Source of the DNA: a bacterium
GTDB lineage: Bacteria; Electryoneota; JAOADG01
Direction of reading: 5' to 3'
NCBI GenBank assembly: GCA_963681965.1
Contig: OY820579.1
Span: 1,504,001 to 1,568,000, forward strand
DNA length: 64,000 bases
Below are positions 1 to 64,000 of the stretch, piece by piece; position 1 is the stretch's first letter; each line of letters opens with the position of its first letter. The position numbers were made by a program, and so were the translations under genes. Below the pieces are notes generated by a model, which searched no databases, had not been told where the DNA came from, and was given only the letters and a program-made list of their open reading frames with translations.

Positions 1-528
1 CCGACAAATGTGGCGAATGCGTTCGTTTTCTCAACTTCTACCACCAATCCCAATCTAAAACACTTATATCACAACGATATGACTGTCGGGGGAAATTACG
101 CAGTCGTAGCGTCTTACCTCGGAACCGGATTGCTCGATTCTTCGGGAACGAATACGATTGGTGGATATCCAGCGACGATCGAAAACGGAAAGACGCTTGT
201 CGGAAAAAAGGGTACTCCAGTAGAGGGATTACGAATTTCCTTCAGCTATCCCGGAGGCGGAGCCGGTTCTTTGTCCGGTACGATTCGGATCGGCAAAGGC
301 GCAGCGGCACTTTTCAGCGATACATTGAAACGCGAACTAGATTCCGATACCGGAACTACGACTTCGGCAAAAAAAACACTCAATAGTGAGATGGATTCGC
401 TCGATACAAGAATAGCAGACGAGCAAAAGCGAATCGAAGAGTATCGCACCATGCTCCAACGCAAATACCAGGCGGCGGAGGAAATGATTTCGAAAATTAA
501 GAATCAAATGAGTTCTGTAACTGGTTGA
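1..528 (+). CDS. fliD: Flagellar filament cap protein FliD, C-terminal part (5'-truncated by window edge)
   Basis: Frame open from base 1; C-terminal coiled coil 'LNSEMDSLDTRIADEQKRIEEYRTMLQRKYQAAEEMISKIKNQ' typical of FliD_C; directly upstream of fliS. Confidence 0.85.
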   Translation, partial: PTNVANAFVFSTSTTNPNLKHLYHNDMTVGGNYAVVASYLGTGLLDSSGTNTIGGYPATIENGKTLVGKKGTPVEGLRISFSYPGGGAGSLSGTIRIGKGAAALFSDTLKRELDSDTGTTTSAKKTLNSEMDSLDTRIADEQKRIEEYRTMLQRKYQAAEEMISKIKNQMSSVTG

Positions 529-541
529 TATTGAGGTAAGA

Positions 542-955
542 ATGGCACGGTTTAACCCTTACGAACAGTATTTGAACATCGATGCGGAAACTACCGATCA
601 GGTCGGATTAATCATTTTATTGTATGACGCCGCGATTAGGTATCTCCGCGAGGCGAGGGGTAATTTTGACCGAAATGAACCGGCGACTGCTGGTGCATCC
701 TTAGAAAAGGCACGAGCGACGATTTCCGAACTACGCGCCACCCTGAACCTAGAAAAAGGGGGAGAGATTGCAACTAGTTTGATGAAGTTGTACAATTTTG
801 TCAATCACGAAATACTCTTGACAAATGCGATGCGCGAACCCCATCGTTTAGACAACGTCATAAAAGTCTTGGCGAATATTCGCGAAGGCTGGTTGAGTAT
901 TGCCAAACCGAACTCACAACCACAACCGCGCGTCGCGACGAATTTCTCGGTCTGA
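542..955 (+). CDS. fliS: Flagellin export chaperone FliS
   Basis: 'LIILLYDAAIRYL...ISELRATLNLEKGGEIATSLMKLYNF...IREGW' matches the FliS pattern; GAGG RBS. Confidence 0.93.
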   Translation: MARFNPYEQYLNIDAETTDQVGLIILLYDAAIRYLREARGNFDRNEPATAGASLEKARATISELRATLNLEKGGEIATSLMKLYNFVNHEILLTNAMREPHRLDNVIKVLANIREGWLSIAKPNSQPQPRVATNFSV

Positions 956-996
956 TCCGGGCGATTCAAGGATAATAGAAGGAAGTAGGAGTAATC

Positions 997-1494
997 ATGG
1001 CTATCACCCCACTGCAAGGACCACTTGACCCAAGACGCTTGCGGGAGGCGGCAGGAACTGCGCAGACCGAAAAAGTCGCAGGAACCGAGAAATCAACTCG
1101 GGAAGTTGGCGACCGATTGGCGGCAAGCACGGATCGTACGTCGTTTGCGCAGGATGCAATCGAACTTCAGCACGAAGTTACCGTAGCCAAAGCTGCACTG
1201 GAAAATGTTCCCGATGTCCGTGCCGACCGAATGGCTGCGGTGCAGGAGCGACTTGCGAATGGTTTTTACGATCGACCCGAGGTGCTGGACGAGGTCGCGA
1301 ATCGAATGGCGGGCGATCCGGCAATATATCCAACCGATGACGATCTCGACGAGACAAAACCGCAGCAAGCTGCATCGCGAGGGGCAATCGAAAAACGTTT
1401 GGCAACCGGTTATTACGATCAAACGAAAGTGAAGAATGAAATTGCCGAGCGGTTGGCGCAAGACGTTTCCAATCGGGTTGACACGAAATCGTAA
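997..1494 (+). CDS. flgM: FlgM-like anti-sigma28 factor with duplicated C-terminal motif
   Basis: 'VPDVRADRMAAVQERLANGFY...EVANRM' is FlgM-like, with a second copy 'AIEKRLATGYY...EIAERL'; AGGAG RBS; follows fliS. Confidence 0.65.
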   Translation: MAITPLQGPLDPRRLREAAGTAQTEKVAGTEKSTREVGDRLAASTDRTSFAQDAIELQHEVTVAKAALENVPDVRADRMAAVQERLANGFYDRPEVLDEVANRMAGDPAIYPTDDDLDETKPQQAASRGAIEKRLATGYYDQTKVKNEIAERLAQDVSNRVDTKS

Positions 1495-1511
1495 CATCTT
1501 CTTTTTGGAAG

Positions 1512-1545
1512 AAAAAAAAACGACGGAGTTTCCGTCGTTTTTTTT
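1512..1545. terminator. Intrinsic terminator, bidirectional
   Basis: A9-CGACGGA-GTT-TCCGTCG-T8 hairpin after flgM. Confidence 0.9.
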
Positions 1546-1711
1546 GTTTCAAATTTCTCGTCAAAGCGTTATTCACCTAATTAATCCCGTATCTCCGTGC
1601 TCAGAATAGATTACTAGTCTCGGTAAATTTCTTAGTTTTTGGAATTTTGAATTGTATGTAATAAAATATTTGTTTAGTTTATGTTCTTAGTAATCTTCCA
1701 TTTGGGTCGCT

Positions 1712-4012
1712 ATGAAACCGCTCTCCTTTCAATTGCACCGTTTCGCAATGATAATATTTCTTTGCGTTACACTGTCATCATCACTATCCGCTCACACTAT
1801 CCGAGTCAGCTCGCTCAATCCCGATCGGTCAGTCAATAGCACTCTTCATTATCAAGGTCTTCCAGTTCCGGCAGGAAATTTGATTCAAGTGATTAAACCG
1901 GATCCTGACGGTGTACTCAATCCTCCCGAGAATAATGGATATGTTTCGAGACACAACCGACTGGTGGGAAGTTACGCGATGGGCGATTCCGCCGCTGGTG
2001 ACGGAAACTTCGATTTTTCGCTATTCGGTCATAACACTTATACCAAATTCCTCTACTTAACTGACAATGACGGCAGTAATATCCGATTTGTTACCGGCGA
2101 TACGTTAGATGGTCCCGTCCATACTAACACCTATTTCACGATGGATGGGCGACCAGCGTTTTTAAGCGCGATCTCGAGTTCCGGAGTTTATTCCAGCTCA
2201 AGTCCATATAATCGATATTCGACTTCGACTGACCCCTACTTTGCAGTTACACCGGTGTGGGGTGGAGCAACAATCTACCTTCCCGCAACAGTCGATTCTT
2301 TTCGCACTGCGGCGCAAAATGGTGGAATAGTTTACACCAATCAGACATTATATGTGCAATTCAACGAAGACGGAACATATTCTACAAAAACCACTTCAAC
2401 TGGATCGTGGATCGTACACACCCGACCTTGGAATGGCATCATTTTCGTCGGTCCTGCAGACGGCACTTCCACTACATATACCGGGTATGTGCAGGGTGTT
2501 GTTCGTGGTAGCTATACCCTTGCCTGTCAAGGCAATATCAACATCACTGGCAATCTAGTATACTCCACCGATCCAAGCAATTCCAATTCAACCGATATTC
2601 TAGCGCTAGTTGCGCAATTGAATGTTGCGTTGACGAACAGTGTTGCGGATAGCGATCGAACGATCATGTCATTCATTATGACTATAAACGAATCTGCCGT
2701 CAACAATACCAGCAATTTTTATAATAGTCAGTACACTTCTGTCAAATCCGGCTACCTTCACTTATATGGTGGACTGGCGATGAGAAAACGGGGTGCGATG
2801 GGTCAGGGTACCGGCAGCACACGAACCGGTTACTTGAAAGACTATCATTACGACACCCGCTTATACCAACTTGTTCCGCCCGGATTTACCAATGACTCGC
2901 TTACTTCGCCATATCTATCCTCTGATCAACAATTCTACTTGCGCTGTTGGGCGGATGTGCCGCTATCGGGAGTATTTCAACCCAATTCTCACTATACCGA
3001 TATCGGACCGTTTACTTTTGGGATGGCGAATCTATATAGCATCGATCTGACGACACCCGTTTGGCATAATCTCAAAGGTATTAACTTAATCAATACTCAC
3101 AGTGGCGATACATTGATCATTGGCACGAGTACGAATATTTATTGGTCGGCAGATACCTTGATTCCGCGAGTTAATATCCTACTGAATCGCCACTACCCCG
3201 TGGGGACTTGGGATACGATCGCGACCCATATTTCTTCCACTACCAGCTATTGCACTTGGCAAGTGATCGGTGAATCGACCAATGAAGCACGAATTCGCAT
3301 CGAATCCGCCGACGATCCCAGTGTGTTCGATATGTCCAGAAACAATTTTTTAATCCAACCGATGCTTACATTGATGAATCTTCAAGGTGGCGATTCGATC
3401 TCGGTGGGAAACACAATCATCTTTTTTTGGGATGCACCGACTTACGTTAACCATTTCCATGTTTTGTTGAATCGCCACTATCCCGAAAGTACATGGGATA
3501 CCTTGGCAGCAAACTATTCCTATAACACCTCCGGACCTTTCACGTGGCAAGTTGTGGGTGAATTAACAAATTCTGCGCGCTTCCGCATCGAATGGGCGAA
3601 TAATCCCCTCGTCTACGATATGTCCTCTTCCAATATCGTCATTCGCTGCAGTACTCCCGCACCACCCGGCAACCTCACGATTTCACTGCATGACAATGAC
3701 GCGATCCTAAATTGGGATCGTGTGGATACCACTATTCTCGGCGATCCGGTGTATGTCTATGGCTATGGGATCTACTACCGATTCCAATCGGATGAAGGCT
3801 GGCGCTATCTTGATTTTGTCGATGCACCGACATTGACCTTTATCCTCGTAGGGGCTGTGCAACTAGACTCAGCGATGTATTATCGAGTGAAGGCGTATGT
3901 CACTCAAATGTCAAGTGACTCCTTCGAACGAATACGCCAAACGATCCCGGTGGATCCATTGAAACTCGAAAACACACATGGCAGACAGAGTGATCCGATC
4001 CGTCGGAAGTAG
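1712..4012 (+). CDS. Secreted multidomain protein: DUF4900/PilX-C-terminal-like domain, two Ig-like repeats, C-terminal FN3-like domain
   Basis: Signal peptide; 'LYGGLAMRKRGAMG...GYLKDYHYDTRL...PPGF' motif; two repeats containing 'LLNRHYP.xTWDT.A...WQV.GE.TN.AR.RIE'; 'PAPPGNLTISL...LNWD' FN3-like end. Confidence 0.6.
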   Translation: MKPLSFQLHRFAMIIFLCVTLSSSLSAHTIRVSSLNPDRSVNSTLHYQGLPVPAGNLIQVIKPDPDGVLNPPENNGYVSRHNRLVGSYAMGDSAAGDGNFDFSLFGHNTYTKFLYLTDNDGSNIRFVTGDTLDGPVHTNTYFTMDGRPAFLSAISSSGVYSSSSPYNRYSTSTDPYFAVTPVWGGATIYLPATVDSFRTAAQNGGIVYTNQTLYVQFNEDGTYSTKTTSTGSWIVHTRPWNGIIFVGPADGTSTTYTGYVQGVVRGSYTLACQGNINITGNLVYSTDPSNSNSTDILALVAQLNVALTNSVADSDRTIMSFIMTINESAVNNTSNFYNSQYTSVKSGYLHLYGGLAMRKRGAMGQGTGSTRTGYLKDYHYDTRLYQLVPPGFTNDSLTSPYLSSDQQFYLRCWADVPLSGVFQPNSHYTDIGPFTFGMANLYSIDLTTPVWHNLKGINLINTHSGDTLIIGTSTNIYWSADTLIPRVNILLNRHYPVGTWDTIATHISSTTSYCTWQVIGESTNEARIRIESADDPSVFDMSRNNFLIQPMLTLMNLQGGDSISVGNTIIFFWDAPTYVNHFHVLLNRHYPESTWDTLAANYSYNTSGPFTWQVVGELTNSARFRIEWANNPLVYDMSSSNIVIRCSTPAPPGNLTISLHDNDAILNWDRVDTTILGDPVYVYGYGIYYRFQSDEGWRYLDFVDAPTLTFILVGAVQLDSAMYYRVKAYVTQMSSDSFERIRQTIPVDPLKLENTHGRQSDPIRRK

Positions 4013-4015
4013 GTT

Positions 4016-4555
4016 TTACAGGATGTCTCGAAGTTTACGCCATTCGATCAATTTGTCTTGATAGGTCAACCCAACTCCACCGGTGCTTCCAGCTCGACCG
4101 CTGCTGGAGGGGAGTATCCAGATCCGCGTAGTCGTATCGCCCAATAGCCCAGCATCGCCGTACTGCTTTAAGAGTTTCTGCTGCGTTAATATCCGCCCGA
4201 TTCCTAATCCATTGGCTGCGAGCCACACTGGATGCAATTGGCGAACATGCTTTAATATCTTCTCGCGACCGGAAAGTAGTTCCGATGTTGTTAGTTCGTT
4301 ACCACTTACCGTTGGGCGATCCACTAAATCGATCAATCCCAACTGATATTGATTCAATCGCGATACTTCACTCGGAATGAGTAGGGTTTCAGTAAATCCA
4401 GCATCGAACAGCAACCGCCAAAATCGATTGATGGGATGTGCATAGGGGCATTGCGTTTCAAATGATCGGATGCCAGGATTGTAACCGACAAACCAGCATC
4501 GATCTGATAAAGAAATATGGGGCTTCCAAACCGAAAATTTATCACAGTGTATCAT
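4016..4555 (-). CDS. mug: Mismatch-specific uracil-DNA glycosylase (MUG/TDG family)
   Basis: 'FVGYNPG', 'YAHPINRFWRLL', 'LPSSSG' motifs. Confidence 0.85.
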   Translation of the reverse strand: MIHCDKFSVWKPHISLSDRCWFVGYNPGIRSFETQCPYAHPINRFWRLLFDAGFTETLLIPSEVSRLNQYQLGLIDLVDRPTVSGNELTTSELLSGREKILKHVRQLHPVWLAANGLGIGRILTQQKLLKQYGDAGLLGDTTTRIWILPSSSGRAGSTGGVGLTYQDKLIEWRKLRDIL

Positions 4556-4675
4556 TATTAACCACTACCTGACAAATTGGATAAAATATAATCACTCTGA
4601 AAAATACTCTCACGATCTTTAGACACTTGATGATTTGATGCGAAGTAAAAAAAATTCCAATTACCGACCAGACTG

Positions 4676-4704
4676 TTGACTTGGTTCATTACAATGGGTA
4701 CAAT
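4676..4704 (+). promoter_or_regulatory. Sigma70-type promoter
   Basis: TTGACT-17 nt-TACAAT upstream of the 4746 gene. Confidence 0.6.
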
Positions 4705-4745
4705 ATAGAGCAGTTATGATGAACTGTCGAAAAGGAGATGGTAAC

Positions 4746-5168
4746 GTGAAACGATTAGTTGTATTTGTTATTTTGATGCTGCTGGCTACAGCAGCTCTCG
4801 CCCAAACGACTATTTGTGGGTATGTTTATTTGAATGGTCCGGAAGTGCGCCCCTTGGCACGACCGCTACCGGGAGTCGTGGTCACTCTTTCATACCGAAT
4901 CTCGCCGTCAGGTATGACTCGGATGCTACAAACGATCACGCGTGAGGACGGATCGTATGCTTTCCCCAATTTAGGTCCGGGAAATTATATGTTAGCGACT
5001 GCTGCACGCGGCTTGGTTTCGCGACCAGTTGTCGTAACAGTCCGACGACCTGCACCAGCGCAACGAATGATTGTCAACCTGTATATGTATCGTTTGATTC
5101 GACCGATTGTACCTGAGCCGATCGACGCAACACAACCGATTATTACTTCTTCGACAAATACCCAATAA
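4746..5168 (+). CDS. Secreted carboxypeptidase-regulatory-like (prealbumin-fold) domain protein
   Basis: GTG start after AAGGAG; signal peptide; 'PLPGVVVTL...TITREDGSYAFPNLGPGNYML'. Confidence 0.7.
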   Translation: MKRLVVFVILMLLATAALAQTTICGYVYLNGPEVRPLARPLPGVVVTLSYRISPSGMTRMLQTITREDGSYAFPNLGPGNYMLATAARGLVSRPVVVTVRRPAPAQRMIVNLYMYRLIRPIVPEPIDATQPIITSSTNTQ

Positions 5169-5192
5169 GAGTTTTTCATTGAGTAAAACAAT

Positions 5193-5218
5193 AAGGGGCA
5201 GCAGTGCTGCCCCTTTTG
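5193..5218. terminator. Intrinsic terminator between convergent genes
   Basis: AAGGGGCAGCA-G-TGCTGCCCCTT inverted repeat followed by T residues. Confidence 0.75.
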
Positions 5219-5235
5219 TATTGATATCGAATTGA

Positions 5236-5781
5236 CTACTTGATATCGATCAGTTCAACTTCGAACACTAGCGTTGAGTTGGCGGGAATTAATCCACCAC
5301 CGACATCGCGATCGCCGTATCCGAGTGTTGGCGGGATAAACAACTTACGCACGCCACCCTTTTTCATCGACATGACGCCTTCGTCCCACCCTTTAATGAC
5401 TTGACCGACGCCGATCTGAAAGCTAAATGGTTCATTGCGGTCTTTGCTGCTGTCGAATTTCTTGCCGTCCTTCAACCAGCCGGTATAATGCACGACTACA
5501 TTCTTTTCCGCGACTGGAGATTCACCGGTTCCGACTTTGATGTCTTGCCATTCCAAGCCACTCTCAGCTTTATGCATTTTTAATTTCGGTACGGCTGCTG
5601 CTGGATTCATGTTCTTCTTTTCCGCTTTCTTGGTTTCGGTTTTGGCTGCTTTTTCCGCTTGGACATCGACCTTGGGGGTCTCTTCCGTTGCAGTAGTTTC
5701 TCCAGCCCCTTCGGGATCGCCTGCTAATGCGATGCCACCGGTAAATGCGACTGCTAAAGCTAGAATTGCGACTTTCTTCAT
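5236..5781 (-). CDS. FKBP-type peptidyl-prolyl cis-trans isomerase, exported
   Basis: '[18 protein letters not shown]', '[10 protein letters not shown]', '[13 protein letters not shown]'; signal peptide. Confidence 0.95.
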
Positions 5782-5983
5782 GCGATTTCCTTTCTGGTTG
5801 AATTTCGAACGGTAGAATATAATGAAAAAACGTTACCGGAAGACAAAAATGAGATTGATGTCTGATTTCGCTTGTTGCGAGACAGACTTGGTGTCTATCT
5901 TACAGAGTCGGTAGCGATCGGGAAGTGTGCCCCCCGATTGCTGAGGATGCCGTTCGACAAGCACTGTTTAGCGAGATATAACC

Positions 5984-8905
5984 ATGAATTCGAACAGTCG
6001 TTTTCCGGTATCGGTGATTATACTGATAACGTTCCTACTGGTTCCCGCGGTTTTTGCCCAGACAGACAATATTGTTTATCCAACCGATTCGCGACAACTC
6101 ACGATTACTCCTATCGATGGAAAGGGTTATCGACTCGAGTGGACCCGCGAATCGAGCGAGAATGGCTGGATTGTGCAATCGTCGACCAATCCTTATGTGT
6201 CTTCTCCGCAGTGGCAAACCGTACTGCGAACCAGTGCACTGACTTGCGACTTGGATCCATTCGATAGCACTCTCTATTACCGCGTCGTAGCGGATCCTTC
6301 GGCGGCGGTTATCTCCGAATTTAACTGGCTTACAATTGATTCATCGATCACGCTATCGAGTTATGGTACTGGCGACGTCGACACGGCTGCTTGGTCGGTG
6401 GTTCCGGGAGGGGACAATGGGCTTGCCCTGCGACTGACCGGAAATTCGTGGAAAGTCCTGCAATTACAGACACCTCGACGAATCACGCGCGATTTTGCAG
6501 TCGGTGTCTCGGTGAAGCGCGAAACCAAATCGGAATGGCAAGCAATTGGATTTGTCGATAGCAGTGGACATGCCGCTTGGTTCACTTTTGGTGGAAAAGA
6601 GACCCGCTGGGGTGATTCGATTTACAATTCATGGTCGGAAGTACCGCCATTTAATTACTGGTCACGGTGGCGGTTACCAGTGGGCGAACAATTCGCTTCG
6701 TTCTATCAGCGCAATGGCTACTTGACTCAAATTGTTTTCGTCAACGACAATGACACGACCAATCCTGACGGGATCTGGCAGATCAGCCGATTAACCGATG
6801 CCACCGGCGATCAATATCTCCAACCGGAGCTATCTGCGCGAATTTCTTCGAGCGAAAATATGAGTGTATCGCTTGAAGCATTGAGCAATGGTCAACCCAT
6901 TACCCGCGGGGTTGTGACTTGGGAAGGGGATGCCGAAACAAGAGCGCAAGGGCAGACAGCACAACTTTCTTTCCGACAAGGTGGCGATAAAAAAATACTC
7001 TGCCGCTGGATTGATGTCGACCGAGTTGAACGCTGGATCTGGTTATCGGTTCATATCGATGCGACACCACTACCGAAAACATCTTTTACCTATTGTGCTG
7101 TCGGCGATATCATGATTGCCCGCCGAATCGTGGATGAAGGGGTTCTCAACCGTGTCGGTCTCGATGGATTATTTGGTAGAGTGAGTTCGTATCTCCGCGG
7201 ATTCGACTTAACCACCGGTAATACCGAATGCGCCTATTCGATTGTTGCCAACCAACACCCCAATAAGACCTATACTTTCAAAGGTCTACCAGATTATGTG
7301 CCGGTTTTTACCCGCAACGGGATTCAGATTGCCAGTCTCGCTAATAATCATACAGGAGACTATGGTGACGATGCATTGCGCGAAACCTTCGATCATTACA
7401 ATGAGAACGGATTGATGTACACTGGTGCCGGGTTGAACGACGGCGAAGCGTGGCGACCGGCGATTGTTTATCGAGGTGGTCAGCGGATTGCCGTTTTTGG
7501 GTATTGCACGTTGACTGGACGCGATCAAAACCAAGCACCTTACCTCGACGCAGCACCTCATAAAGGGGGCTTCAACTGGGCTCGTCGTGATATTATCGAC
7601 GAACAATTCGCCAAAGTACGACCCTATGTCGATTTCATTATTGTTCAATTCCATATCGGATTGACCGAATATGTAACTGATCCCGATGCCGGTCCGCATA
7701 CCAGTATGGTTCAAGATCCTGAGGAAGATGCTTACGAATTGGCTAGCAGCGATACGATGGGTGTCAACCTTGCCGATTATATGCTCGACCACGGTGCCGA
7801 TTTGGTGATCTGCCATGGACCGCACGTTCCGCAAGGTGTCGTGAAGCGTCCCAACGGAAAGTATATCGCTTACTCGTTGGGAAATTTCCTTTTCGATCAA
7901 TATCTACCTGAAACGTTTCCATCGATCTCATTCGAAGCCGATGTCAATCGCTTCAGTCGTGTGCGCGAGGCACGGATTCGTCCGATCTATATCGATGGTT
8001 ATCTTCCCGGTCCCGCCTCAGGTAGAGTGGCGACCCGGATTTTAAATCATATCGGGGCATTGTCGGTACAATTCGGAACAGCTTTAGTCGAACCAGCCGA
8101 TGGATCGCAACTTCGGGTCATTGGCGATAGCGCGTACTTTACCAGTATTTCACTACCCAACGATACTCTGACTATTCCACTCGATACGTCAGGATCGATC
8201 CGGATTTCAGCACCAATTCAATTCAGCGATACCGGTGTCGTAGATCGAGTTGAACTGATTTCTCCCGATACTGGAACAGTGAGTTATCGACTCGGTACCG
8301 ACCAATTATACGGTGTCGGCGATATGGAAGATGAAGGGTCTCCAACGTTCCTCACGTTCCCAACAACGGGTGCGTTACTCGACGATTCGCTATCGTTTGC
8401 CGGTAGACGTTCGCTCCGGCTGCGAAGAACTTCCGGAACATCGACATTATCAATTCCGACCGTCCAACGCTGGGTGATCGATCGCAACAGCAACTATACC
8501 GTGTGTCTCAGAGTACTACCGGGCGCTGCTGCAGGAACGAACCTCCGATTGGATTGGTGGCGAGCACGGGTCGGCGATTATGGCAATGGGAACCTGCTTA
8601 TCTTCCAACCAGCCCCAGGCAATCAATGGCTGTATATGTATGCCGATCTTAATTCAAGTAATATTCCCGACCGCACAAACTGCCTGCAATTCCGTTTCCG
8701 GCAAGCTAGCACCGGTGTGACGTCGGCGTATTTCGACGATCTTGCGTTTGTGCTATGGGGTTTCGATTGGACCAGTCAGACAACATTCACATTACCCAAT
8801 CCACATGAATGGACGCATCTTCAGGTGCAAACTTCCAATTACAATTCGACTTCGATGCGTGTGATTCTGCATCGATCGAGATTGGTTGCGACTTCCCGCG
8901 ATTAA
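5984..8905 (+). CDS. Large secreted CapA/PGA_cap-family metallophosphoesterase with extra N- and C-terminal domains
   Basis: 'AVGDIM', 'GNTEC', 'SLANNHTGDYG', 'HGPHVPQ', 'YSLGNFLFDQ'; signal peptide. Confidence 0.8.
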   Translation: MNSNSRFPVSVIILITFLLVPAVFAQTDNIVYPTDSRQLTITPIDGKGYRLEWTRESSENGWIVQSSTNPYVSSPQWQTVLRTSALTCDLDPFDSTLYYRVVADPSAAVISEFNWLTIDSSITLSSYGTGDVDTAAWSVVPGGDNGLALRLTGNSWKVLQLQTPRRITRDFAVGVSVKRETKSEWQAIGFVDSSGHAAWFTFGGKETRWGDSIYNSWSEVPPFNYWSRWRLPVGEQFASFYQRNGYLTQIVFVNDNDTTNPDGIWQISRLTDATGDQYLQPELSARISSSENMSVSLEALSNGQPITRGVVTWEGDAETRAQGQTAQLSFRQGGDKKILCRWIDVDRVERWIWLSVHIDATPLPKTSFTYCAVGDIMIARRIVDEGVLNRVGLDGLFGRVSSYLRGFDLTTGNTECAYSIVANQHPNKTYTFKGLPDYVPVFTRNGIQIASLANNHTGDYGDDALRETFDHYNENGLMYTGAGLNDGEAWRPAIVYRGGQRIAVFGYCTLTGRDQNQAPYLDAAPHKGGFNWARRDIIDEQFAKVRPYVDFIIVQFHIGLTEYVTDPDAGPHTSMVQDPEEDAYELASSDTMGVNLADYMLDHGADLVICHGPHVPQGVVKRPNGKYIAYSLGNFLFDQYLPETFPSISFEADVNRFSRVREARIRPIYIDGYLPGPASGRVATRILNHIGALSVQFGTALVEPADGSQLRVIGDSAYFTSISLPNDTLTIPLDTSGSIRISAPIQFSDTGVVDRVELISPDTGTVSYRLGTDQLYGVGDMEDEGSPTFLTFPTTGALLDDSLSFAGRRSLRLRRTSGTSTLSIPTVQRWVIDRNSNYTVCLRVLPGAAAGTNLRLDWWRARVGDYGNGNLLIFQPAPGNQWLYMYADLNSSNIPDRTNCLQFRFRQASTGVTSAYFDDLAFVLWGFDWTSQTTFTLPNPHEWTHLQVQTSNYNSTSMRVILHRSRLVATSRD

Positions 8906-8924
8906 GAGACTATAGGCGTGAATC

Positions 8925-8954
8925 AAAAAGCCTTGAGCAATCAAGGCTTTTTTT
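8925..8954. terminator. Intrinsic terminator, bidirectional
   Basis: AAAAAGCCTTGA-GCAA-TCAAGGCTTTTTTT between the capA-like gene and the convergent tRNA. Confidence 0.9.
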
Positions 8955-8973
8955 GTAAGTAATGATGGGGTAG

Positions 8974-9046
8974 TAGCGCATAGGGGGTTCGAACCCCTGT
9001 TACCGGCGTGAGAGGCCGACGTCCTAGACCACTAGACGAATGCGCC
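8974..9046 (-). tRNA. tRNA-Glu (anticodon CTC); 3' CCA not encoded
   Basis: Reverse complement GGCGCATTCGTCTAGTGGTCTAGGACGTCGGCCTCTCACGCCGGTAACAGGGGTTCGAACCCCCTATGCGCTA folds as a cloverleaf; followed by CTA, not CCA. Confidence 0.95.
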
Positions 9047-9062
9047 AAAGCTTCGAGTTGTC

Positions 9063-9091
9063 AAGGTACATTATCCTGTTGCGCCTGTCAA
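9063..9091 (-). promoter_or_regulatory. Sigma70-type promoter of the tRNA
   Basis: Minus strand TTGACA-17 nt-TACCTT just upstream of the tRNA 5' end. Confidence 0.6.
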
Positions 9092-9198
9092 GCTCGATCT
9101 TATCTCTCGTGCAACTCGAGTTTTGTCGCTAATCGTCGATCGAAACATCACAATGTTTCGATTCTAAATAAATGAGAATGCTTCGGAAAGATACCGGT

Positions 9199-9723
9199 TT
9201 ATTGCCTTGGTGGTATCGATTCCCGAACAGCTTTCGCAATTTCATCGGCTGGAAGTGAATAGTGCATCATCACGTTGATCCACTTGCCTTCGCGCTTTTC
9301 CAGCACTCCTGTCCAACGGGCATGAACCCAATCGGTCGGATGCCCATCCCATTCCCCCCGATCGTCCAAAATACAGGCATACCATGCGACATTCCCCGAA
9401 TACCAGATCTTCAGATCCTTGATCTCGGTGCCTTTGGCTTGGAATTTGGGATTGAGATAGACCTGTTCGGCAAGTTGATGAAATGGTTCGAATCCATCGA
9501 TAATGTCGGTCGAATTGGGCATGAAAATGAAAAACGAAGTATCTTTTGCGCAGACATTATACAATCGATTGATGTCTTTCGTCGGATACGGCCACATGAC
9601 CACCGATCGAATAGCGGTTTCGATTTGAGCCAGCTCCAGCGCATCGGTAGGATTGGAAATTGCTGTCATCGGTACTCCTAGAATGAAGATAAGTGAAAGC
9701 ACTAGTATTGATCGAGAAATCAT
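9199..9723 (-). CDS. Secreted NTF2/SnoaL-like domain protein
   Basis: Signal peptide; 'GNVAWYACILDD...ARWTGVLEKREGKWINVMMHYS'. Confidence 0.75.
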   Translation of the reverse strand: MISRSILVLSLIFILGVPMTAISNPTDALELAQIETAIRSVVMWPYPTKDINRLYNVCAKDTSFFIFMPNSTDIIDGFEPFHQLAEQVYLNPKFQAKGTEIKDLKIWYSGNVAWYACILDDRGEWDGHPTDWVHARWTGVLEKREGKWINVMMHYSLPADEIAKAVRESIPPRQ

Positions 9724-9895
9724 ATATAACTCCTTCTGCAGATCGTATCTTCGGCATGAATTTATTGCCTTCAGAAATAAAGTAATTGCAATGCAAAGGA
9801 ATGTATAATTCGGTCATTCACGATTATGACCACTTGATTCGTTTGTGCTGTATGAATTATCGACAACGTTTCGGGAATTATACTTGAAATTATAT

Positions 9896-9997
9896 TTCTT
9901 GAAAATAAGTTGTTATCGGTAGTAGGGGCGGACCCCCGCGTCCGCCCGCAGGTCAGGCGAAGCTTGACACCTAATCATGACAACTTATTTTCAAGAA
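9896..9997. mobile_element. MITE-like element: 21-bp terminal inverted repeats enclosing a GTAG-type REP
   Basis: TTCTTGAAAATAAGTTGTTAT (9896-9916) vs ATGACAACTTATTTTCAAGAA (9977-9997), 20/21 complementary; internal GTAGGGGCGGAC..GTCCGCCC (9922-9947). Confidence 0.6.
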
Positions 9998-10013
9998 CGA
10001 CTATAGAATAACG

Positions 10014-10040
10014 AAACGCCCGGTTTTTTACCGGGCGTTT
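10014..10040. terminator. Intrinsic terminator of the proline dehydrogenase gene
   Basis: AAACGCCCGGT-TTTTT-ACCGGGCGTTT. Confidence 0.75.
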
Positions 10041-10067
10041 AATACAACACGGAATATATTGATGCGA

Positions 10068-10997
10068 TCAGTTATAGCGACCGAAGCGGAACATTGCCTT
10101 GATAATGTGACCCGCCATATCTGGATTTTCTTTCAATCGACGTACGCTATACGCATACCACTTCTCACCGAATGGGACATACAATCGCAAGGGATGACTC
10201 TGATCGACAATGCGTTGTCCTAAATTCGGCAACACGCCAAGAAGCATCTGGAATTCGTATTTCTCTTTCGGAATATTCCGTTTCTTGATCTGCTGAATGG
10301 CATATTCGATTAAAGGTTCATCGTGAGTGGCGATACCGACAGTAATGTCAAGATCGAAGATGCGATCGAGCGACTTCTTGTAGTTATCGCGGACCGGCTC
10401 TTTTCCCTTAAATGCAATCGCTTCCGGTTCGACATAAATTCCCTTACAGAGGCGAATGTGCTTGCCACCGGAAGCTTGCTTTCCGGACATCAAGTCAGCG
10501 AGATTTTCGATGTCGGATACTGTTCGTTTCAGATAAGCCTGAAACACCATACCGACATTGGTAAAGCCTTCACCGCGCAGTGACCGATACAGTTCGATCG
10601 TTAAATCGGTAAATGGCGAATCTTCCATATCGATTCGAATAAACGAATTAATATCCTGAGTGCGTTGCAACAATTTTCGATAAATGTCAAGGGCGAATTT
10701 CTTGTCGATCCCGAGACCCATTTGAGTCGGTTTGACCGAAACATTGCCGTTGATTTTATCTTTTCCAATCCGATCGATCACTTCGAAATATTCGGCGGAC
10801 GCTAAATCGGCTTCGCGAAGATCGGCAATGTTTTCTCCGAGTACATCGATCGTGACGACCCGTTTGGTTGCATTCAGCTTTTTACTTTCGGAAATGGCAT
10901 CGTCAAGTTTTGGACCAGCAATATAGCGTTTCGCGACTGCATACACGATCGGTTTCGGAACTAGCGGAAGCGATTTTGCTATCAATGAATTGATCAT
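10068..10997 (-). CDS. Monofunctional proline dehydrogenase
   Basis: 'SVKPTQMG', 'RIDMEDS', 'IRLCKGIY.E', 'IATHDE', 'EFQMLLG', 'YVPFG..WYAYSVRRLKENP'. Confidence 0.95.
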   Translation of the reverse strand: MINSLIAKSLPLVPKPIVYAVAKRYIAGPKLDDAISESKKLNATKRVVTIDVLGENIADLREADLASAEYFEVIDRIGKDKINGNVSVKPTQMGLGIDKKFALDIYRKLLQRTQDINSFIRIDMEDSPFTDLTIELYRSLRGEGFTNVGMVFQAYLKRTVSDIENLADLMSGKQASGGKHIRLCKGIYVEPEAIAFKGKEPVRDNYKKSLDRIFDLDITVGIATHDEPLIEYAIQQIKKRNIPKEKYEFQMLLGVLPNLGQRIVDQSHPLRLYVPFGEKWYAYSVRRLKENPDMAGHIIKAMFRFGRYN

Positions 10998-11097
10998 GTT
11001 ATCCTCTCACAGCTCGCGGGTTGCCCGATAATCGGAGGGGGTGGTGCGGGTAAAATCGAGGAGCTGATTCGAGCCTAAATATGCAACGAAAATCTGG

Positions 11098-12072
11098 TTA
11101 TTGCAAAGGTTCCGATTCGATCCAATCGGCGATTCCCTGGCGTAAATCGCGAAAATGAATTCCCAGTAGTCTTCGCGCTTTGGTCGACTGAAATGCCCAA
11201 TCGCATTGAGCCATGCGCATTAAAGTGGGAGTGATGGGAAGTTCGATTCCAAAAAGTCCCGCAACTTGAGCAGGAAATTTCAACCATTGCTCTAGTTTTC
11301 GAGCGGAGAGTTGGATGGACGGTGCTTTTCCACCTGTTTGTCGGGCAAGTTCGACAAAAAATCCTTGCAGAGTAGAAATTTCTCCACCAGCGATGAACTC
11401 ATCCTCTTCGCGGCGTTTAATCATTTCAATCGCTGCTTCGACCACATCTTCAATGTGCACAAAACTGGCTCGCGAGGAACCGTTGACAAGTGCTGGTAGC
11501 CGTTTGTGTGCTACTGCTCGCGCGTATTTCGTCAGCGAACCGTGGGCTCCCGGACCATAAATGATGCCCGGATGCAGGATACCGCAGCGTTTTCCGTTCA
11601 TGGCAGCATCGCGAACAAACATGGTTGCAGCACGCTTGGTCACTTCGTACGGCGAACGGTAGTCGACCGGAAACACTTGGCGTTCGTCCCCGGGCACATC
11701 ACCGGTCGGACCATACACAACTACCGATCCGATATAGAGAAAATACGTCGATGGCAAAAGTGCACGAACCAGAGCGGAAGTACTTTCGACATTGGTTCGC
11801 TGCATTGATGAGAGACGCGTTTCGCGAAGACTGACGTGTGCGGCGGCATGGATGACGATTGAGGCATCGGAAAGATAGGGAGTAACGTCAACCGATTCAG
11901 AACTAAAATCGATTTCTACCAATTCAACGGTATTTTGATCAGCGAATTCAGGAAATGCTCGATGAAAGCTAGATGTCGACCGAACCAATAATCGAATCGG
12001 CTCTTCCCATTCCATCAGTCGTCGGAAGAGATTCTTTCCAAAAAAACCTGTTGCACCAGTCAGTACAATCAT
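11098..12072 (-). CDS. NAD-dependent epimerase/dehydratase (extended SDR)
   Basis: 'VLTGATGFFG', 'IHAAA', 'YEVTK' YxxxK motif; start moved to the ATG at 12072. Confidence 0.85.
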   Translation of the reverse strand: MIVLTGATGFFGKNLFRRLMEWEEPIRLLVRSTSSFHRAFPEFADQNTVELVEIDFSSESVDVTPYLSDASIVIHAAAHVSLRETRLSSMQRTNVESTSALVRALLPSTYFLYIGSVVVYGPTGDVPGDERQVFPVDYRSPYEVTKRAATMFVRDAAMNGKRCGILHPGIIYGPGAHGSLTKYARAVAHKRLPALVNGSSRASFVHIEDVVEAAIEMIKRREEDEFIAGGEISTLQGFFVELARQTGGKAPSIQLSARKLEQWLKFPAQVAGLFGIELPITPTLMRMAQCDWAFQSTKARRLLGIHFRDLRQGIADWIESEPLQ

Positions 12073-12337
12073 CGAAAAAATTACCTGCTGTAGATTAGTA
12101 TATTTGGTTTCGTGCACTAAGGTAGATTGCGCGAGTGGCTATTGCAACAAGTTGTATCGGGGAACTTAAGCGAGAACTTAGTGGATTCTTATAAAAACCA
12201 ATTGATCGAAAATCATTATTTATTCGCTGAGCTTTTTAGGGTGACTCAGATATGAATCTAGCAGAAATCACTAATTGATCATCCCCAATCACATCAGCAT
12301 ACTACTTGTCTCACCGAGGCGCATCATTCTCTTATGA

Positions 12338-12676
12338 TTAATCTCGGATGTGTACAGCAAAAACTACTTCATTTTTATCTGGTAGTTTGTTATACTCATC
12401 AACAGCTTGAAGTGTTTGATAAATTTCAAGATGAATTTCTTTCTCCTCGATCGCCAACCGAATATTCGGTGAAACCGAAAGCATTCGATAGAGTCCGTTT
12501 GCAATAATAATTCGTTTCGGTTTTAGTGCAATGGCTTTCGACAGGTCGTCCAACTGCACACGCATTCCCTCTTTACGCCACCAGGGAGTGATTTCGTTAT
12601 TGGGATAAATGATGATATCGCTGTCATAAGTCTTGCCATCAACTTTGATTACGCCGAATTTAATTTCATCTATCAT
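12338..12676 (-). CDS. Mth938-like (DUF498/598) domain protein
   Basis: 'FGVIKVDGKTYDSDIIIYP...WWRKEG...TLQAVDEYN...AVH'; GAGG RBS before the ATG at 12676. Confidence 0.8.
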   Translation of the reverse strand: MIDEIKFGVIKVDGKTYDSDIIIYPNNEITPWWRKEGMRVQLDDLSKAIALKPKRIIIANGLYRMLSVSPNIRLAIEEKEIHLEIYQTLQAVDEYNKLPDKNEVVFAVHIRD

Positions 12677-13330
12677 GATTGCCTCAAATAAATATTTGTA
12701 TTGATTAACTAAGAATGAGATTGCATTACACAACAATTGTTGATAATAAGAGACTTTAATTCTCGATTTCGGATCTAAGGAGGAAGAAGCTAGGTTCGAA
12801 TAGAATGATGATAAGTCTAATATAATTAGGGTACTGATTAAAGATAGAGCTTCTTCGTAGCATAGTCAAGAAACGTTTTGCAGACACAAATAAATTATGG
12901 AAAATTTGAGCTGAATTCAGATGACCAAGACACAAGTAGATGTGAGATAAGATTGAATTTGATTTTATGAGTATGATAATTAATGAGTTGTAAGAAAACA
13001 GAGTAGCCCAAAATTCAGGATGTGAGTATGGTTTTTAAAGATTATTTACCAATTGTTTACATTTGTTACTGGTTTTTGAGAAATGACTTAGTTACTAGTC
13101 AGTAGGTAATATGTTTTTTGAAAATCGGGATTCAGATTGACAGTCTGGGTAAATATTACGATATTTAAATTTGTTATTTTTTACATTGCACACGCAATTT
13201 TCAAAAATTTTATTGATTCTGTTACGAATGCAACATGAAAGCGTAAGCTTTTTGGCTGCCGTAAATTGACATAGAAAATCATCTCATCGATTGATGACAA
13301 ACAAATAACAATTATTCCCTCGATTTCGAA

Positions 13331-16300
13331 TTGTGCCGGGGGGGAGAGCTAGTGAAATCGTTGAATACGGAATCCATTCGGTTCGGTCACCCGATGTTCG
13401 ATCCCAACGAAATGGATACATTTGCCGATTTATTACCCCAACCGGTTTTTGAGACCGACCGTTCCGGTCGTCTACGATATGCCAATCGCGCTGCGATGAA
13501 TTGTTTCGATTTTCCCGTCGAACAATTGAACAATGGATTATCCGTTCTCGAAGTTATCAGCGAAACCGATCGCGATCGTGCATCGCAAGTTTTCCAGAAA
13601 TTGGTTGACGGCAAAATATCGCGAATCGATTCAGAATTTACGGTTCGAAATTTTCGCGGTGTTACATTTCCGATCGTTGCGATTTTATCTTCAGTTATCG
13701 TAAATAATGAAACGATTGGTGTTCGCGGTGTTCTAATCGAATTTTCAAAAACGGGTCATTCCAATCAGTTGTACACTCAATCCGATGATCGATACCGGTC
13801 ATTGTATGCGAATCTCGCGATCGGAACGATTTACCATACCGAAAAAGGCTTAATTGATGCAGCCAATCCAGCTGCTGCGGCGATATTGGGTACAACCGTA
13901 AACGAATTGATCGGTCGATCCAGTTTCGATTCCCGAACATCGATTTACAGTGAAGTCGGAGCGACGATTGGTTCCGATGAGTTTCCTTCAACTGTAGCGT
14001 TAACGACCGGAAAATTAACCGAACGTATCTGCGGAGTTCGGCTCCCGAGTTCAACTCACACCCGCTGGTACAAAGTAACTGCGATACCGCAATTACGGTT
14101 TTCCGAAGAGCGTGCCTATCAAGTCGTTACAAGTTTCGAAGATATTACCGCGCGCAAGAAATTAAGTGAAGCCGTAGCTGCAATTCTGGGAAAAGAAAGC
14201 GATCCATCCGGAATCGAATATCTTCGATTTCTAGCCCAAGAACTTGCGATAATTCTCGAAACGAAATACGCTTTCATTGGTGAATTGACGACTACTGTAC
14301 CTGGTCGATTTTCAACAGTTGGAATTTGGTCGGATGATCGCTTTGCCGAAGATGAAGAATTTTCACTGAAGAATACGATTGTCGAAACGGCAATTAAAAA
14401 GAAATTGTTTTATCAGAATAAAATCAACGCTCAAGATTTCCCGAAAGATAAATTCTTAAAACAGTTTAATGCCACTGATTTTTGCAGCCAAATTCTAACC
14501 GGTCATAATCACATTCCGATTGGTCTAATTGCGGTATTGAACGATCGACCGATCGCTGAAATTGAAATTGCAAAAAGCATTATGGCGCTGTTTGCGTTAC
14601 GAATTTCTTCTGAGATCGAACGACGACGTATCGATGAAGAACTTCAAAACGCCAATTATAAGTTTAAGACCCTGCTCAGCGAGATGACTGAAGGGGTAGC
14701 ATTTCACGAAGTAATTTACGATTCCAGCGGAAAACCAATCAATTATCGCGTCATCGAAGTAAACACAGCGTTTTTGAATATCCTCGGGTTTCAGCGCGAC
14801 AAAGTCATTGGAAAATTGGCTACGGAAATATTCGGTGTCGATTATCCGCCGTATTTAAAAGAATATTCTGCGACTGCTGTATCGCGCGTACCGTACCGCT
14901 TTGAAATTTATTTTGAACCGCTTCGAAAGCACTTTGATATCAATGTTGTATCGATTCAAAAAGGGTTCTTCACCACCATCTTTACCGATATCACCGATCG
15001 AAAGGCAACCGAATCGGAACTTCAAAAAAATACCGAGTATTACACCTTTTTGACTGACAGTATCAACGATATCGTTGCGCAAGTCGATCGCGATCTGGTC
15101 TATACTTTTTTAAGTCGGTCTTTACTGATGATATTGGGGTTTGACAATAAATCACTAATCGGACAAAGTTTTACTGCCAACATCCATCCCGAGGACCGTC
15201 CTCGGATCGAATCGACCATCCGGACATGTGCTCTAGCCAAAGCCACTCGACTTACATTGGAATACCGGCACTTTACTGTCGACGGTGATTTGAAATGGAT
15301 TGAGAGTACTACCAGAGTTCTTTACGATTCCAACAATGAATTTGACGGCTGCGTTCTGAGTTCTCGCGATATCACTGATCGTAAGCGCGCACAGCAAGCT
15401 TTGAAAATGTCGGAATCGCAATTCCGGGCACTGGCGGAAGGCGCAAAAGACGCAATATTTATTAAAGACTCGAATCTTCGATATGTTTTCGTTAATCCGG
15501 TAATGGCTAGTCTACTCGGACTTGCAGTTGAAAATATGATCGGAAAAACCGATCACGAACTGCTCGGAGAACGCTCGAATTCCTATGAAATTGCCGATCA
15601 AGAAGTATTGCTTGGGAAAACCGTAGAAACCGAGCCGACCGAGCGGATTCATGGCGTGTGGAAAACGATGCACACGATCAAGGTTCCGCTCCGAACTTCG
15701 CAAGGCGAAATTATCGGTATCTGTGGTATTGCCCGCGATGTCACCGAGCGCAATCAATCGGAATTGGCTTTGCGAGAAAGCGAAGAGCGCTATCGATTAT
15801 TAGTCGATTCACTGCCCGTTGGAATCGTTGCGCATTGCGAAGGAAAGATTGTTTTCGTCAATCAAACCGTCGTTAAAATGATCGGTGTCGAATCGGTTTT
15901 GGACTTGTTGGGTAAGAGTGCGATCGAATTTGTGCATCCCGAAGATCGACAGCGTGTTGCTACGCGAATGCGAGCTGTAATAGAAAATCGCGAAATGCAG
16001 CCATCGATAGAAGAACGATTTGTCCGATCCGACGGTTCGTTATTCGAGGCTGAGGTCACCTCTGTTCCATTCATGTATCACAATAAACCAGCAGCACAAA
16101 TTGTGTTGGTCGATATCTCGGAACGCAAACGTGCCGAAGATGAACGACGCAAGCTTGAATCGCAAATTCAGCATACTCAGAAATTGGAAAGTTTGGGAGT
16201 ATTAGCTGGAGGAATTGCCCACGACTTTAACAATCTGTTAGTCGGAATTCTCGGTAATGCCGGTTTGGCATTAATGGAACTGCCCACTGACTCGCCTACG

Positions 16301-17311
16301 CGGAAATCGATCGAATCGATTGAAACAGCCGCCATTCGCGCATCTGAACTAACAAAGCAAATGTTGGCATACTCCGGTAAGGGTAAGTTCTTAATCAATC
16401 AATTAAATCTATCGAAAGTTGTCGAAGAGATTTCGCATTTATTGGAAGTGTCGATCTCGAAACGAGTCGTATTGTCGTATCATTTCGCCGATAATTTGCC
16501 GAATATCGAGGGGGATGTTACACAAATTCGTCAGGTTGTAATGAATCTGATTACCAATGCTTCCGAGGCGATCGGCGATCGGAATGGAATGGTATCAATT
16601 ACGACCGGTAGTTTTTATGCGGATCGTGGGTACTTCGAGAATTCGTATGTCAGCGAGAACATGACCGAGGGTCATTACATCTTTATCGAAGTGAAAGATA
16701 CCGGGTCAGGAATGGACGAAGAGACCCTGAAGCGAATCTTCGATCCCTTTTTTACCACGAAATTTACCGGTCGAGGGTTGGGTCTTGCAGCCGTGATTGG
16801 AATCGTTCGCGGTCACCACGGTACGATAAAAGTCACTAGCGAACTAGGCGTGGGAACTACGTTTCGCGTGCTATTTCCGGTATCGAATGAAGAGTTAAAA
16901 TCGGAAAGTACTCAGTCGTCTACGAACCATCCGGAATGGAAATCGACTGGATCCGTTTTGGTGGTTGACGATGAACCAAGTGTCTTAGTATTGGCAAAGC
17001 AATTATTCGAGATGAAGGGATTTACCGTTATCACAGCTAGTGACGGATTAGAGGCAATTTCGCAATTCCGACAATTCATCGATCAAATACAATTTGTTTT
17101 ACTCGATTTAACCCTGCCAAAAATGAGTGGCGAAGAAGTATTCCGGGAAATTCGTCAACTCAAACCGGATGCCCGAATAATTCTTTCCAGCGGATACAAC
17201 GAACAAGAAGTAACTAGTCTGTTTGAAGGAAAAGGGATTGCCGGCTTTATTCAAAAACCGTACCGGATTCAGGAATTGTTGGATAAAATTCGCGAAATCT
17301 TAGAACAATAA
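13331..17311 (+). CDS. Cytoplasmic multi-PAS/GAF hybrid sensor histidine kinase with C-terminal receiver domain
   Basis: Several PAS/PAC repeats ('DITDRK'); H-box 'AGGIAHDFNNLL'; 'NLITNASEA', 'DTGSGM', 'FTTKFTGRGLGL'; REC 'VLVVDDE...LLDLTLP'; exact start uncertain. Confidence 0.93.
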   Translation: MCRGGELVKSLNTESIRFGHPMFDPNEMDTFADLLPQPVFETDRSGRLRYANRAAMNCFDFPVEQLNNGLSVLEVISETDRDRASQVFQKLVDGKISRIDSEFTVRNFRGVTFPIVAILSSVIVNNETIGVRGVLIEFSKTGHSNQLYTQSDDRYRSLYANLAIGTIYHTEKGLIDAANPAAAAILGTTVNELIGRSSFDSRTSIYSEVGATIGSDEFPSTVALTTGKLTERICGVRLPSSTHTRWYKVTAIPQLRFSEERAYQVVTSFEDITARKKLSEAVAAILGKESDPSGIEYLRFLAQELAIILETKYAFIGELTTTVPGRFSTVGIWSDDRFAEDEEFSLKNTIVETAIKKKLFYQNKINAQDFPKDKFLKQFNATDFCSQILTGHNHIPIGLIAVLNDRPIAEIEIAKSIMALFALRISSEIERRRIDEELQNANYKFKTLLSEMTEGVAFHEVIYDSSGKPINYRVIEVNTAFLNILGFQRDKVIGKLATEIFGVDYPPYLKEYSATAVSRVPYRFEIYFEPLRKHFDINVVSIQKGFFTTIFTDITDRKATESELQKNTEYYTFLTDSINDIVAQVDRDLVYTFLSRSLLMILGFDNKSLIGQSFTANIHPEDRPRIESTIRTCALAKATRLTLEYRHFTVDGDLKWIESTTRVLYDSNNEFDGCVLSSRDITDRKRAQQALKMSESQFRALAEGAKDAIFIKDSNLRYVFVNPVMASLLGLAVENMIGKTDHELLGERSNSYEIADQEVLLGKTVETEPTERIHGVWKTMHTIKVPLRTSQGEIIGICGIARDVTERNQSELALRESEERYRLLVDSLPVGIVAHCEGKIVFVNQTVVKMIGVESVLDLLGKSAIEFVHPEDRQRVATRMRAVIENREMQPSIEERFVRSDGSLFEAEVTSVPFMYHNKPAAQIVLVDISERKRAEDERRKLESQIQHTQKLESLGVLAGGIAHDFNNLLVGILGNAGLALMELPTDSPTRKSIESIETAAIRASELTKQMLAYSGKGKFLINQLNLSKVVEEISHLLEVSISKRVVLSYHFADNLPNIEGDVTQIRQVVMNLITNASEAIGDRNGMVSITTGSFYADRGYFENSYVSENMTEGHYIFIEVKDTGSGMDEETLKRIFDPFFTTKFTGRGLGLAAVIGIVRGHHGTIKVTSELGVGTTFRVLFPVSNEELKSESTQSSTNHPEWKSTGSVLVVDDEPSVLVLAKQLFEMKGFTVITASDGLEAISQFRQFIDQIQFVLLDLTLPKMSGEEVFREIRQLKPDARIILSSGYNEQEVTSLFEGKGIAGFIQKPYRIQELLDKIREILEQ

Positions 17312-17331
17312 TTTATCGATGTTTTCCTGAT

Positions 17332-18822
17332 CTAGTCCATTTTACGATAATTCACTCCTAATCGGTCAAGCAGAGGAAGATGTCTCACTAGACGTCGCTT
17401 GAAATCACCGAATTCCCGATTGGATTCCTGACTCCACAATACTTCCGACATCGCACACACGCGCGGAAATAGCATATATTCGACTTGTCGCCAATCAGGC
17501 ATGTACTCAGTCCATAGATTTCCCTGACCACCTAGGATATGTTTTCGGTCGATATCTGATAACTCCGCTGGAACCGGTTCGAATGCATATACTTGTTCCA
17601 ATGGTAAATCGTTCGGAAATGCTTTCGGTTCTGTTTCACGGTTTCCTTGATAGTAGTCGAAATAGCAGTGTCGAGTTGGCGACATTACGACATCGTGTCC
17701 CATAGTTGCCGCAGCAATTCCCCCTTCGAAACCACGCCACGACATCACTGCGGCTTGAGTAGCTAATCCCCCTTCGAGAATTTCATCCCAACCAATTGCC
17801 CTTTTTCCGCGTTGCGACAAAAAGGCTGCGATCCGTTTAACGAAATAACTCTGTAGTTCATATTCGTTTGCTAGTTTCTCTGATTTGATGCGATGCTGGC
17901 AGAGTGGACACTCTCGCCACCGGGTTTTCGGACATTCATCGCCGCCGATATGAATAAATTCATTCGGAAACAGATCGATCACTTCGTCCAACAGCCGTTC
18001 GAGAAAAGTGAAGGTATGATCATTACCAGCACAATATACATTATCGAAGATACCCCACTCGGTTGCAACTGAAATTGTCGATCCGGTACAAGAATACTCC
18101 GGGTATGCCGCTAGTGAAGAGGTTGCATGACCGGGCATCTCAATCTCGGGAACGATTTCGATGAATCGCGAAGTGGCAAATTGCACAATCTCTTTGATAT
18201 CGGACTGCGAATAGTAACCCCCGTATCGCGATCCATTAGCTTCAATTCGCCAGGCTCCGATCTCAGTTAATTTTGGGAATACCCGGCTCTCGATTCGCCA
18301 TCCTTGGTCGTCACAGAGGTGCCAATGAAATCGATTGAATTTGTATCGCGCTAGATGATCGATGAATCGTTTAATGTCGTCGACTGGGAAGAAATGTCGG
18401 GAAACATCGAGATGCATCCCGCGCCATGAAAATCGTGGTGAATCGACGATGCAACATCCTGCAATAGAAATTGAATCGTGGTGAATGGGTGAATTCGAAA
18501 TCAATTGAAGAAGCGATTGAATTCCGTGAAAGATACCGATCTGATCGTTGGCTCGTATGTTAATATTCAGATCACTGATTTCGAGGTGATAACCTTCCCA
18601 GTCAATTTCCGGAGATTGATCAATAATTTCCAACAAAATATCGTTGGAATTTGTATCGCCAATCGAAGCGATCGGCAAAGTGAGTTGCGTTTCGGTCGCA
18701 AGCTTCTCTTGCAGATACTTGGCTAGATGTCGTATCGAAGATTGAGTGGTGATTTGGCACGCAGAATTTAGAGAGTAACTACAATTGCGTGTTTCATAAT
18801 GTTGAGGTTTTGGAATAATCAT
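17332..18822 (-). CDS. Beta-N-acetylhexosaminidase, GH20
   Basis: 'PRFSWRGMHLDVSRHF', 'HWHLCDDQGWR', 'HIGGDE'; likely start at 18822 just after the upstream stop; no signal peptide. Confidence 0.93.
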   Translation of the reverse strand: MIIPKPQHYETRNCSYSLNSACQITTQSSIRHLAKYLQEKLATETQLTLPIASIGDTNSNDILLEIIDQSPEIDWEGYHLEISDLNINIRANDQIGIFHGIQSLLQLISNSPIHHDSISIAGCCIVDSPRFSWRGMHLDVSRHFFPVDDIKRFIDHLARYKFNRFHWHLCDDQGWRIESRVFPKLTEIGAWRIEANGSRYGGYYSQSDIKEIVQFATSRFIEIVPEIEMPGHATSSLAAYPEYSCTGSTISVATEWGIFDNVYCAGNDHTFTFLERLLDEVIDLFPNEFIHIGGDECPKTRWRECPLCQHRIKSEKLANEYELQSYFVKRIAAFLSQRGKRAIGWDEILEGGLATQAAVMSWRGFEGGIAAATMGHDVVMSPTRHCYFDYYQGNRETEPKAFPNDLPLEQVYAFEPVPAELSDIDRKHILGGQGNLWTEYMPDWRQVEYMLFPRVCAMSEVLWSQESNREFGDFKRRLVRHLPLLDRLGVNYRKMD

Positions 18823-18826
18823 CTCA

Positions 18827-19855
18827 TCACCTATTCTGCCAGAGATTCGGGATTTTATCCCATCCCACGAGATATGCGGAAACTCGCCAGTAACCAAAGT
18901 CCCCTTTTTCGTTTTTGGGACGCATTCTTTCAATTGCGAATTTAATTGAGTGTTTTCCGGTGGTAAGAGCATCGGAAAGATCGATTTCATAAGGCTTCAC
19001 TTCGCAACCGGGACACCATCCACTGCGGCTATAGTCGGATGACCAACTCCCATCTGCCCAGTGTGAAGTATATGGATTGCGTTCGCGATATTGTCGGCAA
19101 TCGTCCCGCCAGGGATAAAACCGCTCGACGACGTTTCCATCGACCCGAATCACATTCGCTTTCGATACAAATTCATCTTCATTGGTTCCATCGGTACAGT
19201 GACCGGTGGTAAAATAAATCATCGCAACACGTTTCAATCCATCCGGTATCGAGATCTCGGTTTCAGCACCATTAGGTTGATCTTGTTGATTAAAGGAATC
19301 ATTATAATAGACCGGAGTTGCCCAAGTGGCATTGTCGTAGTCGCGTGATGTCTCGTAGCGTAACGAGAAGCTAACGATCCATCCCGGAGAAGTCCAGGTA
19401 TCGATAAATGTGCGAAAAGTTTGTTCGCCTTGTAATAACGGTGCAATATAACTAACATCGGTTTCATGTTCAGTTCGTCCGCCATACGATGTCATGAAAC
19501 GCATGATTTCTAGATCGGGCTTCCCCTCGATTGCCAACCGGATATTTCCCGCGCGGTCCCATCGATCGAACACCGTTCGCTCGTCTTTGTAGATCGGTTG
19601 AAGGATCACATGCGCAAAGATTCGAACCGATGAATCGGGGGAAGGTAGCTTCGATTTGGTTGATAAGATCCGCCCGTTATCACTTGCGATCAGACCTTTC
19701 TCCGCATATTTGGATGCGGAATCGGGTTGGAAATGAAGAGTGACAGTTTGAAAGATCGGAATCGTTATCGTATCGGGATTGGAAACGGCAGAACAGACGC
19801 CAGCGAGGAACAACAAGAGAATGGTCAAATTGAATCGACCGAAATTCCTTAACAT
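18827..19855 (-). CDS. Peptide-N-glycosidase F-related secreted protein
   Basis: 'DRWDRAGNI', 'EIMRFMTSYG', 'TTGH', 'DEF', 'WRDDC', 'SRSGWCPG' PNGase F-type motifs; GAGGTG RBS; signal peptide. Confidence 0.8.
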   Translation of the reverse strand: MLRNFGRFNLTILLLFLAGVCSAVSNPDTITIPIFQTVTLHFQPDSASKYAEKGLIASDNGRILSTKSKLPSPDSSVRIFAHVILQPIYKDERTVFDRWDRAGNIRLAIEGKPDLEIMRFMTSYGGRTEHETDVSYIAPLLQGEQTFRTFIDTWTSPGWIVSFSLRYETSRDYDNATWATPVYYNDSFNQQDQPNGAETEISIPDGLKRVAMIYFTTGHCTDGTNEDEFVSKANVIRVDGNVVERFYPWRDDCRQYRERNPYTSHWADGSWSSDYSRSGWCPGCEVKPYEIDLSDALTTGKHSIKFAIERMRPKNEKGDFGYWRVSAYLVGWDKIPNLWQNR

Positions 19856-20008
19856 AATCACCTCAGTGAATTCAATTTGAATCCAATTCAATTCTTGAGT
19901 GAAGTTGCACTTCGCTAAAAGTAAGCTCCCGTCTAATTTATTCCAACAATGATCTTTCAAATATGGATTTCACTGAAAATTTCTTCAATTTGCTCTTCAG
20001 CATGATAT

Positions 20009-20857
20009 TTGATTGAAGTGTGTTGTATCTTGTCTTTGAAGATGTCACATCTACCCGGAACAACCATGAATCGAGTTCAGAAGATCAGTTTATTCCTTAT
20101 CCATTGGAAACCCATAGAAGCCGAAACGCACATTCGGCATTTGGAACAGCTTGGATACACTGTCAAAATACTGGAACAAACAGGACCGAAAGGACTGCAA
20201 TGTATCGATGCGTTGCAACCGAAAGCGATTCTCATCGATTTAACTCGCCTCCCATCACATGGACGCGAAATCGGTATGGCGCTGAGGCAACGAAAGACGA
20301 CTCGTACTATTCCTTTGCTTTTTCTTGAGGGTGATCCTGAAAAAGTCGACCGTATTCGATCGGTTCTGCCCGATGCGATCTTTTCGTCCTGGGATCAGGT
20401 TGATTCAGCGATTACAGTAACTATAGCCTCACCCAACTTACAACCGATTATTCCCCCCAATTCGATGGAATCTTATGGATCCGTTCCGTTGTGTAAGAAG
20501 TTAGGAATTCGCGAGCGGATGTCGGTTGTACTCTTGCAGGCTCCGATGAAATTTAAATCTCTAATCGAACCACTACCTGAAGGGGTGAAAATATTCACAC
20601 GTAATCGCAAATCGCGAAATATGACACTATGGTTTGTTCTCGATCAAAATCAATTCAAGAATGATTTTGCTAATGTCGCGGAGCAGGCTGCCGGCGCACC
20701 ATTGTGGATTATTTGGACGAAGAAAAGTAGTAAGTATGCAACCGATTTAAGTGAAACGATCGTGCGTGCAACCGGATTGGCTGCAGGATGGGTCGATTAT
20801 AAAATCTGTCGGATCGATGACGATTGGTCGGGTCTGCTCTTTAAATATCGGGGTTAA
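20009..20857 (+). CDS. Receiver-like domain fused to a DUF3052-like domain
   Basis: N-half 'QPKAILIDL...IPLLFL' is REC-like; C-half 'KKLGIRE...WIIWTKKSS...GWVDYKICRIDDDWSGL'; start uncertain. Confidence 0.6.
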   Translation: MIEVCCILSLKMSHLPGTTMNRVQKISLFLIHWKPIEAETHIRHLEQLGYTVKILEQTGPKGLQCIDALQPKAILIDLTRLPSHGREIGMALRQRKTTRTIPLLFLEGDPEKVDRIRSVLPDAIFSSWDQVDSAITVTIASPNLQPIIPPNSMESYGSVPLCKKLGIRERMSVVLLQAPMKFKSLIEPLPEGVKIFTRNRKSRNMTLWFVLDQNQFKNDFANVAEQAAGAPLWIIWTKKSSKYATDLSETIVRATGLAAGWVDYKICRIDDDWSGLLFKYRG

Positions 20858-20940
20858 GTTTCTTGTAGATTCCAGAAAATTATTGTGGTTTTACCCAGAT
20901 TATTCATTATATTTCGCGATTATTAATATCAGAGGATCCT

Positions 20941-21564
20941 GTGCGAACTTATCCAGATAACCGTTATTTATTGTTACTATTATCTTTTGTTGCACTGGTC
21001 ATGTTTTGGTCGGTGGTTCAACCAAAAGACCTTTACACATGGTTTCTGGAAGTGTTTCCGATATTTATCGGTCTTCCGATCTTGTTTTTTACCCGAAATC
21101 GAATGCCACTTACAACCTTTACTTACACAGTGATTTCGCTACACTGTTGTATTTTGATGGTAGGTGGTCATTACACCTATGCGGAAGTACCACTCGGAGA
21201 ATGGTTCAAAGATTGGTTTGGATTTACACGCAATCATTACGATCGCATCGGACACTTCGCACAAGGATTCGTCCCCGCGTTGATTGCACGTGAAATTTAT
21301 TTGCGAAAAACATCGATGCATCCCGGTGGCTATCTGACTTTGACAGTGGCAGCAATTCCATTGGCAGTCAGCTTACTTTACGAATTACTTGAATTTGGAG
21401 TGGCGATTGCATCCGGCGCTGCTTCCGACGCCTTTCTCGGTACGCAGGGTGATATCTGGGATACGCAGAAGGATATGCTGCAGGCAAGTATTGGAATGAT
21501 AGCGGCACAGCTTTTCTGTTCCCGGTACCAGAATCGAGTCGTTGTCAGGGAATTGATGAAATAA
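20941..21564 (+). CDS. DUF2238 (YjdF-like) inner-membrane protein
   Basis: 'GGHYTYAEVP', 'RNHYDRIGHFAQG', 'FLGTQGDIWDTQKDM'. Confidence 0.9.
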   Translation: MRTYPDNRYLLLLLSFVALVMFWSVVQPKDLYTWFLEVFPIFIGLPILFFTRNRMPLTTFTYTVISLHCCILMVGGHYTYAEVPLGEWFKDWFGFTRNHYDRIGHFAQGFVPALIAREIYLRKTSMHPGGYLTLTVAAIPLAVSLLYELLEFGVAIASGAASDAFLGTQGDIWDTQKDMLQASIGMIAAQLFCSRYQNRVVVRELMK

Positions 21565-21696
21565 CGAGAATAGATCGGCAGCCATGGAATTACATTACCA
21601 TAATTCAATTTGTAAATCTATACGAAACAATATTGTACACTCATTTTCGGTTTCCGGCTCGGCGATGTATATTAGTCAAGTATTGGAAGGATCGAT

Positions 21697-21972
21697 ATGG
21701 CAATGAACTTAACGACTCGCGCACTCTATTTCCGTGATGGAAAAAATGTGATTGTGCTATCTCCGGAATTGGGTGTTACTTCTTGGGGCACTTCAGTCGA
21801 TGATGCGACCCGCAATTTAAAAGAAGCGGTGAAACTATACTGCGAGACGGCTCGCGATCAGAATGAACTGGAAGATGTATTGGAAGAGGCAGGGTATCAA
21901 CATGAAGGAACGATGTGGGTACCACCAGCGCTCGTCGATCAACAGGACGTGGAAGTAGAGATCAATGAGTAG
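21697..21972 (+). CDS. hicB: HicB-family antitoxin (short, no DNA-binding domain)
   Basis: 'SPELGVTSWGTSVDDATRNLKEAVKLY' partial RNase-H-fold motif. Confidence 0.75.
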   Translation: MAMNLTTRALYFRDGKNVIVLSPELGVTSWGTSVDDATRNLKEAVKLYCETARDQNELEDVLEEAGYQHEGTMWVPPALVDQQDVEVEINE

Positions 21973-22303
21973 CAAAACGATACCGGCAAAATTCGTGCTT
22001 CGCGCATTGGAAATGGATGGCTACCTTCCGAAGCGGGGTGAAGGAAATCATGTGATCTATGCCGGACGGCATGGCGGAAATCTAATCGTGTTACGCAATA
22101 CGGGAGATACGCCTACGATTCAGATTCGCTGGATCCTCGAAACGGCGGGTATTCCGCGGGCACGTTTTCTGGCAAATGTCGCAAAGGCTAAACAGGAACC
22201 ACGTCGACGCTATACCTTGTTGGGAACGATTTTTGCCAAACCGGCAGAAACGCTTGAGAAGAAACAGGAACCGGAAATTCCGATTCCGCCGCGAAAAAAA
22301 TAG
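21965..22303 (+). CDS. hicA: HicA-like toxin with C-terminal extension
   Basis: 'VLRALEMDGY..KRGEGNHVIY...IRWILETAGI' resembles the HicA dsRBD fold with G-x-H; overlaps hicB. Confidence 0.6.
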   Translation: MSSKTIPAKFVLRALEMDGYLPKRGEGNHVIYAGRHGGNLIVLRNTGDTPTIQIRWILETAGIPRARFLANVAKAKQEPRRRYTLLGTIFAKPAETLEKKQEPEIPIPPRKK

Positions 22304-22321
22304 GTGTTCGGAATATTGTTA

Positions 22322-22356
22322 GAAAACCGGCAACCCTCTCGGATTGCCGGTTTTTC
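22322..22356. terminator. Bidirectional intrinsic terminator
   Basis: GAAAACCGGCAACC-CTCTC-GGATTGCCGGTTTTTC between convergent hicA and the oxidoreductase gene. Confidence 0.85.
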
Positions 22357-22395
22357 ATTTTGTTAAATGAACTAATTACATCAAACTGTTGCTTG

Positions 22396-23847
22396 TTAGC
22401 TTACCGGGATCATCCTAGTCACAATTTCAACACCCATCTGCGTTAAGAAATCATTCGGCGACTCGCCACCGAGTAGTAAGAACGAATAGTCGTTTGGCAC
22501 CGATTTTTCGCTCCCGTCTTTCAACTTCAAGACGACATCTTTCTCATTTATCCGAATCACATTCGATTCGAAATAAGAGATAATTCGTTTCTCACTGATT
22601 GCGCGGTCGATTGCCTCACGGTTCCGTGGCATGATCCGGTCGAATTTGTTGCGACGATAGCTGATTGATACCCGATTCGATTTCTGATTTGCCAGTCCAA
22701 CTGCCGCTTCGACAGCGCTATCGCCACCTCCCACGATCAAAACATCGCAGTTTGTGTAGTCATTGGCATCGTAAAGCTGGTAAGTCACTTTCGCTAAATC
22801 TTCGCCCGGTACATCCAACTTCCGCGGAGTTCCGCGACGCCCGATTGCGAGGATCACGCGTTGACTGATCAGGTTTCCGTGATTGGTTTTCACTGCGAAA
22901 GTGCCGTCCGATTGTTTCATGACGCCTTCGCAACGGGTGTGTTCGCGGACTTCTATTCCGGTGTTCGCGACGATTGTTTGCCAGACTGTTAGCAACCCCT
23001 CTTTCGAGCTGTCCTGAACCCAGAGATTACCATAGAGTGGAATGTCAATCGGTTCCGCCATCACGAATTTATTTCGGGGATACTTCCGAATGGTCGATGC
23101 GAGTTCTTCGGCTTCGATCGTGATTGTATTGAAATTGTATTTTTTTGCTGAGAGCGCTGCCGACAGACCCGCCGGACCAGCGCCAACGACGATGATATCG
23201 GCGATTCCTTCGCGCGGACGAAGGTTGCTGCGAATGCGTTCGACTACGTTTCGTCCTTCATTCACAGCATGCTTGATCAGTGCCATCCCACCTAATTCAC
23301 CAACGATATAGAGACCTTCAACATTAGTTTCGTAATTTTCTTTTACAAATGGTACTTGAATTTTTCGACCACTACCTACTCGAACAAGGACTAACGCACC
23401 CGTCGGACAGACGGTGCCGCATTTGCCGGCACTCGTACAGAGATCGGCATCCGGTAGCACTGCTTTGTGATTAACCAAAGCCAAGGCATTTTCCGGACAG
23501 ACCGAAACACAAGTACCGCAGCCAATACAACTGGAGATATCAATCGCTGGTTTTAGCGGAGCCGACTCATCTTCCGGAGCATTCGGATCGACAATCGGTG
23601 CTCGCTTCAGATCGTACATTGCGAGTGGAGTACCGCACTTGGGACAAAAGATCGTTCCTTTCGGAATCGGTGTTGAACACTGTGCACACGGAATCGAGGG
23701 CAAAGCCGTCTTCATTCCGGTGACAGTCGCCGATTTACCGCTGTTGGTGGGTGCTTTCGCAGCTTGGTCCCGCAATTTCTTTAAGTGAAGATGAATCGGG
23801 ATTGCCATCAACATCAAGGCAAATACAAAAAATATCAAAGTTTCCAT
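22396..23847 (-). CDS. Membrane-anchored FAD/NAD(P)H oxidoreductase (TrxR/YpdA-like fold) with Zn-ribbon and ferredoxin domain
   Basis: Start METLIFF (AAGGA RBS); TM helix; CAQC..CPKC; CIGCGTCVSVCP and CTSAGKCGTVCP; 'VVGAGPAGLSAA'; 'VGGGDSAVEAA', 'SYRR'. Confidence 0.85.
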   Translation of the reverse strand: METLIFFVFALMLMAIPIHLHLKKLRDQAAKAPTNSGKSATVTGMKTALPSIPCAQCSTPIPKGTIFCPKCGTPLAMYDLKRAPIVDPNAPEDESAPLKPAIDISSCIGCGTCVSVCPENALALVNHKAVLPDADLCTSAGKCGTVCPTGALVLVRVGSGRKIQVPFVKENYETNVEGLYIVGELGGMALIKHAVNEGRNVVERIRSNLRPREGIADIIVVGAGPAGLSAALSAKKYNFNTITIEAEELASTIRKYPRNKFVMAEPIDIPLYGNLWVQDSSKEGLLTVWQTIVANTGIEVREHTRCEGVMKQSDGTFAVKTNHGNLISQRVILAIGRRGTPRKLDVPGEDLAKVTYQLYDANDYTNCDVLIVGGGDSAVEAAVGLANQKSNRVSISYRRNKFDRIMPRNREAIDRAISEKRIISYFESNVIRINEKDVVLKLKDGSEKSVPNDYSFLLLGGESPNDFLTQMGVEIVTRMIPVS

Positions 23848-23872
23848 CGGTACAATCCTTGAGCAAGATCGA

Positions 23873-24799
23873 CTAGAAGATCCAGCGATAACCCAGCAAG
23901 ACAACGACAATTACATGAACCATCAATGTGCCATACATCAGGAATGTGAGTGGTTTGTGGAACACATGCCACCAATCGAATAGTGCATGTGCCGCACCTA
24001 GTAATTGAATTTTACGCATCAGTAGCGATTTCCGTCGAGCGAGAAGTACAATTTCATCGACTTTCGCTCGATCCATATTTTCTTTTTGTAAAGTATGGCG
24101 CAATTCGCGAATCTGTCGGAACCGGCTGAGATCGTCTCGCATCATAAACTTCAATGCACCCAGGGCACCGGTATCTGCAATATTTTCGTCGACCGACGAT
24201 ATTTTATCGATGTGTTCGAATACTGGATGCGTTAATCCAAGTTCTTTACGCAATGCACCGACCAATCGGCGGTCTTCAGTTTCCAGCTCTTGCATCGATA
24301 ATTCGGTACCAGCGAGTGTTTTTGGAATTTGACTATACAACCATCGACCGATGATGCCTGATAAAACTACTCCGACCATTGCCCAAAAGCTCAACGCGGG
24401 AAGCTGTGAATCAAGTTTTCCAGTGGAATGGTACAAAACAAACATCGGACCGCATAATCCCATCGTAATATGAAGCTGTAACCAAACTCGCAACGATCCC
24501 CAATTCCGCATGAATTTCAACCGTTTCCGCGCAACATAAATATAAATCGAGAGCATCATCAGTGTCCCGATAACACCGAGTGTATGTCCGATCGAACCGC
24601 GTGAACTCCACTGCGCGTGCATCGGATGAAACATCCGTCCGGGAGCGTCGGGTGTGTCGAAGATTGGAGTTAAATAATATGCCTTACCCTTCAACGCGAG
24701 GATGACGAAGAACAATGTCATCACCACAGTTAGGATGTAAGGTAAAACTTTCACGAATGTGACTGCTCGAGGGGCAGTGTCGGTTCTTGGATTTGCCAT
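23873..24799 (-). CDS. Ferric-reductase/NOX-like transmembrane di-heme cytochrome b
   Basis: Several TM helices; two H-x13-H pairs: LHITMGLCGPMFVLYH and FHKPLTFLMYGTLMVH. Confidence 0.7.
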   Translation of the reverse strand: MANPRTDTAPRAVTFVKVLPYILTVVMTLFFVILALKGKAYYLTPIFDTPDAPGRMFHPMHAQWSSRGSIGHTLGVIGTLMMLSIYIYVARKRLKFMRNWGSLRVWLQLHITMGLCGPMFVLYHSTGKLDSQLPALSFWAMVGVVLSGIIGRWLYSQIPKTLAGTELSMQELETEDRRLVGALRKELGLTHPVFEHIDKISSVDENIADTGALGALKFMMRDDLSRFRQIRELRHTLQKENMDRAKVDEIVLLARRKSLLMRKIQLLGAAHALFDWWHVFHKPLTFLMYGTLMVHVIVVVLLGYRWIF

Positions 24800-24889
24800 A
24801 GATTGAATATAAGGTATCTAGTTGAAAGAGTTCAGTAAATTTCTTCGAGTTGACTGATTTCTTGAACTATCTCCTGAGATAATAATAAA

Positions 24890-26176
24890 TTACTTCTTGT
24901 GACTAGGAATCCGATATCCGAGATCGAACAATATGACTTTGTCTTGTTGAGAATTGGCAGTTGTCAATTCCCCGGTAACTCCTGCGCTCCAATCGTTCAA
25001 CCAATACCACAATGATAGCTCCCATCGGTTGGAGTCATAGCGGCTCTCACCACCACCAAATCCGCTTTTGTACTCGTTACGTTCAATATAATATCCGAGT
25101 CGTGGTGATAAACCTGCCAACAACTCTTTCTCGAGTGAGATTGAATAACTGGAACCGCGATAATAGAGGTTGTTATTGAATCCAGCATCAATGAAGGTAT
25201 ACAACGGTTTAATCTGCTTTGTATTGGCAGTCAGACCTAGTCCATAAGATGTACCGTTGTCGTTGTTTTTTTCGCGTCGTTGGAAGCGGACATTACTATG
25301 CCAGTCGATTTGCGGGATCATCCGATAATTGATGCCCGCGGAATAATCGTAGACCGGTTCCGATTCGAATAACGTATCGGCGATGTCTCGCATCGATCTG
25401 AGTAATTTGAAACCGCGCCGAAATCCGACCGATTGTTGAAATCGCCACTTCTGACCGGAAGATTCGCTGGCGTTAATCTGGAAATTGGAAATGCGAATAC
25501 CCGACTTGTCGGAATTGTTATCGCGATAGGCAAAGTCGAGTTCCAGCGTTTGATAGAGGTAGCTTCGGGCAAATGGCGTGAAGGATAGATTTTGTGTTAA
25601 CAATCTGCGATCCAGTTTTCCCTGACACTGTTGTTCTAATATCGAAACACCCCAACTGTGTGAATAATCGATCGCGTGTCCACTTACCGCAACACCAAAT
25701 TTGCTGATATCTTTTCCTAAGCCGAAAGTGTTTAAGTCTGGTTCATTGCCACCATACACCGAAAGTTCAAGTTTCGGTTCCGGCGAATAAATGATCCGAC
25801 CGCCATCGAGAAACCCGATCCCACCGAATCCCCTGCTACCCAATCGACCGGCTTGGACATCCCATTTCGGTGAGAGTCGCCACCCGAGCCATGCTTCGTA
25901 TACTCGCGATTGTTCGATTTTCGTTGAAACATCATGGCGGATTCGCGCATCGAGTGCGCCATGGATCGATTCTGTGAACAAATGATCGACATTAACAAAT
26001 CCGCGAAACGATGGCTCGACGCGTTTTTCACCGATGTCCGGGTACAATGAGTAAACACCGACTCCGAACCGACCGGAAAATTGCGGTGGAGTCTGACTAA
26101 AGCAAAACTGCACTAGTGCGATGATAGCTAAAACAACAGTGATTAATCGATTCACTTTCCGAGCTTGGAGGATCAT
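24890..26176 (-). CDS. Putative outer-membrane beta-barrel protein (porin partner of the multiheme cytochrome)
   Basis: Signal peptide; alternating hydrophobic/aromatic strands throughout; last strand 'ILFDLGYRI'; ATGA overlap with the cytochrome stop. Confidence 0.65.
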   Translation of the reverse strand: MILQARKVNRLITVVLAIIALVQFCFSQTPPQFSGRFGVGVYSLYPDIGEKRVEPSFRGFVNVDHLFTESIHGALDARIRHDVSTKIEQSRVYEAWLGWRLSPKWDVQAGRLGSRGFGGIGFLDGGRIIYSPEPKLELSVYGGNEPDLNTFGLGKDISKFGVAVSGHAIDYSHSWGVSILEQQCQGKLDRRLLTQNLSFTPFARSYLYQTLELDFAYRDNNSDKSGIRISNFQINASESSGQKWRFQQSVGFRRGFKLLRSMRDIADTLFESEPVYDYSAGINYRMIPQIDWHSNVRFQRREKNNDNGTSYGLGLTANTKQIKPLYTFIDAGFNNNLYYRGSSYSISLEKELLAGLSPRLGYYIERNEYKSGFGGGESRYDSNRWELSLWYWLNDWSAGVTGELTTANSQQDKVILFDLGYRIPSHKK

Positions 26177-29100
26177 TTATTGGTTCCTCCAGTTGGAAGT
26201 TTAGGAGCTGTAGGCGATATTCCGCGCTGTGGGAGTAATCGTCCTCCACCACCACCCCTACCGTGACAAGCAGTAGTAATGCATGAATTGCTGTTGCAGA
26301 TAAATCCGGAAACTCCGTTGTGTTGGTTCTGTAGCCGGGTACATCCGTTATGGCATGTGATGCAATCGAGTTGGATATAAGTGGCAGTGTTCGGATGACA
26401 TCGGTCGCAGGATACATTGTGATCGCCGGTTAAAATAAACCAACTGTGGCTTGAGAGACGTCCTTGTTGCCAAGTCGTGTTCGACACTCCATGGCAGGGA
26501 CTGCAATTGATTCCGAAGACTGTTGGTGAAGCGGTATGATTCGCCGGATAAACCGGTTGCTGGCAATAATTCGAAGAACTTGAACTGTGACAATAGCGAC
26601 AATCCGTCGTCGCCCCGGTGATTGTTCGATTTTGGTGACAGTTTACACACGTTTGTTGGGCATGAATACCTTGCCCGAAAACACCGTCGTTGGTGTGAGT
26701 CCAGCCGTGAGTAGGTGTCCAACCATTGGTTGCGGCAGGATCATGGCAATTACCGCAATTATCGCCAATCTGTCTACGCCACAGATCGTCCTGACTTCGA
26801 GTCCAATGACACGTGAAGCAGTCGGTCGGGGTATTGGAATACTGATTGTTCACATGACATTGAACGCAAGTCGTAGTGCTGTGCCGACCATTCAAAGCAA
26901 ATACCGTGCTGTGATTAAAAGTTGCCGGTCGCCAAGCGTCCCTTCCGGGATGACAGGTTCCGCACTGAGAAGTCGGAAATATCGTCGGATTGGCGTGATG
27001 CGACGGATTGGATGTTGTGTCGTAAGCAGTAGTATGGCAGCGATAACAATCGGTCGGAGTATTCGAATAGGTTCCGTGATGACAGTCGTTGCAAGCTGCG
27101 GTAGCATGTCTTCCCGACAGTGGATAGACGGTTGTGTGGTTGAAATTCGCTTGCGTCCATTGTCCGCCGCTGGTATGACACGTTCCACACTGCGCGGTTG
27201 GAAAGATCGTCGGGTTGGCACTATGCGATGGATTCGACGTCGTATCGTATTCGGTAGTATGACAATGATAACAATTAGTCGGAGTATTCATATAGGTCCC
27301 GTGATGACACTCATTGCAGGTAGCGGTAGCGTGTCTTCCCGATAGTGGATAGACGGTTGTATGGTTGAAATTCGCTTGCGTCCATTGTCCACCACTGGTA
27401 TGACAGGTTCCGCACTGCGCGGTCGGAAATATCGTCGGGTTGGCACTATGCGATGGATTCGACGTCGTGTCGTACTCGGTTCGATGACAAGAGTAGCACA
27501 CCTGCGAAGTAGTATTATAGTTTCCGTGATGACAATCGTTACAACTTGCCGTGGCGTGTCTGCCTGTTAACGGATACACCGCAGTATGATTGAAATTCGC
27601 CTGCGACCATTGTCCACCACTGGTATGACACGTTCCGCACTGAGATGTCGGATAAACCGTCTGATTGGTACGATGTGTTGGATTAGAGGTTGTATCGTAT
27701 TCGGTTGTATGACAAGTGTAGCAATCGGATGAAGTTCCTGAATACCGCGTGGTGTGGCAACTATTGCATGCCGTCGGTTGCGGAGATGCATGACGACCGC
27801 TTAATGGAAATAAAGTGTGAGCGTAATTCGCTGCAAACCAAGTTTGATCGGCGTCGCTATGGCAGGTTGCACATTGAGTGTTGAAGCCAGCTAACTGATG
27901 GTTTGGATTTGCTGAGCTATTGTAGACAGTCTGATGGCACCCTACGCAATTCGTTTTACGCGAATCAGAAGCTGGCGTTCGAGTCGTATGGCAATCGATA
28001 CACAATTTTTGAGCATGCTTCCCTTGAAGTTGGTAATGTGCAACAGTGTTGTGGTCAAATTGCACATTTTGAGTCCAACCGCCGGTGTTGTGACATGTTC
28101 CGCAATTGGTACCGTTCGCCAATCGCCAGAGGTCGGATTGCGTTCTGGTCCAATGACAGGTATAGCAGTCGGTGGGGGTTCCGGCATACTGATTGTTCAA
28201 ATGGCACTGAGTGCAAGTAACCTGAGTTGCGTGCCGTCCGGTAAGTGGAAAGTTGGTGTGAGTGAATGTGGTTTGCTCCCAACTGGACGCCGATTGTTGA
28301 TGACAGGTTGTGCAATCGCGGGGATATGTTAGATGAGCAGGATGTTCCGCACCGGCGCGAGTGAAATCGGAGGAATGACACCCGTTACATTCTCTTGTCG
28401 TTCCGCTATAATGTCCGTTGACATGGCATTGTGTACAAGAAGTATAGGCAAGACTATGTTTTCCGACCAACGCATATGAAGTGTGGGAAAAATTCTGTGC
28501 ACGCCAGTCTGGACCGCCATTACGATGACATTGTACACACTCTGTTTTCGCGAATCCGGCAGCAGCATGATTCGGATCCGTCATCCGATCGTATTCTTTC
28601 TGGTGGCAACTGTAGCATTCGGTGGATGCATCGGCAAATCGCTGGGTCTTGTGGCACTCAGTGCAATTTGTGGTCTGATGCTTATTCTGCAGCGGAAAAT
28701 TCGTTCGTGTATGAGAGAATTGCAGGTCATTCCATCGCGAGGGTCGATGGCAATCGGTACAGGTTTGCGATAAATACCCTTGATGCACATCGGTATGACA
28801 ACGATTGCATTCCATCGGTATTCCGGCATATTTCCCGGAACTATGGCACTGTTTGCAATCTACTGACTGATGTGTCCCTTCCAGTGGAAAACGGGTCAAG
28901 CGATGATTGAAAACTATGCCACTCTTCCAACCCATCGGAGAGTGACATTGTTCGCAATTCTTCCCGAAAGTACCATTGTGGTGATCGTTTTTCGCGTGGC
29001 AATTGTTACAACTTAATTCACTGGCAGCGAATTTGAATTTGCCATCCTTGTGGCATTCGGTACAATTTGTCGTTGCATGTTTCCCGATCAAAGCAAATTG

Positions 29101-30471
29101 TGTGGTTGCGTGTTGTGTTACACCGAAATTGGATGGTTTCCAGCTTTGATTGGAATGACATTGAGTACACTGCGAACTTAGTTGTCCCTTGTGCTGGTCT
29201 TTATGGCATCCCAGGCATTCACGTTGCTGTGCGGTAAACGCAAACCGGTTGTCTTTATGGCAATCGTTACAGGCGAGGGTTGCATGTTTCCCGGCTAATC
29301 GAAAATGCGACGTGTCATGCTGCGTTTGGGTAAATGTCGAGGGTTTGAAGTGATCGACCGTATGACAAATCTGGCAATTCGTCGATAATTGACCTTTGTG
29401 TTGATCTTGATGACAACTGTTGCACTTCTTTTGATCGGATGTGAATTTGAATCGGTTTTCCTTATGACATTTATTGCACGCTTGATCCAGATGTTTTCCT
29501 GCCAGTTGAAAACCGGTCTGATTGTGTTTAACGGTAGTATAAAGCGATGGAATAAATTTTGTCTCGTTGTGACACGTCTTGCAGTCGTTGCCGAGCTGTC
29601 CTTGGTGACGGTCGGTATGACAAGCCACGCAGGAACGCTGATTGAGAACTGGTTTTAGTTTTGGATTATGACAGGCATCGCAACGTAGTAGCGCGTGTGC
29701 TTCATTTAACGTAAAACCGGTTTTTGTGTGATCGAAACCGGCTAACTTATTCCATCCACCGGGAGAGTGGCATTCAGTGCAATTTTGGTTGAATTTTCCT
29801 TTATGTGGATCGTTGTGACAAGACCGGCAGTCCTTGGATAGCGAATTCCACTTGTTTTCCTTATGGCATTGCGCGCAGGCAACTTCAACATGTTTTCCTG
29901 TTAATTTCCAGGAAGTCTTACTGTGATCAAATTGTGGCGCCGGAGTCTTCCAACCGAGATTGGAGTGACAATCGAGACATCCTCGTTTTAAATCAGAACC
30001 ATGTTGATCCTTATGACAACTCAGACATTCGGATTTTAAACCGGAATAGCTGTCTTTTTTCTTATGACATTCGGTACAATTCAGGGTTTGATGTTTTCCG
30101 TCTAATTTCCATCCGGTTTCTTCATGTTTAAATGCTTTGGGGTCCCATCGAATTAACCGTCCACTTACACCGATGTGTTCTTTATGACATGTTGCGCAAT
30201 TGCGCGATTGTTTGGCGTGGTATCCACGATTCTTGTCGATACTGGTTCGAATCCCATCATGGCAAGCAAGACAAAGATTCGTCGATATTCCTTGTTTCCC
30301 GGACCCTTCATGACATGCGACGCAATTATTGGAACCCTCCAGCGAGGAGTGAACTTTGGTCAACGGTCCCGGAGAAATAACACTGGCTACGCTGAGTTTT
30401 ATTGCTACTGCAGATAGCAGCAGTATAGCATAAAACAAGTATACCTTGGATCGGTGGAACGGAGGTTTCAT
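26173..30471 (-). CDS. Giant multiheme cytochrome c (56 CxxCH + 1 CX4CH)
   Basis: Hand count of heme motifs; signal peptide followed by 'ISPGPLTKVH'; repeated F-x-H...L-x-G-[KR]-H...CxxCH x3 modules. Confidence 0.95.
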   Translation of the reverse strand: MKPPFHRSKVYLFYAILLLSAVAIKLSVASVISPGPLTKVHSSLEGSNNCVACHEGSGKQGISTNLCLACHDGIRTSIDKNRGYHAKQSRNCATCHKEHIGVSGRLIRWDPKAFKHEETGWKLDGKHQTLNCTECHKKKDSYSGLKSECLSCHKDQHGSDLKRGCLDCHSNLGWKTPAPQFDHSKTSWKLTGKHVEVACAQCHKENKWNSLSKDCRSCHNDPHKGKFNQNCTECHSPGGWNKLAGFDHTKTGFTLNEAHALLRCDACHNPKLKPVLNQRSCVACHTDRHQGQLGNDCKTCHNETKFIPSLYTTVKHNQTGFQLAGKHLDQACNKCHKENRFKFTSDQKKCNSCHQDQHKGQLSTNCQICHTVDHFKPSTFTQTQHDTSHFRLAGKHATLACNDCHKDNRFAFTAQQRECLGCHKDQHKGQLSSQCTQCHSNQSWKPSNFGVTQHATTQFALIGKHATTNCTECHKDGKFKFAASELSCNNCHAKNDHHNGTFGKNCEQCHSPMGWKSGIVFNHRLTRFPLEGTHQSVDCKQCHSSGKYAGIPMECNRCHTDVHQGYLSQTCTDCHRPSRWNDLQFSHTRTNFPLQNKHQTTNCTECHKTQRFADASTECYSCHQKEYDRMTDPNHAAAGFAKTECVQCHRNGGPDWRAQNFSHTSYALVGKHSLAYTSCTQCHVNGHYSGTTRECNGCHSSDFTRAGAEHPAHLTYPRDCTTCHQQSASSWEQTTFTHTNFPLTGRHATQVTCTQCHLNNQYAGTPTDCYTCHWTRTQSDLWRLANGTNCGTCHNTGGWTQNVQFDHNTVAHYQLQGKHAQKLCIDCHTTRTPASDSRKTNCVGCHQTVYNSSANPNHQLAGFNTQCATCHSDADQTWFAANYAHTLFPLSGRHASPQPTACNSCHTTRYSGTSSDCYTCHTTEYDTTSNPTHRTNQTVYPTSQCGTCHTSGGQWSQANFNHTAVYPLTGRHATASCNDCHHGNYNTTSQVCYSCHRTEYDTTSNPSHSANPTIFPTAQCGTCHTSGGQWTQANFNHTTVYPLSGRHATATCNECHHGTYMNTPTNCYHCHTTEYDTTSNPSHSANPTIFPTAQCGTCHTSGGQWTQANFNHTTVYPLSGRHATAACNDCHHGTYSNTPTDCYRCHTTAYDTTSNPSHHANPTIFPTSQCGTCHPGRDAWRPATFNHSTVFALNGRHSTTTCVQCHVNNQYSNTPTDCFTCHWTRSQDDLWRRQIGDNCGNCHDPAATNGWTPTHGWTHTNDGVFGQGIHAQQTCVNCHQNRTITGATTDCRYCHSSSSSNYCQQPVYPANHTASPTVFGINCSPCHGVSNTTWQQGRLSSHSWFILTGDHNVSCDRCHPNTATYIQLDCITCHNGCTRLQNQHNGVSGFICNSNSCITTACHGRGGGGGRLLPQRGISPTAPKLPTGGTNK
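26940..27730 (-). repeat. Intragenic 225-bp (75-aa, tri-heme) tandem repeat, about 3.5 copies
   Basis: TGAAATTCGC anchor at 27141, 27366 and 27591 (period 225); near-identical peptides 'YDTTSNPSH.ANPTIFPT.QCGTCHTSGGQWTQANFNH'. Confidence 0.9.
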
Positions 30472-30803
30472 ATAACACCACGAGCTGATACTGGATTTAG
30501 GGATTTAAATGAATGATTATCGTACAAGTAACGAAAAGATCTTCCACTCTGCAACGATTTATGTGATGATTTTGAAATAGAATTCATATCATTTAACCGT
30601 GAATTCTACAAAACACATGTTAACAAGGTCGTCACTCGTTTTCCGATAGTAAAGAAGATTGAAAACTGTTACTTTGAATTTGGATTCGTAAAATGCGTGT
30701 TATTAATTGTTGATGTTTGTCACTTCAGAATGATGAAGAAATATATTGTATATATGTAATTAATTATTCAAAGTATAAATGAATATTTGATAGGGAACTG
30801 ATT

Positions 30804-31502
30804 ATGTCGAAATTCGGACTGCTTGGAACCGCTCACCATCGCGAACCGTGGGAACGCTTTCTTCATGAGTCACAAATTGAAACCGTTGCTATCGATCGTG
30901 CACCACTCCAATCGTTACACGAATTAGAAGTTGTGATTGTCGTCGATACCGATTTTCGATCATCGGTGTTACAAAAAATTTGGTTATTCGAAGCGCATAT
31001 GGATCCAACTGCACCAATCTTTGCGAATCTGGTTGCCAGCAATGCCGCACATCTTGCTGCACTCTGTACGAAGCATCCCGAACGTGTTCTGGGGTTTGCC
31101 TGTTGTCCGCCATTGGGTAAGTATGCCATCGAAATTTCTCGAACCGAATTGACAAGCGAGACGACTTTTCAAGCGGGTTTGAACTATCTGGAACAAATGC
31201 ATCTACCGATACATCTAGTTGCCGATCGTGCCGGAGGGATCTTTTCTCGAACCTTGGCAATGTTAATCAATGAAGCTTGTGTGATGTTACAGGAAGGAAT
31301 TGCAGATTCTGATAGCATCGATTGTGCAATTCGCCATGAATCCGATTTGCCGCATGGTGCACTGGATTGGGGTGAAGCGATCGGCTCCGCGTATCTTCTA
31401 GACGTACTGCAAGGTATTTTCGATGAGACTGGAGATAGTCGTTATCGACCGTCTGCCTACTTAAAGCGTTGTGTCGATCTGAATATATCGTTGAAGCATT
31501 GA
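30804..31502 (+). CDS. 3-hydroxyacyl-CoA dehydrogenase C-terminal-domain family protein
   Basis: 'VADRAGGIFSRTLAMLINEA...IDCAI...GALDWGEAIG...GDSRYRPS'; no GxGxxG motif. Confidence 0.75.
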   Translation: MSKFGLLGTAHHREPWERFLHESQIETVAIDRAPLQSLHELEVVIVVDTDFRSSVLQKIWLFEAHMDPTAPIFANLVASNAAHLAALCTKHPERVLGFACCPPLGKYAIEISRTELTSETTFQAGLNYLEQMHLPIHLVADRAGGIFSRTLAMLINEACVMLQEGIADSDSIDCAIRHESDLPHGALDWGEAIGSAYLLDVLQGIFDETGDSRYRPSAYLKRCVDLNISLKH

Positions 31503-31515
31503 GATTTTGGTAGGA

Positions 31516-32880
31516 TTAAATCGCAGATAAATCGTCAGAAGTCACTTCGGAACTAGGCTTATCCCACAAAATAGTTCCACATTTAAGGGCGATGATACGG
31601 TTACAGACTGTCATGAGTAATTCATGATCATGACCGGCGATCGCATACCCTCCCGGATGCTGTGCGAGTACTTTCGCAATTGCGAGACTTCCTGCCGGGT
31701 CCAGTGCTGCAGTCGGTTCATCCCACAGCAAAAAAGTATCTTCCGAATGAAGCGTTGCTGCCAATGCCACCCGACGTGCCTCGCCACCCGAAAGGGAATA
31801 GGGATCGCGATGCAGAAACTGTTCCGGTTCCAATCCAAATTTCAGTAGTCGCTCGCTGGCAATCTTTTCGCTTACGACGGGATCGGGTCCGCCGATCTCT
31901 TCCCGAACATTCATCGTCAGAAATGCTTGTTCCTGAAATTGGAAGGAGAGCGATGTGAGGGGAAATCCGGATGACTTGTCAATCCTGCCACGATCCGGTT
32001 TCAAGATACTTCCCAACAATGCGAGCAGCGTCGTTTTACCTGCGCCGTTATCGCCAATGATGCCGATCCGCTCGCCAGCGTTGATCGATAAAGCTGAGAT
32101 TGTTAGTCGCGGTCGCACTTCGCCTTTAACTTCGATATCAATCAACTCAATTCGTTCTGAGGATGATGAATTGGACTTCGCTATTGCTGTTATTTCGATG
32201 GACAGCGATGGCAATCCCCACTCTGCCCAAGTTGTCTCATCAGTTGGTAAGTCAATAGATGCGCCATTGAAAACAACTTTACCATCACGCAATACAACTG
32301 TGCGGGGAAACTTGTTTGCTTCTGCGCGTTGCGGTGTAATCCATAGGACGCCACAATTACTCAAAAGAGCATCGGATAATAATACTGCCCGGCGACTGGG
32401 GGATAGATACATGGCTGGTTCGTCGTAGATTAGTAATTTTGGCGACAGCAAGCGTAACGCTTCGCCAACCACGCTTTGTAACTCACCACCGGAGAGTTTT
32501 GTTAACTCCCGCTCACCTGATAATGCCAATGATTGAATCGATTTATCGATTTTGTTTGCTACCAATTTGCGATCTGTCGACTGTAAATCGAGACCGAATC
32601 GTAATTCTTCTTCAACGGTAGTACCTAGTGTCTGTAACGAGGGATTTTGCATCAACAGTTGCACTTCCGCTGGTTCAGGGATTTTGTTCCAGCGAACGTA
32701 TCCGGTCGTCGGTGATAGGACCCCGGCGAGCAGCAGCGCCACTGTCGTTTTTCCGCTACCATTTGCTCCTAATAGCGCTACCTTTTCGCCTGGTGCGAGT
32801 GCAAGGGTGACATCGTCTAGCCCCGCTGTACCGTTGGGGAGTATGTATCGAACAGATTGCAGTTCGACGTAGGGTACCAT
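31516..32880 (-). CDS. ECF-type (EcfA/CbiO) tandem ABC ATPase
   Basis: Two Walker A motifs (GANGSGKT, GDNGAGKT); 'QNP..Q..GTTVEEELRFG'; 'RDPYSLSGGEARRVALA'. Confidence 0.85.
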   Translation of the reverse strand: MVPYVELQSVRYILPNGTAGLDDVTLALAPGEKVALLGANGSGKTTVALLLAGVLSPTTGYVRWNKIPEPAEVQLLMQNPSLQTLGTTVEEELRFGLDLQSTDRKLVANKIDKSIQSLALSGERELTKLSGGELQSVVGEALRLLSPKLLIYDEPAMYLSPSRRAVLLSDALLSNCGVLWITPQRAEANKFPRTVVLRDGKVVFNGASIDLPTDETTWAEWGLPSLSIEITAIAKSNSSSSERIELIDIEVKGEVRPRLTISALSINAGERIGIIGDNGAGKTTLLALLGSILKPDRGRIDKSSGFPLTSLSFQFQEQAFLTMNVREEIGGPDPVVSEKIASERLLKFGLEPEQFLHRDPYSLSGGEARRVALAATLHSEDTFLLWDEPTAALDPAGSLAIAKVLAQHPGGYAIAGHDHELLMTVCNRIIALKCGTILWDKPSSEVTSDDLSAI

Positions 32881-32923
32881 TATCGGTTCGAGTAATTCGA
32901 TGGGGAGGTGAGTGAGTAGATCA

Positions 32924-34204
32924 TCATTTCTTCAAAAGAGCTTCGATCCACTGCACAACTCGTTCAGTGGCACCAGCCTCTTCGGCAATAATTTTCAAGG
33001 ATGCGTCGGCAGCTCGTTTGCGAGATTCGGGATCGATCAACCACTGCTTGAGCATCTCTTTCCATTCGGAAGCATCGCGATCGACTACTATGCCGCCGCC
33101 ACAATCGGCAAACAGGCGTGCTTCGCGCGACATCGTGATATTGGGTCCGTATAATAGTGGTACTCCGAAGACCGCCGGTTCGAGCACGCTGTGAACGCCA
33201 GCACCGAAACCACCGCCGACCCAAGCAATCGCCGCGCCGCGATAAATCGACGACAATACCCCTTGTACATCGACCAGGAGTGCATCGGCATCGTTCAATT
33301 GCGAAAGACCATTTGAATAGCGGACGACATTGAAACCTGAGTTCTGTAATCGCTGTTCGGCACCCAGGATATGTTCTTCATCGCTTTCGTGTGGTACTGC
33401 GATCAGTCGGAAAGGAATCTTCGCTTCGCGATAAGTTTCAAGAGCTGAGCAAAGCAACGTTTCGTCCGGTGTCCAACCACTTCCGAGTACAATTGTCGGA
33501 GCTACTTCGCACCATTTTCGCAATGACGGGTCGCGCGCATCGGCTTTTGCTGCAGCCGCTCGAACACGGTCGTAACGGGTATCGCCAGTAATACGGATTT
33601 CCGTGCGATGACCGATCAAAATGCGAAATCGTGCAGCATCTTCTTTGGCAATCGCGCCGATACCACTGAGCGAACCGAGTAACGAACGTTGGAATGATCG
33701 CGCGATGGCAATATTGCGACGTGAATCGGTACGGAAATTTCCGCTCTGCAAGATGACCGGAATCTTCCGGTCGCGCGCTTGCCAAACAAATTCCGGCCAG
33801 ATATCGTGTTTGGTGATCACAACGGCGAGTGGTTTTGCAGCATCGTAAAACCGTTTAACATCTTTGTGCAAATCGATCGGTGCCCAATACCACGGAAACC
33901 GCGTATTCCCGGTGTTGCTCCGGCGACGGTAAAGCGAGGGTGAACCGACCGTTAGAATTACCGGAAATCCTAATTCTTGCATTCGCTCCATCACCGGACG
34001 CGCGGCTTCGAATTCACCGACCGAGGCGCAATGGAACACGATACCATTCTGGGGAATATCTTTCCATGTTTCGTTGCGACGACCGCTGATTGCTTCTTCC
34101 AATTTTCGATCGAAATGCGAACCGAATTTGGCGGCGCCAAACAGAATAGGACCGAGGATGCGCCAAAGCGAGCGCCAAGCGGGATGTGGTGCGTGTCCGA
34201 TCAT
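32924..34204 (-). CDS. waaA: 3-deoxy-D-manno-octulosonic acid (Kdo) transferase
   Basis: 'FHCASVGE', 'DIWPE', 'TGDTRYD', 'VGGGFGAGVHSVLEPA.FG.P'. Confidence 0.9.
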   Translation of the reverse strand: MIGHAPHPAWRSLWRILGPILFGAAKFGSHFDRKLEEAISGRRNETWKDIPQNGIVFHCASVGEFEAARPVMERMQELGFPVILTVGSPSLYRRRSNTGNTRFPWYWAPIDLHKDVKRFYDAAKPLAVVITKHDIWPEFVWQARDRKIPVILQSGNFRTDSRRNIAIARSFQRSLLGSLSGIGAIAKEDAARFRILIGHRTEIRITGDTRYDRVRAAAAKADARDPSLRKWCEVAPTIVLGSGWTPDETLLCSALETYREAKIPFRLIAVPHESDEEHILGAEQRLQNSGFNVVRYSNGLSQLNDADALLVDVQGVLSSIYRGAAIAWVGGGFGAGVHSVLEPAVFGVPLLYGPNITMSREARLFADCGGGIVVDRDASEWKEMLKQWLIDPESRKRAADASLKIIAEEAGATERVVQWIEALLKK

Positions 34205-35205
34205 GGTTCCTGTAACATTGTTGATAACTGGTTATAAACCATCTCTACGCTAATTTCCTTCATGCAGCGATGATGCCCCAATGGACAGAATTTACCGCCA
34301 TGTGCAGAACAGGGACGACACCACAAATTGCGCTCCATCACGATTATCCGAGAACGAAACGGTGCAAATCCAAAAGCCGGAATGGTCGGACCGAATAGCG
34401 CAATACCCGGTCGATTGGTGCCTGCCGCGATATGCATTGCCGCCGAATCGTTACTGACTATCGCGCGGCAGTGCGAGATCTCGCTGATCAACTCATCGAT
34501 CGATAACAGTTTCTTTGGAATGAAATCGGCATCCGAACCAGCACGTTCCTGTTGAATCCGCTTTCTGGCTTCGGCTTCTTCCGGTCCGAGTATCCAGAAG
34601 ATGCCATATCCTTTCATTGAAAGCAATCGTGCCAATTCTAACCAGCGATCCAACTGCCACTGTTTGGTATAATGCTTCGATCCCGGTGCCAGTCCGATAT
34701 ATTCGCGATCAATTGGTAGGAGTCGTTCGGTTTTATTCTCGGAAAGTACCGGTATTTCCAAACCGCGACTATCGTCGACCACACCCCACGATTCAGCAGC
34801 ACGTAAATACCGCAATGGAACCGGTGGTTCATTATCCAGCCAATGCCCTTTGAAGAGAATCTGCAGTGTTCGCTGCCATCGTGGTGGTGCTGCTTCCGCT
34901 TTATTCGGTGCCGGAATGCCGCGCGCCAATTGCCGCGAGCGACGCGAGGCTTGAAGATCGAGAACGTACTCAACATGTCCGTAAGAATCAACCCGGTCGA
35001 TCGGTAGATCTTCGTGTTTCTTCCATGCAATGATAACATCGAGCAGATTGCTCGAATGCCAGATTGGCGCATTTTCCGCTTTCGTCACCCACATGATGCG
35101 ATGATTCGGAAACCGGTTGCGCAATCCGCGAAACACCGGACCCAGCAACAGGCAATCGCCTAGCGATGAGAATCGGATCACGACGACGATTGGCAGCGGT
35201 GGCAT
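34201..35205 (-). CDS. GT9 lipopolysaccharide heptosyltransferase (WaaF-like)
   Basis: 'IRFSSLGD', 'APGSKHYTKQW', 'SNDSAAMHIAA', 'LFGPT', 'CRPCS.HG...CPLGHHRCM'. Confidence 0.9.
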   Translation of the reverse strand: MPPLPIVVVIRFSSLGDCLLLGPVFRGLRNRFPNHRIMWVTKAENAPIWHSSNLLDVIIAWKKHEDLPIDRVDSYGHVEYVLDLQASRRSRQLARGIPAPNKAEAAPPRWQRTLQILFKGHWLDNEPPVPLRYLRAAESWGVVDDSRGLEIPVLSENKTERLLPIDREYIGLAPGSKHYTKQWQLDRWLELARLLSMKGYGIFWILGPEEAEARKRIQQERAGSDADFIPKKLLSIDELISEISHCRAIVSNDSAAMHIAAGTNRPGIALFGPTIPAFGFAPFRSRIIVMERNLWCRPCSAHGGKFCPLGHHRCMKEISVEMVYNQLSTMLQEP

Positions 35206-35210
35206 TGGAA

Positions 35211-36200
35211 TTAGTACTCGCGGGTTACGACAAATTGCACGAACTGGGACAGGCGGTCGCGAGCCGGTCCGGCAGGGGCATTGGTTTCAAGGATGTGTTG
35301 TGCTTGGTTGGCGTAATCATCGGCGCGTTTTTGTGCCGCATCGATCCCGCCATGATCGGTGACGAAGGCGACAATATCCTTAATGTCGCGTCGTTTCAAA
35401 CCGCCGCGAATCCGCCCGACGATGCCGCTAGCATTCGTCTCGCCGGCATTCTGCAAGGCATAGATCAACGGTAGTGTGATCTTCGAATCTTTGATGTCAC
35501 CAGCAGTCGGTTTACCGAGTAGACCGCTGCGACCGGAATAGTCGAGAATATCGTCGCGGATCTGGAAGGCGATTCCCAGCGCTTCGCCGAATGCTTTCCA
35601 CTGCTCCAGCGGTACATCGGGTCCCGATGTGGTCAATACACCGAGTCGGATGGCACCGGAGATCAGTGCGGCGGTCTTGTCGGAAATCATCTCGATGTAT
35701 TCGGCTTCGGAACCGTTCAGGTCGCGTGCTATCGCTGCTTCGTGCAGTTGCCCTTTCGCCATTCGTTTCGCGATTTCAGACAACACCGCCAATGCTTCCT
35801 GACGATGGAGTTCGATGGTGGCGGCAAGCGATCGTGCCAGTAGAAAATCGCCGAACAACACGCTGATCTTATTGCCCCAAACCGCTTTCAGCGAAGCGAA
35901 GCCGCGCCGGGTATCGCTGTTGTCGACGACATCGTCGTGAATCAGGGTCGCGCTGTGCAGCAATTCCATTACCAGCGCCGATTGAATCGTCGAGGCACTC
36001 GGTTCGCCATATACTTTTGCCGAAAGGAAGCAGATTAACGGTCGCAGCCCTTTACCGCGTTGATCGGTAAGATAGCCGATCATTTTGTCGATCAGCGGAA
36101 TTGAACTGGTGAGTGCGTCTTTCCAGCCGGCTTCGAATTCGATAAACTCGTTGGTACATTCGGCGCGAAACGCTTCCAATTGCTGTTTAGTATCGGACAT
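35211..36200 (-). CDS. Polyprenyl diphosphate synthase (IspB/HepT type)
   Basis: 'GKGLRP', 'LIHDDVVD...RRG', 'AFQIRDDILD', 'GKP..GDI...KITLP'. Confidence 0.93.
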   Translation of the reverse strand: MSDTKQQLEAFRAECTNEFIEFEAGWKDALTSSIPLIDKMIGYLTDQRGKGLRPLICFLSAKVYGEPSASTIQSALVMELLHSATLIHDDVVDNSDTRRGFASLKAVWGNKISVLFGDFLLARSLAATIELHRQEALAVLSEIAKRMAKGQLHEAAIARDLNGSEAEYIEMISDKTAALISGAIRLGVLTTSGPDVPLEQWKAFGEALGIAFQIRDDILDYSGRSGLLGKPTAGDIKDSKITLPLIYALQNAGETNASGIVGRIRGGLKRRDIKDIVAFVTDHGGIDAAQKRADDYANQAQHILETNAPAGPARDRLSQFVQFVVTREY

Positions 36201-36206
36201 CTTCGA

Positions 36207-36689
36207 CTAATCTTCCGGGTAATTGCCGTGACGTGCCGCTTTGACGGCTCGATCCAGCGTACGTACTTCTTCCCGTTCGGCGATTGCGGCGCGCTTATCG
36301 TGTTGCTTCTTGCCGGTGGCAATCCCGATTTCGACTTTTACCAGACCATTTTTCAGATAGACCGAGAGCGGTACGAGAGTCGCCCCTTTTTCGTCGACTT
36401 GGCGTTGGAGTTTGTTCAATTCGGAACGGTTCAGCAACAATTTCCGGGGGCGTACCGGTGGGTGATTGGAGTAACCACCGTTGTCGTACGGAGAAATATG
36501 GACGCCGACTAGCCACAGTTCATCTTTGATGAACCGGGCGAAGCTGTCGCGCAGTTGAACACGACCATTCCGGGCGCTTTTCGCTTCGGATCCGGTCAGA
36601 ACGACACCGGCTTCCCACCGGGCACCGATGGAAAAGTCGTGAAATGCCTTCTTGTTTTGCGCTAAAATGCGATTTTCGGTACTGTCCAT
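36207..36689 (-). CDS. smpB: SsrA-binding protein
   Basis: 'NKKAFHDF', 'EAGVVLTGSEAKS', 'RKLLLNRSE', 'GKKQHDKR'. Confidence 0.97.
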   Translation of the reverse strand: MDSTENRILAQNKKAFHDFSIGARWEAGVVLTGSEAKSARNGRVQLRDSFARFIKDELWLVGVHISPYDNGGYSNHPPVRPRKLLLNRSELNKLQRQVDEKGATLVPLSVYLKNGLVKVEIGIATGKKQHDKRAAIAEREEVRTLDRAVKAARHGNYPED

Positions 36690-36905
36690 AACTCAGTAAA
36701 GTAAGATCTCTCTCGGTTTCCCGCAAATTGGGGGTATATGGTGGAGAATAATGCTTTGTTCTTGGTGCTTGGACAAGATACAAGCTGGACGGTGGGGTGT
36801 AGACGAAAAATTCGGAAGTACTGTATTGCAGTTTGTAAATTTTGCCTTTTTTTCTGGTGGTGCTTTGAGTTTGCACATTGTGTTGGCACTTTGTGGTGGT
36901 ACATT

Positions 36906-37399
36906 GTGGTGGCGCAGGCCTCCGATCCTGCGTTTTGTTATCTTTTTTGTCTTTCTGCCCAACTCCGATTGGGCATTTTCAATCTTTCCGCAGTACTTCC
37001 CAACTCCGATTGGGAGAATCCCTTCTTTTCCGTAGGTCAGAACTTGTTCTGACCACCGTTTGTTTCTTGTATTCTGTAGTAGGGGCGCCTCCCCGCGGGC
37101 GCCCATCTTTTTTTTATCTTTTCCTAATCCCCATCTCTACCACCCAACACCTATTTTTGATTTGTCGTTGCGAGGAACGACACGAAGCGTCGGACGTGGC
37201 TATCTTGCTTTTGGTAGGGGCGGTTCGCGAACCGCCCGTGTCTGATCTAGATAAACGATCGTAATCGGATTCACACTTAAAATAATACTGTTATATCCCG
37301 AACAAATAATTAAATTTGTGCTACCTTCAGGCGATACGGGCGGTTCGCGAACCGCCCCTACCAAAAAATATGCGGGCGGGCGTGGGAGCCCGCCCCTAC
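36906..37399. repeat. Intergenic cluster of REP-type palindromes, including a perfect 31-bp inverted pair
   Basis: Palindromic units at about 36906, 36958, 36999, 37032, 37079, 37163, 37214, 37338 and 37374; 37209-37239 is the exact reverse complement of 37336-37366. Confidence 0.85.
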
Positions 37400-39531
37400 T
37401 TCACAATATGAATTACTTCAACAGGACGATCTTCTGTGTCTTCGCAAACGCACCCGCCTGCAATTGCACAAAATAGGTTCCACTGGCTAATCGCGAACCA
37501 TCGAGCCGCACGCGATACGATCCGGCACGCTGCTCACGCTGCACCAGCGTCGAGACTTCACGTCCGGTGAGGTCGTAGAGACGAAGATCGACGCGAGACA
37601 AGGACGGGAGGGTGTAGGAAAGAGTGGTGGTGGCGTTGAAGGGGTTCGGATAATTCTTAACTAGAAGTGTGGAATTTGGGTGAAGTGAAGACTCCTGAAC
37701 CGAAGTAGTATCGATAGTGAATTGGGTGATGAAGCAGTCATATTGACCATTACTCGATGTATCAAAACATGATGATGAAATTGGGAAATTAGCACTTGAT
37801 GTTAAGCCAATGGCGCATATTTTACTGATTGATATGCAACAAATATCCTCTCCGCCATCGTCGCTCGATCCTCCAAGGAATGTACTATAAAAATGATTGG
37901 GATTATCTAATGAAATACGAACGACAAAACAGTCATTTGAACCTCCACTATAAGACTGTTGCAACGCGTTCATTGTTGTCGGAAAATTTGTGCTAGAAGT
38001 TGTTCCAGTAACAATAATTTCATAAGAATTACGAGCAACTGCCATACCAATATCGTTATCAGTGCCACCAAAAAATGAACTATATAATAGATGAGACAAA
38101 TTATTATTTATAACAGTAACAAAACAATCATAATTTCCATTTTGGGTTGTATCGAATGCATTTTCAGTATGGGGATAATCACTACTTGCAGTAACACCGA
38201 CAGCGATAATGATACTATCCTGCGACAATGCTATATCATGAATTCTATCCCCACCGGAACCACCGATATAAGTACTCTTCATTAAAATGCTACCATCGTG
38301 ACTCACTCGTGATATGAAGGCATCTACTCCTCCATGAAAAGATGAATCGAATGCATCGCTTGAGCACGGAAAATCAGAGCTGTTTGTGTAACCAGCGAAG
38401 ACTATCGATTGATCTAACCGAAGTTGAATTATCGAATTACTTACTTCATCATATGAGCCACCGAAATATGTACTGAATAACAAAGCAGAACGATTCATAG
38501 ATAACTTTGTGATGATACAATCGTAACCACCATTCGTTATCGGATTATAGGTGCCGGTAGTAGTAGGATAATCAAGACTTAATGTGCTTCCACATATGCT
38601 ACAGCTACTATCCGCTTCATTCGCGATAATAGAATATCCTTCATCTACGTACGAACCTCCGATGAAACTACTGTAAACAAGCTGCGTTCCGGTAGGATTT
38701 ATTTTTAGTACAAAGCAATCATCAGTTCGATATCCGGAATGCGAACGGCAATAAGCATTCGTTGTCGTAGGAAAGTTGTCACTTTCAGTGGAACCGGTCA
38801 CATAGATACAATTCTGTGAATCAATTGTCAATCCATTGCTGAAATCATTGAATACACCACCGAGATAAGTACTGAATTGCAGGAGTGACAAGGTTGAATC
38901 CAACTCGGAAATGATACAGTCCGATAATCCGGCATTCATCCGTTCGATCGTTCCCGGAGTAGTAGGATAGTCAAATCCACTGGATGAACCTGCAATGACG
39001 ACCGATCCCGTACTGGTAACTCCAAGTGCTAATGCTTCGTCGTTACCCGTACCACCCACAAACGTCGAATAGATCTGTGGATCGATCCGCAGCGTCTGCG
39101 ATTTATCATACCCATTCGGTAAATCGATTGCGAAGACATTCTCAGCCACGATTGTGAATTGTGCTGTGACATCGTTTCCATGAGTGCCATTCGTAGTTGT
39201 TTGATATGCTCCCGGAATCGACATCCGGAGTTCGCCGAGGGAGGTGGGAAGCGAGAGTTCATTCGATAATCGGAGGTCGGTGCTTCCAATCCTTCGCACA
39301 CCATCTGGATTTGCTTCGGATCGGCACCGGGATGCGCGACGAAATCGAATTCGAGATGACCTTTGCTCTCATACCATTCGACATCGATTCCATTCCACAC
39401 CTCGTGATACACAATGCGTGTAAAGTTGCGGCAATCCGGTGCCCACTTCGAGGAATCATTCCCGAGGAAATAATTGTTGTGCCATGATAATTCACCTTGT
39501 GCATTGATCCATTTTGCGGAGGCGTATTTCC

Positions 39532-40103
39532 GTAGGTCGGAATTTATTCCGACATCCTCTTGTGTCGTGCATTTATCCGTAGGGGCGTATGGCATACGCC
39601 CTAATCTTGTATCTTGAATCCTGATTTTGTCTTTGCGAGGAATGAACGTAGGAACGTGCGAAGCACTTCCGAAGTGGAATGACGAAGCAACCCCGAAGGG
39701 CTCACCGAAGGTAATCTCCTCCTGTGTCTTTGATTCATTTAAAGAGTAGATTGCTTCGTCACTTCGCTGCGGCTTTCCGCCTACGGCGGACGATCCTTCG
39801 CTGCGTTCCTCGCAACGACAAGTGAGAGCATCTTGATCGGATAGGGGCGAATGCGATTGCCTTCGGCGAGCACTTTGTGGTTCGCCCCTACGTTCGCAGG
39901 CTCGGAGGTCTGCGCCACCAACAGAAGCGACGAATTTGAATTTGATGGCGTGCGATTTTAAAGGGAATTTTCCGGACACAAGAGGATCGCAGGCTCGGAG
40001 GCCTGCGCCACCAACAGAATAGGAGTTGGGTGGTAGGGATTGGGTGTTGGGAAAAGATGAAAAAAGTGGATTGCGACAGGCGCCATTCGGCGTCCTCGCA
40101 ATG
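39532..40103. repeat. Intragenic array of REP-type palindromes
   Basis: Units at 39532, 39579, 39628, 39748, 39841, 39895, 39988 and 40068 (GTAG.../...CTAC, CGCAGG..CTGCG and TGTC.TTGCGAG types). Confidence 0.85.
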
Positions 40104-41165
40104 GGCATAAACGCAAAAATGTGTGCTGGGATCGCTACTTAGGTGTCATTTGAAAGTACCATTTGAAGTAATTGAATCGTTTCTGTTCTTTGAGTCCGCG
40201 GTGGTTCCGATACTTCGCTTTCAATCGCGAAAAGTATCCTTCCAACGCATTGGTTGACGTTGGTATGGTTGGTTCGTCGAGATAATGGAACATATCCGGG
40301 ATCGCCTTTAACAGCATACTTCTGGCACATTTCAGGTCGCTTGCGATCCAACCGCCAGTCGGTGCCGCGACCGCTTTGCCATAGCGCTTTTCCCATTGTT
40401 GTGTTTTTTTTATAAAGCTGTCGCGTTTGGCTTTAGTATCGATCTCAACGACCGTCGTAAACAGTTCCGCTAGTTTCCTGGCATCGGTTCTTTTAGGATT
40501 GCGACGACACCACCGTAATCCCTGACGTTGGATGTGTACAAGGCAACGCTGCACCTTGATCTGCGGCCATAATTCGCGCAGAATCCGTATTACATGCGGG
40601 TTTCCGTCGACAGTGCAACTGATCGGGTTCAGGCCGCGTGCGATAAGAGGTTGCAAGAAGCGTCGAACCTGGTCGGCAACGTTTTCTTTTACATTGTAAG
40701 AACCGTCGACGATCGTCGTCGACGCGCCATCCATCAAAGCGACGATCGATGCGCTCCGTGTCAGAAACGTCCCGTCGATCAATAGATGACGGTGATGCGA
40801 AAGCGAACCGAAATCGTCCGGCGGTGGCTCCGACAGCCTTTGTTGGATCGTGTTCCATAACGAGCGTGGACTGCAGCCGCTTTGGCAGCAGAGTTGACGG
40901 ATCGAATATCCTTCGGCGATCCAAAGCTGAAACCAGTCGGGAGATCGACGCTCATGGCGGAATGAATGCCGACAAGTACGACAAAACCAGCGTTGACGAC
41001 CGTTACTGTAATGACCGTTTTTTTAGATCCGTGCAGAGGCAAATTGGACAATGTCGAAGAGCCATGAAAGTGCACCTAAGTGATTTACGTTAGCAAATGG
41101 TTCTTATAATAGCAAAGAAAATCTTGAGTTACTAGCGATCTCAGCACACATTTTTGCGTTTATGC
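40104..41165 (-). mobile_element. IS256/Mutator-like insertion sequence (about 1.06 kb)
   Basis: Terminal IRs G(G/A)GCATAAACGCAAAAATGTGTGCTG(G/A)GATCGCTA, 33/35; flanking direct repeat (C)TCGCAATG at 40095-40103 and 41165-41173; ends uncertain by 1-2 bp. Confidence 0.85.
40135..41065 (-). pseudogene. IS256-family DDE transposase, frameshifted in its N-terminal Zn-ribbon
   Basis: 'LIDGTF', 'TVDG', 'QRCLVH', 'TSTNALEGYFSRLK'; MALRHCPIC (ATG 41065) is out of frame with 'KNGHYSNGRQRWFCRTC' at the A7 run (41018-41024). Confidence 0.75.
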
Positions 41166-41190
41166 TCGCAATGACAGAATTAAAGGACAC

Positions 41191-41258
41191 GGGCGGGCAT
41201 GGGAGCCCGCCCCTACTGGAAAAAGGATCGACGGGCGGGCATGGGAGCCCGCCCCTAC
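41191..41258. repeat. Two identical REP copies inside the SBBP gene
   Basis: GGGCGGGCATGGGAGCCCGCCCCTAC at 41191-41216 and 41233-41258; near-identical copy at 37374-37399; read as 'SRGGLPCPPV' twice. Confidence 0.9.
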
Positions 41259-41753
41259 TAGCGTCTATCGTTTTTGAGGAATCAATTACGTTCGTGACGA
41301 GGGTGACACCATCGCGCTCAATAAACCAAGTGAAACCGTCGGGCCGCACCTCGCATTTATACACCACGGCGGAATCCCACTGCCCCTTGTTCTCGGTAAA
41401 CTGAAACGGGTGCGGTTATCGCGTGGATTGCACACTCACCGCTTGTACGGTAAGAAAACGACCAAATAAGAGAATCATCGTTAAGCAAACGACGAGGAAA
41501 TTTCGATTCATGTGCTGTGATCTAATCGTCATTGCCGCTCCGGCACAGTTCTAAAACATCGATTTGTGTGATCATACCGAATAATCGTAAAGATAATGCT
41601 GATATTTGATTAATCAAACGAATATTGCCGGTATTGGTAAATTAATCGTTGAAAACATCGAATAATCTGCCCAAAAATCCCCGATCGACCCAATCCTACT
41701 ATGAGGGTTTGTTGCGAGCGTACTATATTCAATGAAATTTGAATAGGTGAATT

Positions 41754-42926
41754 ATGGCTGAACGTTTCGAAGGCGTCGATTTTTACGATACCGATTCGCT
41801 GCTGACTGAAGAAGAAATCGCGATTCGCGATACCGTCCGCGATTGGGTCGAGGATCAATTTCTCCCGATCATTCGCAAACATGTCGCGGCGAAAACGTTT
41901 CCGACCGAGATCATCCCGCAGCTAGCCGAGATGGGGTTGCTCGGCGCGAACCTTCCGGAAAAATACGGCTGTGCCAATGTCTCCGAGACCGCCTACGGCT
42001 TGATCAATCAGGAGCTGGAGCGCGGCGATAGCGGTTTGCGCAGCTTCTCATCGGTGCAATCGGCGCTGGTGATGTATCCGATCTATGCTTTCGGCAGCGA
42101 GGAGCAGAAATCGTACTGGTTGCCGAAACTTGCGTGTGGCGAGAAGATCGGTTGTTTCGGATTGACGGAACCGGATCACGGCAGCGATCCTGCCGGCATG
42201 ATCACCCGTGCCGAAGACAAGGGGCGGCATTACATCCTTCATGGTGCGAAAATGTGGATCACCAACAGTCCGCTCGCCGACCTGTTTGTCGTTTGGGCAC
42301 GGCTCGACGGCGTCATTCGCGGGTTCCTGCTGGAACGCGGTATGCCCGGGCTTTCCGCACCGGAACTGACCGGAAAGTTTTCACTCTGGGCATCGGCAAC
42401 CGGTGAGATCGTAATGGATCAAGTCGAAGTTCCGAAAGAAAACATTTTGCCGAATGTATCAGGAATGAAAGGTCCGCTCTCGTGTCTCACGCAGGCACGC
42501 TACGGTATCGCGTTCGGTGCGACTGGTGCGGCGATGGCGTGTTTCGACGAAGCCCGAAAATATTCGCTGACCCGTCAGCAATTCGGTAAACCGATCGGCT
42601 CGTTCCAAATCACGCAGGTGAAATTAGCCGAGATGTTGACTGAAATCACTTTGATGCAGTTGCTCCAAATCCAGTTGGGACGGTTGAAAGAGCAAGGTAA
42701 ATTGAAACCGCAGCAAGTCTCGCTGGCGAAGCGGAACAATGTCGCGAAAGCGCTGGAGATTGCCCGTTCCGCTCGTACGATCCTCGGCGCGAATGGCATC
42801 CTCGATGAATATGTTTCAATGCGTCATGCCTGTAATCTGGAATCGGTCTTGACATACGAAGGAACACACGAGATTCACACGTTGATTCTCGGACAGGAAA
42901 TTACCGGCATCGCGGCATATTCGTGA
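41754..42926 (+). CDS. gcdH: Glutaryl-CoA dehydrogenase (acyl-CoA dehydrogenase family)
   Basis: '[23 protein letters not shown]', '[13 protein letters not shown]', 'GAKMWITN', '[14 protein letters not shown]'. Confidence 0.9.
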
Positions 42927-42988
42927 ACGAATAAGATACAATATTTACAACGACCCACTAGGGATATATCTCCCGGGAAATAAATCGA

Positions 42989-43702
42989 ATGTCGCTGAAA
43001 TCGATGATCAAAGCCATTTTGCCGAAACCCTTGCACTACGCGTACAACCGGCTCGTATCGCGTAAAAAAATCCGTCAACTCCACGGCGATTGGTTCGATC
43101 TTGAGTGGAAACATCGCGCGGCAAACTGCGACGACGAAACTTGGCGAAAAGTCTACAATGAGTCATGGGAGAATTGGTCGCAACAGGATCTCTCTCCGAT
43201 CGATTTACAGAAAATCGATGCACTCATTCCGGAAAATGTGTCGGTGCTGGATGCCGGTTGTGGCGATGGTTATTTGCTGGAAGCGTTACGGGGAAAAGGG
43301 CGGACGTTATCTGGAATCGACCTGTCGGAAGTCGCGATCGTCAAAGCGCGTGAGCGTTTGGGAACAGATATTTTATTGCAAGCAAGCAAAATCGAGCAGT
43401 TGCCATTTCAAGACAAAGCGTTCGATGTGGTGGTTTCGGCACATACCCTTGAGCATGTCCGTGAATTTGAAGTCGCGATTGCGGAATTGCGGAGGGTTTG
43501 CACAAAACGCTTAATTATCCTTGTTCCGTCGCAGGAATATCTCCCGTATACTGAAGATTACCACCTGCACTTCTTTCCGCATGATGAGGATTTGTTACGA
43601 CGCGTGAATTATCCCGGAGCACATCTAGAGCGCTATACCGTTCCGACGGGGATCTGTGCTTATAGCGGAGATATCCTCCTGCTCTGGATTGATTTCGTTT
43701 AG
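42989..43702 (+). CDS. Class I SAM-dependent methyltransferase
   Basis: 'VLDAGCGDG', 'GIDLS', 'LPFQDKAFDVV...HTLEHV'. Confidence 0.88.
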   Translation: MSLKSMIKAILPKPLHYAYNRLVSRKKIRQLHGDWFDLEWKHRAANCDDETWRKVYNESWENWSQQDLSPIDLQKIDALIPENVSVLDAGCGDGYLLEALRGKGRTLSGIDLSEVAIVKARERLGTDILLQASKIEQLPFQDKAFDVVVSAHTLEHVREFEVAIAELRRVCTKRLIILVPSQEYLPYTEDYHLHFFPHDEDLLRRVNYPGAHLERYTVPTGICAYSGDILLLWIDFV

Positions 43703-43727
43703 TGGATCTTCGATCGATAAATTTCGA

Positions 43728-44648
43728 TTACACTTCTTCCGGAAACCGTTCCCGAACCAAACCGTGCCGTAAACCCTGCAGACATACTTTGACTTCTTCG
43801 ACACTCCAATGATCGAGTAATAATCGGACAATACTCGTCCCGGCGAGAATCACATCGGCGCGAGCCGGATCCATTCCCGGAATCTTTTTTCGTTGTGCGA
43901 TTGTCTGAGATTGAAACATGCGCCACTGATATTCCAGCTCTTCGCGATCGACCACGAATCCATGAACACTTGCATCAAAATGCTTCATCTTGATTGCGAT
44001 CGCTGCGATACTGACTAGTGTTCCGCCAATTCCAACGACACCGGCACCATTCGACAATCGTTTCCCTTTTGATAGAACCCGGCTGATTTCCGTTTCCATT
44101 GCTTTCATCGTACCGGGTGTCGGAGGATCGGAATGCGCTAGATACGTTTCGGTCAACTGAACAGCACCTATGGGATAACTCTCTTGCGAGAGAATATCGG
44201 AATTGTTGCCGATGATTATCTCGGTACTGCCGCCACCGACATCGAAAACGCCGATTTGTCCATCGCTACCGACAAATCCGTGTCGAGCTGCGAAATAGGC
44301 TAATCGGCTCTCTTCGGTTCCCGAGAGAATTTCAATCTCAATCCCGAGCTGTTCGCGCGCTAGTTGTACAAAGTGTGACGCATTTTTGGCGATACGAAAC
44401 GCCATTGTACCGACGATACATATTCGGGTAATTTCGCGGTTGTGAAGGTCGGTCACGATCTCATTGAGTTGTTTGAGATTTCGTTCGATGGCAATCTCGG
44501 AAAAAATACCCGTTTGAGTAGTATGCTCACCGATCCGAGTGGGGTATGATGTGTCGGTATCGAAACACCAACCGGACGAATCGTGATGCGCAATCAAGCA
44601 CTTAATTGTATTGGTTCCAATATCAATTACTGCGACGGGAGGTGTCAT
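43728..44648 (-). CDS. Ppx/GppA family exopolyphosphatase
   Basis: 'VIDIGTNT', 'GTMAFRIAKN', 'DVGGGSTE', 'RADVILAG', 'GLRHG'. Confidence 0.92.
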   Translation of the reverse strand: MTPPVAVIDIGTNTIKCLIAHHDSSGWCFDTDTSYPTRIGEHTTQTGIFSEIAIERNLKQLNEIVTDLHNREITRICIVGTMAFRIAKNASHFVQLAREQLGIEIEILSGTEESRLAYFAARHGFVGSDGQIGVFDVGGGSTEIIIGNNSDILSQESYPIGAVQLTETYLAHSDPPTPGTMKAMETEISRVLSKGKRLSNGAGVVGIGGTLVSIAAIAIKMKHFDASVHGFVVDREELEYQWRMFQSQTIAQRKKIPGMDPARADVILAGTSIVRLLLDHWSVEEVKVCLQGLRHGLVRERFPEEV

Positions 44649-44723
44649 ATTCGTGACTCCGTGGTAAATGGTTCCGAAGGTGAGGATTTAGTTGTATTTT
44701 ATTGCAACAACGGAAAGTATGCA

Positions 44724-46151
44724 ATGATGAACACGAAAAACGGTCGATTTTTTCTCCTATTATGGATCACCCTCATTAGTTTGACGGGACTTGCCTTCGG
44801 ACAAGTCACCAATGTCTCGGGTCGAGTTCTCCGAGGAGGACATATCCCTGTTCCCTATGCCAATATCACCTACACGCATACTGGATCGGGACAAGTATAT
44901 GTAACACAAGCAGATGCTGACGGAAATTACCTAATCCGCAATCTTCTCTTGTCAGTTACCGAACAATCTGTTCCGACTTCCGGGTTGTCATCACCGAATG
45001 TTGTAACGAACAATGGTGGCGCATCGATCAATTTTCACATTCTACTCGGTCAGATAATCGATCACGCAGCAATTTTCAATATCCTCGGTCAGCAGGTTGT
45101 ATCGATTTCACTGTCTTCGCGCGACGTAACTGGAAACCAACGAATTGCTTCCGGTTTCTGGGACGGTAGGACAAGTTCCGGAGTACCTGCGAGCAACGGT
45201 TTGTATTTTATCGTTTTGAAACTGGATAATCGGCAACTCGTGTTAAAAGTTGTCCTCAATAGAACGGGTAATCGTGTTGGACAACAACCGGTTACGGAAT
45301 TGATTCAACGAAATCTAACGAACTCAATTCAATCGTTATCAAAATCCCGGGCGACGATTGCAACCGAGACATCCTATCTGGTTCTGCTCGAGCCGGACAG
45401 CATCGGGATGCGGTTTCAACCGATTCATTTTGCGCGACTGTTACACGACTCGAACAATGTCTTTATCGATACGGTAACCGGACTTCCACCGCAGAGCATT
45501 CTCTTCATCGGCAATAGTTATACTTTTTTCAATGGTGGCATCGATCTTCATCTCGCGAATCTTTGTCGGAATGCCGATTCGTTGCAACCGGTGATTACCT
45601 CCAATTCAACCTTTGGCGGATATACGTTCGAATTGCACTGGCAAACCCCTTCGACCCGGGATTCTATTCGATCGCGCCGATGGGATGTAGTGATTTTACA
45701 AGAACAGTCTACCCGTCCGGTCGACGATTCACTGTTGATGTTTCAATATGCCGATTCGCTAACGCGGATCATTCGATACAATGGCTCCGAAGCCGGCTTC
45801 TTCATGACTTGGGCACGTCAGAATGATCCACCGATGATCGAGGGACTTGCTTCATCTTACAACCACTGTGGTCGAGCGAACGGGGCAATGGTTGTGCCGG
45901 TGGGTCGCGCGTGGCAGCTTTCCTTGACCCGCAATCCAACACTGACACTGCACATCTCCGATGCCAGTCATCCTACTGTGTATGGTACTTATCTGACAAT
46001 CTGTGTCTTTTACGCCGCACTGTTCGAGCGTAGTCCGGTTGGCTTGACCTATGTCAACGATCCGTCGATTTCCGCCACTGATCGGGATTTTTTACAGCGG
46101 ATCGCGTGGGAAACGGTTCAAATATATCCCCCCGTTTGCACCGACCCGTAA
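44724..46151 (+). CDS. Secreted protein: carboxypeptidase-regulatory-like domain, internal FlgD/CTD-like Ig domain, SGNH hydrolase
   Basis: Signal peptide; 'IFNILGQQV...WDGRTSSG.PASNGLYF'; 'LFIGNSYT', 'WDVVILQEQS', 'DASHP'. Confidence 0.75.
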   Translation: MMNTKNGRFFLLLWITLISLTGLAFGQVTNVSGRVLRGGHIPVPYANITYTHTGSGQVYVTQADADGNYLIRNLLLSVTEQSVPTSGLSSPNVVTNNGGASINFHILLGQIIDHAAIFNILGQQVVSISLSSRDVTGNQRIASGFWDGRTSSGVPASNGLYFIVLKLDNRQLVLKVVLNRTGNRVGQQPVTELIQRNLTNSIQSLSKSRATIATETSYLVLLEPDSIGMRFQPIHFARLLHDSNNVFIDTVTGLPPQSILFIGNSYTFFNGGIDLHLANLCRNADSLQPVITSNSTFGGYTFELHWQTPSTRDSIRSRRWDVVILQEQSTRPVDDSLLMFQYADSLTRIIRYNGSEAGFFMTWARQNDPPMIEGLASSYNHCGRANGAMVVPVGRAWQLSLTRNPTLTLHISDASHPTVYGTYLTICVFYAALFERSPVGLTYVNDPSISATDRDFLQRIAWETVQIYPPVCTDP

Positions 46152-46237
46152 ATCCAGCTATAATTAATTCGGAATTTGGATCATCAGTCGGGCGCGGATC
46201 GAATTCGCGCCCCTCATTTTGTTATCTGGAGTAGAAA

Positions 46238-47524
46238 ATGTCGAAGCGAACTGCATTCGAAGAATTACAGGCACGGGGTTTGGTCAGCCAACTCACCCAC
46301 GAAGAAGAGCTACCGAAACTGTTGACGACGCCGGTGACCTTTTACGTTGGATTCGACCCGACTGCAAAGAGTCTTCACGTCGGAAGTATGCTGCCGATGT
46401 TTGTGATTGCTCATCTGCAACGCTTTGGGCACCGTCCGATAATCTTGGTCGGTGGTGCTACCGGCATGATTGGCGATCCCAGCGGACGTTCCGAAGAACG
46501 CTTGCTGTTGATGCAGGATAAAATTTCCGAGAATCTTGCCGGGATCCGCAAGCAGCTCGAAGCGTTCGTCAGTTTCGAAGGCGATAATGCCGCAATCATG
46601 GTCGACAATTACGACTGGACCAGCAAATTCAGTTTCATCGATTGGCTCCGCGATGTCGGCAAGCACTTCACCGTGAATTATATGATGCAAAAAAAATCGG
46701 TGCAGTTGCGGCTGGAAAATCGCGAACAGGGCATCTCTTATACCGAATTCAGCTATATGCTGCTTCAGGCGCACGACTTCCTTCACTTGTATCAGACCTA
46801 TCGCTGCAAATTGCAGTGCGGTGGCGACGATCAGTGGGGCAACATCACAGCCGGAATGGATTTAATCCGGAAGAAGTGCGGTCAGGAAGCCGAAGCGTTT
46901 GGTCTGACTTGGCCGTTATTGACGACTGCCAGCGGCGAGAAATTCGGTAAATCTGCCGGGAATGCGGTCTGGCTCGATCCCGAACTCACTTCGCCCTACC
47001 ATTTCTACCAATACTGGATTCAAACTACCGATCAGGATGTGGAGAAATTGCTGAAATATTTCTCCTTCCTCTCATTGGAAGAGATTGCTGCGATCTGTGA
47101 GGAACATCTGAAATCGCCGGAAAACCGCTTGGCGCAAATTCGTCTAGCCACAGAAGTGACGCGCTTGATTCATGGCGATGCCGGTCTACAGAAGGCGCAA
47201 TTGGCTACCGACATCTTCTTTGGAAAACCGATACAAGGGTTATCCGATGCCGACTTGCTTGCGGTCTTTGCCAACGTACCCTCGTACACTTTCCCACGGC
47301 AGCAGATTGCCGAAGGGATCGCGTTGGTCGATGCCAGTGTCGCAGCAGGAGCCTACAGTTCGAAAGGGGAAGCGCGCCGCATGATAACGGGTGGCGGTCT
47401 GTATGTCAATAACAATCGGGTAACCGATGAGAAGATGATCCTGACCAGCGAGCACTTTGTCGGTGAATCCTCAATCGTGCTTCGCAAAGGGAAAAAGGAT
47501 TATTTCTTGCTCCGGTTTGAATAG
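46238..47524 (+). CDS. tyrS: Tyrosine--tRNA ligase
   Basis: 'YVGFDPTAKSLHVGS', 'QCGGDDQWGNI', 'KFGKS', C-terminal S4 domain. Confidence 0.97.
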   Translation: MSKRTAFEELQARGLVSQLTHEEELPKLLTTPVTFYVGFDPTAKSLHVGSMLPMFVIAHLQRFGHRPIILVGGATGMIGDPSGRSEERLLLMQDKISENLAGIRKQLEAFVSFEGDNAAIMVDNYDWTSKFSFIDWLRDVGKHFTVNYMMQKKSVQLRLENREQGISYTEFSYMLLQAHDFLHLYQTYRCKLQCGGDDQWGNITAGMDLIRKKCGQEAEAFGLTWPLLTTASGEKFGKSAGNAVWLDPELTSPYHFYQYWIQTTDQDVEKLLKYFSFLSLEEIAAICEEHLKSPENRLAQIRLATEVTRLIHGDAGLQKAQLATDIFFGKPIQGLSDADLLAVFANVPSYTFPRQQIAEGIALVDASVAAGAYSSKGEARRMITGGGLYVNNNRVTDEKMILTSEHFVGESSIVLRKGKKDYFLLRFE

Positions 47525-47551
47525 TTTGGAAGAGTTTGTTACGACACGAAT

Positions 47552-47582
47552 CGAGCCGCTGTAACGCGGCTCGTTTTATTTT
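47552..47582 (+). terminator. Intrinsic terminator of tyrS
   Basis: CGAGCCGC-TGTAAC-GCGGCTCG followed by a T-rich tail. Confidence 0.75.
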
Positions 47583-47605
47583 ACATAATAAATCGTTTGA
47601 TATAA

Positions 47606-47864
47606 ATGCAATATTTTGTAGATTACCGCCATCTGAAAGTCGATCACGGCAAACAATTTGTGAAAGGTCGTGTTCACATCAATGGTCTCGAAGGGTTCTG
47701 GAGCTGGGCAAAGGAACAGTTGATGAAACACCACGGCGTGTCGAAAAAGACTTTTCCGCTGTATCTCAAAGAGCTTGAGTTCAGGTAAAATAATCGCGAT
47801 CAGGATATCTTCAAAATGATCGTAATATAACTGTCAACTATTGTGCCAAACCACCACTAATTAC
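47606..47864 (+). pseudogene. IS1595-family transposase C-terminal remnant
   Basis: 'VDHGKQF...HINGLEGFWSWAK...HGVSKKTFPLYLKELEFR*NNR' with a premature TAA; N-terminus missing. Confidence 0.8.
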
Positions 47865-47949
47865 CTTTTTTTATCGTTTACAATGCAATTCACTCGCTTT
47901 AACTCAAAGATGCGTGTTGTTAAAGTAAGTCTTAACGAGGAATTGAATA

Positions 47950-48879
47950 ATGGCAAAATATTCGAATATTTTTATGGTTATGTTCCTGTATTTACTTCTT
48001 CATACAAATGCGTTTGCGATGACAGAAGTACACGTTAACAGAACATCTGAAGGTTATGGTCCACGGATTTGGGTGGGTAATGGGTATGCACATTGCTTTG
48101 CCCCGTATAATTCGCCAATTGAATTCAATGTTCAAAACTCAACTCGATTTTCCGACACCCTTTCGCTTCACATTTATTTATCGTCGGGTATTCAAAAATT
48201 ATCTGGTGACTTAAATTGGCAGGGATATGTATCAAAATTTAAACTATATGGTGAAACATTATCCCTTCAGATAAATTCCGATGGGCTACACACGGTAGTC
48301 ACAACGATCCAATTTCCACTCGATACGATTGTTTACCCGTATATCGACACTACTTACTTCTACGCTAAGGATGGTTTTGTTCGTTACGTCCGAGGTTCAT
48401 TTCAAGAGCGAGACCGCGCATGGATCGATAGTGTTGTACAAATTGAAAAGGTTAGAGGTAACCTTTCCGATATGATGAAAGTGAATGATATTAACATAAT
48501 AGCTTACCAAACTGCAGCTCTTCAATGTGTGATTGGAGGATGGATAAGTAATTACTACGGTTCGGGATACCCGGATTCAATTTCCAAAATAATCTGCGAA
48601 AACCAACTACTCGCATCACCACCGCGACTTGAATTAGTGGATGCATACTTAAATCGGGATTCCGAACCGTATTATTCAAACAGCAAACATACCGAATTGA
48701 TCGCATTGGTTAAGCAACAATTGAGTGATTTATATGCGCTCGATCAGCAAATTATTGGAACTACGAGTGATACAGTACGGCGTCAATTGCTGCTACAGCG
48801 AAATGGTTTACAACAAATTCAGTTAAAAGCTCGGCAGAACTTACTTAATGAAACCTCTGATTTAATCCCACGTTTTTGA
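47950..48879 (+). CDS. Hypothetical secreted protein; last 9 aa supplied by the IS5 end
   Basis: GAGGA RBS, signal peptide, AT-rich; no recognisable domain. Confidence 0.7.
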   Translation: MAKYSNIFMVMFLYLLLHTNAFAMTEVHVNRTSEGYGPRIWVGNGYAHCFAPYNSPIEFNVQNSTRFSDTLSLHIYLSSGIQKLSGDLNWQGYVSKFKLYGETLSLQINSDGLHTVVTTIQFPLDTIVYPYIDTTYFYAKDGFVRYVRGSFQERDRAWIDSVVQIEKVRGNLSDMMKVNDINIIAYQTAALQCVIGGWISNYYGSGYPDSISKIICENQLLASPPRLELVDAYLNRDSEPYYSNSKHTELIALVKQQLSDLYALDQQIIGTTSDTVRRQLLLQRNGLQQIQLKARQNLLNETSDLIPRF

Positions 48880-50067
48880 TGATTATCTCGTATTGCCGTT
48901 AGAGCCTATAACGGAGTTTACAATGTCCCTCGTTCCCTCTACCCGCGAATGGATTACCTTCGGTGAACTAGACGATCAGTGTCGCCGTCACAAGAAGAGC
49001 ATGCTTGATGAGATCGATCGGTTGATCGATTTTCGTCCGATCGAGTCGCTGCTAATGCGGATGTACCGCGGCACCCGCGGTCGCCCCCCGATCCCGCCGT
49101 TGATGTTGTTCAAAGCGTTGCTGTTGGAACAATGGTACGGTCTGTCGGATGTACAAGTGGTGCAGGAGATCCACGACCGACGCAGCTTCGAACGGTTTAT
49201 CGGTTTTACCGTTCGCGATTATCTGTTGGACGATTCGACCCTGGTTCGGTTCCGTCAACGGTTGCGCGACTTTCGTTACGAGAAGGAATTGTTCAATGAA
49301 TTGAACCGTCAGTTGGCTTCGTTCGGTCTATTCGTTCGCAGTTGTACACTGGTCGACGCGACATTGGTCAAGGGTGCCACGACTGCGGGCTCCACCCGTG
49401 CCGACGGTACTCCGGTCGACCCCGATGTAACCATCACGGTCCGCAAAGATAAACCGGTCGACGGGATGAAAGTGCATGTTTCGATGGATCATGAAAGCGA
49501 GCTGATCGAAGCAGTCGACTTGACATCGAATATTGTTCACGACTCGCAGGTGTTCGAGGCATTGCTTCCCGACGACACCGGTGGCGTGTTTGCCGACAAG
49601 GCGTACGATTCGACGGCACACCGCAACTTGATTCACGCCCGCCACTGGTACGACGGCATTCTTCACAAGGCAAGACGCAATCGTCGCTTGACGGAACATG
49701 AGCGATGCCGCAATCGATCCAACTCACGGATCCGAAGCCGGATCGAAGCCAAGATGAACGACTTGAAGCGGTGGGGACACCTCGCGCGTTTGCGCTATTA
49801 CGGTATCGAACGGAATCTGACACAAGTCTACTTTACCGCCATGGCAGTGAACTTGAAACGGGCCTGCAAACTGGTGCTGGTAACCTGAAAAACGATAAAT
49901 CGGAGAGTGAACTCTGCCCAAGCAGCAGAAATCACCGAAAATCATCAAAAAATCCAACCAAAATCGACCCCAATTACACTAAAATTTGCAATTCATTTCG
50001 AAAATCGTCGAAATCAGACTGATGAGGCAAAAGAGAGTGATACAAAAGTGATTTTTTCAGAGGTTTC
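48850..50067 (+). mobile_element. IS5-family insertion sequence (1218 bp)
   Basis: IRs GAAACCTCTGAtttAATC / GAAACCTCTGAaaaAATC; direct repeat TTAAT at 48845-48849 and 50068-50072. Confidence 0.88.
48923..49888 (+). CDS. IS5-family transposase
   Basis: 'GRPPIPPLMLFKALLLEQWYGLSD', 'VDATLV', 'ADKAYDS', 'RSRIE'; GGAG RBS before the ATG at 48923. Confidence 0.92.
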   Translation: MSLVPSTREWITFGELDDQCRRHKKSMLDEIDRLIDFRPIESLLMRMYRGTRGRPPIPPLMLFKALLLEQWYGLSDVQVVQEIHDRRSFERFIGFTVRDYLLDDSTLVRFRQRLRDFRYEKELFNELNRQLASFGLFVRSCTLVDATLVKGATTAGSTRADGTPVDPDVTITVRKDKPVDGMKVHVSMDHESELIEAVDLTSNIVHDSQVFEALLPDDTGGVFADKAYDSTAHRNLIHARHWYDGILHKARRNRRLTEHERCRNRSNSRIRSRIEAKMNDLKRWGHLARLRYYGIERNLTQVYFTAMAVNLKRACKLVLVT

Positions 50068-50093
50068 TTAATTAGTATCGTTTTGTTATTCCA

Positions 50094-50426
50094 TTGTATC
50101 GATCATCTCTGAAACAATTTCAACATCCAGTTACTTGCTCATCCAGCACTCAAGCTTTCTTTTCGCTTCTGACTGATTCATCTCAATCAGAAAATCGAAA
50201 GGAAGTTCGCGGAAGATTGCTTTTCAAAACTTATCCGAATGGGGGTTCTCTAACAGAAACAGATGCTGGATTGATCGCGTTAGTCAAGCAACAATTGATG
50301 GAGCTATATCAACTCGATCAGCAGATTATTAATGCGACTAATCCGACGACTCGTCAACAACTTCTCTGGCGACGTTCCTCGCTCATCGACCAACAAAACC
50401 AAGCCCGTCGAGATTTTCTTAAATGA
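50094..50426 (+). pseudogene. Fragment paralogous to the C-terminus of the 47950 protein
   Basis: 'LIALVKQQLMELYQLDQQII...RQQLL' vs 'LIALVKQQLSDLYALDQQII...RRQLL'; no good start or signal peptide. Confidence 0.55.
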
Positions 50427-50705
50427 GGATCCAGTGCAAAAATAATTTGTCGGTACCGATGATAGAAGAGACGCATCATTCCCTTTCTCATTGATCTGTA
50501 AAGTGAGTGAAATTAGAAAGATTCATTTAGTAAAAATTACCAACTCTACTAGATCAGCTCCTTTATATTGGTTACTCACTCTTAAACACGCATCTACATA
50601 CTTCGACAGCCAATGCTCCATAACTGTACAATAATGTAACATTAATAGACACTCGCAAGTACTTAAAAACGCAACCGACTATTGATTATTAATGATATAG
50701 AGTTG

Positions 50706-50721
50706 TGGAACAGACTTTGCT
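50706..50721 (+). promoter_or_regulatory. Putative sigma54 (-24/-12) promoter
   Basis: TGGAACAGACTTTGCT, GG-N10-GC spacing, just upstream of the 50748 ATG; an NtrC-family gene lies downstream of the operon. Confidence 0.6.
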
Positions 50722-50747
50722 CTCCAAAATGCATCTGGAGACAATAC

Positions 50748-52001
50748 ATGGATCGCATCCTCGAAAAAAAGAAGTGGCACCAGAAGCGGTCATTTCGCAT
50801 CGGTTTACTACTGACATCAACCATTCTGATTCTTTATCTGGTCGTATTTGTTTACTTCCGAATGGGGCAACGCGTATCGGTGGATCGCTTGACCATTTCC
50901 ACCGTCACCGAAAGCGAATTTCAGGAACTGATCGCTGCAACTGGTATCGTGCAGCCGATACGAACGATTTATCTGGACGTGGTCGAAGGGGGACGGGTCG
51001 AGGAAATCTTCGCCGAAGATGGTCAGGAATTGAAAGCGGGACAACCAATCCTGCGAATGGCAAATTCCAATTTGGTGCTCGATATCATGTACCGCGAAGC
51101 GCAACTCTACGAACAGGAAAACAATCTTCGCAACACCCGGATCTCGATGGATCAGCGCCGTCTCGATCTCCAAATCCAACTGAACGACCTCAATTACGAA
51201 GCCTCGAAACAAGCACGCGACAAACTTACTGCCGATGCGCTCCACAACAAAAATTTGATTTCGACACAAGAGTATCGCGATATCGACGATAAGGCGAGTT
51301 ATTTGGCAAAGCGCCGTGATCTACTGACGGAGAGCGCATTGAAAGATTCCTCCTTCCGCGCAGAACAGGTTCGACAATTGGAAGAATCGATGAAGCGGAT
51401 GGAAAATAATCTCGAATTGGTGAAAAAGAATCAAGAGAATTTAATCGTCCGGTCACCGATCGACGGACAATTGTCGGCGCTGAGTGCCGAAATCGGTCAA
51501 ACGAAACCTCAGGGGCAGCGCTTGGGTCAAATCGACGATATGACCGCCTTCAAGATTCGTGCGACGATCGATGAACACTATGTCGCGCGCGTGACGTTGG
51601 GAAAGCGAGCATCTTTTTCCTTCAATGGCAAAGAGTGGCAATTGGAAGTAAAGAAAATTTATCCCGAAGTAAAAAACGGTCAATTCGAAGTCGATCTGGC
51701 GTTTGTGAAAGAAGTACCTGACGGTATTCGTCGCGGGCAATCGGTGCAGTTGTCACTCGCGCTAAGCGATCCTGCGAAAGCATTAATCCTTCAGCGCGGT
51801 GGATATTTCAACTCGACCGGCGGACAGTGGGTATTCGTCCTTGATAAAAGCGGAACCCGCGCTCACCGACGGACGGTTAAATTTGGACGGCAGAACTTAA
51901 CGGAATATGAAATTCTAGACGGATTACTAGCAGGCGAAAGTGTCATCACATCGCAATACGATGGATTTCTATCCAGCAATCAATTGATTTTGACTAAGTG
52001 A
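50748..52001 (+). CDS. Efflux periplasmic adaptor (HlyD/MacA-like membrane fusion protein)
   Basis: N-terminal TM; 'GIVQP..TIYLDVVEGGRVEEI', coiled coil, 'VRSPIDGQL'; GGAG RBS. Confidence 0.88.
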   Translation: MDRILEKKKWHQKRSFRIGLLLTSTILILYLVVFVYFRMGQRVSVDRLTISTVTESEFQELIAATGIVQPIRTIYLDVVEGGRVEEIFAEDGQELKAGQPILRMANSNLVLDIMYREAQLYEQENNLRNTRISMDQRRLDLQIQLNDLNYEASKQARDKLTADALHNKNLISTQEYRDIDDKASYLAKRRDLLTESALKDSSFRAEQVRQLEESMKRMENNLELVKKNQENLIVRSPIDGQLSALSAEIGQTKPQGQRLGQIDDMTAFKIRATIDEHYVARVTLGKRASFSFNGKEWQLEVKKIYPEVKNGQFEVDLAFVKEVPDGIRRGQSVQLSLALSDPAKALILQRGGYFNSTGGQWVFVLDKSGTRAHRRTVKFGRQNLTEYEILDGLLAGESVITSQYDGFLSSNQLILTK

Positions 52002-52011
52002 GGATGTAACC

Positions 52012-52707
52012 ATGTCAATGCTTCAAATTAAAAAATTAACCAAAATCTATTCCACTGAGGAAATCGAAACGGCAGCGTTGAACGAAGTCGATTTCGAAGT
52101 CCGGCAAGGGGAATTCGTCGCAGTGATGGGACCGTCCGGATGCGGTAAATCGACCCTGCTGAACGTATTGGGACTCCTCGATAGCCCATCGACTGGTGAA
52201 TATCTCTTCATGGGTGAGGATGTTGCGAAGTACAATGAGAAGCAACGCGCAGTCGTCCGCAAAAAACATATCGGATTTGTATTCCAGAGCTTCAATCTGA
52301 TCGATGAATTGTCGGTTTTCGAAAATGTCGAACTACCATTGCTCTATTTGAACGTTCCTGCCGATGAGCGCAAGAAACGAGTGAATGAAGTACTGGAACA
52401 GATGCAAATCATGAGCCGGAAAAATCACTACCCGCAACAACTGTCCGGTGGTCAGCAGCAGCGAGTCGCCGTCGGTCGTGCGGTAGTCGCGAAACCGAAA
52501 TTGATCCTTGCCGACGAACCGACGGGAAACCTCGACTCATCCCACGGCGATGAAGTGATGTCGCTATTGTCGGAGTTGAACAATGCCGGAACTACGATCG
52601 TGATGGTCACGCACTCGCCGTCGTATGCCGAGCGCAGTCATCGCGTTGTTCACCTGTTCGATGGTTCGATCGTTACCGAAAATACTTTGTCGAGACCTTT
52701 GATATAG
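52012..52707 (+). CDS. ABC transporter ATP-binding protein (MacB/LolD type)
   Basis: GPSGCGKST, 'GFVFQSFNLI', LSGGQQQR, 'LADEPTGNLDS', VTH. Confidence 0.96.
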   Translation: MSMLQIKKLTKIYSTEEIETAALNEVDFEVRQGEFVAVMGPSGCGKSTLLNVLGLLDSPSTGEYLFMGEDVAKYNEKQRAVVRKKHIGFVFQSFNLIDELSVFENVELPLLYLNVPADERKKRVNEVLEQMQIMSRKNHYPQQLSGGQQQRVAVGRAVVAKPKLILADEPTGNLDSSHGDEVMSLLSELNNAGTTIVMVTHSPSYAERSHRVVHLFDGSIVTENTLSRPLI

Positions 52708-52726
52708 CAGATATACGGAGGAAATA

Positions 52727-53002
52727 ATGCCGGATATCACCATTCCGCTACCGAAATGCGGTAACGGTAAAACAGCGGAAATTACTATCGAAGTAAGTTG
52801 TAAATCGACGCGAGAAACTTTCAAAGTAATGATGGTTTCACGCGAAGAGGAATCCGAAGAAGGTCGAATTCAACGGGTGCAACAAATCGTCGATACCGAA
52901 ACGAAAGAGTGGCAATTGATCACAATCGGCGATCCAGGCATTACCTGTATTCCGATCTTGTTTCGGCATCGCGATACGACCGATAATCCAACGAATGCAT
53001 GA
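52727..53002 (+). CDS. Small hypothetical protein within the ABC operon
   Basis: Strong GGAGG RBS; fills the gap between the ATPase and permease genes. Confidence 0.6.
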   Translation: MPDITIPLPKCGNGKTAEITIEVSCKSTRETFKVMMVSREEESEEGRIQRVQQIVDTETKEWQLITIGDPGITCIPILFRHRDTTDNPTNA

Positions 53003-53035
53003 TCCTGGGATAACGACGATGGGAGCAACGATTTT

Positions 53036-55444
53036 ATGAATGCACACTTTATCCGGGTAGCAATCCGAAATATTCGGAGAAATCTAACGTTCTCGCTGAT
53101 CAACATCGCGGGATTGGCGATCGGTATGGCAGTTTGCTTGACGATTATGCTCTACCTCCAATTTGAATTGTCGTTCGATCGTTTTCATCCCGATCTAAAT
53201 CGAACATACCGCATTATTACTCGTGACAATACCCCCGGTTCGTCGTTGAGTTACATCGGCTTGGCACATGTTCCGCTCGGTGAAACCGCACAGCATACTT
53301 ATCCCGAAGTCGAAAGTATGTGTCGTGTGTCAAAACCGGTTGAATTGGTCTTAACTCTTGAATCGAATCGGCAAATTCACATCGATCAATACCGCTCAGT
53401 CGATTCTAATTTCTTTCAATTCTTCAATTTCAAATTATGGAAGGGTTCCCCCGACAAAGTATTTCTGAGTCCTTCGGCGTTGGTTATCTCCCGAAGCATG
53501 GCGAAGAAAATGTTCGGCGAGGAAGAGGCATTTGGAAAGACGGTAAAATCCGGCGACGGCAGAAGCTGGAAGATCGACGGAATCGCCGATGATCCACCAG
53601 CGAATAGTCACATCCAGTTTGAAGCAATGACCAGCTTTGTCTCCTACGATACCGAAGTTCGCAAACAGCCGAAAGAAATCATCGATAAAATCGAGAAAGC
53701 CAATTGGAAAGTACTTGGGTATCCCACCTATCTAAAAATGAAACCGGGTGCTTCGATTGCTGGTTTCGATAAAAAGATGTACAAAATTCTCAACGACAAT
53801 GGAGTTGAAAAAAAATTCGTACCCTTCTTACAACCGATGAAAGAAACGCATCTATTTTCCACCAATATCGTTTACGACTACAACGACAAGAAAAACGATG
53901 CCTCACTCATTTACACGTTAGCAGGTATTGCAATATTGATACTGACTATTGCTGCCGTCAATTATATCAATCTTAGTACTTCGCGTGCCTCGCTTCGGGC
54001 AAAAGAGGTGGGTCTGCGCAAAGTAGTCGGTTCCGATCGCAAGCAGCTCATTCAGCAATTTCTGGGTGAATCGGTATTCATATCGCTGATTGCTTTGCTG
54101 ATTGCGATTTCGATTGCGGAGTTATTACTCCCGTGGATCAATGAGATCACCGGCTATCAGTTACACTTAAGCATCTTTAAAAATGGCTGGTTGGTGCTTT
54201 GCATGGTGGGTATGGTTGCGTTTACCGGTTTGTTGGCAGGGTTGTATCCGGCATTCGTCATGTCGTCTTTCAAACCGGTGATCGTGCTGAAAGGAGCGTT
54301 TCACTCCGGTTCGAAAGGTCGAATTCTTCGAAGGCTGCTGGTTGTCTTTCAATTTGCTCTGTCGATTGGAATTATCTGTAGCACGATCATTGTCAATCGT
54401 CAGATCCGCTACATCCAAACCAAAGATCTGGGGTACAATCGCGAGCAAGTATTAAAACTGAATATGACGCATCCACGGTTCGGGCAATCGATGAAAGCGT
54501 TTAAAAACGAATTGAAAGCATCACCATACGTTGTCGATTGTTCCAATTCGCAAGTTGTGCCGCCAATGAATTACTTTCATCTGCAAATTCGCAATGAGCA
54601 TGATAGCAAGTATGAAGCGATTTTGTGGAATCAATACCCGGTCGATTATCGGTTTATCTCGACTTTGAAAATGAAAGTCGTATTGGGACGCGAGTTTGAC
54701 CCGAACCTTCCATCCGATACAACCGATGCAGTAATGATCAATGAAGAAGGGGTGCGCAACCTCGGTTTGAAAGACCCGATCGGGAAACGAATCTATGCCG
54801 ATGCCGATACGATCCCGCTTCGAATTATCGGTGTGCTGCAGGACTTTCACACGGCTTCAATGCGTCAGAAAATTGAACCGATGGTCATGTTCCTCTGGAG
54901 CCAACCGATGCAATTCGTGAGTATCCGACTCAAGGGTGGTTCGGTAAAGACTGCAGTTGAGAATGTTGAATCGATCTGGAAGAAAGTATATCCCGGTTTT
55001 CCGTTCGAATACAAATTCCTCGATGAAGAATTCGATCGGTTGTACCGGCAAGATATCAATTTTGCTAAGATCACCAATGCCTTTTCGATTCTGGCAATCT
55101 TTATCGCATGTCTTGGGTTATATGGTTTAGTATCGCATACGACCGAACAACGTCGAAATGAAATCGGTATGCGTAAAGTATTGGGCGCTTCTTCGGGACA
55201 GATTGTTTCGATACTGGTATTCGATTATTTGAAATGGATTGCCTTGGCAAATGTCATCGCATGGCCGATTGCGTATTGGGTAAGCGAACGGTGGCTCTCC
55301 GGATTTGAATACCACATCGTTCAGCCGCTCGCAATCTATCCGTTAATCGGTATCGGGGCATTGGCAATATCGGTTCTCGCAGTCTATTCGCATGTATTGC
55401 GTGCTGCTTCCGCCAATCCCATCAATTCATTGCGCTACGAATAG
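53036..55444 (+). CDS. ABC permease, duplicated MacB/FtsX type
   Basis: 'SLINIAGLAIG', 'NYINLSTSRA..RAKEVGLRKVVGS', 'RRNEIGMRKVLGAS', 'NPINSLRYE'. Confidence 0.93.
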   Translation: MNAHFIRVAIRNIRRNLTFSLINIAGLAIGMAVCLTIMLYLQFELSFDRFHPDLNRTYRIITRDNTPGSSLSYIGLAHVPLGETAQHTYPEVESMCRVSKPVELVLTLESNRQIHIDQYRSVDSNFFQFFNFKLWKGSPDKVFLSPSALVISRSMAKKMFGEEEAFGKTVKSGDGRSWKIDGIADDPPANSHIQFEAMTSFVSYDTEVRKQPKEIIDKIEKANWKVLGYPTYLKMKPGASIAGFDKKMYKILNDNGVEKKFVPFLQPMKETHLFSTNIVYDYNDKKNDASLIYTLAGIAILILTIAAVNYINLSTSRASLRAKEVGLRKVVGSDRKQLIQQFLGESVFISLIALLIAISIAELLLPWINEITGYQLHLSIFKNGWLVLCMVGMVAFTGLLAGLYPAFVMSSFKPVIVLKGAFHSGSKGRILRRLLVVFQFALSIGIICSTIIVNRQIRYIQTKDLGYNREQVLKLNMTHPRFGQSMKAFKNELKASPYVVDCSNSQVVPPMNYFHLQIRNEHDSKYEAILWNQYPVDYRFISTLKMKVVLGREFDPNLPSDTTDAVMINEEGVRNLGLKDPIGKRIYADADTIPLRIIGVLQDFHTASMRQKIEPMVMFLWSQPMQFVSIRLKGGSVKTAVENVESIWKKVYPGFPFEYKFLDEEFDRLYRQDINFAKITNAFSILAIFIACLGLYGLVSHTTEQRRNEIGMRKVLGASSGQIVSILVFDYLKWIALANVIAWPIAYWVSERWLSGFEYHIVQPLAIYPLIGIGALAISVLAVYSHVLRAASANPINSLRYE

Positions 55445-55500
55445 CAATACGTTTCAGGATCACTGTCGATGAAAATTGATTAAAAAGTGAGGATCCAAAA

Positions 55501-57915
55501 TTGATTAAGCACTATTTCACGATTGCCACTAGAAATCTGATGAAAAATAAACTGTTTTCACTGATCAATCTCTCGGGATTGGCAATGGGAATGGCGGCTT
55601 GTATTCTCATTTTACTTTACTTGCAATTCGAACTCTCATTTGATCGGAATATCCCGAATTCGGATCGAGTATATCGTATTCTGACAATCGATAAAGGGCA
55701 GGGTGTATCTAGTCAGTATGTGGCGATCGCTTTGCCTCCATTAGGACCAACGCTCGTACAATCATTCCCCGAAGTCGAATCTTATTGCCGTCTCACCGGT
55801 GGTGGACCACAAGTATTGGAGGTCACACCGACTCGTCAAATCGAAGTCAATATTCAACGTAGTGCCGATTCAACGTTATTCGATGTTTTTGGATTCAAAT
55901 TATTGAAAGGGAATCCCAAAACTGCTTTGACAAAACCGTATACCGGAGTGATCACTGAATCGCTTGCAAAAATTGTTTTCGGATCCGCCGATCCGATGGG
56001 AAAAACCATTAAATTGAGTTCGGGTTTGCAAGCGACAGTCACCGGAGTTGCCGAAGATCTTCCGGAAAACAGTCATATCACATTCGATATCGTGCTTTCG
56101 ATGAAAACGCTTGAAGCCTTGCAAAAGGCGGGTTTACCACCGGGAAACACCGGACCGACTTTTCTTGAAAGTTGGACCAATTTAGGTCTTCCGACATATG
56201 TCCGGTTGAAACAAGGCAGCTCAGCGGCAACGTTCGAAAAGAAAGTTAACAAGTTGTATCGCGAAAAAGGGGTACCGGAACCATGGATCCCTTCAGTTCA
56301 ACCAGTTCAAGATGTCCACTTGAAATCGACCGGAATCATCTTCGATACGAATGCGTTAAAAGGAGATGCATCGTCAATCTACACGCTGTCGGCGGTGGCA
56401 ATCCTTATCCTGTTGATTGCATCGGTTAATTACATGAATCTCAGTACCGCAAGAGTCACATCCCGAGCGAAAGAAGTCGGTTTAAGGAAAGTTGTCGGAT
56501 CGGAACGGGCGCAATTGATTTGGCAATTTATCGGCGAATCGATCCTGTTGGCGACTCTCTCAATGATTGTGGCGATTGCATTCGCAGAACTCATGTTGCC
56601 CTGGTTGAATGGATTGACTGGTTATCACCTCAAGATGAATTACTTCCATAACCCGGTATTAATTCTCTGCGAAATTGGATTGATTTTGATCGTGGGCGTA
56701 TTGGCAGGATTTTACCCGGCTTTGGTACTTTCAGGTTTCAAACCGATCGATGTATTAAAAGGTGCTTTCCACTCGTCTCATAAGGGTCAATCGTTACGAC
56801 GGATACTAGTGGTTTTTCAGTTTACACTCTCGATTGGGCTGATCTGTGGAACGATTGTAGTGAATAAGCAATTGCACTTCATCTGGACGAAAGACCAAGG
56901 GTATAATCGCGAACAGGTATTGATCTTGAATCTCGGCAGTGCAAAAGTAGCGCCGCGAGCGTCAGCAATTCGGGCAGATCTAAATGCATCGTCATTTGTG
57001 GTTTCCACCGGAACAACGGTTTCCACACCGGGTAGTCAATTCAGTCGAAATAATGCCAGACTAGAAAACGATCCAAGTACAATGACGCGCATCTGGAGTC
57101 AAACTGTCGTCGATTACGATTTCATGAAAACACTGGACATGAAAATCATCAAAGGGCGAGGCTTCTCCCGCGATTATCCGGGAGATTCGCTTCAATCCGT
57201 TGTGATTAACGAAGCAGCTGCCAGAGAGATGGGTACGAGCGATCCGGTAGGAAAGAAAATTTATCAAGGTAGCGCAGATTCGGTTGGCGCGACTGTAATC
57301 GGGGTAGTAAAAGATTTCCATTTCGCTTCGATCCGCGAAAAAGTCGAACCGATGATCATCTTTCTCTTTCCTCGCGAATTAAACCTACTCTGTGTAAGAC
57401 TAAAATCCGGATCGGTAAAGGCTGCGATGGTAAATGTCGAATCGATTTGGAAAAAACAGTGTCCGGGTTATCCATTCTCTTACCGATTTATGGATCAAGA
57501 TTTCGAACGGATGTACCGTCAGGAAATCAACTTCTCCAGTATCGTCAATGCGTTTTCCGGTCTGGCAATCTTTATTGCCTGTTTGGGTTTGTACGGTCTT
57601 GCATCGCACAGCACCGAGCAACGTCGCAAGGAAATCGGTATTCGAAAAGTCATGGGGGCATCGGTTATTACGATCACACGATTATTGATTATTGATTTTA
57701 TCAAGTGGGTTCTACTTGCCAATGTGATTGCGTGGCCGGTAGCATATTGGGTGTCGGACCGATGGTTGGCAAATTACCAATATCGAATCGATCAATCTTT
57801 ACTCATCTTTCCGTTAGCAGGAACGATAGCTTTGTTGATTGCGATAATCTCGATTTATCTCCATGTCTGGCGCGCTGCGCGGGAGAATCCAATCAAATCG
57901 ATACGCTACGAATAA
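55501..57915 (+). CDS. ABC permease, duplicated MacB/FtsX type (paralog)
   Basis: Same motif set as the 53036 gene; ends 'NPIKSIRYE'. Confidence 0.93.
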   Translation: MIKHYFTIATRNLMKNKLFSLINLSGLAMGMAACILILLYLQFELSFDRNIPNSDRVYRILTIDKGQGVSSQYVAIALPPLGPTLVQSFPEVESYCRLTGGGPQVLEVTPTRQIEVNIQRSADSTLFDVFGFKLLKGNPKTALTKPYTGVITESLAKIVFGSADPMGKTIKLSSGLQATVTGVAEDLPENSHITFDIVLSMKTLEALQKAGLPPGNTGPTFLESWTNLGLPTYVRLKQGSSAATFEKKVNKLYREKGVPEPWIPSVQPVQDVHLKSTGIIFDTNALKGDASSIYTLSAVAILILLIASVNYMNLSTARVTSRAKEVGLRKVVGSERAQLIWQFIGESILLATLSMIVAIAFAELMLPWLNGLTGYHLKMNYFHNPVLILCEIGLILIVGVLAGFYPALVLSGFKPIDVLKGAFHSSHKGQSLRRILVVFQFTLSIGLICGTIVVNKQLHFIWTKDQGYNREQVLILNLGSAKVAPRASAIRADLNASSFVVSTGTTVSTPGSQFSRNNARLENDPSTMTRIWSQTVVDYDFMKTLDMKIIKGRGFSRDYPGDSLQSVVINEAAAREMGTSDPVGKKIYQGSADSVGATVIGVVKDFHFASIREKVEPMIIFLFPRELNLLCVRLKSGSVKAAMVNVESIWKKQCPGYPFSYRFMDQDFERMYRQEINFSSIVNAFSGLAIFIACLGLYGLASHSTEQRRKEIGIRKVMGASVITITRLLIIDFIKWVLLANVIAWPVAYWVSDRWLANYQYRIDQSLLIFPLAGTIALLIAIISIYLHVWRAARENPIKSIRYE

Positions 57916-58093
57916 GTGTGTAACTATTTGATCCATTAATCATCTTATTTGTATTAAATCAGTTAATATTTAAAGAGTTGTTGTTTATCCAAGATTTAAC
58001 ACGTTACTCCGGAAGTGCGGAATATGTGAGAAAGGTGCAACGTTTACTATGTTCGATACATCTAACGTGATAGATAGAAAAGAGCGAGTCAAT

Positions 58094-59485
58094 ATGTCCC
58101 ACCGTCTTCCCGAAAATGGTAAGATCCTTATCGTCGATGACGACAAAGACATTCTAACAGCAGCTCAGCTCCTGCTAAAGCGTCATGTCGCTACCGTCCA
58201 TGTCGAAGCACGTCCCGAAAACATTCCCGCTCGTTTGAATGCCGGTTCTTACGACGTCATCCTCTTGGATATGAATTTCGAGCGTGGCGAGATGTCCGGT
58301 GCCGACGGTCTCTATTGGTTGCGCGAGATTCTGGATTTGGATCCGACAGCTGTCGTAGTATTGATCACAGCTTATGGTGATATGGATTTGGCAGTGCGCG
58401 CGATTAAACAGGGTGCAACCGATTTTATCGTCAAGCCGTGGCAAAACGAGAAATTGGTCGCGACCCTAAATGCTGCACTGGAATTGCGGGCATCCCGGTC
58501 GGAAGTGGAAGCGCTTCGCTTCCGTCAGCAAGCGCTGAAGGAAGATCTCGATCGCAACTATCACCCACTGATCGGTCAATCTCCCGCTTGGCGAAAAGTG
58601 ATGGATATGATCGGAAAGGTTGCCGCTTCCGATGCCAATGTTCTGTTACTGGGCGAAAACGGTACTGGGAAAGAGTTAGTTGCCAACGAATTGCACCGCC
58701 GGTCGAATCGTGCCGATGAAGTATTTATCTCTGTCGATATGGGTTCTTTGACCGAATCGCTGTTCGAAAGTGAACTATTCGGTCACGTCAAAGGTGCATT
58801 TACCGATGCCAAGCAGGATAAAGCCGGTCGCTTTGAAATCGCACACCGGGGATCTTTGTTCCTCGATGAAATTGCGAATTTATCGATGTCGCAGCAATCG
58901 AAGTTGCTTTCGGTGCTTGAACAGCGTAAAGTGATTCGTGTGGGGAGCAATATTGCACGTGCCGTCGATATCCGGTTAATTTGTGCTACCAATCGACCAT
59001 TGCTCCAATTGGTCGCTCAGGGTAGTTTCCGGACCGATCTGTTGTATCGGATTAATACCGTTGAAATTCAAATTCCGCCTCTGCGTGAACGGAAAGAAGA
59101 TATCGGTAGTTTGGTCGAGTATTATCTCGACATTTTTGCCAATCGCTATCATAAACCCGGTATGCGGCTTGCACCCAATACATTGCCGGCGTTGACCGAA
59201 TATCCTTGGCCCGGTAATGTTCGCGAATTGAAGCATACCATGGAACGTGCGGTGATTTTAGCCGACAACAACTTATTGCGTCCGCAGGACTTGTTCTTGA
59301 CAACGACCGAAAAAATGGAAAATGCCGATTCAATTCCACTCGACTCGTTCAATCTCGATATCATCGAACGGCATGTTATCGAGCGTGTGCTACGACGATT
59401 CAGCGGAAATATCAAACGATCGGCTGAGGAACTCGGAGTAACCCGTACGACACTTTATCGAAGATTGGAGAAGTATGGTTTATAA
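58094..59485 (+). CDS. Sigma54-dependent NtrC-family response regulator
   Basis: REC 'ILIVDDD...LLDMNF'; 'GENGTGKE', 'ESELFGHVKGAFTDA', 'WPGNVREL'; Fis-type HTH 'LGVTRTTLYRRL'. Confidence 0.93.
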   Translation: MSHRLPENGKILIVDDDKDILTAAQLLLKRHVATVHVEARPENIPARLNAGSYDVILLDMNFERGEMSGADGLYWLREILDLDPTAVVVLITAYGDMDLAVRAIKQGATDFIVKPWQNEKLVATLNAALELRASRSEVEALRFRQQALKEDLDRNYHPLIGQSPAWRKVMDMIGKVAASDANVLLLGENGTGKELVANELHRRSNRADEVFISVDMGSLTESLFESELFGHVKGAFTDAKQDKAGRFEIAHRGSLFLDEIANLSMSQQSKLLSVLEQRKVIRVGSNIARAVDIRLICATNRPLLQLVAQGSFRTDLLYRINTVEIQIPPLRERKEDIGSLVEYYLDIFANRYHKPGMRLAPNTLPALTEYPWPGNVRELKHTMERAVILADNNLLRPQDLFLTTTEKMENADSIPLDSFNLDIIERHVIERVLRRFSGNIKRSAEELGVTRTTLYRRLEKYGL

Positions 59486-60878
59486 CCGCTATCGCGCCCA
59501 GATCGTAGTTCGCAGTATACTGATCTTCGCAACAATAGCGGTGGCAATATGGTTGTTTTTATCCGGAGGTTTCGTAGTAACCGCGATCCTTCTGGGAGTA
59601 ATTACAATCGTTCAAATTGGGCTTTATGTTCGATATTCCGAGCGAACCGAGCGAGACTTGGTTCGCTTTTTCAATGCTATCGCCTACGACGATTTCGAGG
59701 AAAATTTTCGCTCGAATCGAACCGTCGAATCGCGTAATTTAAATGCCGCTTTCGCTAATATTATTGGTCAATTTCGACGGGTACGCGGACAACGCGAAGC
59801 GCATTATCGGTATTTAAAGGCGATTATCGACCACGCCGGTACCGGTTTGATTGCGTTCGATCGCGATGGTAGAGTCGATCTAGCGAACCACTCCGCTTTA
59901 CGTCTATTTGATTTGGATCATCTCACCAATATCAAGCAATTGGATCCGAAAGCCCCGGGAATTGTGGAAATATTATCGTCGATTAATGCCAATGAACGTA
60001 GAATTCAACGACTGACAAATTCCTACGGTATGACTGAAGTGGTTATCGATGCGATCAAATTTCGACGCGAAAATAACCTGTTGACATTGATCTCACTCCA
60101 GAATATTTCCACCGAATTGGAAGCACGTGAAGTAGAAACCTGGCAATTGATCTTGCGATCGATCACGCACGAAATCCGCAATTCCATGACGCCGATCGCA
60201 TCGTTGGCAACAACCGCAATATCGTATCTAGATACACCAAAACAACTGGCGAATGATCCTGAGATTGTTTCCGATGTAAAATTAGCACTATCCACAATCG
60301 AACAACGCAGTCAGGGTCTGTTGCGGTTTTGCGATGCATACCGAACCTTAGCTCAGGTTCCAGCACCCCGACTGAAAGAAGAATCGATGTTGGCGATCTT
60401 TGAGCACATTCGCTCTTGTTTTCAAGCGCAATTCCGGCAACATTCGATTTTTCATTTCTTCAGTGTCGATCCACCCGATATGTCTTTGATGGTCGATATC
60501 GATTTGATTGAACAAGTCATGATCAATCTGATTGCGAATGCGATGGAGGCGATGGAGAACCGAAGTGATAAACGAATCGAAGTAAAAGCTCGATCCGATG
60601 ATTTCGGTAACATTATAGTGGAAGTAAGTGACAATGGTCCCGGCTTGAAAACTGATGTTGAGGCAAAGATCTTCGTACCCTTCTTTTCGACTAAGAAAGA
60701 GGGATCTGGCATTGGATTAAGTCTATCGCGATTGATTCTGAGACAACATAATGCATCAATCACTGTGGAATCGATTCCGAATCAACGCACCACTTTTACA
60801 ATTGTTTTTCCCGCTTCGTTAAATCTGCACTCTCAAAAACAATCTACCGAAAATTCTAATTTTATATCCACACAATAA
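59475..60878 (+). CDS. Membrane sensor histidine kinase (PAS + HATPase)
   Basis: Two TM helices; 'THEIRNSMTPI', 'NLIANA', 'DNGPG', 'FFSTKKEGSGIGL'; overlaps the regulator. Confidence 0.92.
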   Translation: MVYNRYRAQIVVRSILIFATIAVAIWLFLSGGFVVTAILLGVITIVQIGLYVRYSERTERDLVRFFNAIAYDDFEENFRSNRTVESRNLNAAFANIIGQFRRVRGQREAHYRYLKAIIDHAGTGLIAFDRDGRVDLANHSALRLFDLDHLTNIKQLDPKAPGIVEILSSINANERRIQRLTNSYGMTEVVIDAIKFRRENNLLTLISLQNISTELEAREVETWQLILRSITHEIRNSMTPIASLATTAISYLDTPKQLANDPEIVSDVKLALSTIEQRSQGLLRFCDAYRTLAQVPAPRLKEESMLAIFEHIRSCFQAQFRQHSIFHFFSVDPPDMSLMVDIDLIEQVMINLIANAMEAMENRSDKRIEVKARSDDFGNIIVEVSDNGPGLKTDVEAKIFVPFFSTKKEGSGIGLSLSRLILRQHNASITVESIPNQRTTFTIVFPASLNLHSQKQSTENSNFISTQ

Positions 60879-60901
60879 CGAATACATATTATTGAATAAT
60901 T

Positions 60902-61315
60902 CTATTTACGTTTGTTTAAAATGATTGGGACCTGCAGATTGATCGGTTCGGCAGCCGCATACTTTTGAATTTCTTCTTTTGGAATTTGCAGTGTAACCCG
61001 CTGCGGAACGATCTCGATTTGAGAGGGTTGTACCGCAAGGGATGTTCCGAAGCCCAGCGAAAATCCAATCACTAGAATGGCTGCGATCTTCAACGCTAAA
61101 AATCGATTATGATGGACTATTTTGATGGCAGGATAAAGTGGTGGCTGCACCGGTATCGATACACAGGCTATCAAATCCAATTCATTACGGATTTTACCCA
61201 CTGCTTCCGAGCATTCCTCACAGCCAGCCAAATGGAATTCGATCGCAAGCAGCTCATCCGTCTCCAGTGTTTCTAATGCGAATTGCAGCAACGTGTCTTG
61301 ATCGGGATGCTTCAT
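60902..61315 (-). CDS. Zinc-finger (zf-HC2) transmembrane anti-sigma factor
   Basis: 'HLAGCEEC' HxxxCxxC, then a TM helix; overlaps the sigma gene stop. Confidence 0.85.
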   Translation of the reverse strand: MKHPDQDTLLQFALETLETDELLAIEFHLAGCEECSEAVGKIRNELDLIACVSIPVQPPLYPAIKIVHHNRFLALKIAAILVIGFSLGFGTSLAVQPSQIEIVPQRVTLQIPKEEIQKYAAAEPINLQVPIILNKRK

Positions 61316-61851
61316 GGTAGAATTCCTTTCTTGAATAGGCTGTCACGACATTTCTTGATTGCATAGAATAATCTCGATTTTACTGTTCCCAGCGGAATTT
61401 CGAGTAGTTGTCCAATTTGATCCAAACTCATGCCGGAATAAAACCGGAGCACCAATATATCGCGTGAGTTGGAATCTAGCTCTTTAATAGATATTGCCAC
61501 TTCCATCATTCGTTCATTACCAATTAATGTGTCTAGTTGATTGATTGACGGTTCGGCTATTTCGAATTTGGATACGTCGTAATATTTTCGGTTGCGGAAC
61601 TTCTCCTTTAGGGATAACCGGTAAGCGATCGTTGCAACGTATCCGCCAAGACTACCATTGGTATGTTGATTGTGTGATTCAATTAGTGATAGGAAAGTCT
61701 GTTGTGCAATGTCTTGAGCTGCGGCAATCGATCCGGTAATCAGAAATGCGGCATTGACTGTCGATTGATAATACTGGTCGACTAGCCACTGCCACGATTC
61801 TTGATCGCCGGATCGCGCATTATTCAGATAGTTCCATTCCAGAGAGATCAA
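61312..61851 (-). CDS. ECF sigma-70 factor
   Basis: 'AQDIAQQTF' region 2; 'LRFYSGMSLDQIGQLLEIPLGTVKSRL' region 4; start assumed at the TTG overlapping the upstream TGA. Confidence 0.85.
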   Translation of the reverse strand: MISLEWNYLNNARSGDQESWQWLVDQYYQSTVNAAFLITGSIAAAQDIAQQTFLSLIESHNQHTNGSLGGYVATIAYRLSLKEKFRNRKYYDVSKFEIAEPSINQLDTLIGNERMMEVAISIKELDSNSRDILVLRFYSGMSLDQIGQLLEIPLGTVKSRLFYAIKKCRDSLFKKGILP

Positions 61852-63125
61852 TGGATACCCTGTTTCGTACACCATTCGCGAATTTCCGGAATCTCCGAAT
61901 AGCGATTCCAGATCTCTAAGGCAGCTCGTTTGTTCTCTTGCGAAAGAACCGGCTGTAAATGTGTCCGATACCAACGGAACATTGCAATACGATCGGTTGA
62001 ATTTAATGTTTTTCCGCTATCCAATAAACCATTCATTCCACCGAGATATAAACTCGTCATCATGAGTCCGGCATCGCTAGGTTTCGCATTGCGAAGTCGC
62101 CAGCTATCTAGACCACCGGTACGGAATTCATTGAGCCAAATGCCGAAATTGTGTTTCACTACCGACTCATTTTTATCTTGTGATGCTGTCAATCTGATTG
62201 CCAATCCAACGTGAAAACCATTGTCAATAAACGGTTTCAATTTCGGTGTTTCTTCCAGCGTTAGTGCTGCATAAACCGGGCGATTTGCCAATTTTGCCGA
62301 TTCGATCAAACGCACTATTAGAGTATCGCTTGAGAGTGCGACTGGGTTCCCTTTCCGATCGGATTTAATGAAATTTTGAATACATTCGGCTTGGATCTTG
62401 TCGACTTCGGATTTTGTGATGTAGTCGTGAACCCCTTCTTTGATGATTTCCAGAGGGTACCACGGAGCGTTCATCAACGATCGATTTACGATGATTACAT
62501 CCGGTCGATACTTGACGATTCGCGTGAGAATCCAAGCCGGATAAGTATCGTTGTCGCCATTCGTCAGCAAAATCGCATTGGAATCGAGACACGCTAGCAC
62601 ATTATAGTTTAAGTCCATGATGTCTTCGGGAATGGCGGCACGTTCAAGTAACTGACGAAGCATCGCATTGGTTCGTTCGCGGTCGTTATCAGCCATGTAA
62701 TCGACAACCAATGCGAAAACCGGATCCATATATGTCGGGTCGAGTTGAATCGCGCGTTCCAGCGCAGCTTTGGCTTCGATGTTGTCTGCTCCGCCGTGTG
62801 TCAGCATCGAGTTTAAGTACAACAGCGTTGGATTGGCGGGATATTTTTTAATACCGGTTGCCAACAATTTTGGGTAATCTTTGAGATCTGCATACCGTGC
62901 AGCCATCATCCAATTTCCATACGCATCCTCTGATGGGTAGGATTGATAATACTTGGACCAAAGCGCTGCGAGCTTTTCGTAGGTTTCTGTATCGTAGATT
63001 ACGATTTTCTTACTCACGACTGGTTGCGGACGATCGATTGATGCAGTGGATCGATTGCATCCTGCAAGAAGCAATATGCAGGAAATTGAAACGAAAATTG
63101 TGATGACAATAATTTGACGGATCAT
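61848..63125 (-). CDS. Lipoprotein with TPR-like region and 'GDNDTYP' (DUF2723-associated) domain
   Basis: Lipobox LAGC; 'AKAALERAIQLDPTY' TPR-like; 'NAILLTNGDNDTYPAW...RPDVIIVNRSL'. Confidence 0.65.
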   Translation of the reverse strand: MIRQIIVITIFVSISCILLLAGCNRSTASIDRPQPVVSKKIVIYDTETYEKLAALWSKYYQSYPSEDAYGNWMMAARYADLKDYPKLLATGIKKYPANPTLLYLNSMLTHGGADNIEAKAALERAIQLDPTYMDPVFALVVDYMADNDRERTNAMLRQLLERAAIPEDIMDLNYNVLACLDSNAILLTNGDNDTYPAWILTRIVKYRPDVIIVNRSLMNAPWYPLEIIKEGVHDYITKSEVDKIQAECIQNFIKSDRKGNPVALSSDTLIVRLIESAKLANRPVYAALTLEETPKLKPFIDNGFHVGLAIRLTASQDKNESVVKHNFGIWLNEFRTGGLDSWRLRNAKPSDAGLMMTSLYLGGMNGLLDSGKTLNSTDRIAMFRWYRTHLQPVLSQENKRAALEIWNRYSEIPEIREWCTKQGIH

Positions 63126-63366
63126 GATGAACTCCCGGAAGGAAACTTGGATTCAGCTTGAATTCATCGACGAGAAAGATGCGGGTCGTATTAATATAAT
63201 CCGTAAGCAGACAAAAGGTTCATTTATGATTGTTCGTGAGTCTATGTTATTGACAATGGATGAAATATTTATTGTAAGTATAAAAATACTATTCTATTAG
63301 GGTATTTCTCTTACTTGTTATCGATGATAAGACTGGTAATTCCCTAATTACTATCAGTATCGAGAA

Positions 63367-63395
63367 TTGACGCGAACTAATTTACTACGTATCAT
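63367..63395 (+). promoter_or_regulatory. Sigma70-type promoter of the tetR gene
   Basis: TTGACG-17 nt-TATCAT; followed by a TCGAC-N15-GTCGA inverted repeat (63399-63423), a possible operator. Confidence 0.5.
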
Positions 63396-63432
63396 ATATC
63401 GACGAAAAAACTGAAATGGTCGAAGAATCGAG

Positions 63433-64000
63433 ATGAGAAACAAATTACCGGAACTAACTAGACAACGTGAACGCAAGATCCTTGATGCCGCACAACTGCG
63501 GTTTGCCGCCTATGGCGAACAGCATGCGACGATGGATGAGATTGCCGCCGATGTCGGAATGGGCAAAGCAACGTTGTATTACTATTTTCCGTGTAAAGAG
63601 CAACTATTTCGAGCGGTAATTGCCCGTGAACAAGAGCAATTCTTGTTGCAACTCCGAAAAATTGCCGCAAAGACAGATGAACCGTCAGATAAACTGCGCG
63701 AATATGTACAGCATCGAGTTCGGTACTTTCATCGCCTGGTTAATTTAAATGCGTTAAGTATCCAATCGATCCTTGAGATGAAACCGATCTATCGAGAACT
63801 ATTTCAACGATTTGCTGTTGAAGAACGAAAACTGATCGCAAAAATTATTACTGACGGCAATCAATCCGGGCATTTTGAGGTTGACAATCCCGATGAAGTC
63901 GCTACTGTATTGCTTCACGCTTTGCACGGACTTCGATGGCGAGCACTGCGGATCGCTTCACACAATCCCGTTCCTGCGGTCGATCCCCGGGAACTCTTAT
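63433..64000 (+). CDS. TetR/AcrR-family transcriptional regulator (3'-truncated; absent from the ORF track)
   Basis: Translated by hand: MRNKLPELTRQRERKILDAAQLRFAAYGEQHATMDEIAADVGMGKATLYYYFPCKEQLF...; open to the window end. Confidence 0.9.
   Translation, partial: MRNKLPELTRQRERKILDAAQLRFAAYGEQHATMDEIAADVGMGKATLYYYFPCKEQLFRAVIAREQEQFLLQLRKIAAKTDEPSDKLREYVQHRVRYFHRLVNLNALSIQSILEMKPIYRELFQRFAVEERKLIAKIITDGNQSGHFEVDNPDEVATVLLHALHGLRWRALRIASHNPVPAVDPRELL

What the first reader, a model, noticed from the sequence alone, without database searches (positions are those of the whole stretch)
22396..30471. Four-gene candidate NAD(P)H-to-cell-surface electron conduit
Seen: four co-oriented genes closed by a terminator: a 57-heme cytochrome, a beta-barrel-like protein (4-bp overlap), a membrane protein with two H-x13-H pairs, and a membrane-anchored FAD/NAD(P)H flavoprotein with Fe-S motifs. 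Established: porin-cytochrome conduits such as MtrCAB and Geobacter Pcc draw electrons from the quinone pool through CymA, ImcH or CbcL. Inference: here the inner-membrane entry is a split NOX/ferric-reductase-like module (NADPH > FAD > Fe-S > two heme b) feeding one very long cytochrome and a porin. That would be a quinone-independent route coupling cytoplasmic NAD(P)H to extracellular acceptors or donors. I know of no characterised system with this composition; direction of electron flow is unknown.
Basis: partly seen in the sequence, partly recalled or inferred. Interest (0 to 1): 0.92.

Follow-up and report, generated by a model that had tools for sequence, protein, structure and literature searches.

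The report
NAD(P)H-linked porin-cytochrome electron conduit candidate
Four genes encode a 57-heme cytochrome, a likely outer-membrane barrel, a two-heme membrane protein and a membrane-anchored flavoprotein: a variant of the predicted but untested 'PCC3' conduit that may wire cytoplasmic NAD(P)H to the cell surface.

Summary
Window 22396-30471 (minus strand) carries four genes closed by a strong hairpin: a 1432-aa cytochrome with 56 CxxCH + 1 CxxxxCH, a 428-aa secreted protein with beta-barrel-like features, a 308-aa five-helix membrane protein with invariant His pairs, and a membrane-anchored ferredoxin + YpdA/TrxR-fold flavoprotein.

The genes belong together. In 30 related loci with at least 9 kb on both sides, 30 have the flavoprotein, 30 a cytochrome of 10 or more hemes and 28 the barrel family. 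Among 41 genomes of the same phylum, the membrane protein and the flavoprotein occur in exactly the same 21.

It is not wholly new. Cytochromes, porin and membrane protein match the defining features of 'PCC3', a conduit predicted in iron oxidisers in 2017 and still functionally unverified. Those authors already noted the NOX/ferric-reductase-like His motifs but modelled a quinone link.

What the PCC3 texts I read do not mention:
- the strictly co-occurring flavoprotein;
- the fusion of the 20-heme and large cytochromes into one 57-heme chain in this family;
- the wide spread in FCB-group genomes (at least 587 loci).

NAD(P)H use, flavoprotein docking, barrel fold and direction of flow remain inferred. 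No structure model could be made.

The parts
26173..30471 (-). 57-heme c-type cytochrome (1432 aa, 25.1 aa per heme), with a Sec-type N-terminal signal or anchor
   Evidence: 56 CxxCH + 1 CxxxxCH. Cytochrome_C7, Cytochrom_CIII, Cytochrom_c3_2 and MtrC/MtrF II-IV domains. TIGR04257 nanowire_3heme 50.8 bits against a cut-off of 40.
28987..30471 (-). N-terminal module (aa 1-495): 20 hemes, Lys-rich (10.5% K). It corresponds to the separate ~540-aa 20-heme 'periplasmic' cytochrome of related loci.
   Evidence: Separate 20-heme proteins align end to end with aa ~10-495. 61 of 68 such homologues have exactly 20 CxxCH. Composition.
26176..28986 (-). C-terminal module (aa 496-1432): 37 heme motifs, Thr-rich (15% T, 1.5% K). 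It corresponds to the separate large second cytochrome of related loci.
   Evidence: 22-heme proteins of L008 and L011 align to aa ~493-1027. Composition switch.
26950..27716 (-). Tandem 225-nt (75-aa, three-heme) repeat inside the cytochrome gene, 3.4 copies, 81% matches
   Evidence: protein repeats printed.
24890..26176 (-). 428-aa secreted protein, probable outer-membrane beta-barrel (porin of the conduit). It is a short form lacking the ~100-aa N-domain of the ~540-aa family.
   Evidence: 110 representative clusters, mostly 520-560 aa. No Pfam or NCBIfam match. Nearest named language-model clusters are OM barrel families at 0.92. Beta-amphipathic windows 26% against 10-11% in two control families; no TM-like stretch; 28 of 50 members end in F.
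23873..24799 (-). 308-aa inner-membrane protein with five hydrophobic segments, two Wx3Hx13H motifs (TM3, TM5) and SGxxG (TM4): predicted two-heme b cytochrome with a ~120-aa cytoplasmic helical insert
   Evidence: Weak hits at E <= 10 to DUF4405 (57 of 66 members), Ferric_reduct (29 of 66) and Ni_hydr_CYTB (26 of 66).
22396..23847 (-). Flavoprotein (483 aa from the likely ATG; the ORF runs to 23910): N-terminal anchor helix, zinc ribbon, ferredoxin domain (CxxCxxCxxxCP and CxxAxxCxxxCP), then a YpdA/TrxR-fold FAD and NAD(P)H domain
22323..22354 (-). Intrinsic-terminator-like hairpin followed by UUUUCU, about 40 nt after the flavoprotein stop
30472..30803 (.). A+T-rich intergenic region upstream of the cytochrome gene, shared with a divergent gene. 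Presumed promoter region; no promoter identified.
   Evidence: Sequence read. Promoter-like matches in the region were at chance level (17 found, 14.7 expected).

Best explanation
This is a compact, lineage-specific form of the PCC3-type porin-cytochrome conduit, with a cytoplasmic flavoprotein as its inner end.

Proposed chain:
1. NAD(P)H exchanges electrons with FAD in the YpdA/TrxR-fold domain. This domain is held at the inner face of the membrane by an N-terminal helix.
2. Electrons pass through the two Fe-S clusters of the fused ferredoxin domain.
3. They enter the cytoplasmic-side heme b (H110/H281) of the five-helix membrane protein and cross to the periplasmic-side heme b (H124/H295).
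4. They run along the 20-heme, Lys-rich c7-type module that can span the periplasm.
5. They continue without a break into the 37-heme, Thr-rich module, which meets or passes the outer-membrane barrel.

Shown here:
- the sequence features of each part;
- the fusion of two cytochromes that are separate elsewhere;
- the conserved clustering and strict genome-level co-occurrence of the flavoprotein with the membrane protein.

Inferred:
- heme b binding;
- NAD(P)H as substrate;
- contact between flavoprotein and membrane protein;
- the barrel fold;
- that the cytochrome reaches the surface;
- the direction of flow.

On direction: outward flow would be a non-conserving electron sink that carries negative charge out of the cell. 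Inward flow would be helped by the membrane potential.
For: Synteny:
- 80 related loci all hold the membrane protein. The flavoprotein lies within 12 kb in 70 of them and a cytochrome of 10 or more hemes in 74.
- The barrel family is found in 47, and all four families together in 47.
- Among the 30 loci with at least 9 kb on both sides the counts are 30, 30 and 28.
- Gene order is shuffled between lineages while the set is kept.
- Membrane protein and flavoprotein are adjacent on one strand in 32 loci, separated by one small gene in 14, divergent neighbours in 2, and more than 1 kb apart in 22. Ten loci have no flavoprotein.

Genomes:
- The membrane protein is in 21 of 41 genomes of the phylum (16 of 35 genera).
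- The flavoprotein at E <= 1e-60 is in the same 21 genomes and in none of the other 20.
- A strong barrel match occurs in 19 of those 21 and in 1 of the other 20.

Membrane protein:
- H110, H124 and H295 are kept in 66 of 66 relatives; H278 and H281 in 65 of 66.
- There are five hydrophobic segments.
- The K/R-rich loops 91-103 and 156-278 place H110/H281 at one face and H124/H295 at the other.
- DUF4405 proteins, the best weak Pfam match, bound heme b when purified (PMC11334425, passages).

Flavoprotein:
- The closest solved relatives are NADPH-dependent YpdA/Bdr (E 1.3e-50), then thioredoxin reductases and TrxR-type ferredoxin-NADP reductases.
- GxGxxG and GGGDSA motifs are invariant.
- The helix is followed by K/R in all rows shown. 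I saw no twin-arginine motif in the window's protein.

No quinol-oxidase family is present in the four genes. The genome's other porin-cytochrome cluster has a 19-heme protein with a Ni_hydr_CYTB domain above cut-off (47.1 against 30.1 bits).

Maturation genes are present: a CcsA-type gene and ResB.
Against:
- Nothing here shows that the flavoprotein touches the membrane protein.
- NAD(P)H use rests on fold and motifs only.
- In the window's protein the second Fe-S motif has Ala where at least 90% of 51 relatives have His. That cluster may therefore be 3Fe-4S or altered.
- The published PCC3 model has the membrane protein exchanging electrons with quinones, and I cannot exclude a quinone site.
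- In one genome (G004) the membrane-protein gene sits on another contig, among metabolic genes, away from the flavoprotein and barrel genes.
- The barrel fold is unproven; Pfam gives only 2 of 50 members a weak OMP_b-brl hit.
- How a single 57-heme chain could be placed across an outer membrane is unknown.
- The 80 loci are the best-matching of at least 587, so more distant members may have other contexts.
Confidence: 0.55

Rival explanations
1. Quinone-linked PCC3, as published. The five-helix two-heme protein exchanges electrons with the menaquinone pool, like the cytochrome b of hydrogenase or the bc1 complex. The flavoprotein is a side player, for example a redox sensor, a second input, or a protective reductase.
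For: He et al. 2017 proposed this for PCC3/PCC4 membrane proteins. 26 of 66 family members give weak Ni_hydr_CYTB hits. In G004 the membrane-protein gene lies apart from the flavoprotein gene.
Against: The two genes co-occur exactly, in the same 21 of 41 genomes, and in 30 of 30 complete loci. They are often adjacent. A strictly kept, membrane-anchored cytoplasmic partner is hard to explain as a side player. The same genome uses a recognisable Ni_hydr_CYTB fusion where a quinol link is expected.
Confidence: 0.2
2. The cytochrome never leaves the periplasm. The 57-heme chain is a periplasmic wire or electron store (capacitor) that serves soluble or periplasmic acceptors. The 428-aa protein is an outer-membrane protein with another role.
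For: The fused chain has only one signal peptide and no lipobox. I saw no known surface-sorting tail. The barrel fold, and any contact with the cytochrome, are untested.
Against: The barrel family follows the large cytochrome in 28 of 30 complete loci. A distant relative of it by profile search (E 1.8e-12) sits in the genome's other cytochrome cluster. The C-terminal module has the Thr-rich, Lys-poor make-up that He et al. describe for extracellular PCC3 cytochromes. 57 hemes are far more than the 21-27 that Hoover et al. consider enough to span the periplasm.
Confidence: 0.1
3. Maturation helper. The membrane protein and flavoprotein deliver reductant across the membrane for heme or apocytochrome handling while these very heme-rich proteins are made. 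They would not serve respiratory or uptake electron flow.
For: In Ignavibacteria-type loci a TPR protein with a weak CcmH/CycH-TPR match (34.5 bits, below the cut-off of 42) lies between the two genes. In L061 a glutamyl-tRNA reductase gene (heme synthesis) lies just upstream.
Against: The TPR gene is missing in the window and in many loci. The genome has ordinary CcsA and ResB genes elsewhere. The membrane protein is counted as a core part of PCC3 in proteobacteria.
Confidence: 0.07

Closest known systems
PCC3, the predicted porin-cytochrome c complex 3 of neutrophilic Fe(II) oxidisers (He et al. 2017, PMC5566968; Hoover et al. 2023, PMC9900912). Still called functionally unverified in 2025 (10.1101/2025.02.27.639646, passages).
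   Same: A ~300-aa inner-membrane protein with five helices, SGxxG on TM4 and Wx3Hx13H on TM3 and TM5. A periplasmic cytochrome of about 21 hemes and a second, larger, repeat-rich, Thr/Ser-rich cytochrome, with about 25 aa per heme. A porin gene alongside.
   Different: A strictly co-occurring ferredoxin-flavoprotein gene, which the PCC3 texts I read do not mention. Here the two cytochromes are one 57-heme chain. The barrel is small (428 aa, about 540 aa in relatives), whereas the authors predict up to 42 transmembrane regions. The hosts are FCB-group and allied MAGs rather than Proteobacteria. Homology to the proteobacterial reference proteins was not tested.
MtrCAB (Shewanella) and OmaB-OmbB-OmcB / Ext conduits (Geobacter)
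   Same: The same logic: a periplasmic multiheme cytochrome, an outer-membrane barrel and an outer multiheme cytochrome.
   Different: No match to MtrB/PioB models. The DmsE/MtrA model scores 35.9 bits against a cut-off of 192.2. Heme numbers are 2-5 times larger. Those systems draw on quinol oxidases (CymA, ImcH, CbcL; named in the finding and in PMC6295460), which this cluster lacks.
NOX / ferric reductase (FRE) / STEAP, and MsrQ with Fre
   Same: Two b hemes held by His pairs 13 residues apart on the third and fifth helices, carrying electrons from a cytoplasmic NAD(P)H-flavin module across the membrane. This parallel is drawn; the rest is recalled.
   Different: The Ferric_reduct match is only weak (P0003 E 8.4; best member 0.0016). 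There are five helices rather than six, with a 120-aa cytoplasmic insert. The dehydrogenase is a separate TrxR/YpdA-fold protein with two Fe-S clusters, not a fused FNR-like domain.
DUF4405 / PepSY-like / MsrQ-like membrane cytochromes (Huang et al. 2024, PMC11334425)
   Same: Centrally placed His quartet. Purified DUF4405 and FezC bind heme b. DUF4405 is the best weak Pfam match for this family (57 of 66 members).
   Different: Those are described as six-helix proteins tied to ApbE flavinylation on the outer face. Here the partner is a cytoplasmic Fe-S flavoprotein, and the outer partner is a multiheme cytochrome.
Hmc/Tmc transmembrane complexes of sulfate reducers (recalled, not searched)
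   Same: A periplasmic multiheme cytochrome, a membrane cytochrome b and a cytoplasmic Fe-S protein, forming a path across the membrane that need not pass through free quinone.
   Different: No homology was tested. Those have no outer-membrane part and no NAD(P)H flavoprotein.
YpdA/Bdr bacillithiol-disulfide reductase and TrxR-type ferredoxin-NADP reductases
   Same: Closest solved folds for residues ~217-478 of the flavoprotein.
   Different: The match is below the YpdA model cut-off (174.6 against 339.9 bits). The Cys of the GGGPCG motif in both solved YpdA chains is Ala here. The last FAD-binding strand of YpdA (residues 275-293) aligns before the Rossmann start in P0004 (167-185), which indicates a circular permutation. 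There is also an added anchor helix, a zinc ribbon and a ferredoxin domain.

Membership tests
PCC3 (He et al. 2017) | Inner-membrane protein of about 300 aa with five transmembrane helices | tested here: met
   308 aa; five family-averaged hydrophobic segments.
PCC3 (He et al. 2017) | SGxxG on TM4 and Wx3Hx13H on both TM3 and TM5 | tested here: met
   S147, G148 and G151 are invariant in 66 sequences. W106-H110-H124 and W277-H281-H295 are present.
PCC3 (He et al. 2017) | Periplasmic cytochrome with about 21 hemes (21-27 in Gallionellaceae) | tested here: met
   Present as the N-terminal 20-heme module of the fused protein. It is a separate 20-heme protein in 61 of 68 homologues.
PCC3 (He et al. 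2017) | Second large cytochrome, repeat-rich, rich in Thr/Ser/Ala/Gly, 22-39 aa per heme | tested here: met
   37 heme motifs in aa 496-1432, with 15% Thr. Four 75-aa repeats. 25.1 aa per heme overall.
PCC3 (He et al. 2017) | Outer-membrane beta-barrel porin in the cluster | tested here: inconclusive
   For: a signal peptide, no TM helix, a beta-amphipathic pattern, terminal F in 28 of 50 relatives, and nearest named clusters that are OM barrels at 0.92. Against or silent: no Pfam, NCBIfam or PDB sequence match, and only 2 of 50 weak OMP_b-brl hits. No model could be made.
PCC3 (He et al. 2017) | Sequence homology to the reference proteins of Sideroxydans or Leptothrix | not tested
   No reference sequence was reachable.
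MtrCAB | MtrB/PioB-family barrel and DmsE/MtrA-family decaheme | tested here: not met
   No family match for P0002. TIGR03508 scores 35.9 against 192.2 bits and TIGR03507 16.2 against 209.3.
NOX / ferric reductase | Ferric_reduct (PF01794) transmembrane domain | tested here: inconclusive
   P0003 E 8.4 (6.9 bits, cut-off 28). 29 of 66 members match at E <= 10, best 0.0016.
NOX / ferric reductase | FNR-like FAD/NAD(P)H dehydrogenase domain fused after the heme domain | tested here: not met
   P0003 ends five residues after TM5. The flavoprotein is a separate chain of the TrxR/YpdA fold.
DUF4405 (PF14358) | Match to the family model | tested here: inconclusive
   57 of 66 members match at E <= 10, best 5.9e-5. 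P0003 itself is not listed.
YpdA/Bdr | Score over the TIGR04018 cut-off, and Cys in the GGGPCG motif | tested here: not met
   174.6 against 339.9 bits. GAGPAG in P0003's partner P0004 against GGGPCG in 7a7b and 7a76. That this Cys is the active residue is recalled.
Quinol-linked entry (CymA/NapC, CbcL, ImcH) | NapC/NirT or Ni_hydr_CYTB domain above cut-off in the cluster | tested here: not met
   None found in the four proteins. The genome's other cluster has one.
Geobacter OmaB-OmbB-OmcB / Ext | Homology of barrel and cytochromes to the Geobacter proteins | not tested
   No reference sequences were at hand.

The most novel reading that the evidence does not exclude
A widespread (at least 587 species-level genomes), quinone-independent, NOX-like wire links the cytoplasmic NAD(P)H pool through FAD, two Fe-S clusters and two b hemes directly to a heme chain that reaches the cell surface. 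In this family that heme chain is a single 57-heme polypeptide. Because charge crosses the membrane, the wire could run either way. Run outward, it would be a fermentation-type electron sink onto minerals, humics or partner cells. Run inward, the membrane potential would help extracellular electrons reduce NAD(P)+, which would bear on how iron oxidisers carrying PCC3 make reductant.
Probability: 0.35. Interest if true: 0.88.

Novelty: new variant of a known kind. Interest (0 to 1): 0.7.

Why it matters
The inner-membrane end of PCC3 is an open point. The conduit has been listed in iron-oxidiser genomes since 2017 without a tested function, and its membrane protein was only guessed to be quinone-active.

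A cytoplasmic Fe-S flavoprotein that is never found apart from that membrane protein, in the genomes searched here, gives a concrete biochemical hypothesis. It can be tested with two recombinant proteins and NAD(P)H.

If the hypothesis is right, extracellular electron transfer in many Ignavibacteriota, Bacteroidota, Calditrichota, Zixibacteria and allied lineages would bypass the quinone pool. That would change how their energy yield, redox balancing and role in iron and humic cycling are modelled.

The natural fusion of the 'periplasmic' and 'extracellular' cytochromes also argues that the two form one continuous wire.

Tried and rejected
Structure and binding:
- Structure prediction: the job for the membrane protein failed. 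So there are no models and no fold searches.
- Complex prediction of membrane protein + flavoprotein, with 2 hemes and 2 Fe-S clusters riding along: no verdict (score 0.00).

Expression:
- The look-up of sequencing runs listed no RNA holder.

Sequence searches that gave nothing useful:
- PDB sequence profiles found nothing meaningful for the membrane protein (only coiled-coil noise on the cytoplasmic insert, E > 1).
- The same was true for the barrel family.
- A search for longer, fused forms of the membrane protein found none; the tool calls this weak evidence.
- A Pfam tally for the barrel family was uninformative. FlgT_C matched in 10 of 50, in the N-domain that the window's protein lacks.
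- Pairwise BLAST of P0002 against the 419-aa protein of the second cluster is weak (E 0.015). Only the family profile links them (E 1.8e-12).

Proteobacteria question:
- I tried to sample Proteobacteria through L022's genome, labelled Ectothiorhodospiraceae.
- 115 of 401 genomes of its class matched. Groups are unnamed and the family is evidently common there.
- This does not answer whether proteobacterial PCC3 carries the flavoprotein.

Literature:
- Searches found no description of a flavoprotein partner.
- The papers on Caldithrix, Melioribacter, peat clusters, Effluviviacota and bioanode MAGs do not describe this cluster in the parts I read.
- Supplements were closed. Supplementary Tables 3-4 of He et al. 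may show flanking genes.

Rejected ideas:
- A bacillithiol-disulfide reductase role (Cys missing).
- MtrCAB membership.

Full report
**What is there.** On the minus strand of window 22396-30471 lie four genes with nothing between them but short gaps.
- The first (26173-30471) encodes 1432 aa with 56 CxxCH and one CxxxxCH, at 25.1 aa per heme. It matches c7/c3-type and MtrC-domain models and the 'nanowire' triheme model above its cut-off.
- The second (24890-26176) overlaps the first's stop by four bases. It has no Pfam or NCBIfam match.
- The third (23873-24799) likewise has no family match.
- The fourth has an ORF running to 23910. Relatives start at the Met at 23847.
- A 14-pair hairpin with a U-run follows (dG -23.4 kcal/mol, z -6.3).
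- The neighbours on both sides are unrelated.

**The cytochrome is a fusion.** In related loci a separate protein of about 540 aa aligns end to end with residues ~10-495. A second, larger cytochrome aligns with the rest.
- Of 68 homologues of the first module, 61 have exactly 20 CxxCH. Residues 1-495 of the window's protein also hold 20.
- The composition switches at the joint: 10.5% Lys and 7.3% Thr before it, 1.5% Lys and 15% Thr after it.
- The second module contains a 225-nt tandem repeat, each unit carrying three hemes.
- The species of the same genus has the same four genes with 57 hemes. A species of the same family has 60 hemes in one chain.

**The membrane protein.**
- Five hydrophobic segments are seen in a 66-sequence alignment.
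- The loops after segments 2 and 4 are rich in Lys and Arg. The second of these is a ~120-residue helical insert, so both should be cytoplasmic.
- That places H110 and H281 near the inner face and H124 and H295 near the outer face.
- H110, H124 and H295 are invariant. H281 and H278 are kept in 65 of 66.
- S147-G148-x-x-G151 on the fourth segment and RKR after the second are also conserved.
- Each member scanned alone against Pfam at E <= 10 gives DUF4405 in 57 of 66, Ferric_reduct in 29 and Ni_hydr_CYTB in 26. These hits are weak but all point to two-heme b cytochromes.
- A purified DUF4405 protein binds heme b (PMC11334425, passages).

**The flavoprotein.**
- After a hydrophobic helix followed by Lys/Arg comes a ferredoxin domain and then the flavin domain. 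In the window's branch a zinc ribbon precedes the ferredoxin domain.
- The first Fe-S motif is complete. The second reads CxxHxxCxxxCP in at least 90% of 51 relatives but CxxAxxCxxxCP here.
- The flavin domain's closest solved relatives are YpdA/Bdr, then thioredoxin reductases and TrxR-type ferredoxin-NADP reductases.
- It falls below the YpdA cut-off and lacks the Cys of the GGGPCG motif.
- Its last FAD-binding strand has moved in front of the Rossmann fold.
- The topology (charges after the helix; no twin-arginine motif that I saw) puts the cofactor domains in the cytoplasm. This is inference from sequence.

**The 428-aa protein.**
- It has 110 representative relatives, most about 540 aa with an extra N-domain.
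- Family-averaged hydrophobicity shows a two-residue beta periodicity in 26% of windows, against 10-11% in the other two families.
- No helix-like stretch is present, and 28 of 50 members end in Phe.
- The nearest named language-model clusters are outer-membrane barrels, scoring 0.92 with all ten agreeing.
- Pfam and PDB sequence searches are silent. I treat the barrel as likely, not shown.

**The genes travel together.**
- A scan of one genome per species found at least 587 loci encoding the membrane protein. The 80 best were kept. By their record titles they are from Ignavibacteriota, Bacteroidota, Calditrichota, Zixibacteria, KSB1, Marinimicrobia, Acidobacteriota and others.
- With family profiles, 70 of 80 loci have the flavoprotein and 74 a cytochrome of 10 or more hemes.
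- The barrel family is found in 47 of the 80.
- The misses are in loci cut by contig ends. Of the 30 loci with 9 kb on both sides, the counts are 30, 30 and 28.
- The order of the genes differs between lineages.
- Across 41 genomes of the window's phylum, membrane protein and flavoprotein are present in the same 21 and absent from the same 20. These genomes are kin, so this is not 41 independent trials; by genus it is 16 of 35.
- One exception in arrangement: in G004 the membrane-protein gene sits on another contig than the rest.

**What is already known.** He et al. 2017 defined 'PCC3' as a cluster of four parts:
- a porin;
- an extracellular cytochrome (median 34 hemes, up to 85);
- a periplasmic cytochrome (median 21 hemes);
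- a ~300-aa inner-membrane protein with five helices, SGxxG on the fourth, and Wx3Hx13H on the third and fifth.

They compared this protein with the ferric-reductase domain of NOX/FRE but proposed that it talks to quinones. Later work counts PCC3 in Gallionellaceae and still calls it functionally unverified. The window's cluster meets every listed feature except that the barrel is unproven. Homology to the proteobacterial proteins could not be tested. None of the PCC3 texts I read mentions a flavoprotein. Their supplements were not available to me.

**How it most likely works.** The simplest reading is a split NOX-like entry. NAD(P)H passes electrons to FAD, then to two Fe-S clusters, the inner heme b and the outer heme b. 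From there they enter the 20-heme module and the Thr-rich module at or through the barrel.
- The same genome has a second cytochrome-barrel cluster whose 19-heme protein carries a recognisable quinol-type cytochrome b domain, next to ResB. So this organism appears to keep one quinone-linked entry and one of another kind.
- Direction cannot be read from sequence. Outward flow moves negative charge out and would not conserve energy. Inward flow would be helped by the membrane potential. Both statements are inference.

**Limits.**
- No structure.
- No evidence of binding.
- No expression data.
- No experiment.
- The 80 loci are the closest relatives only.

Noticed in passing
own genome, outside the window: G000:C1:3909714-3917238 (L107:714-8238): A second cytochrome-barrel cluster. 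It holds an 870-aa protein with 19 CxxCH and a C-terminal Ni_hydr_CYTB domain (47.1 bits, cut-off 30.1; CbcL-like), and a 419-aa protein that the barrel-family profile matches at E 1.8e-12. It also holds 9-, 5- and 4-heme proteins and a ResB gene.
   Followed up: partly
window 26950-27716: A 225-nt tandem repeat (3.4 copies, 81% matches) inside the cytochrome gene; each 75-aa unit carries three hemes. A relative in the same family has 60 hemes instead of 57, so heme number may change by repeat gain and loss.
   Followed up: partly
window 22396-23847 (flavoprotein), residues 167-185: The strand that ends the FAD fold in solved YpdA/Bdr (residues 275-293) aligns before the first Rossmann motif here. 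This indicates a circular permutation that puts it next to the ferredoxin domain.
   Followed up: partly
L056:10865-11473 and like positions in other Ignavibacteria-type loci: A ~200-aa TPR protein lies between the membrane-protein and flavoprotein genes in 14 of 80 loci. It has a weak CcmH/CycH-TPR match (34.5 bits, below the cut-off of 42). It is absent from the window.
   Followed up: partly
L061:8675-9937: A glutamyl-tRNA reductase gene (first step of heme synthesis) lies directly upstream of the membrane-protein gene in this locus.
   Followed up: no
L093 (G004:C1), 8500-9420: Here the membrane-protein gene stands alone between aminotransferase and isopropylmalate/isocitrate dehydrogenase genes. 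The flavoprotein and barrel genes of that genome are on contig C22.
   Followed up: partly
window 21697-22303 (+): Two small ORFs with weak HicB-like and HicA-like matches (both below Pfam cut-offs) converge on the cluster's terminator.
   Followed up: no
window 13331-17311 (+): A 1326-aa hybrid sensor kinase with at least four PAS domains and a receiver domain lies 5 kb from the cluster. No link to it was tested.
   Followed up: no
window 17332-19960 (-): A GH20 hexosaminidase gene and a PNGase F-like gene lie side by side, suggesting glycan or glycoprotein use.
   Followed up: no
L022 / G041: The record is titled Ectothiorhodospiraceae, yet 115 of 401 genomes of its class in the held collection carry the membrane-protein family, most at E below 1e-80. 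Either the family is common in that class or the title and the collection's classification differ.
   Followed up: no
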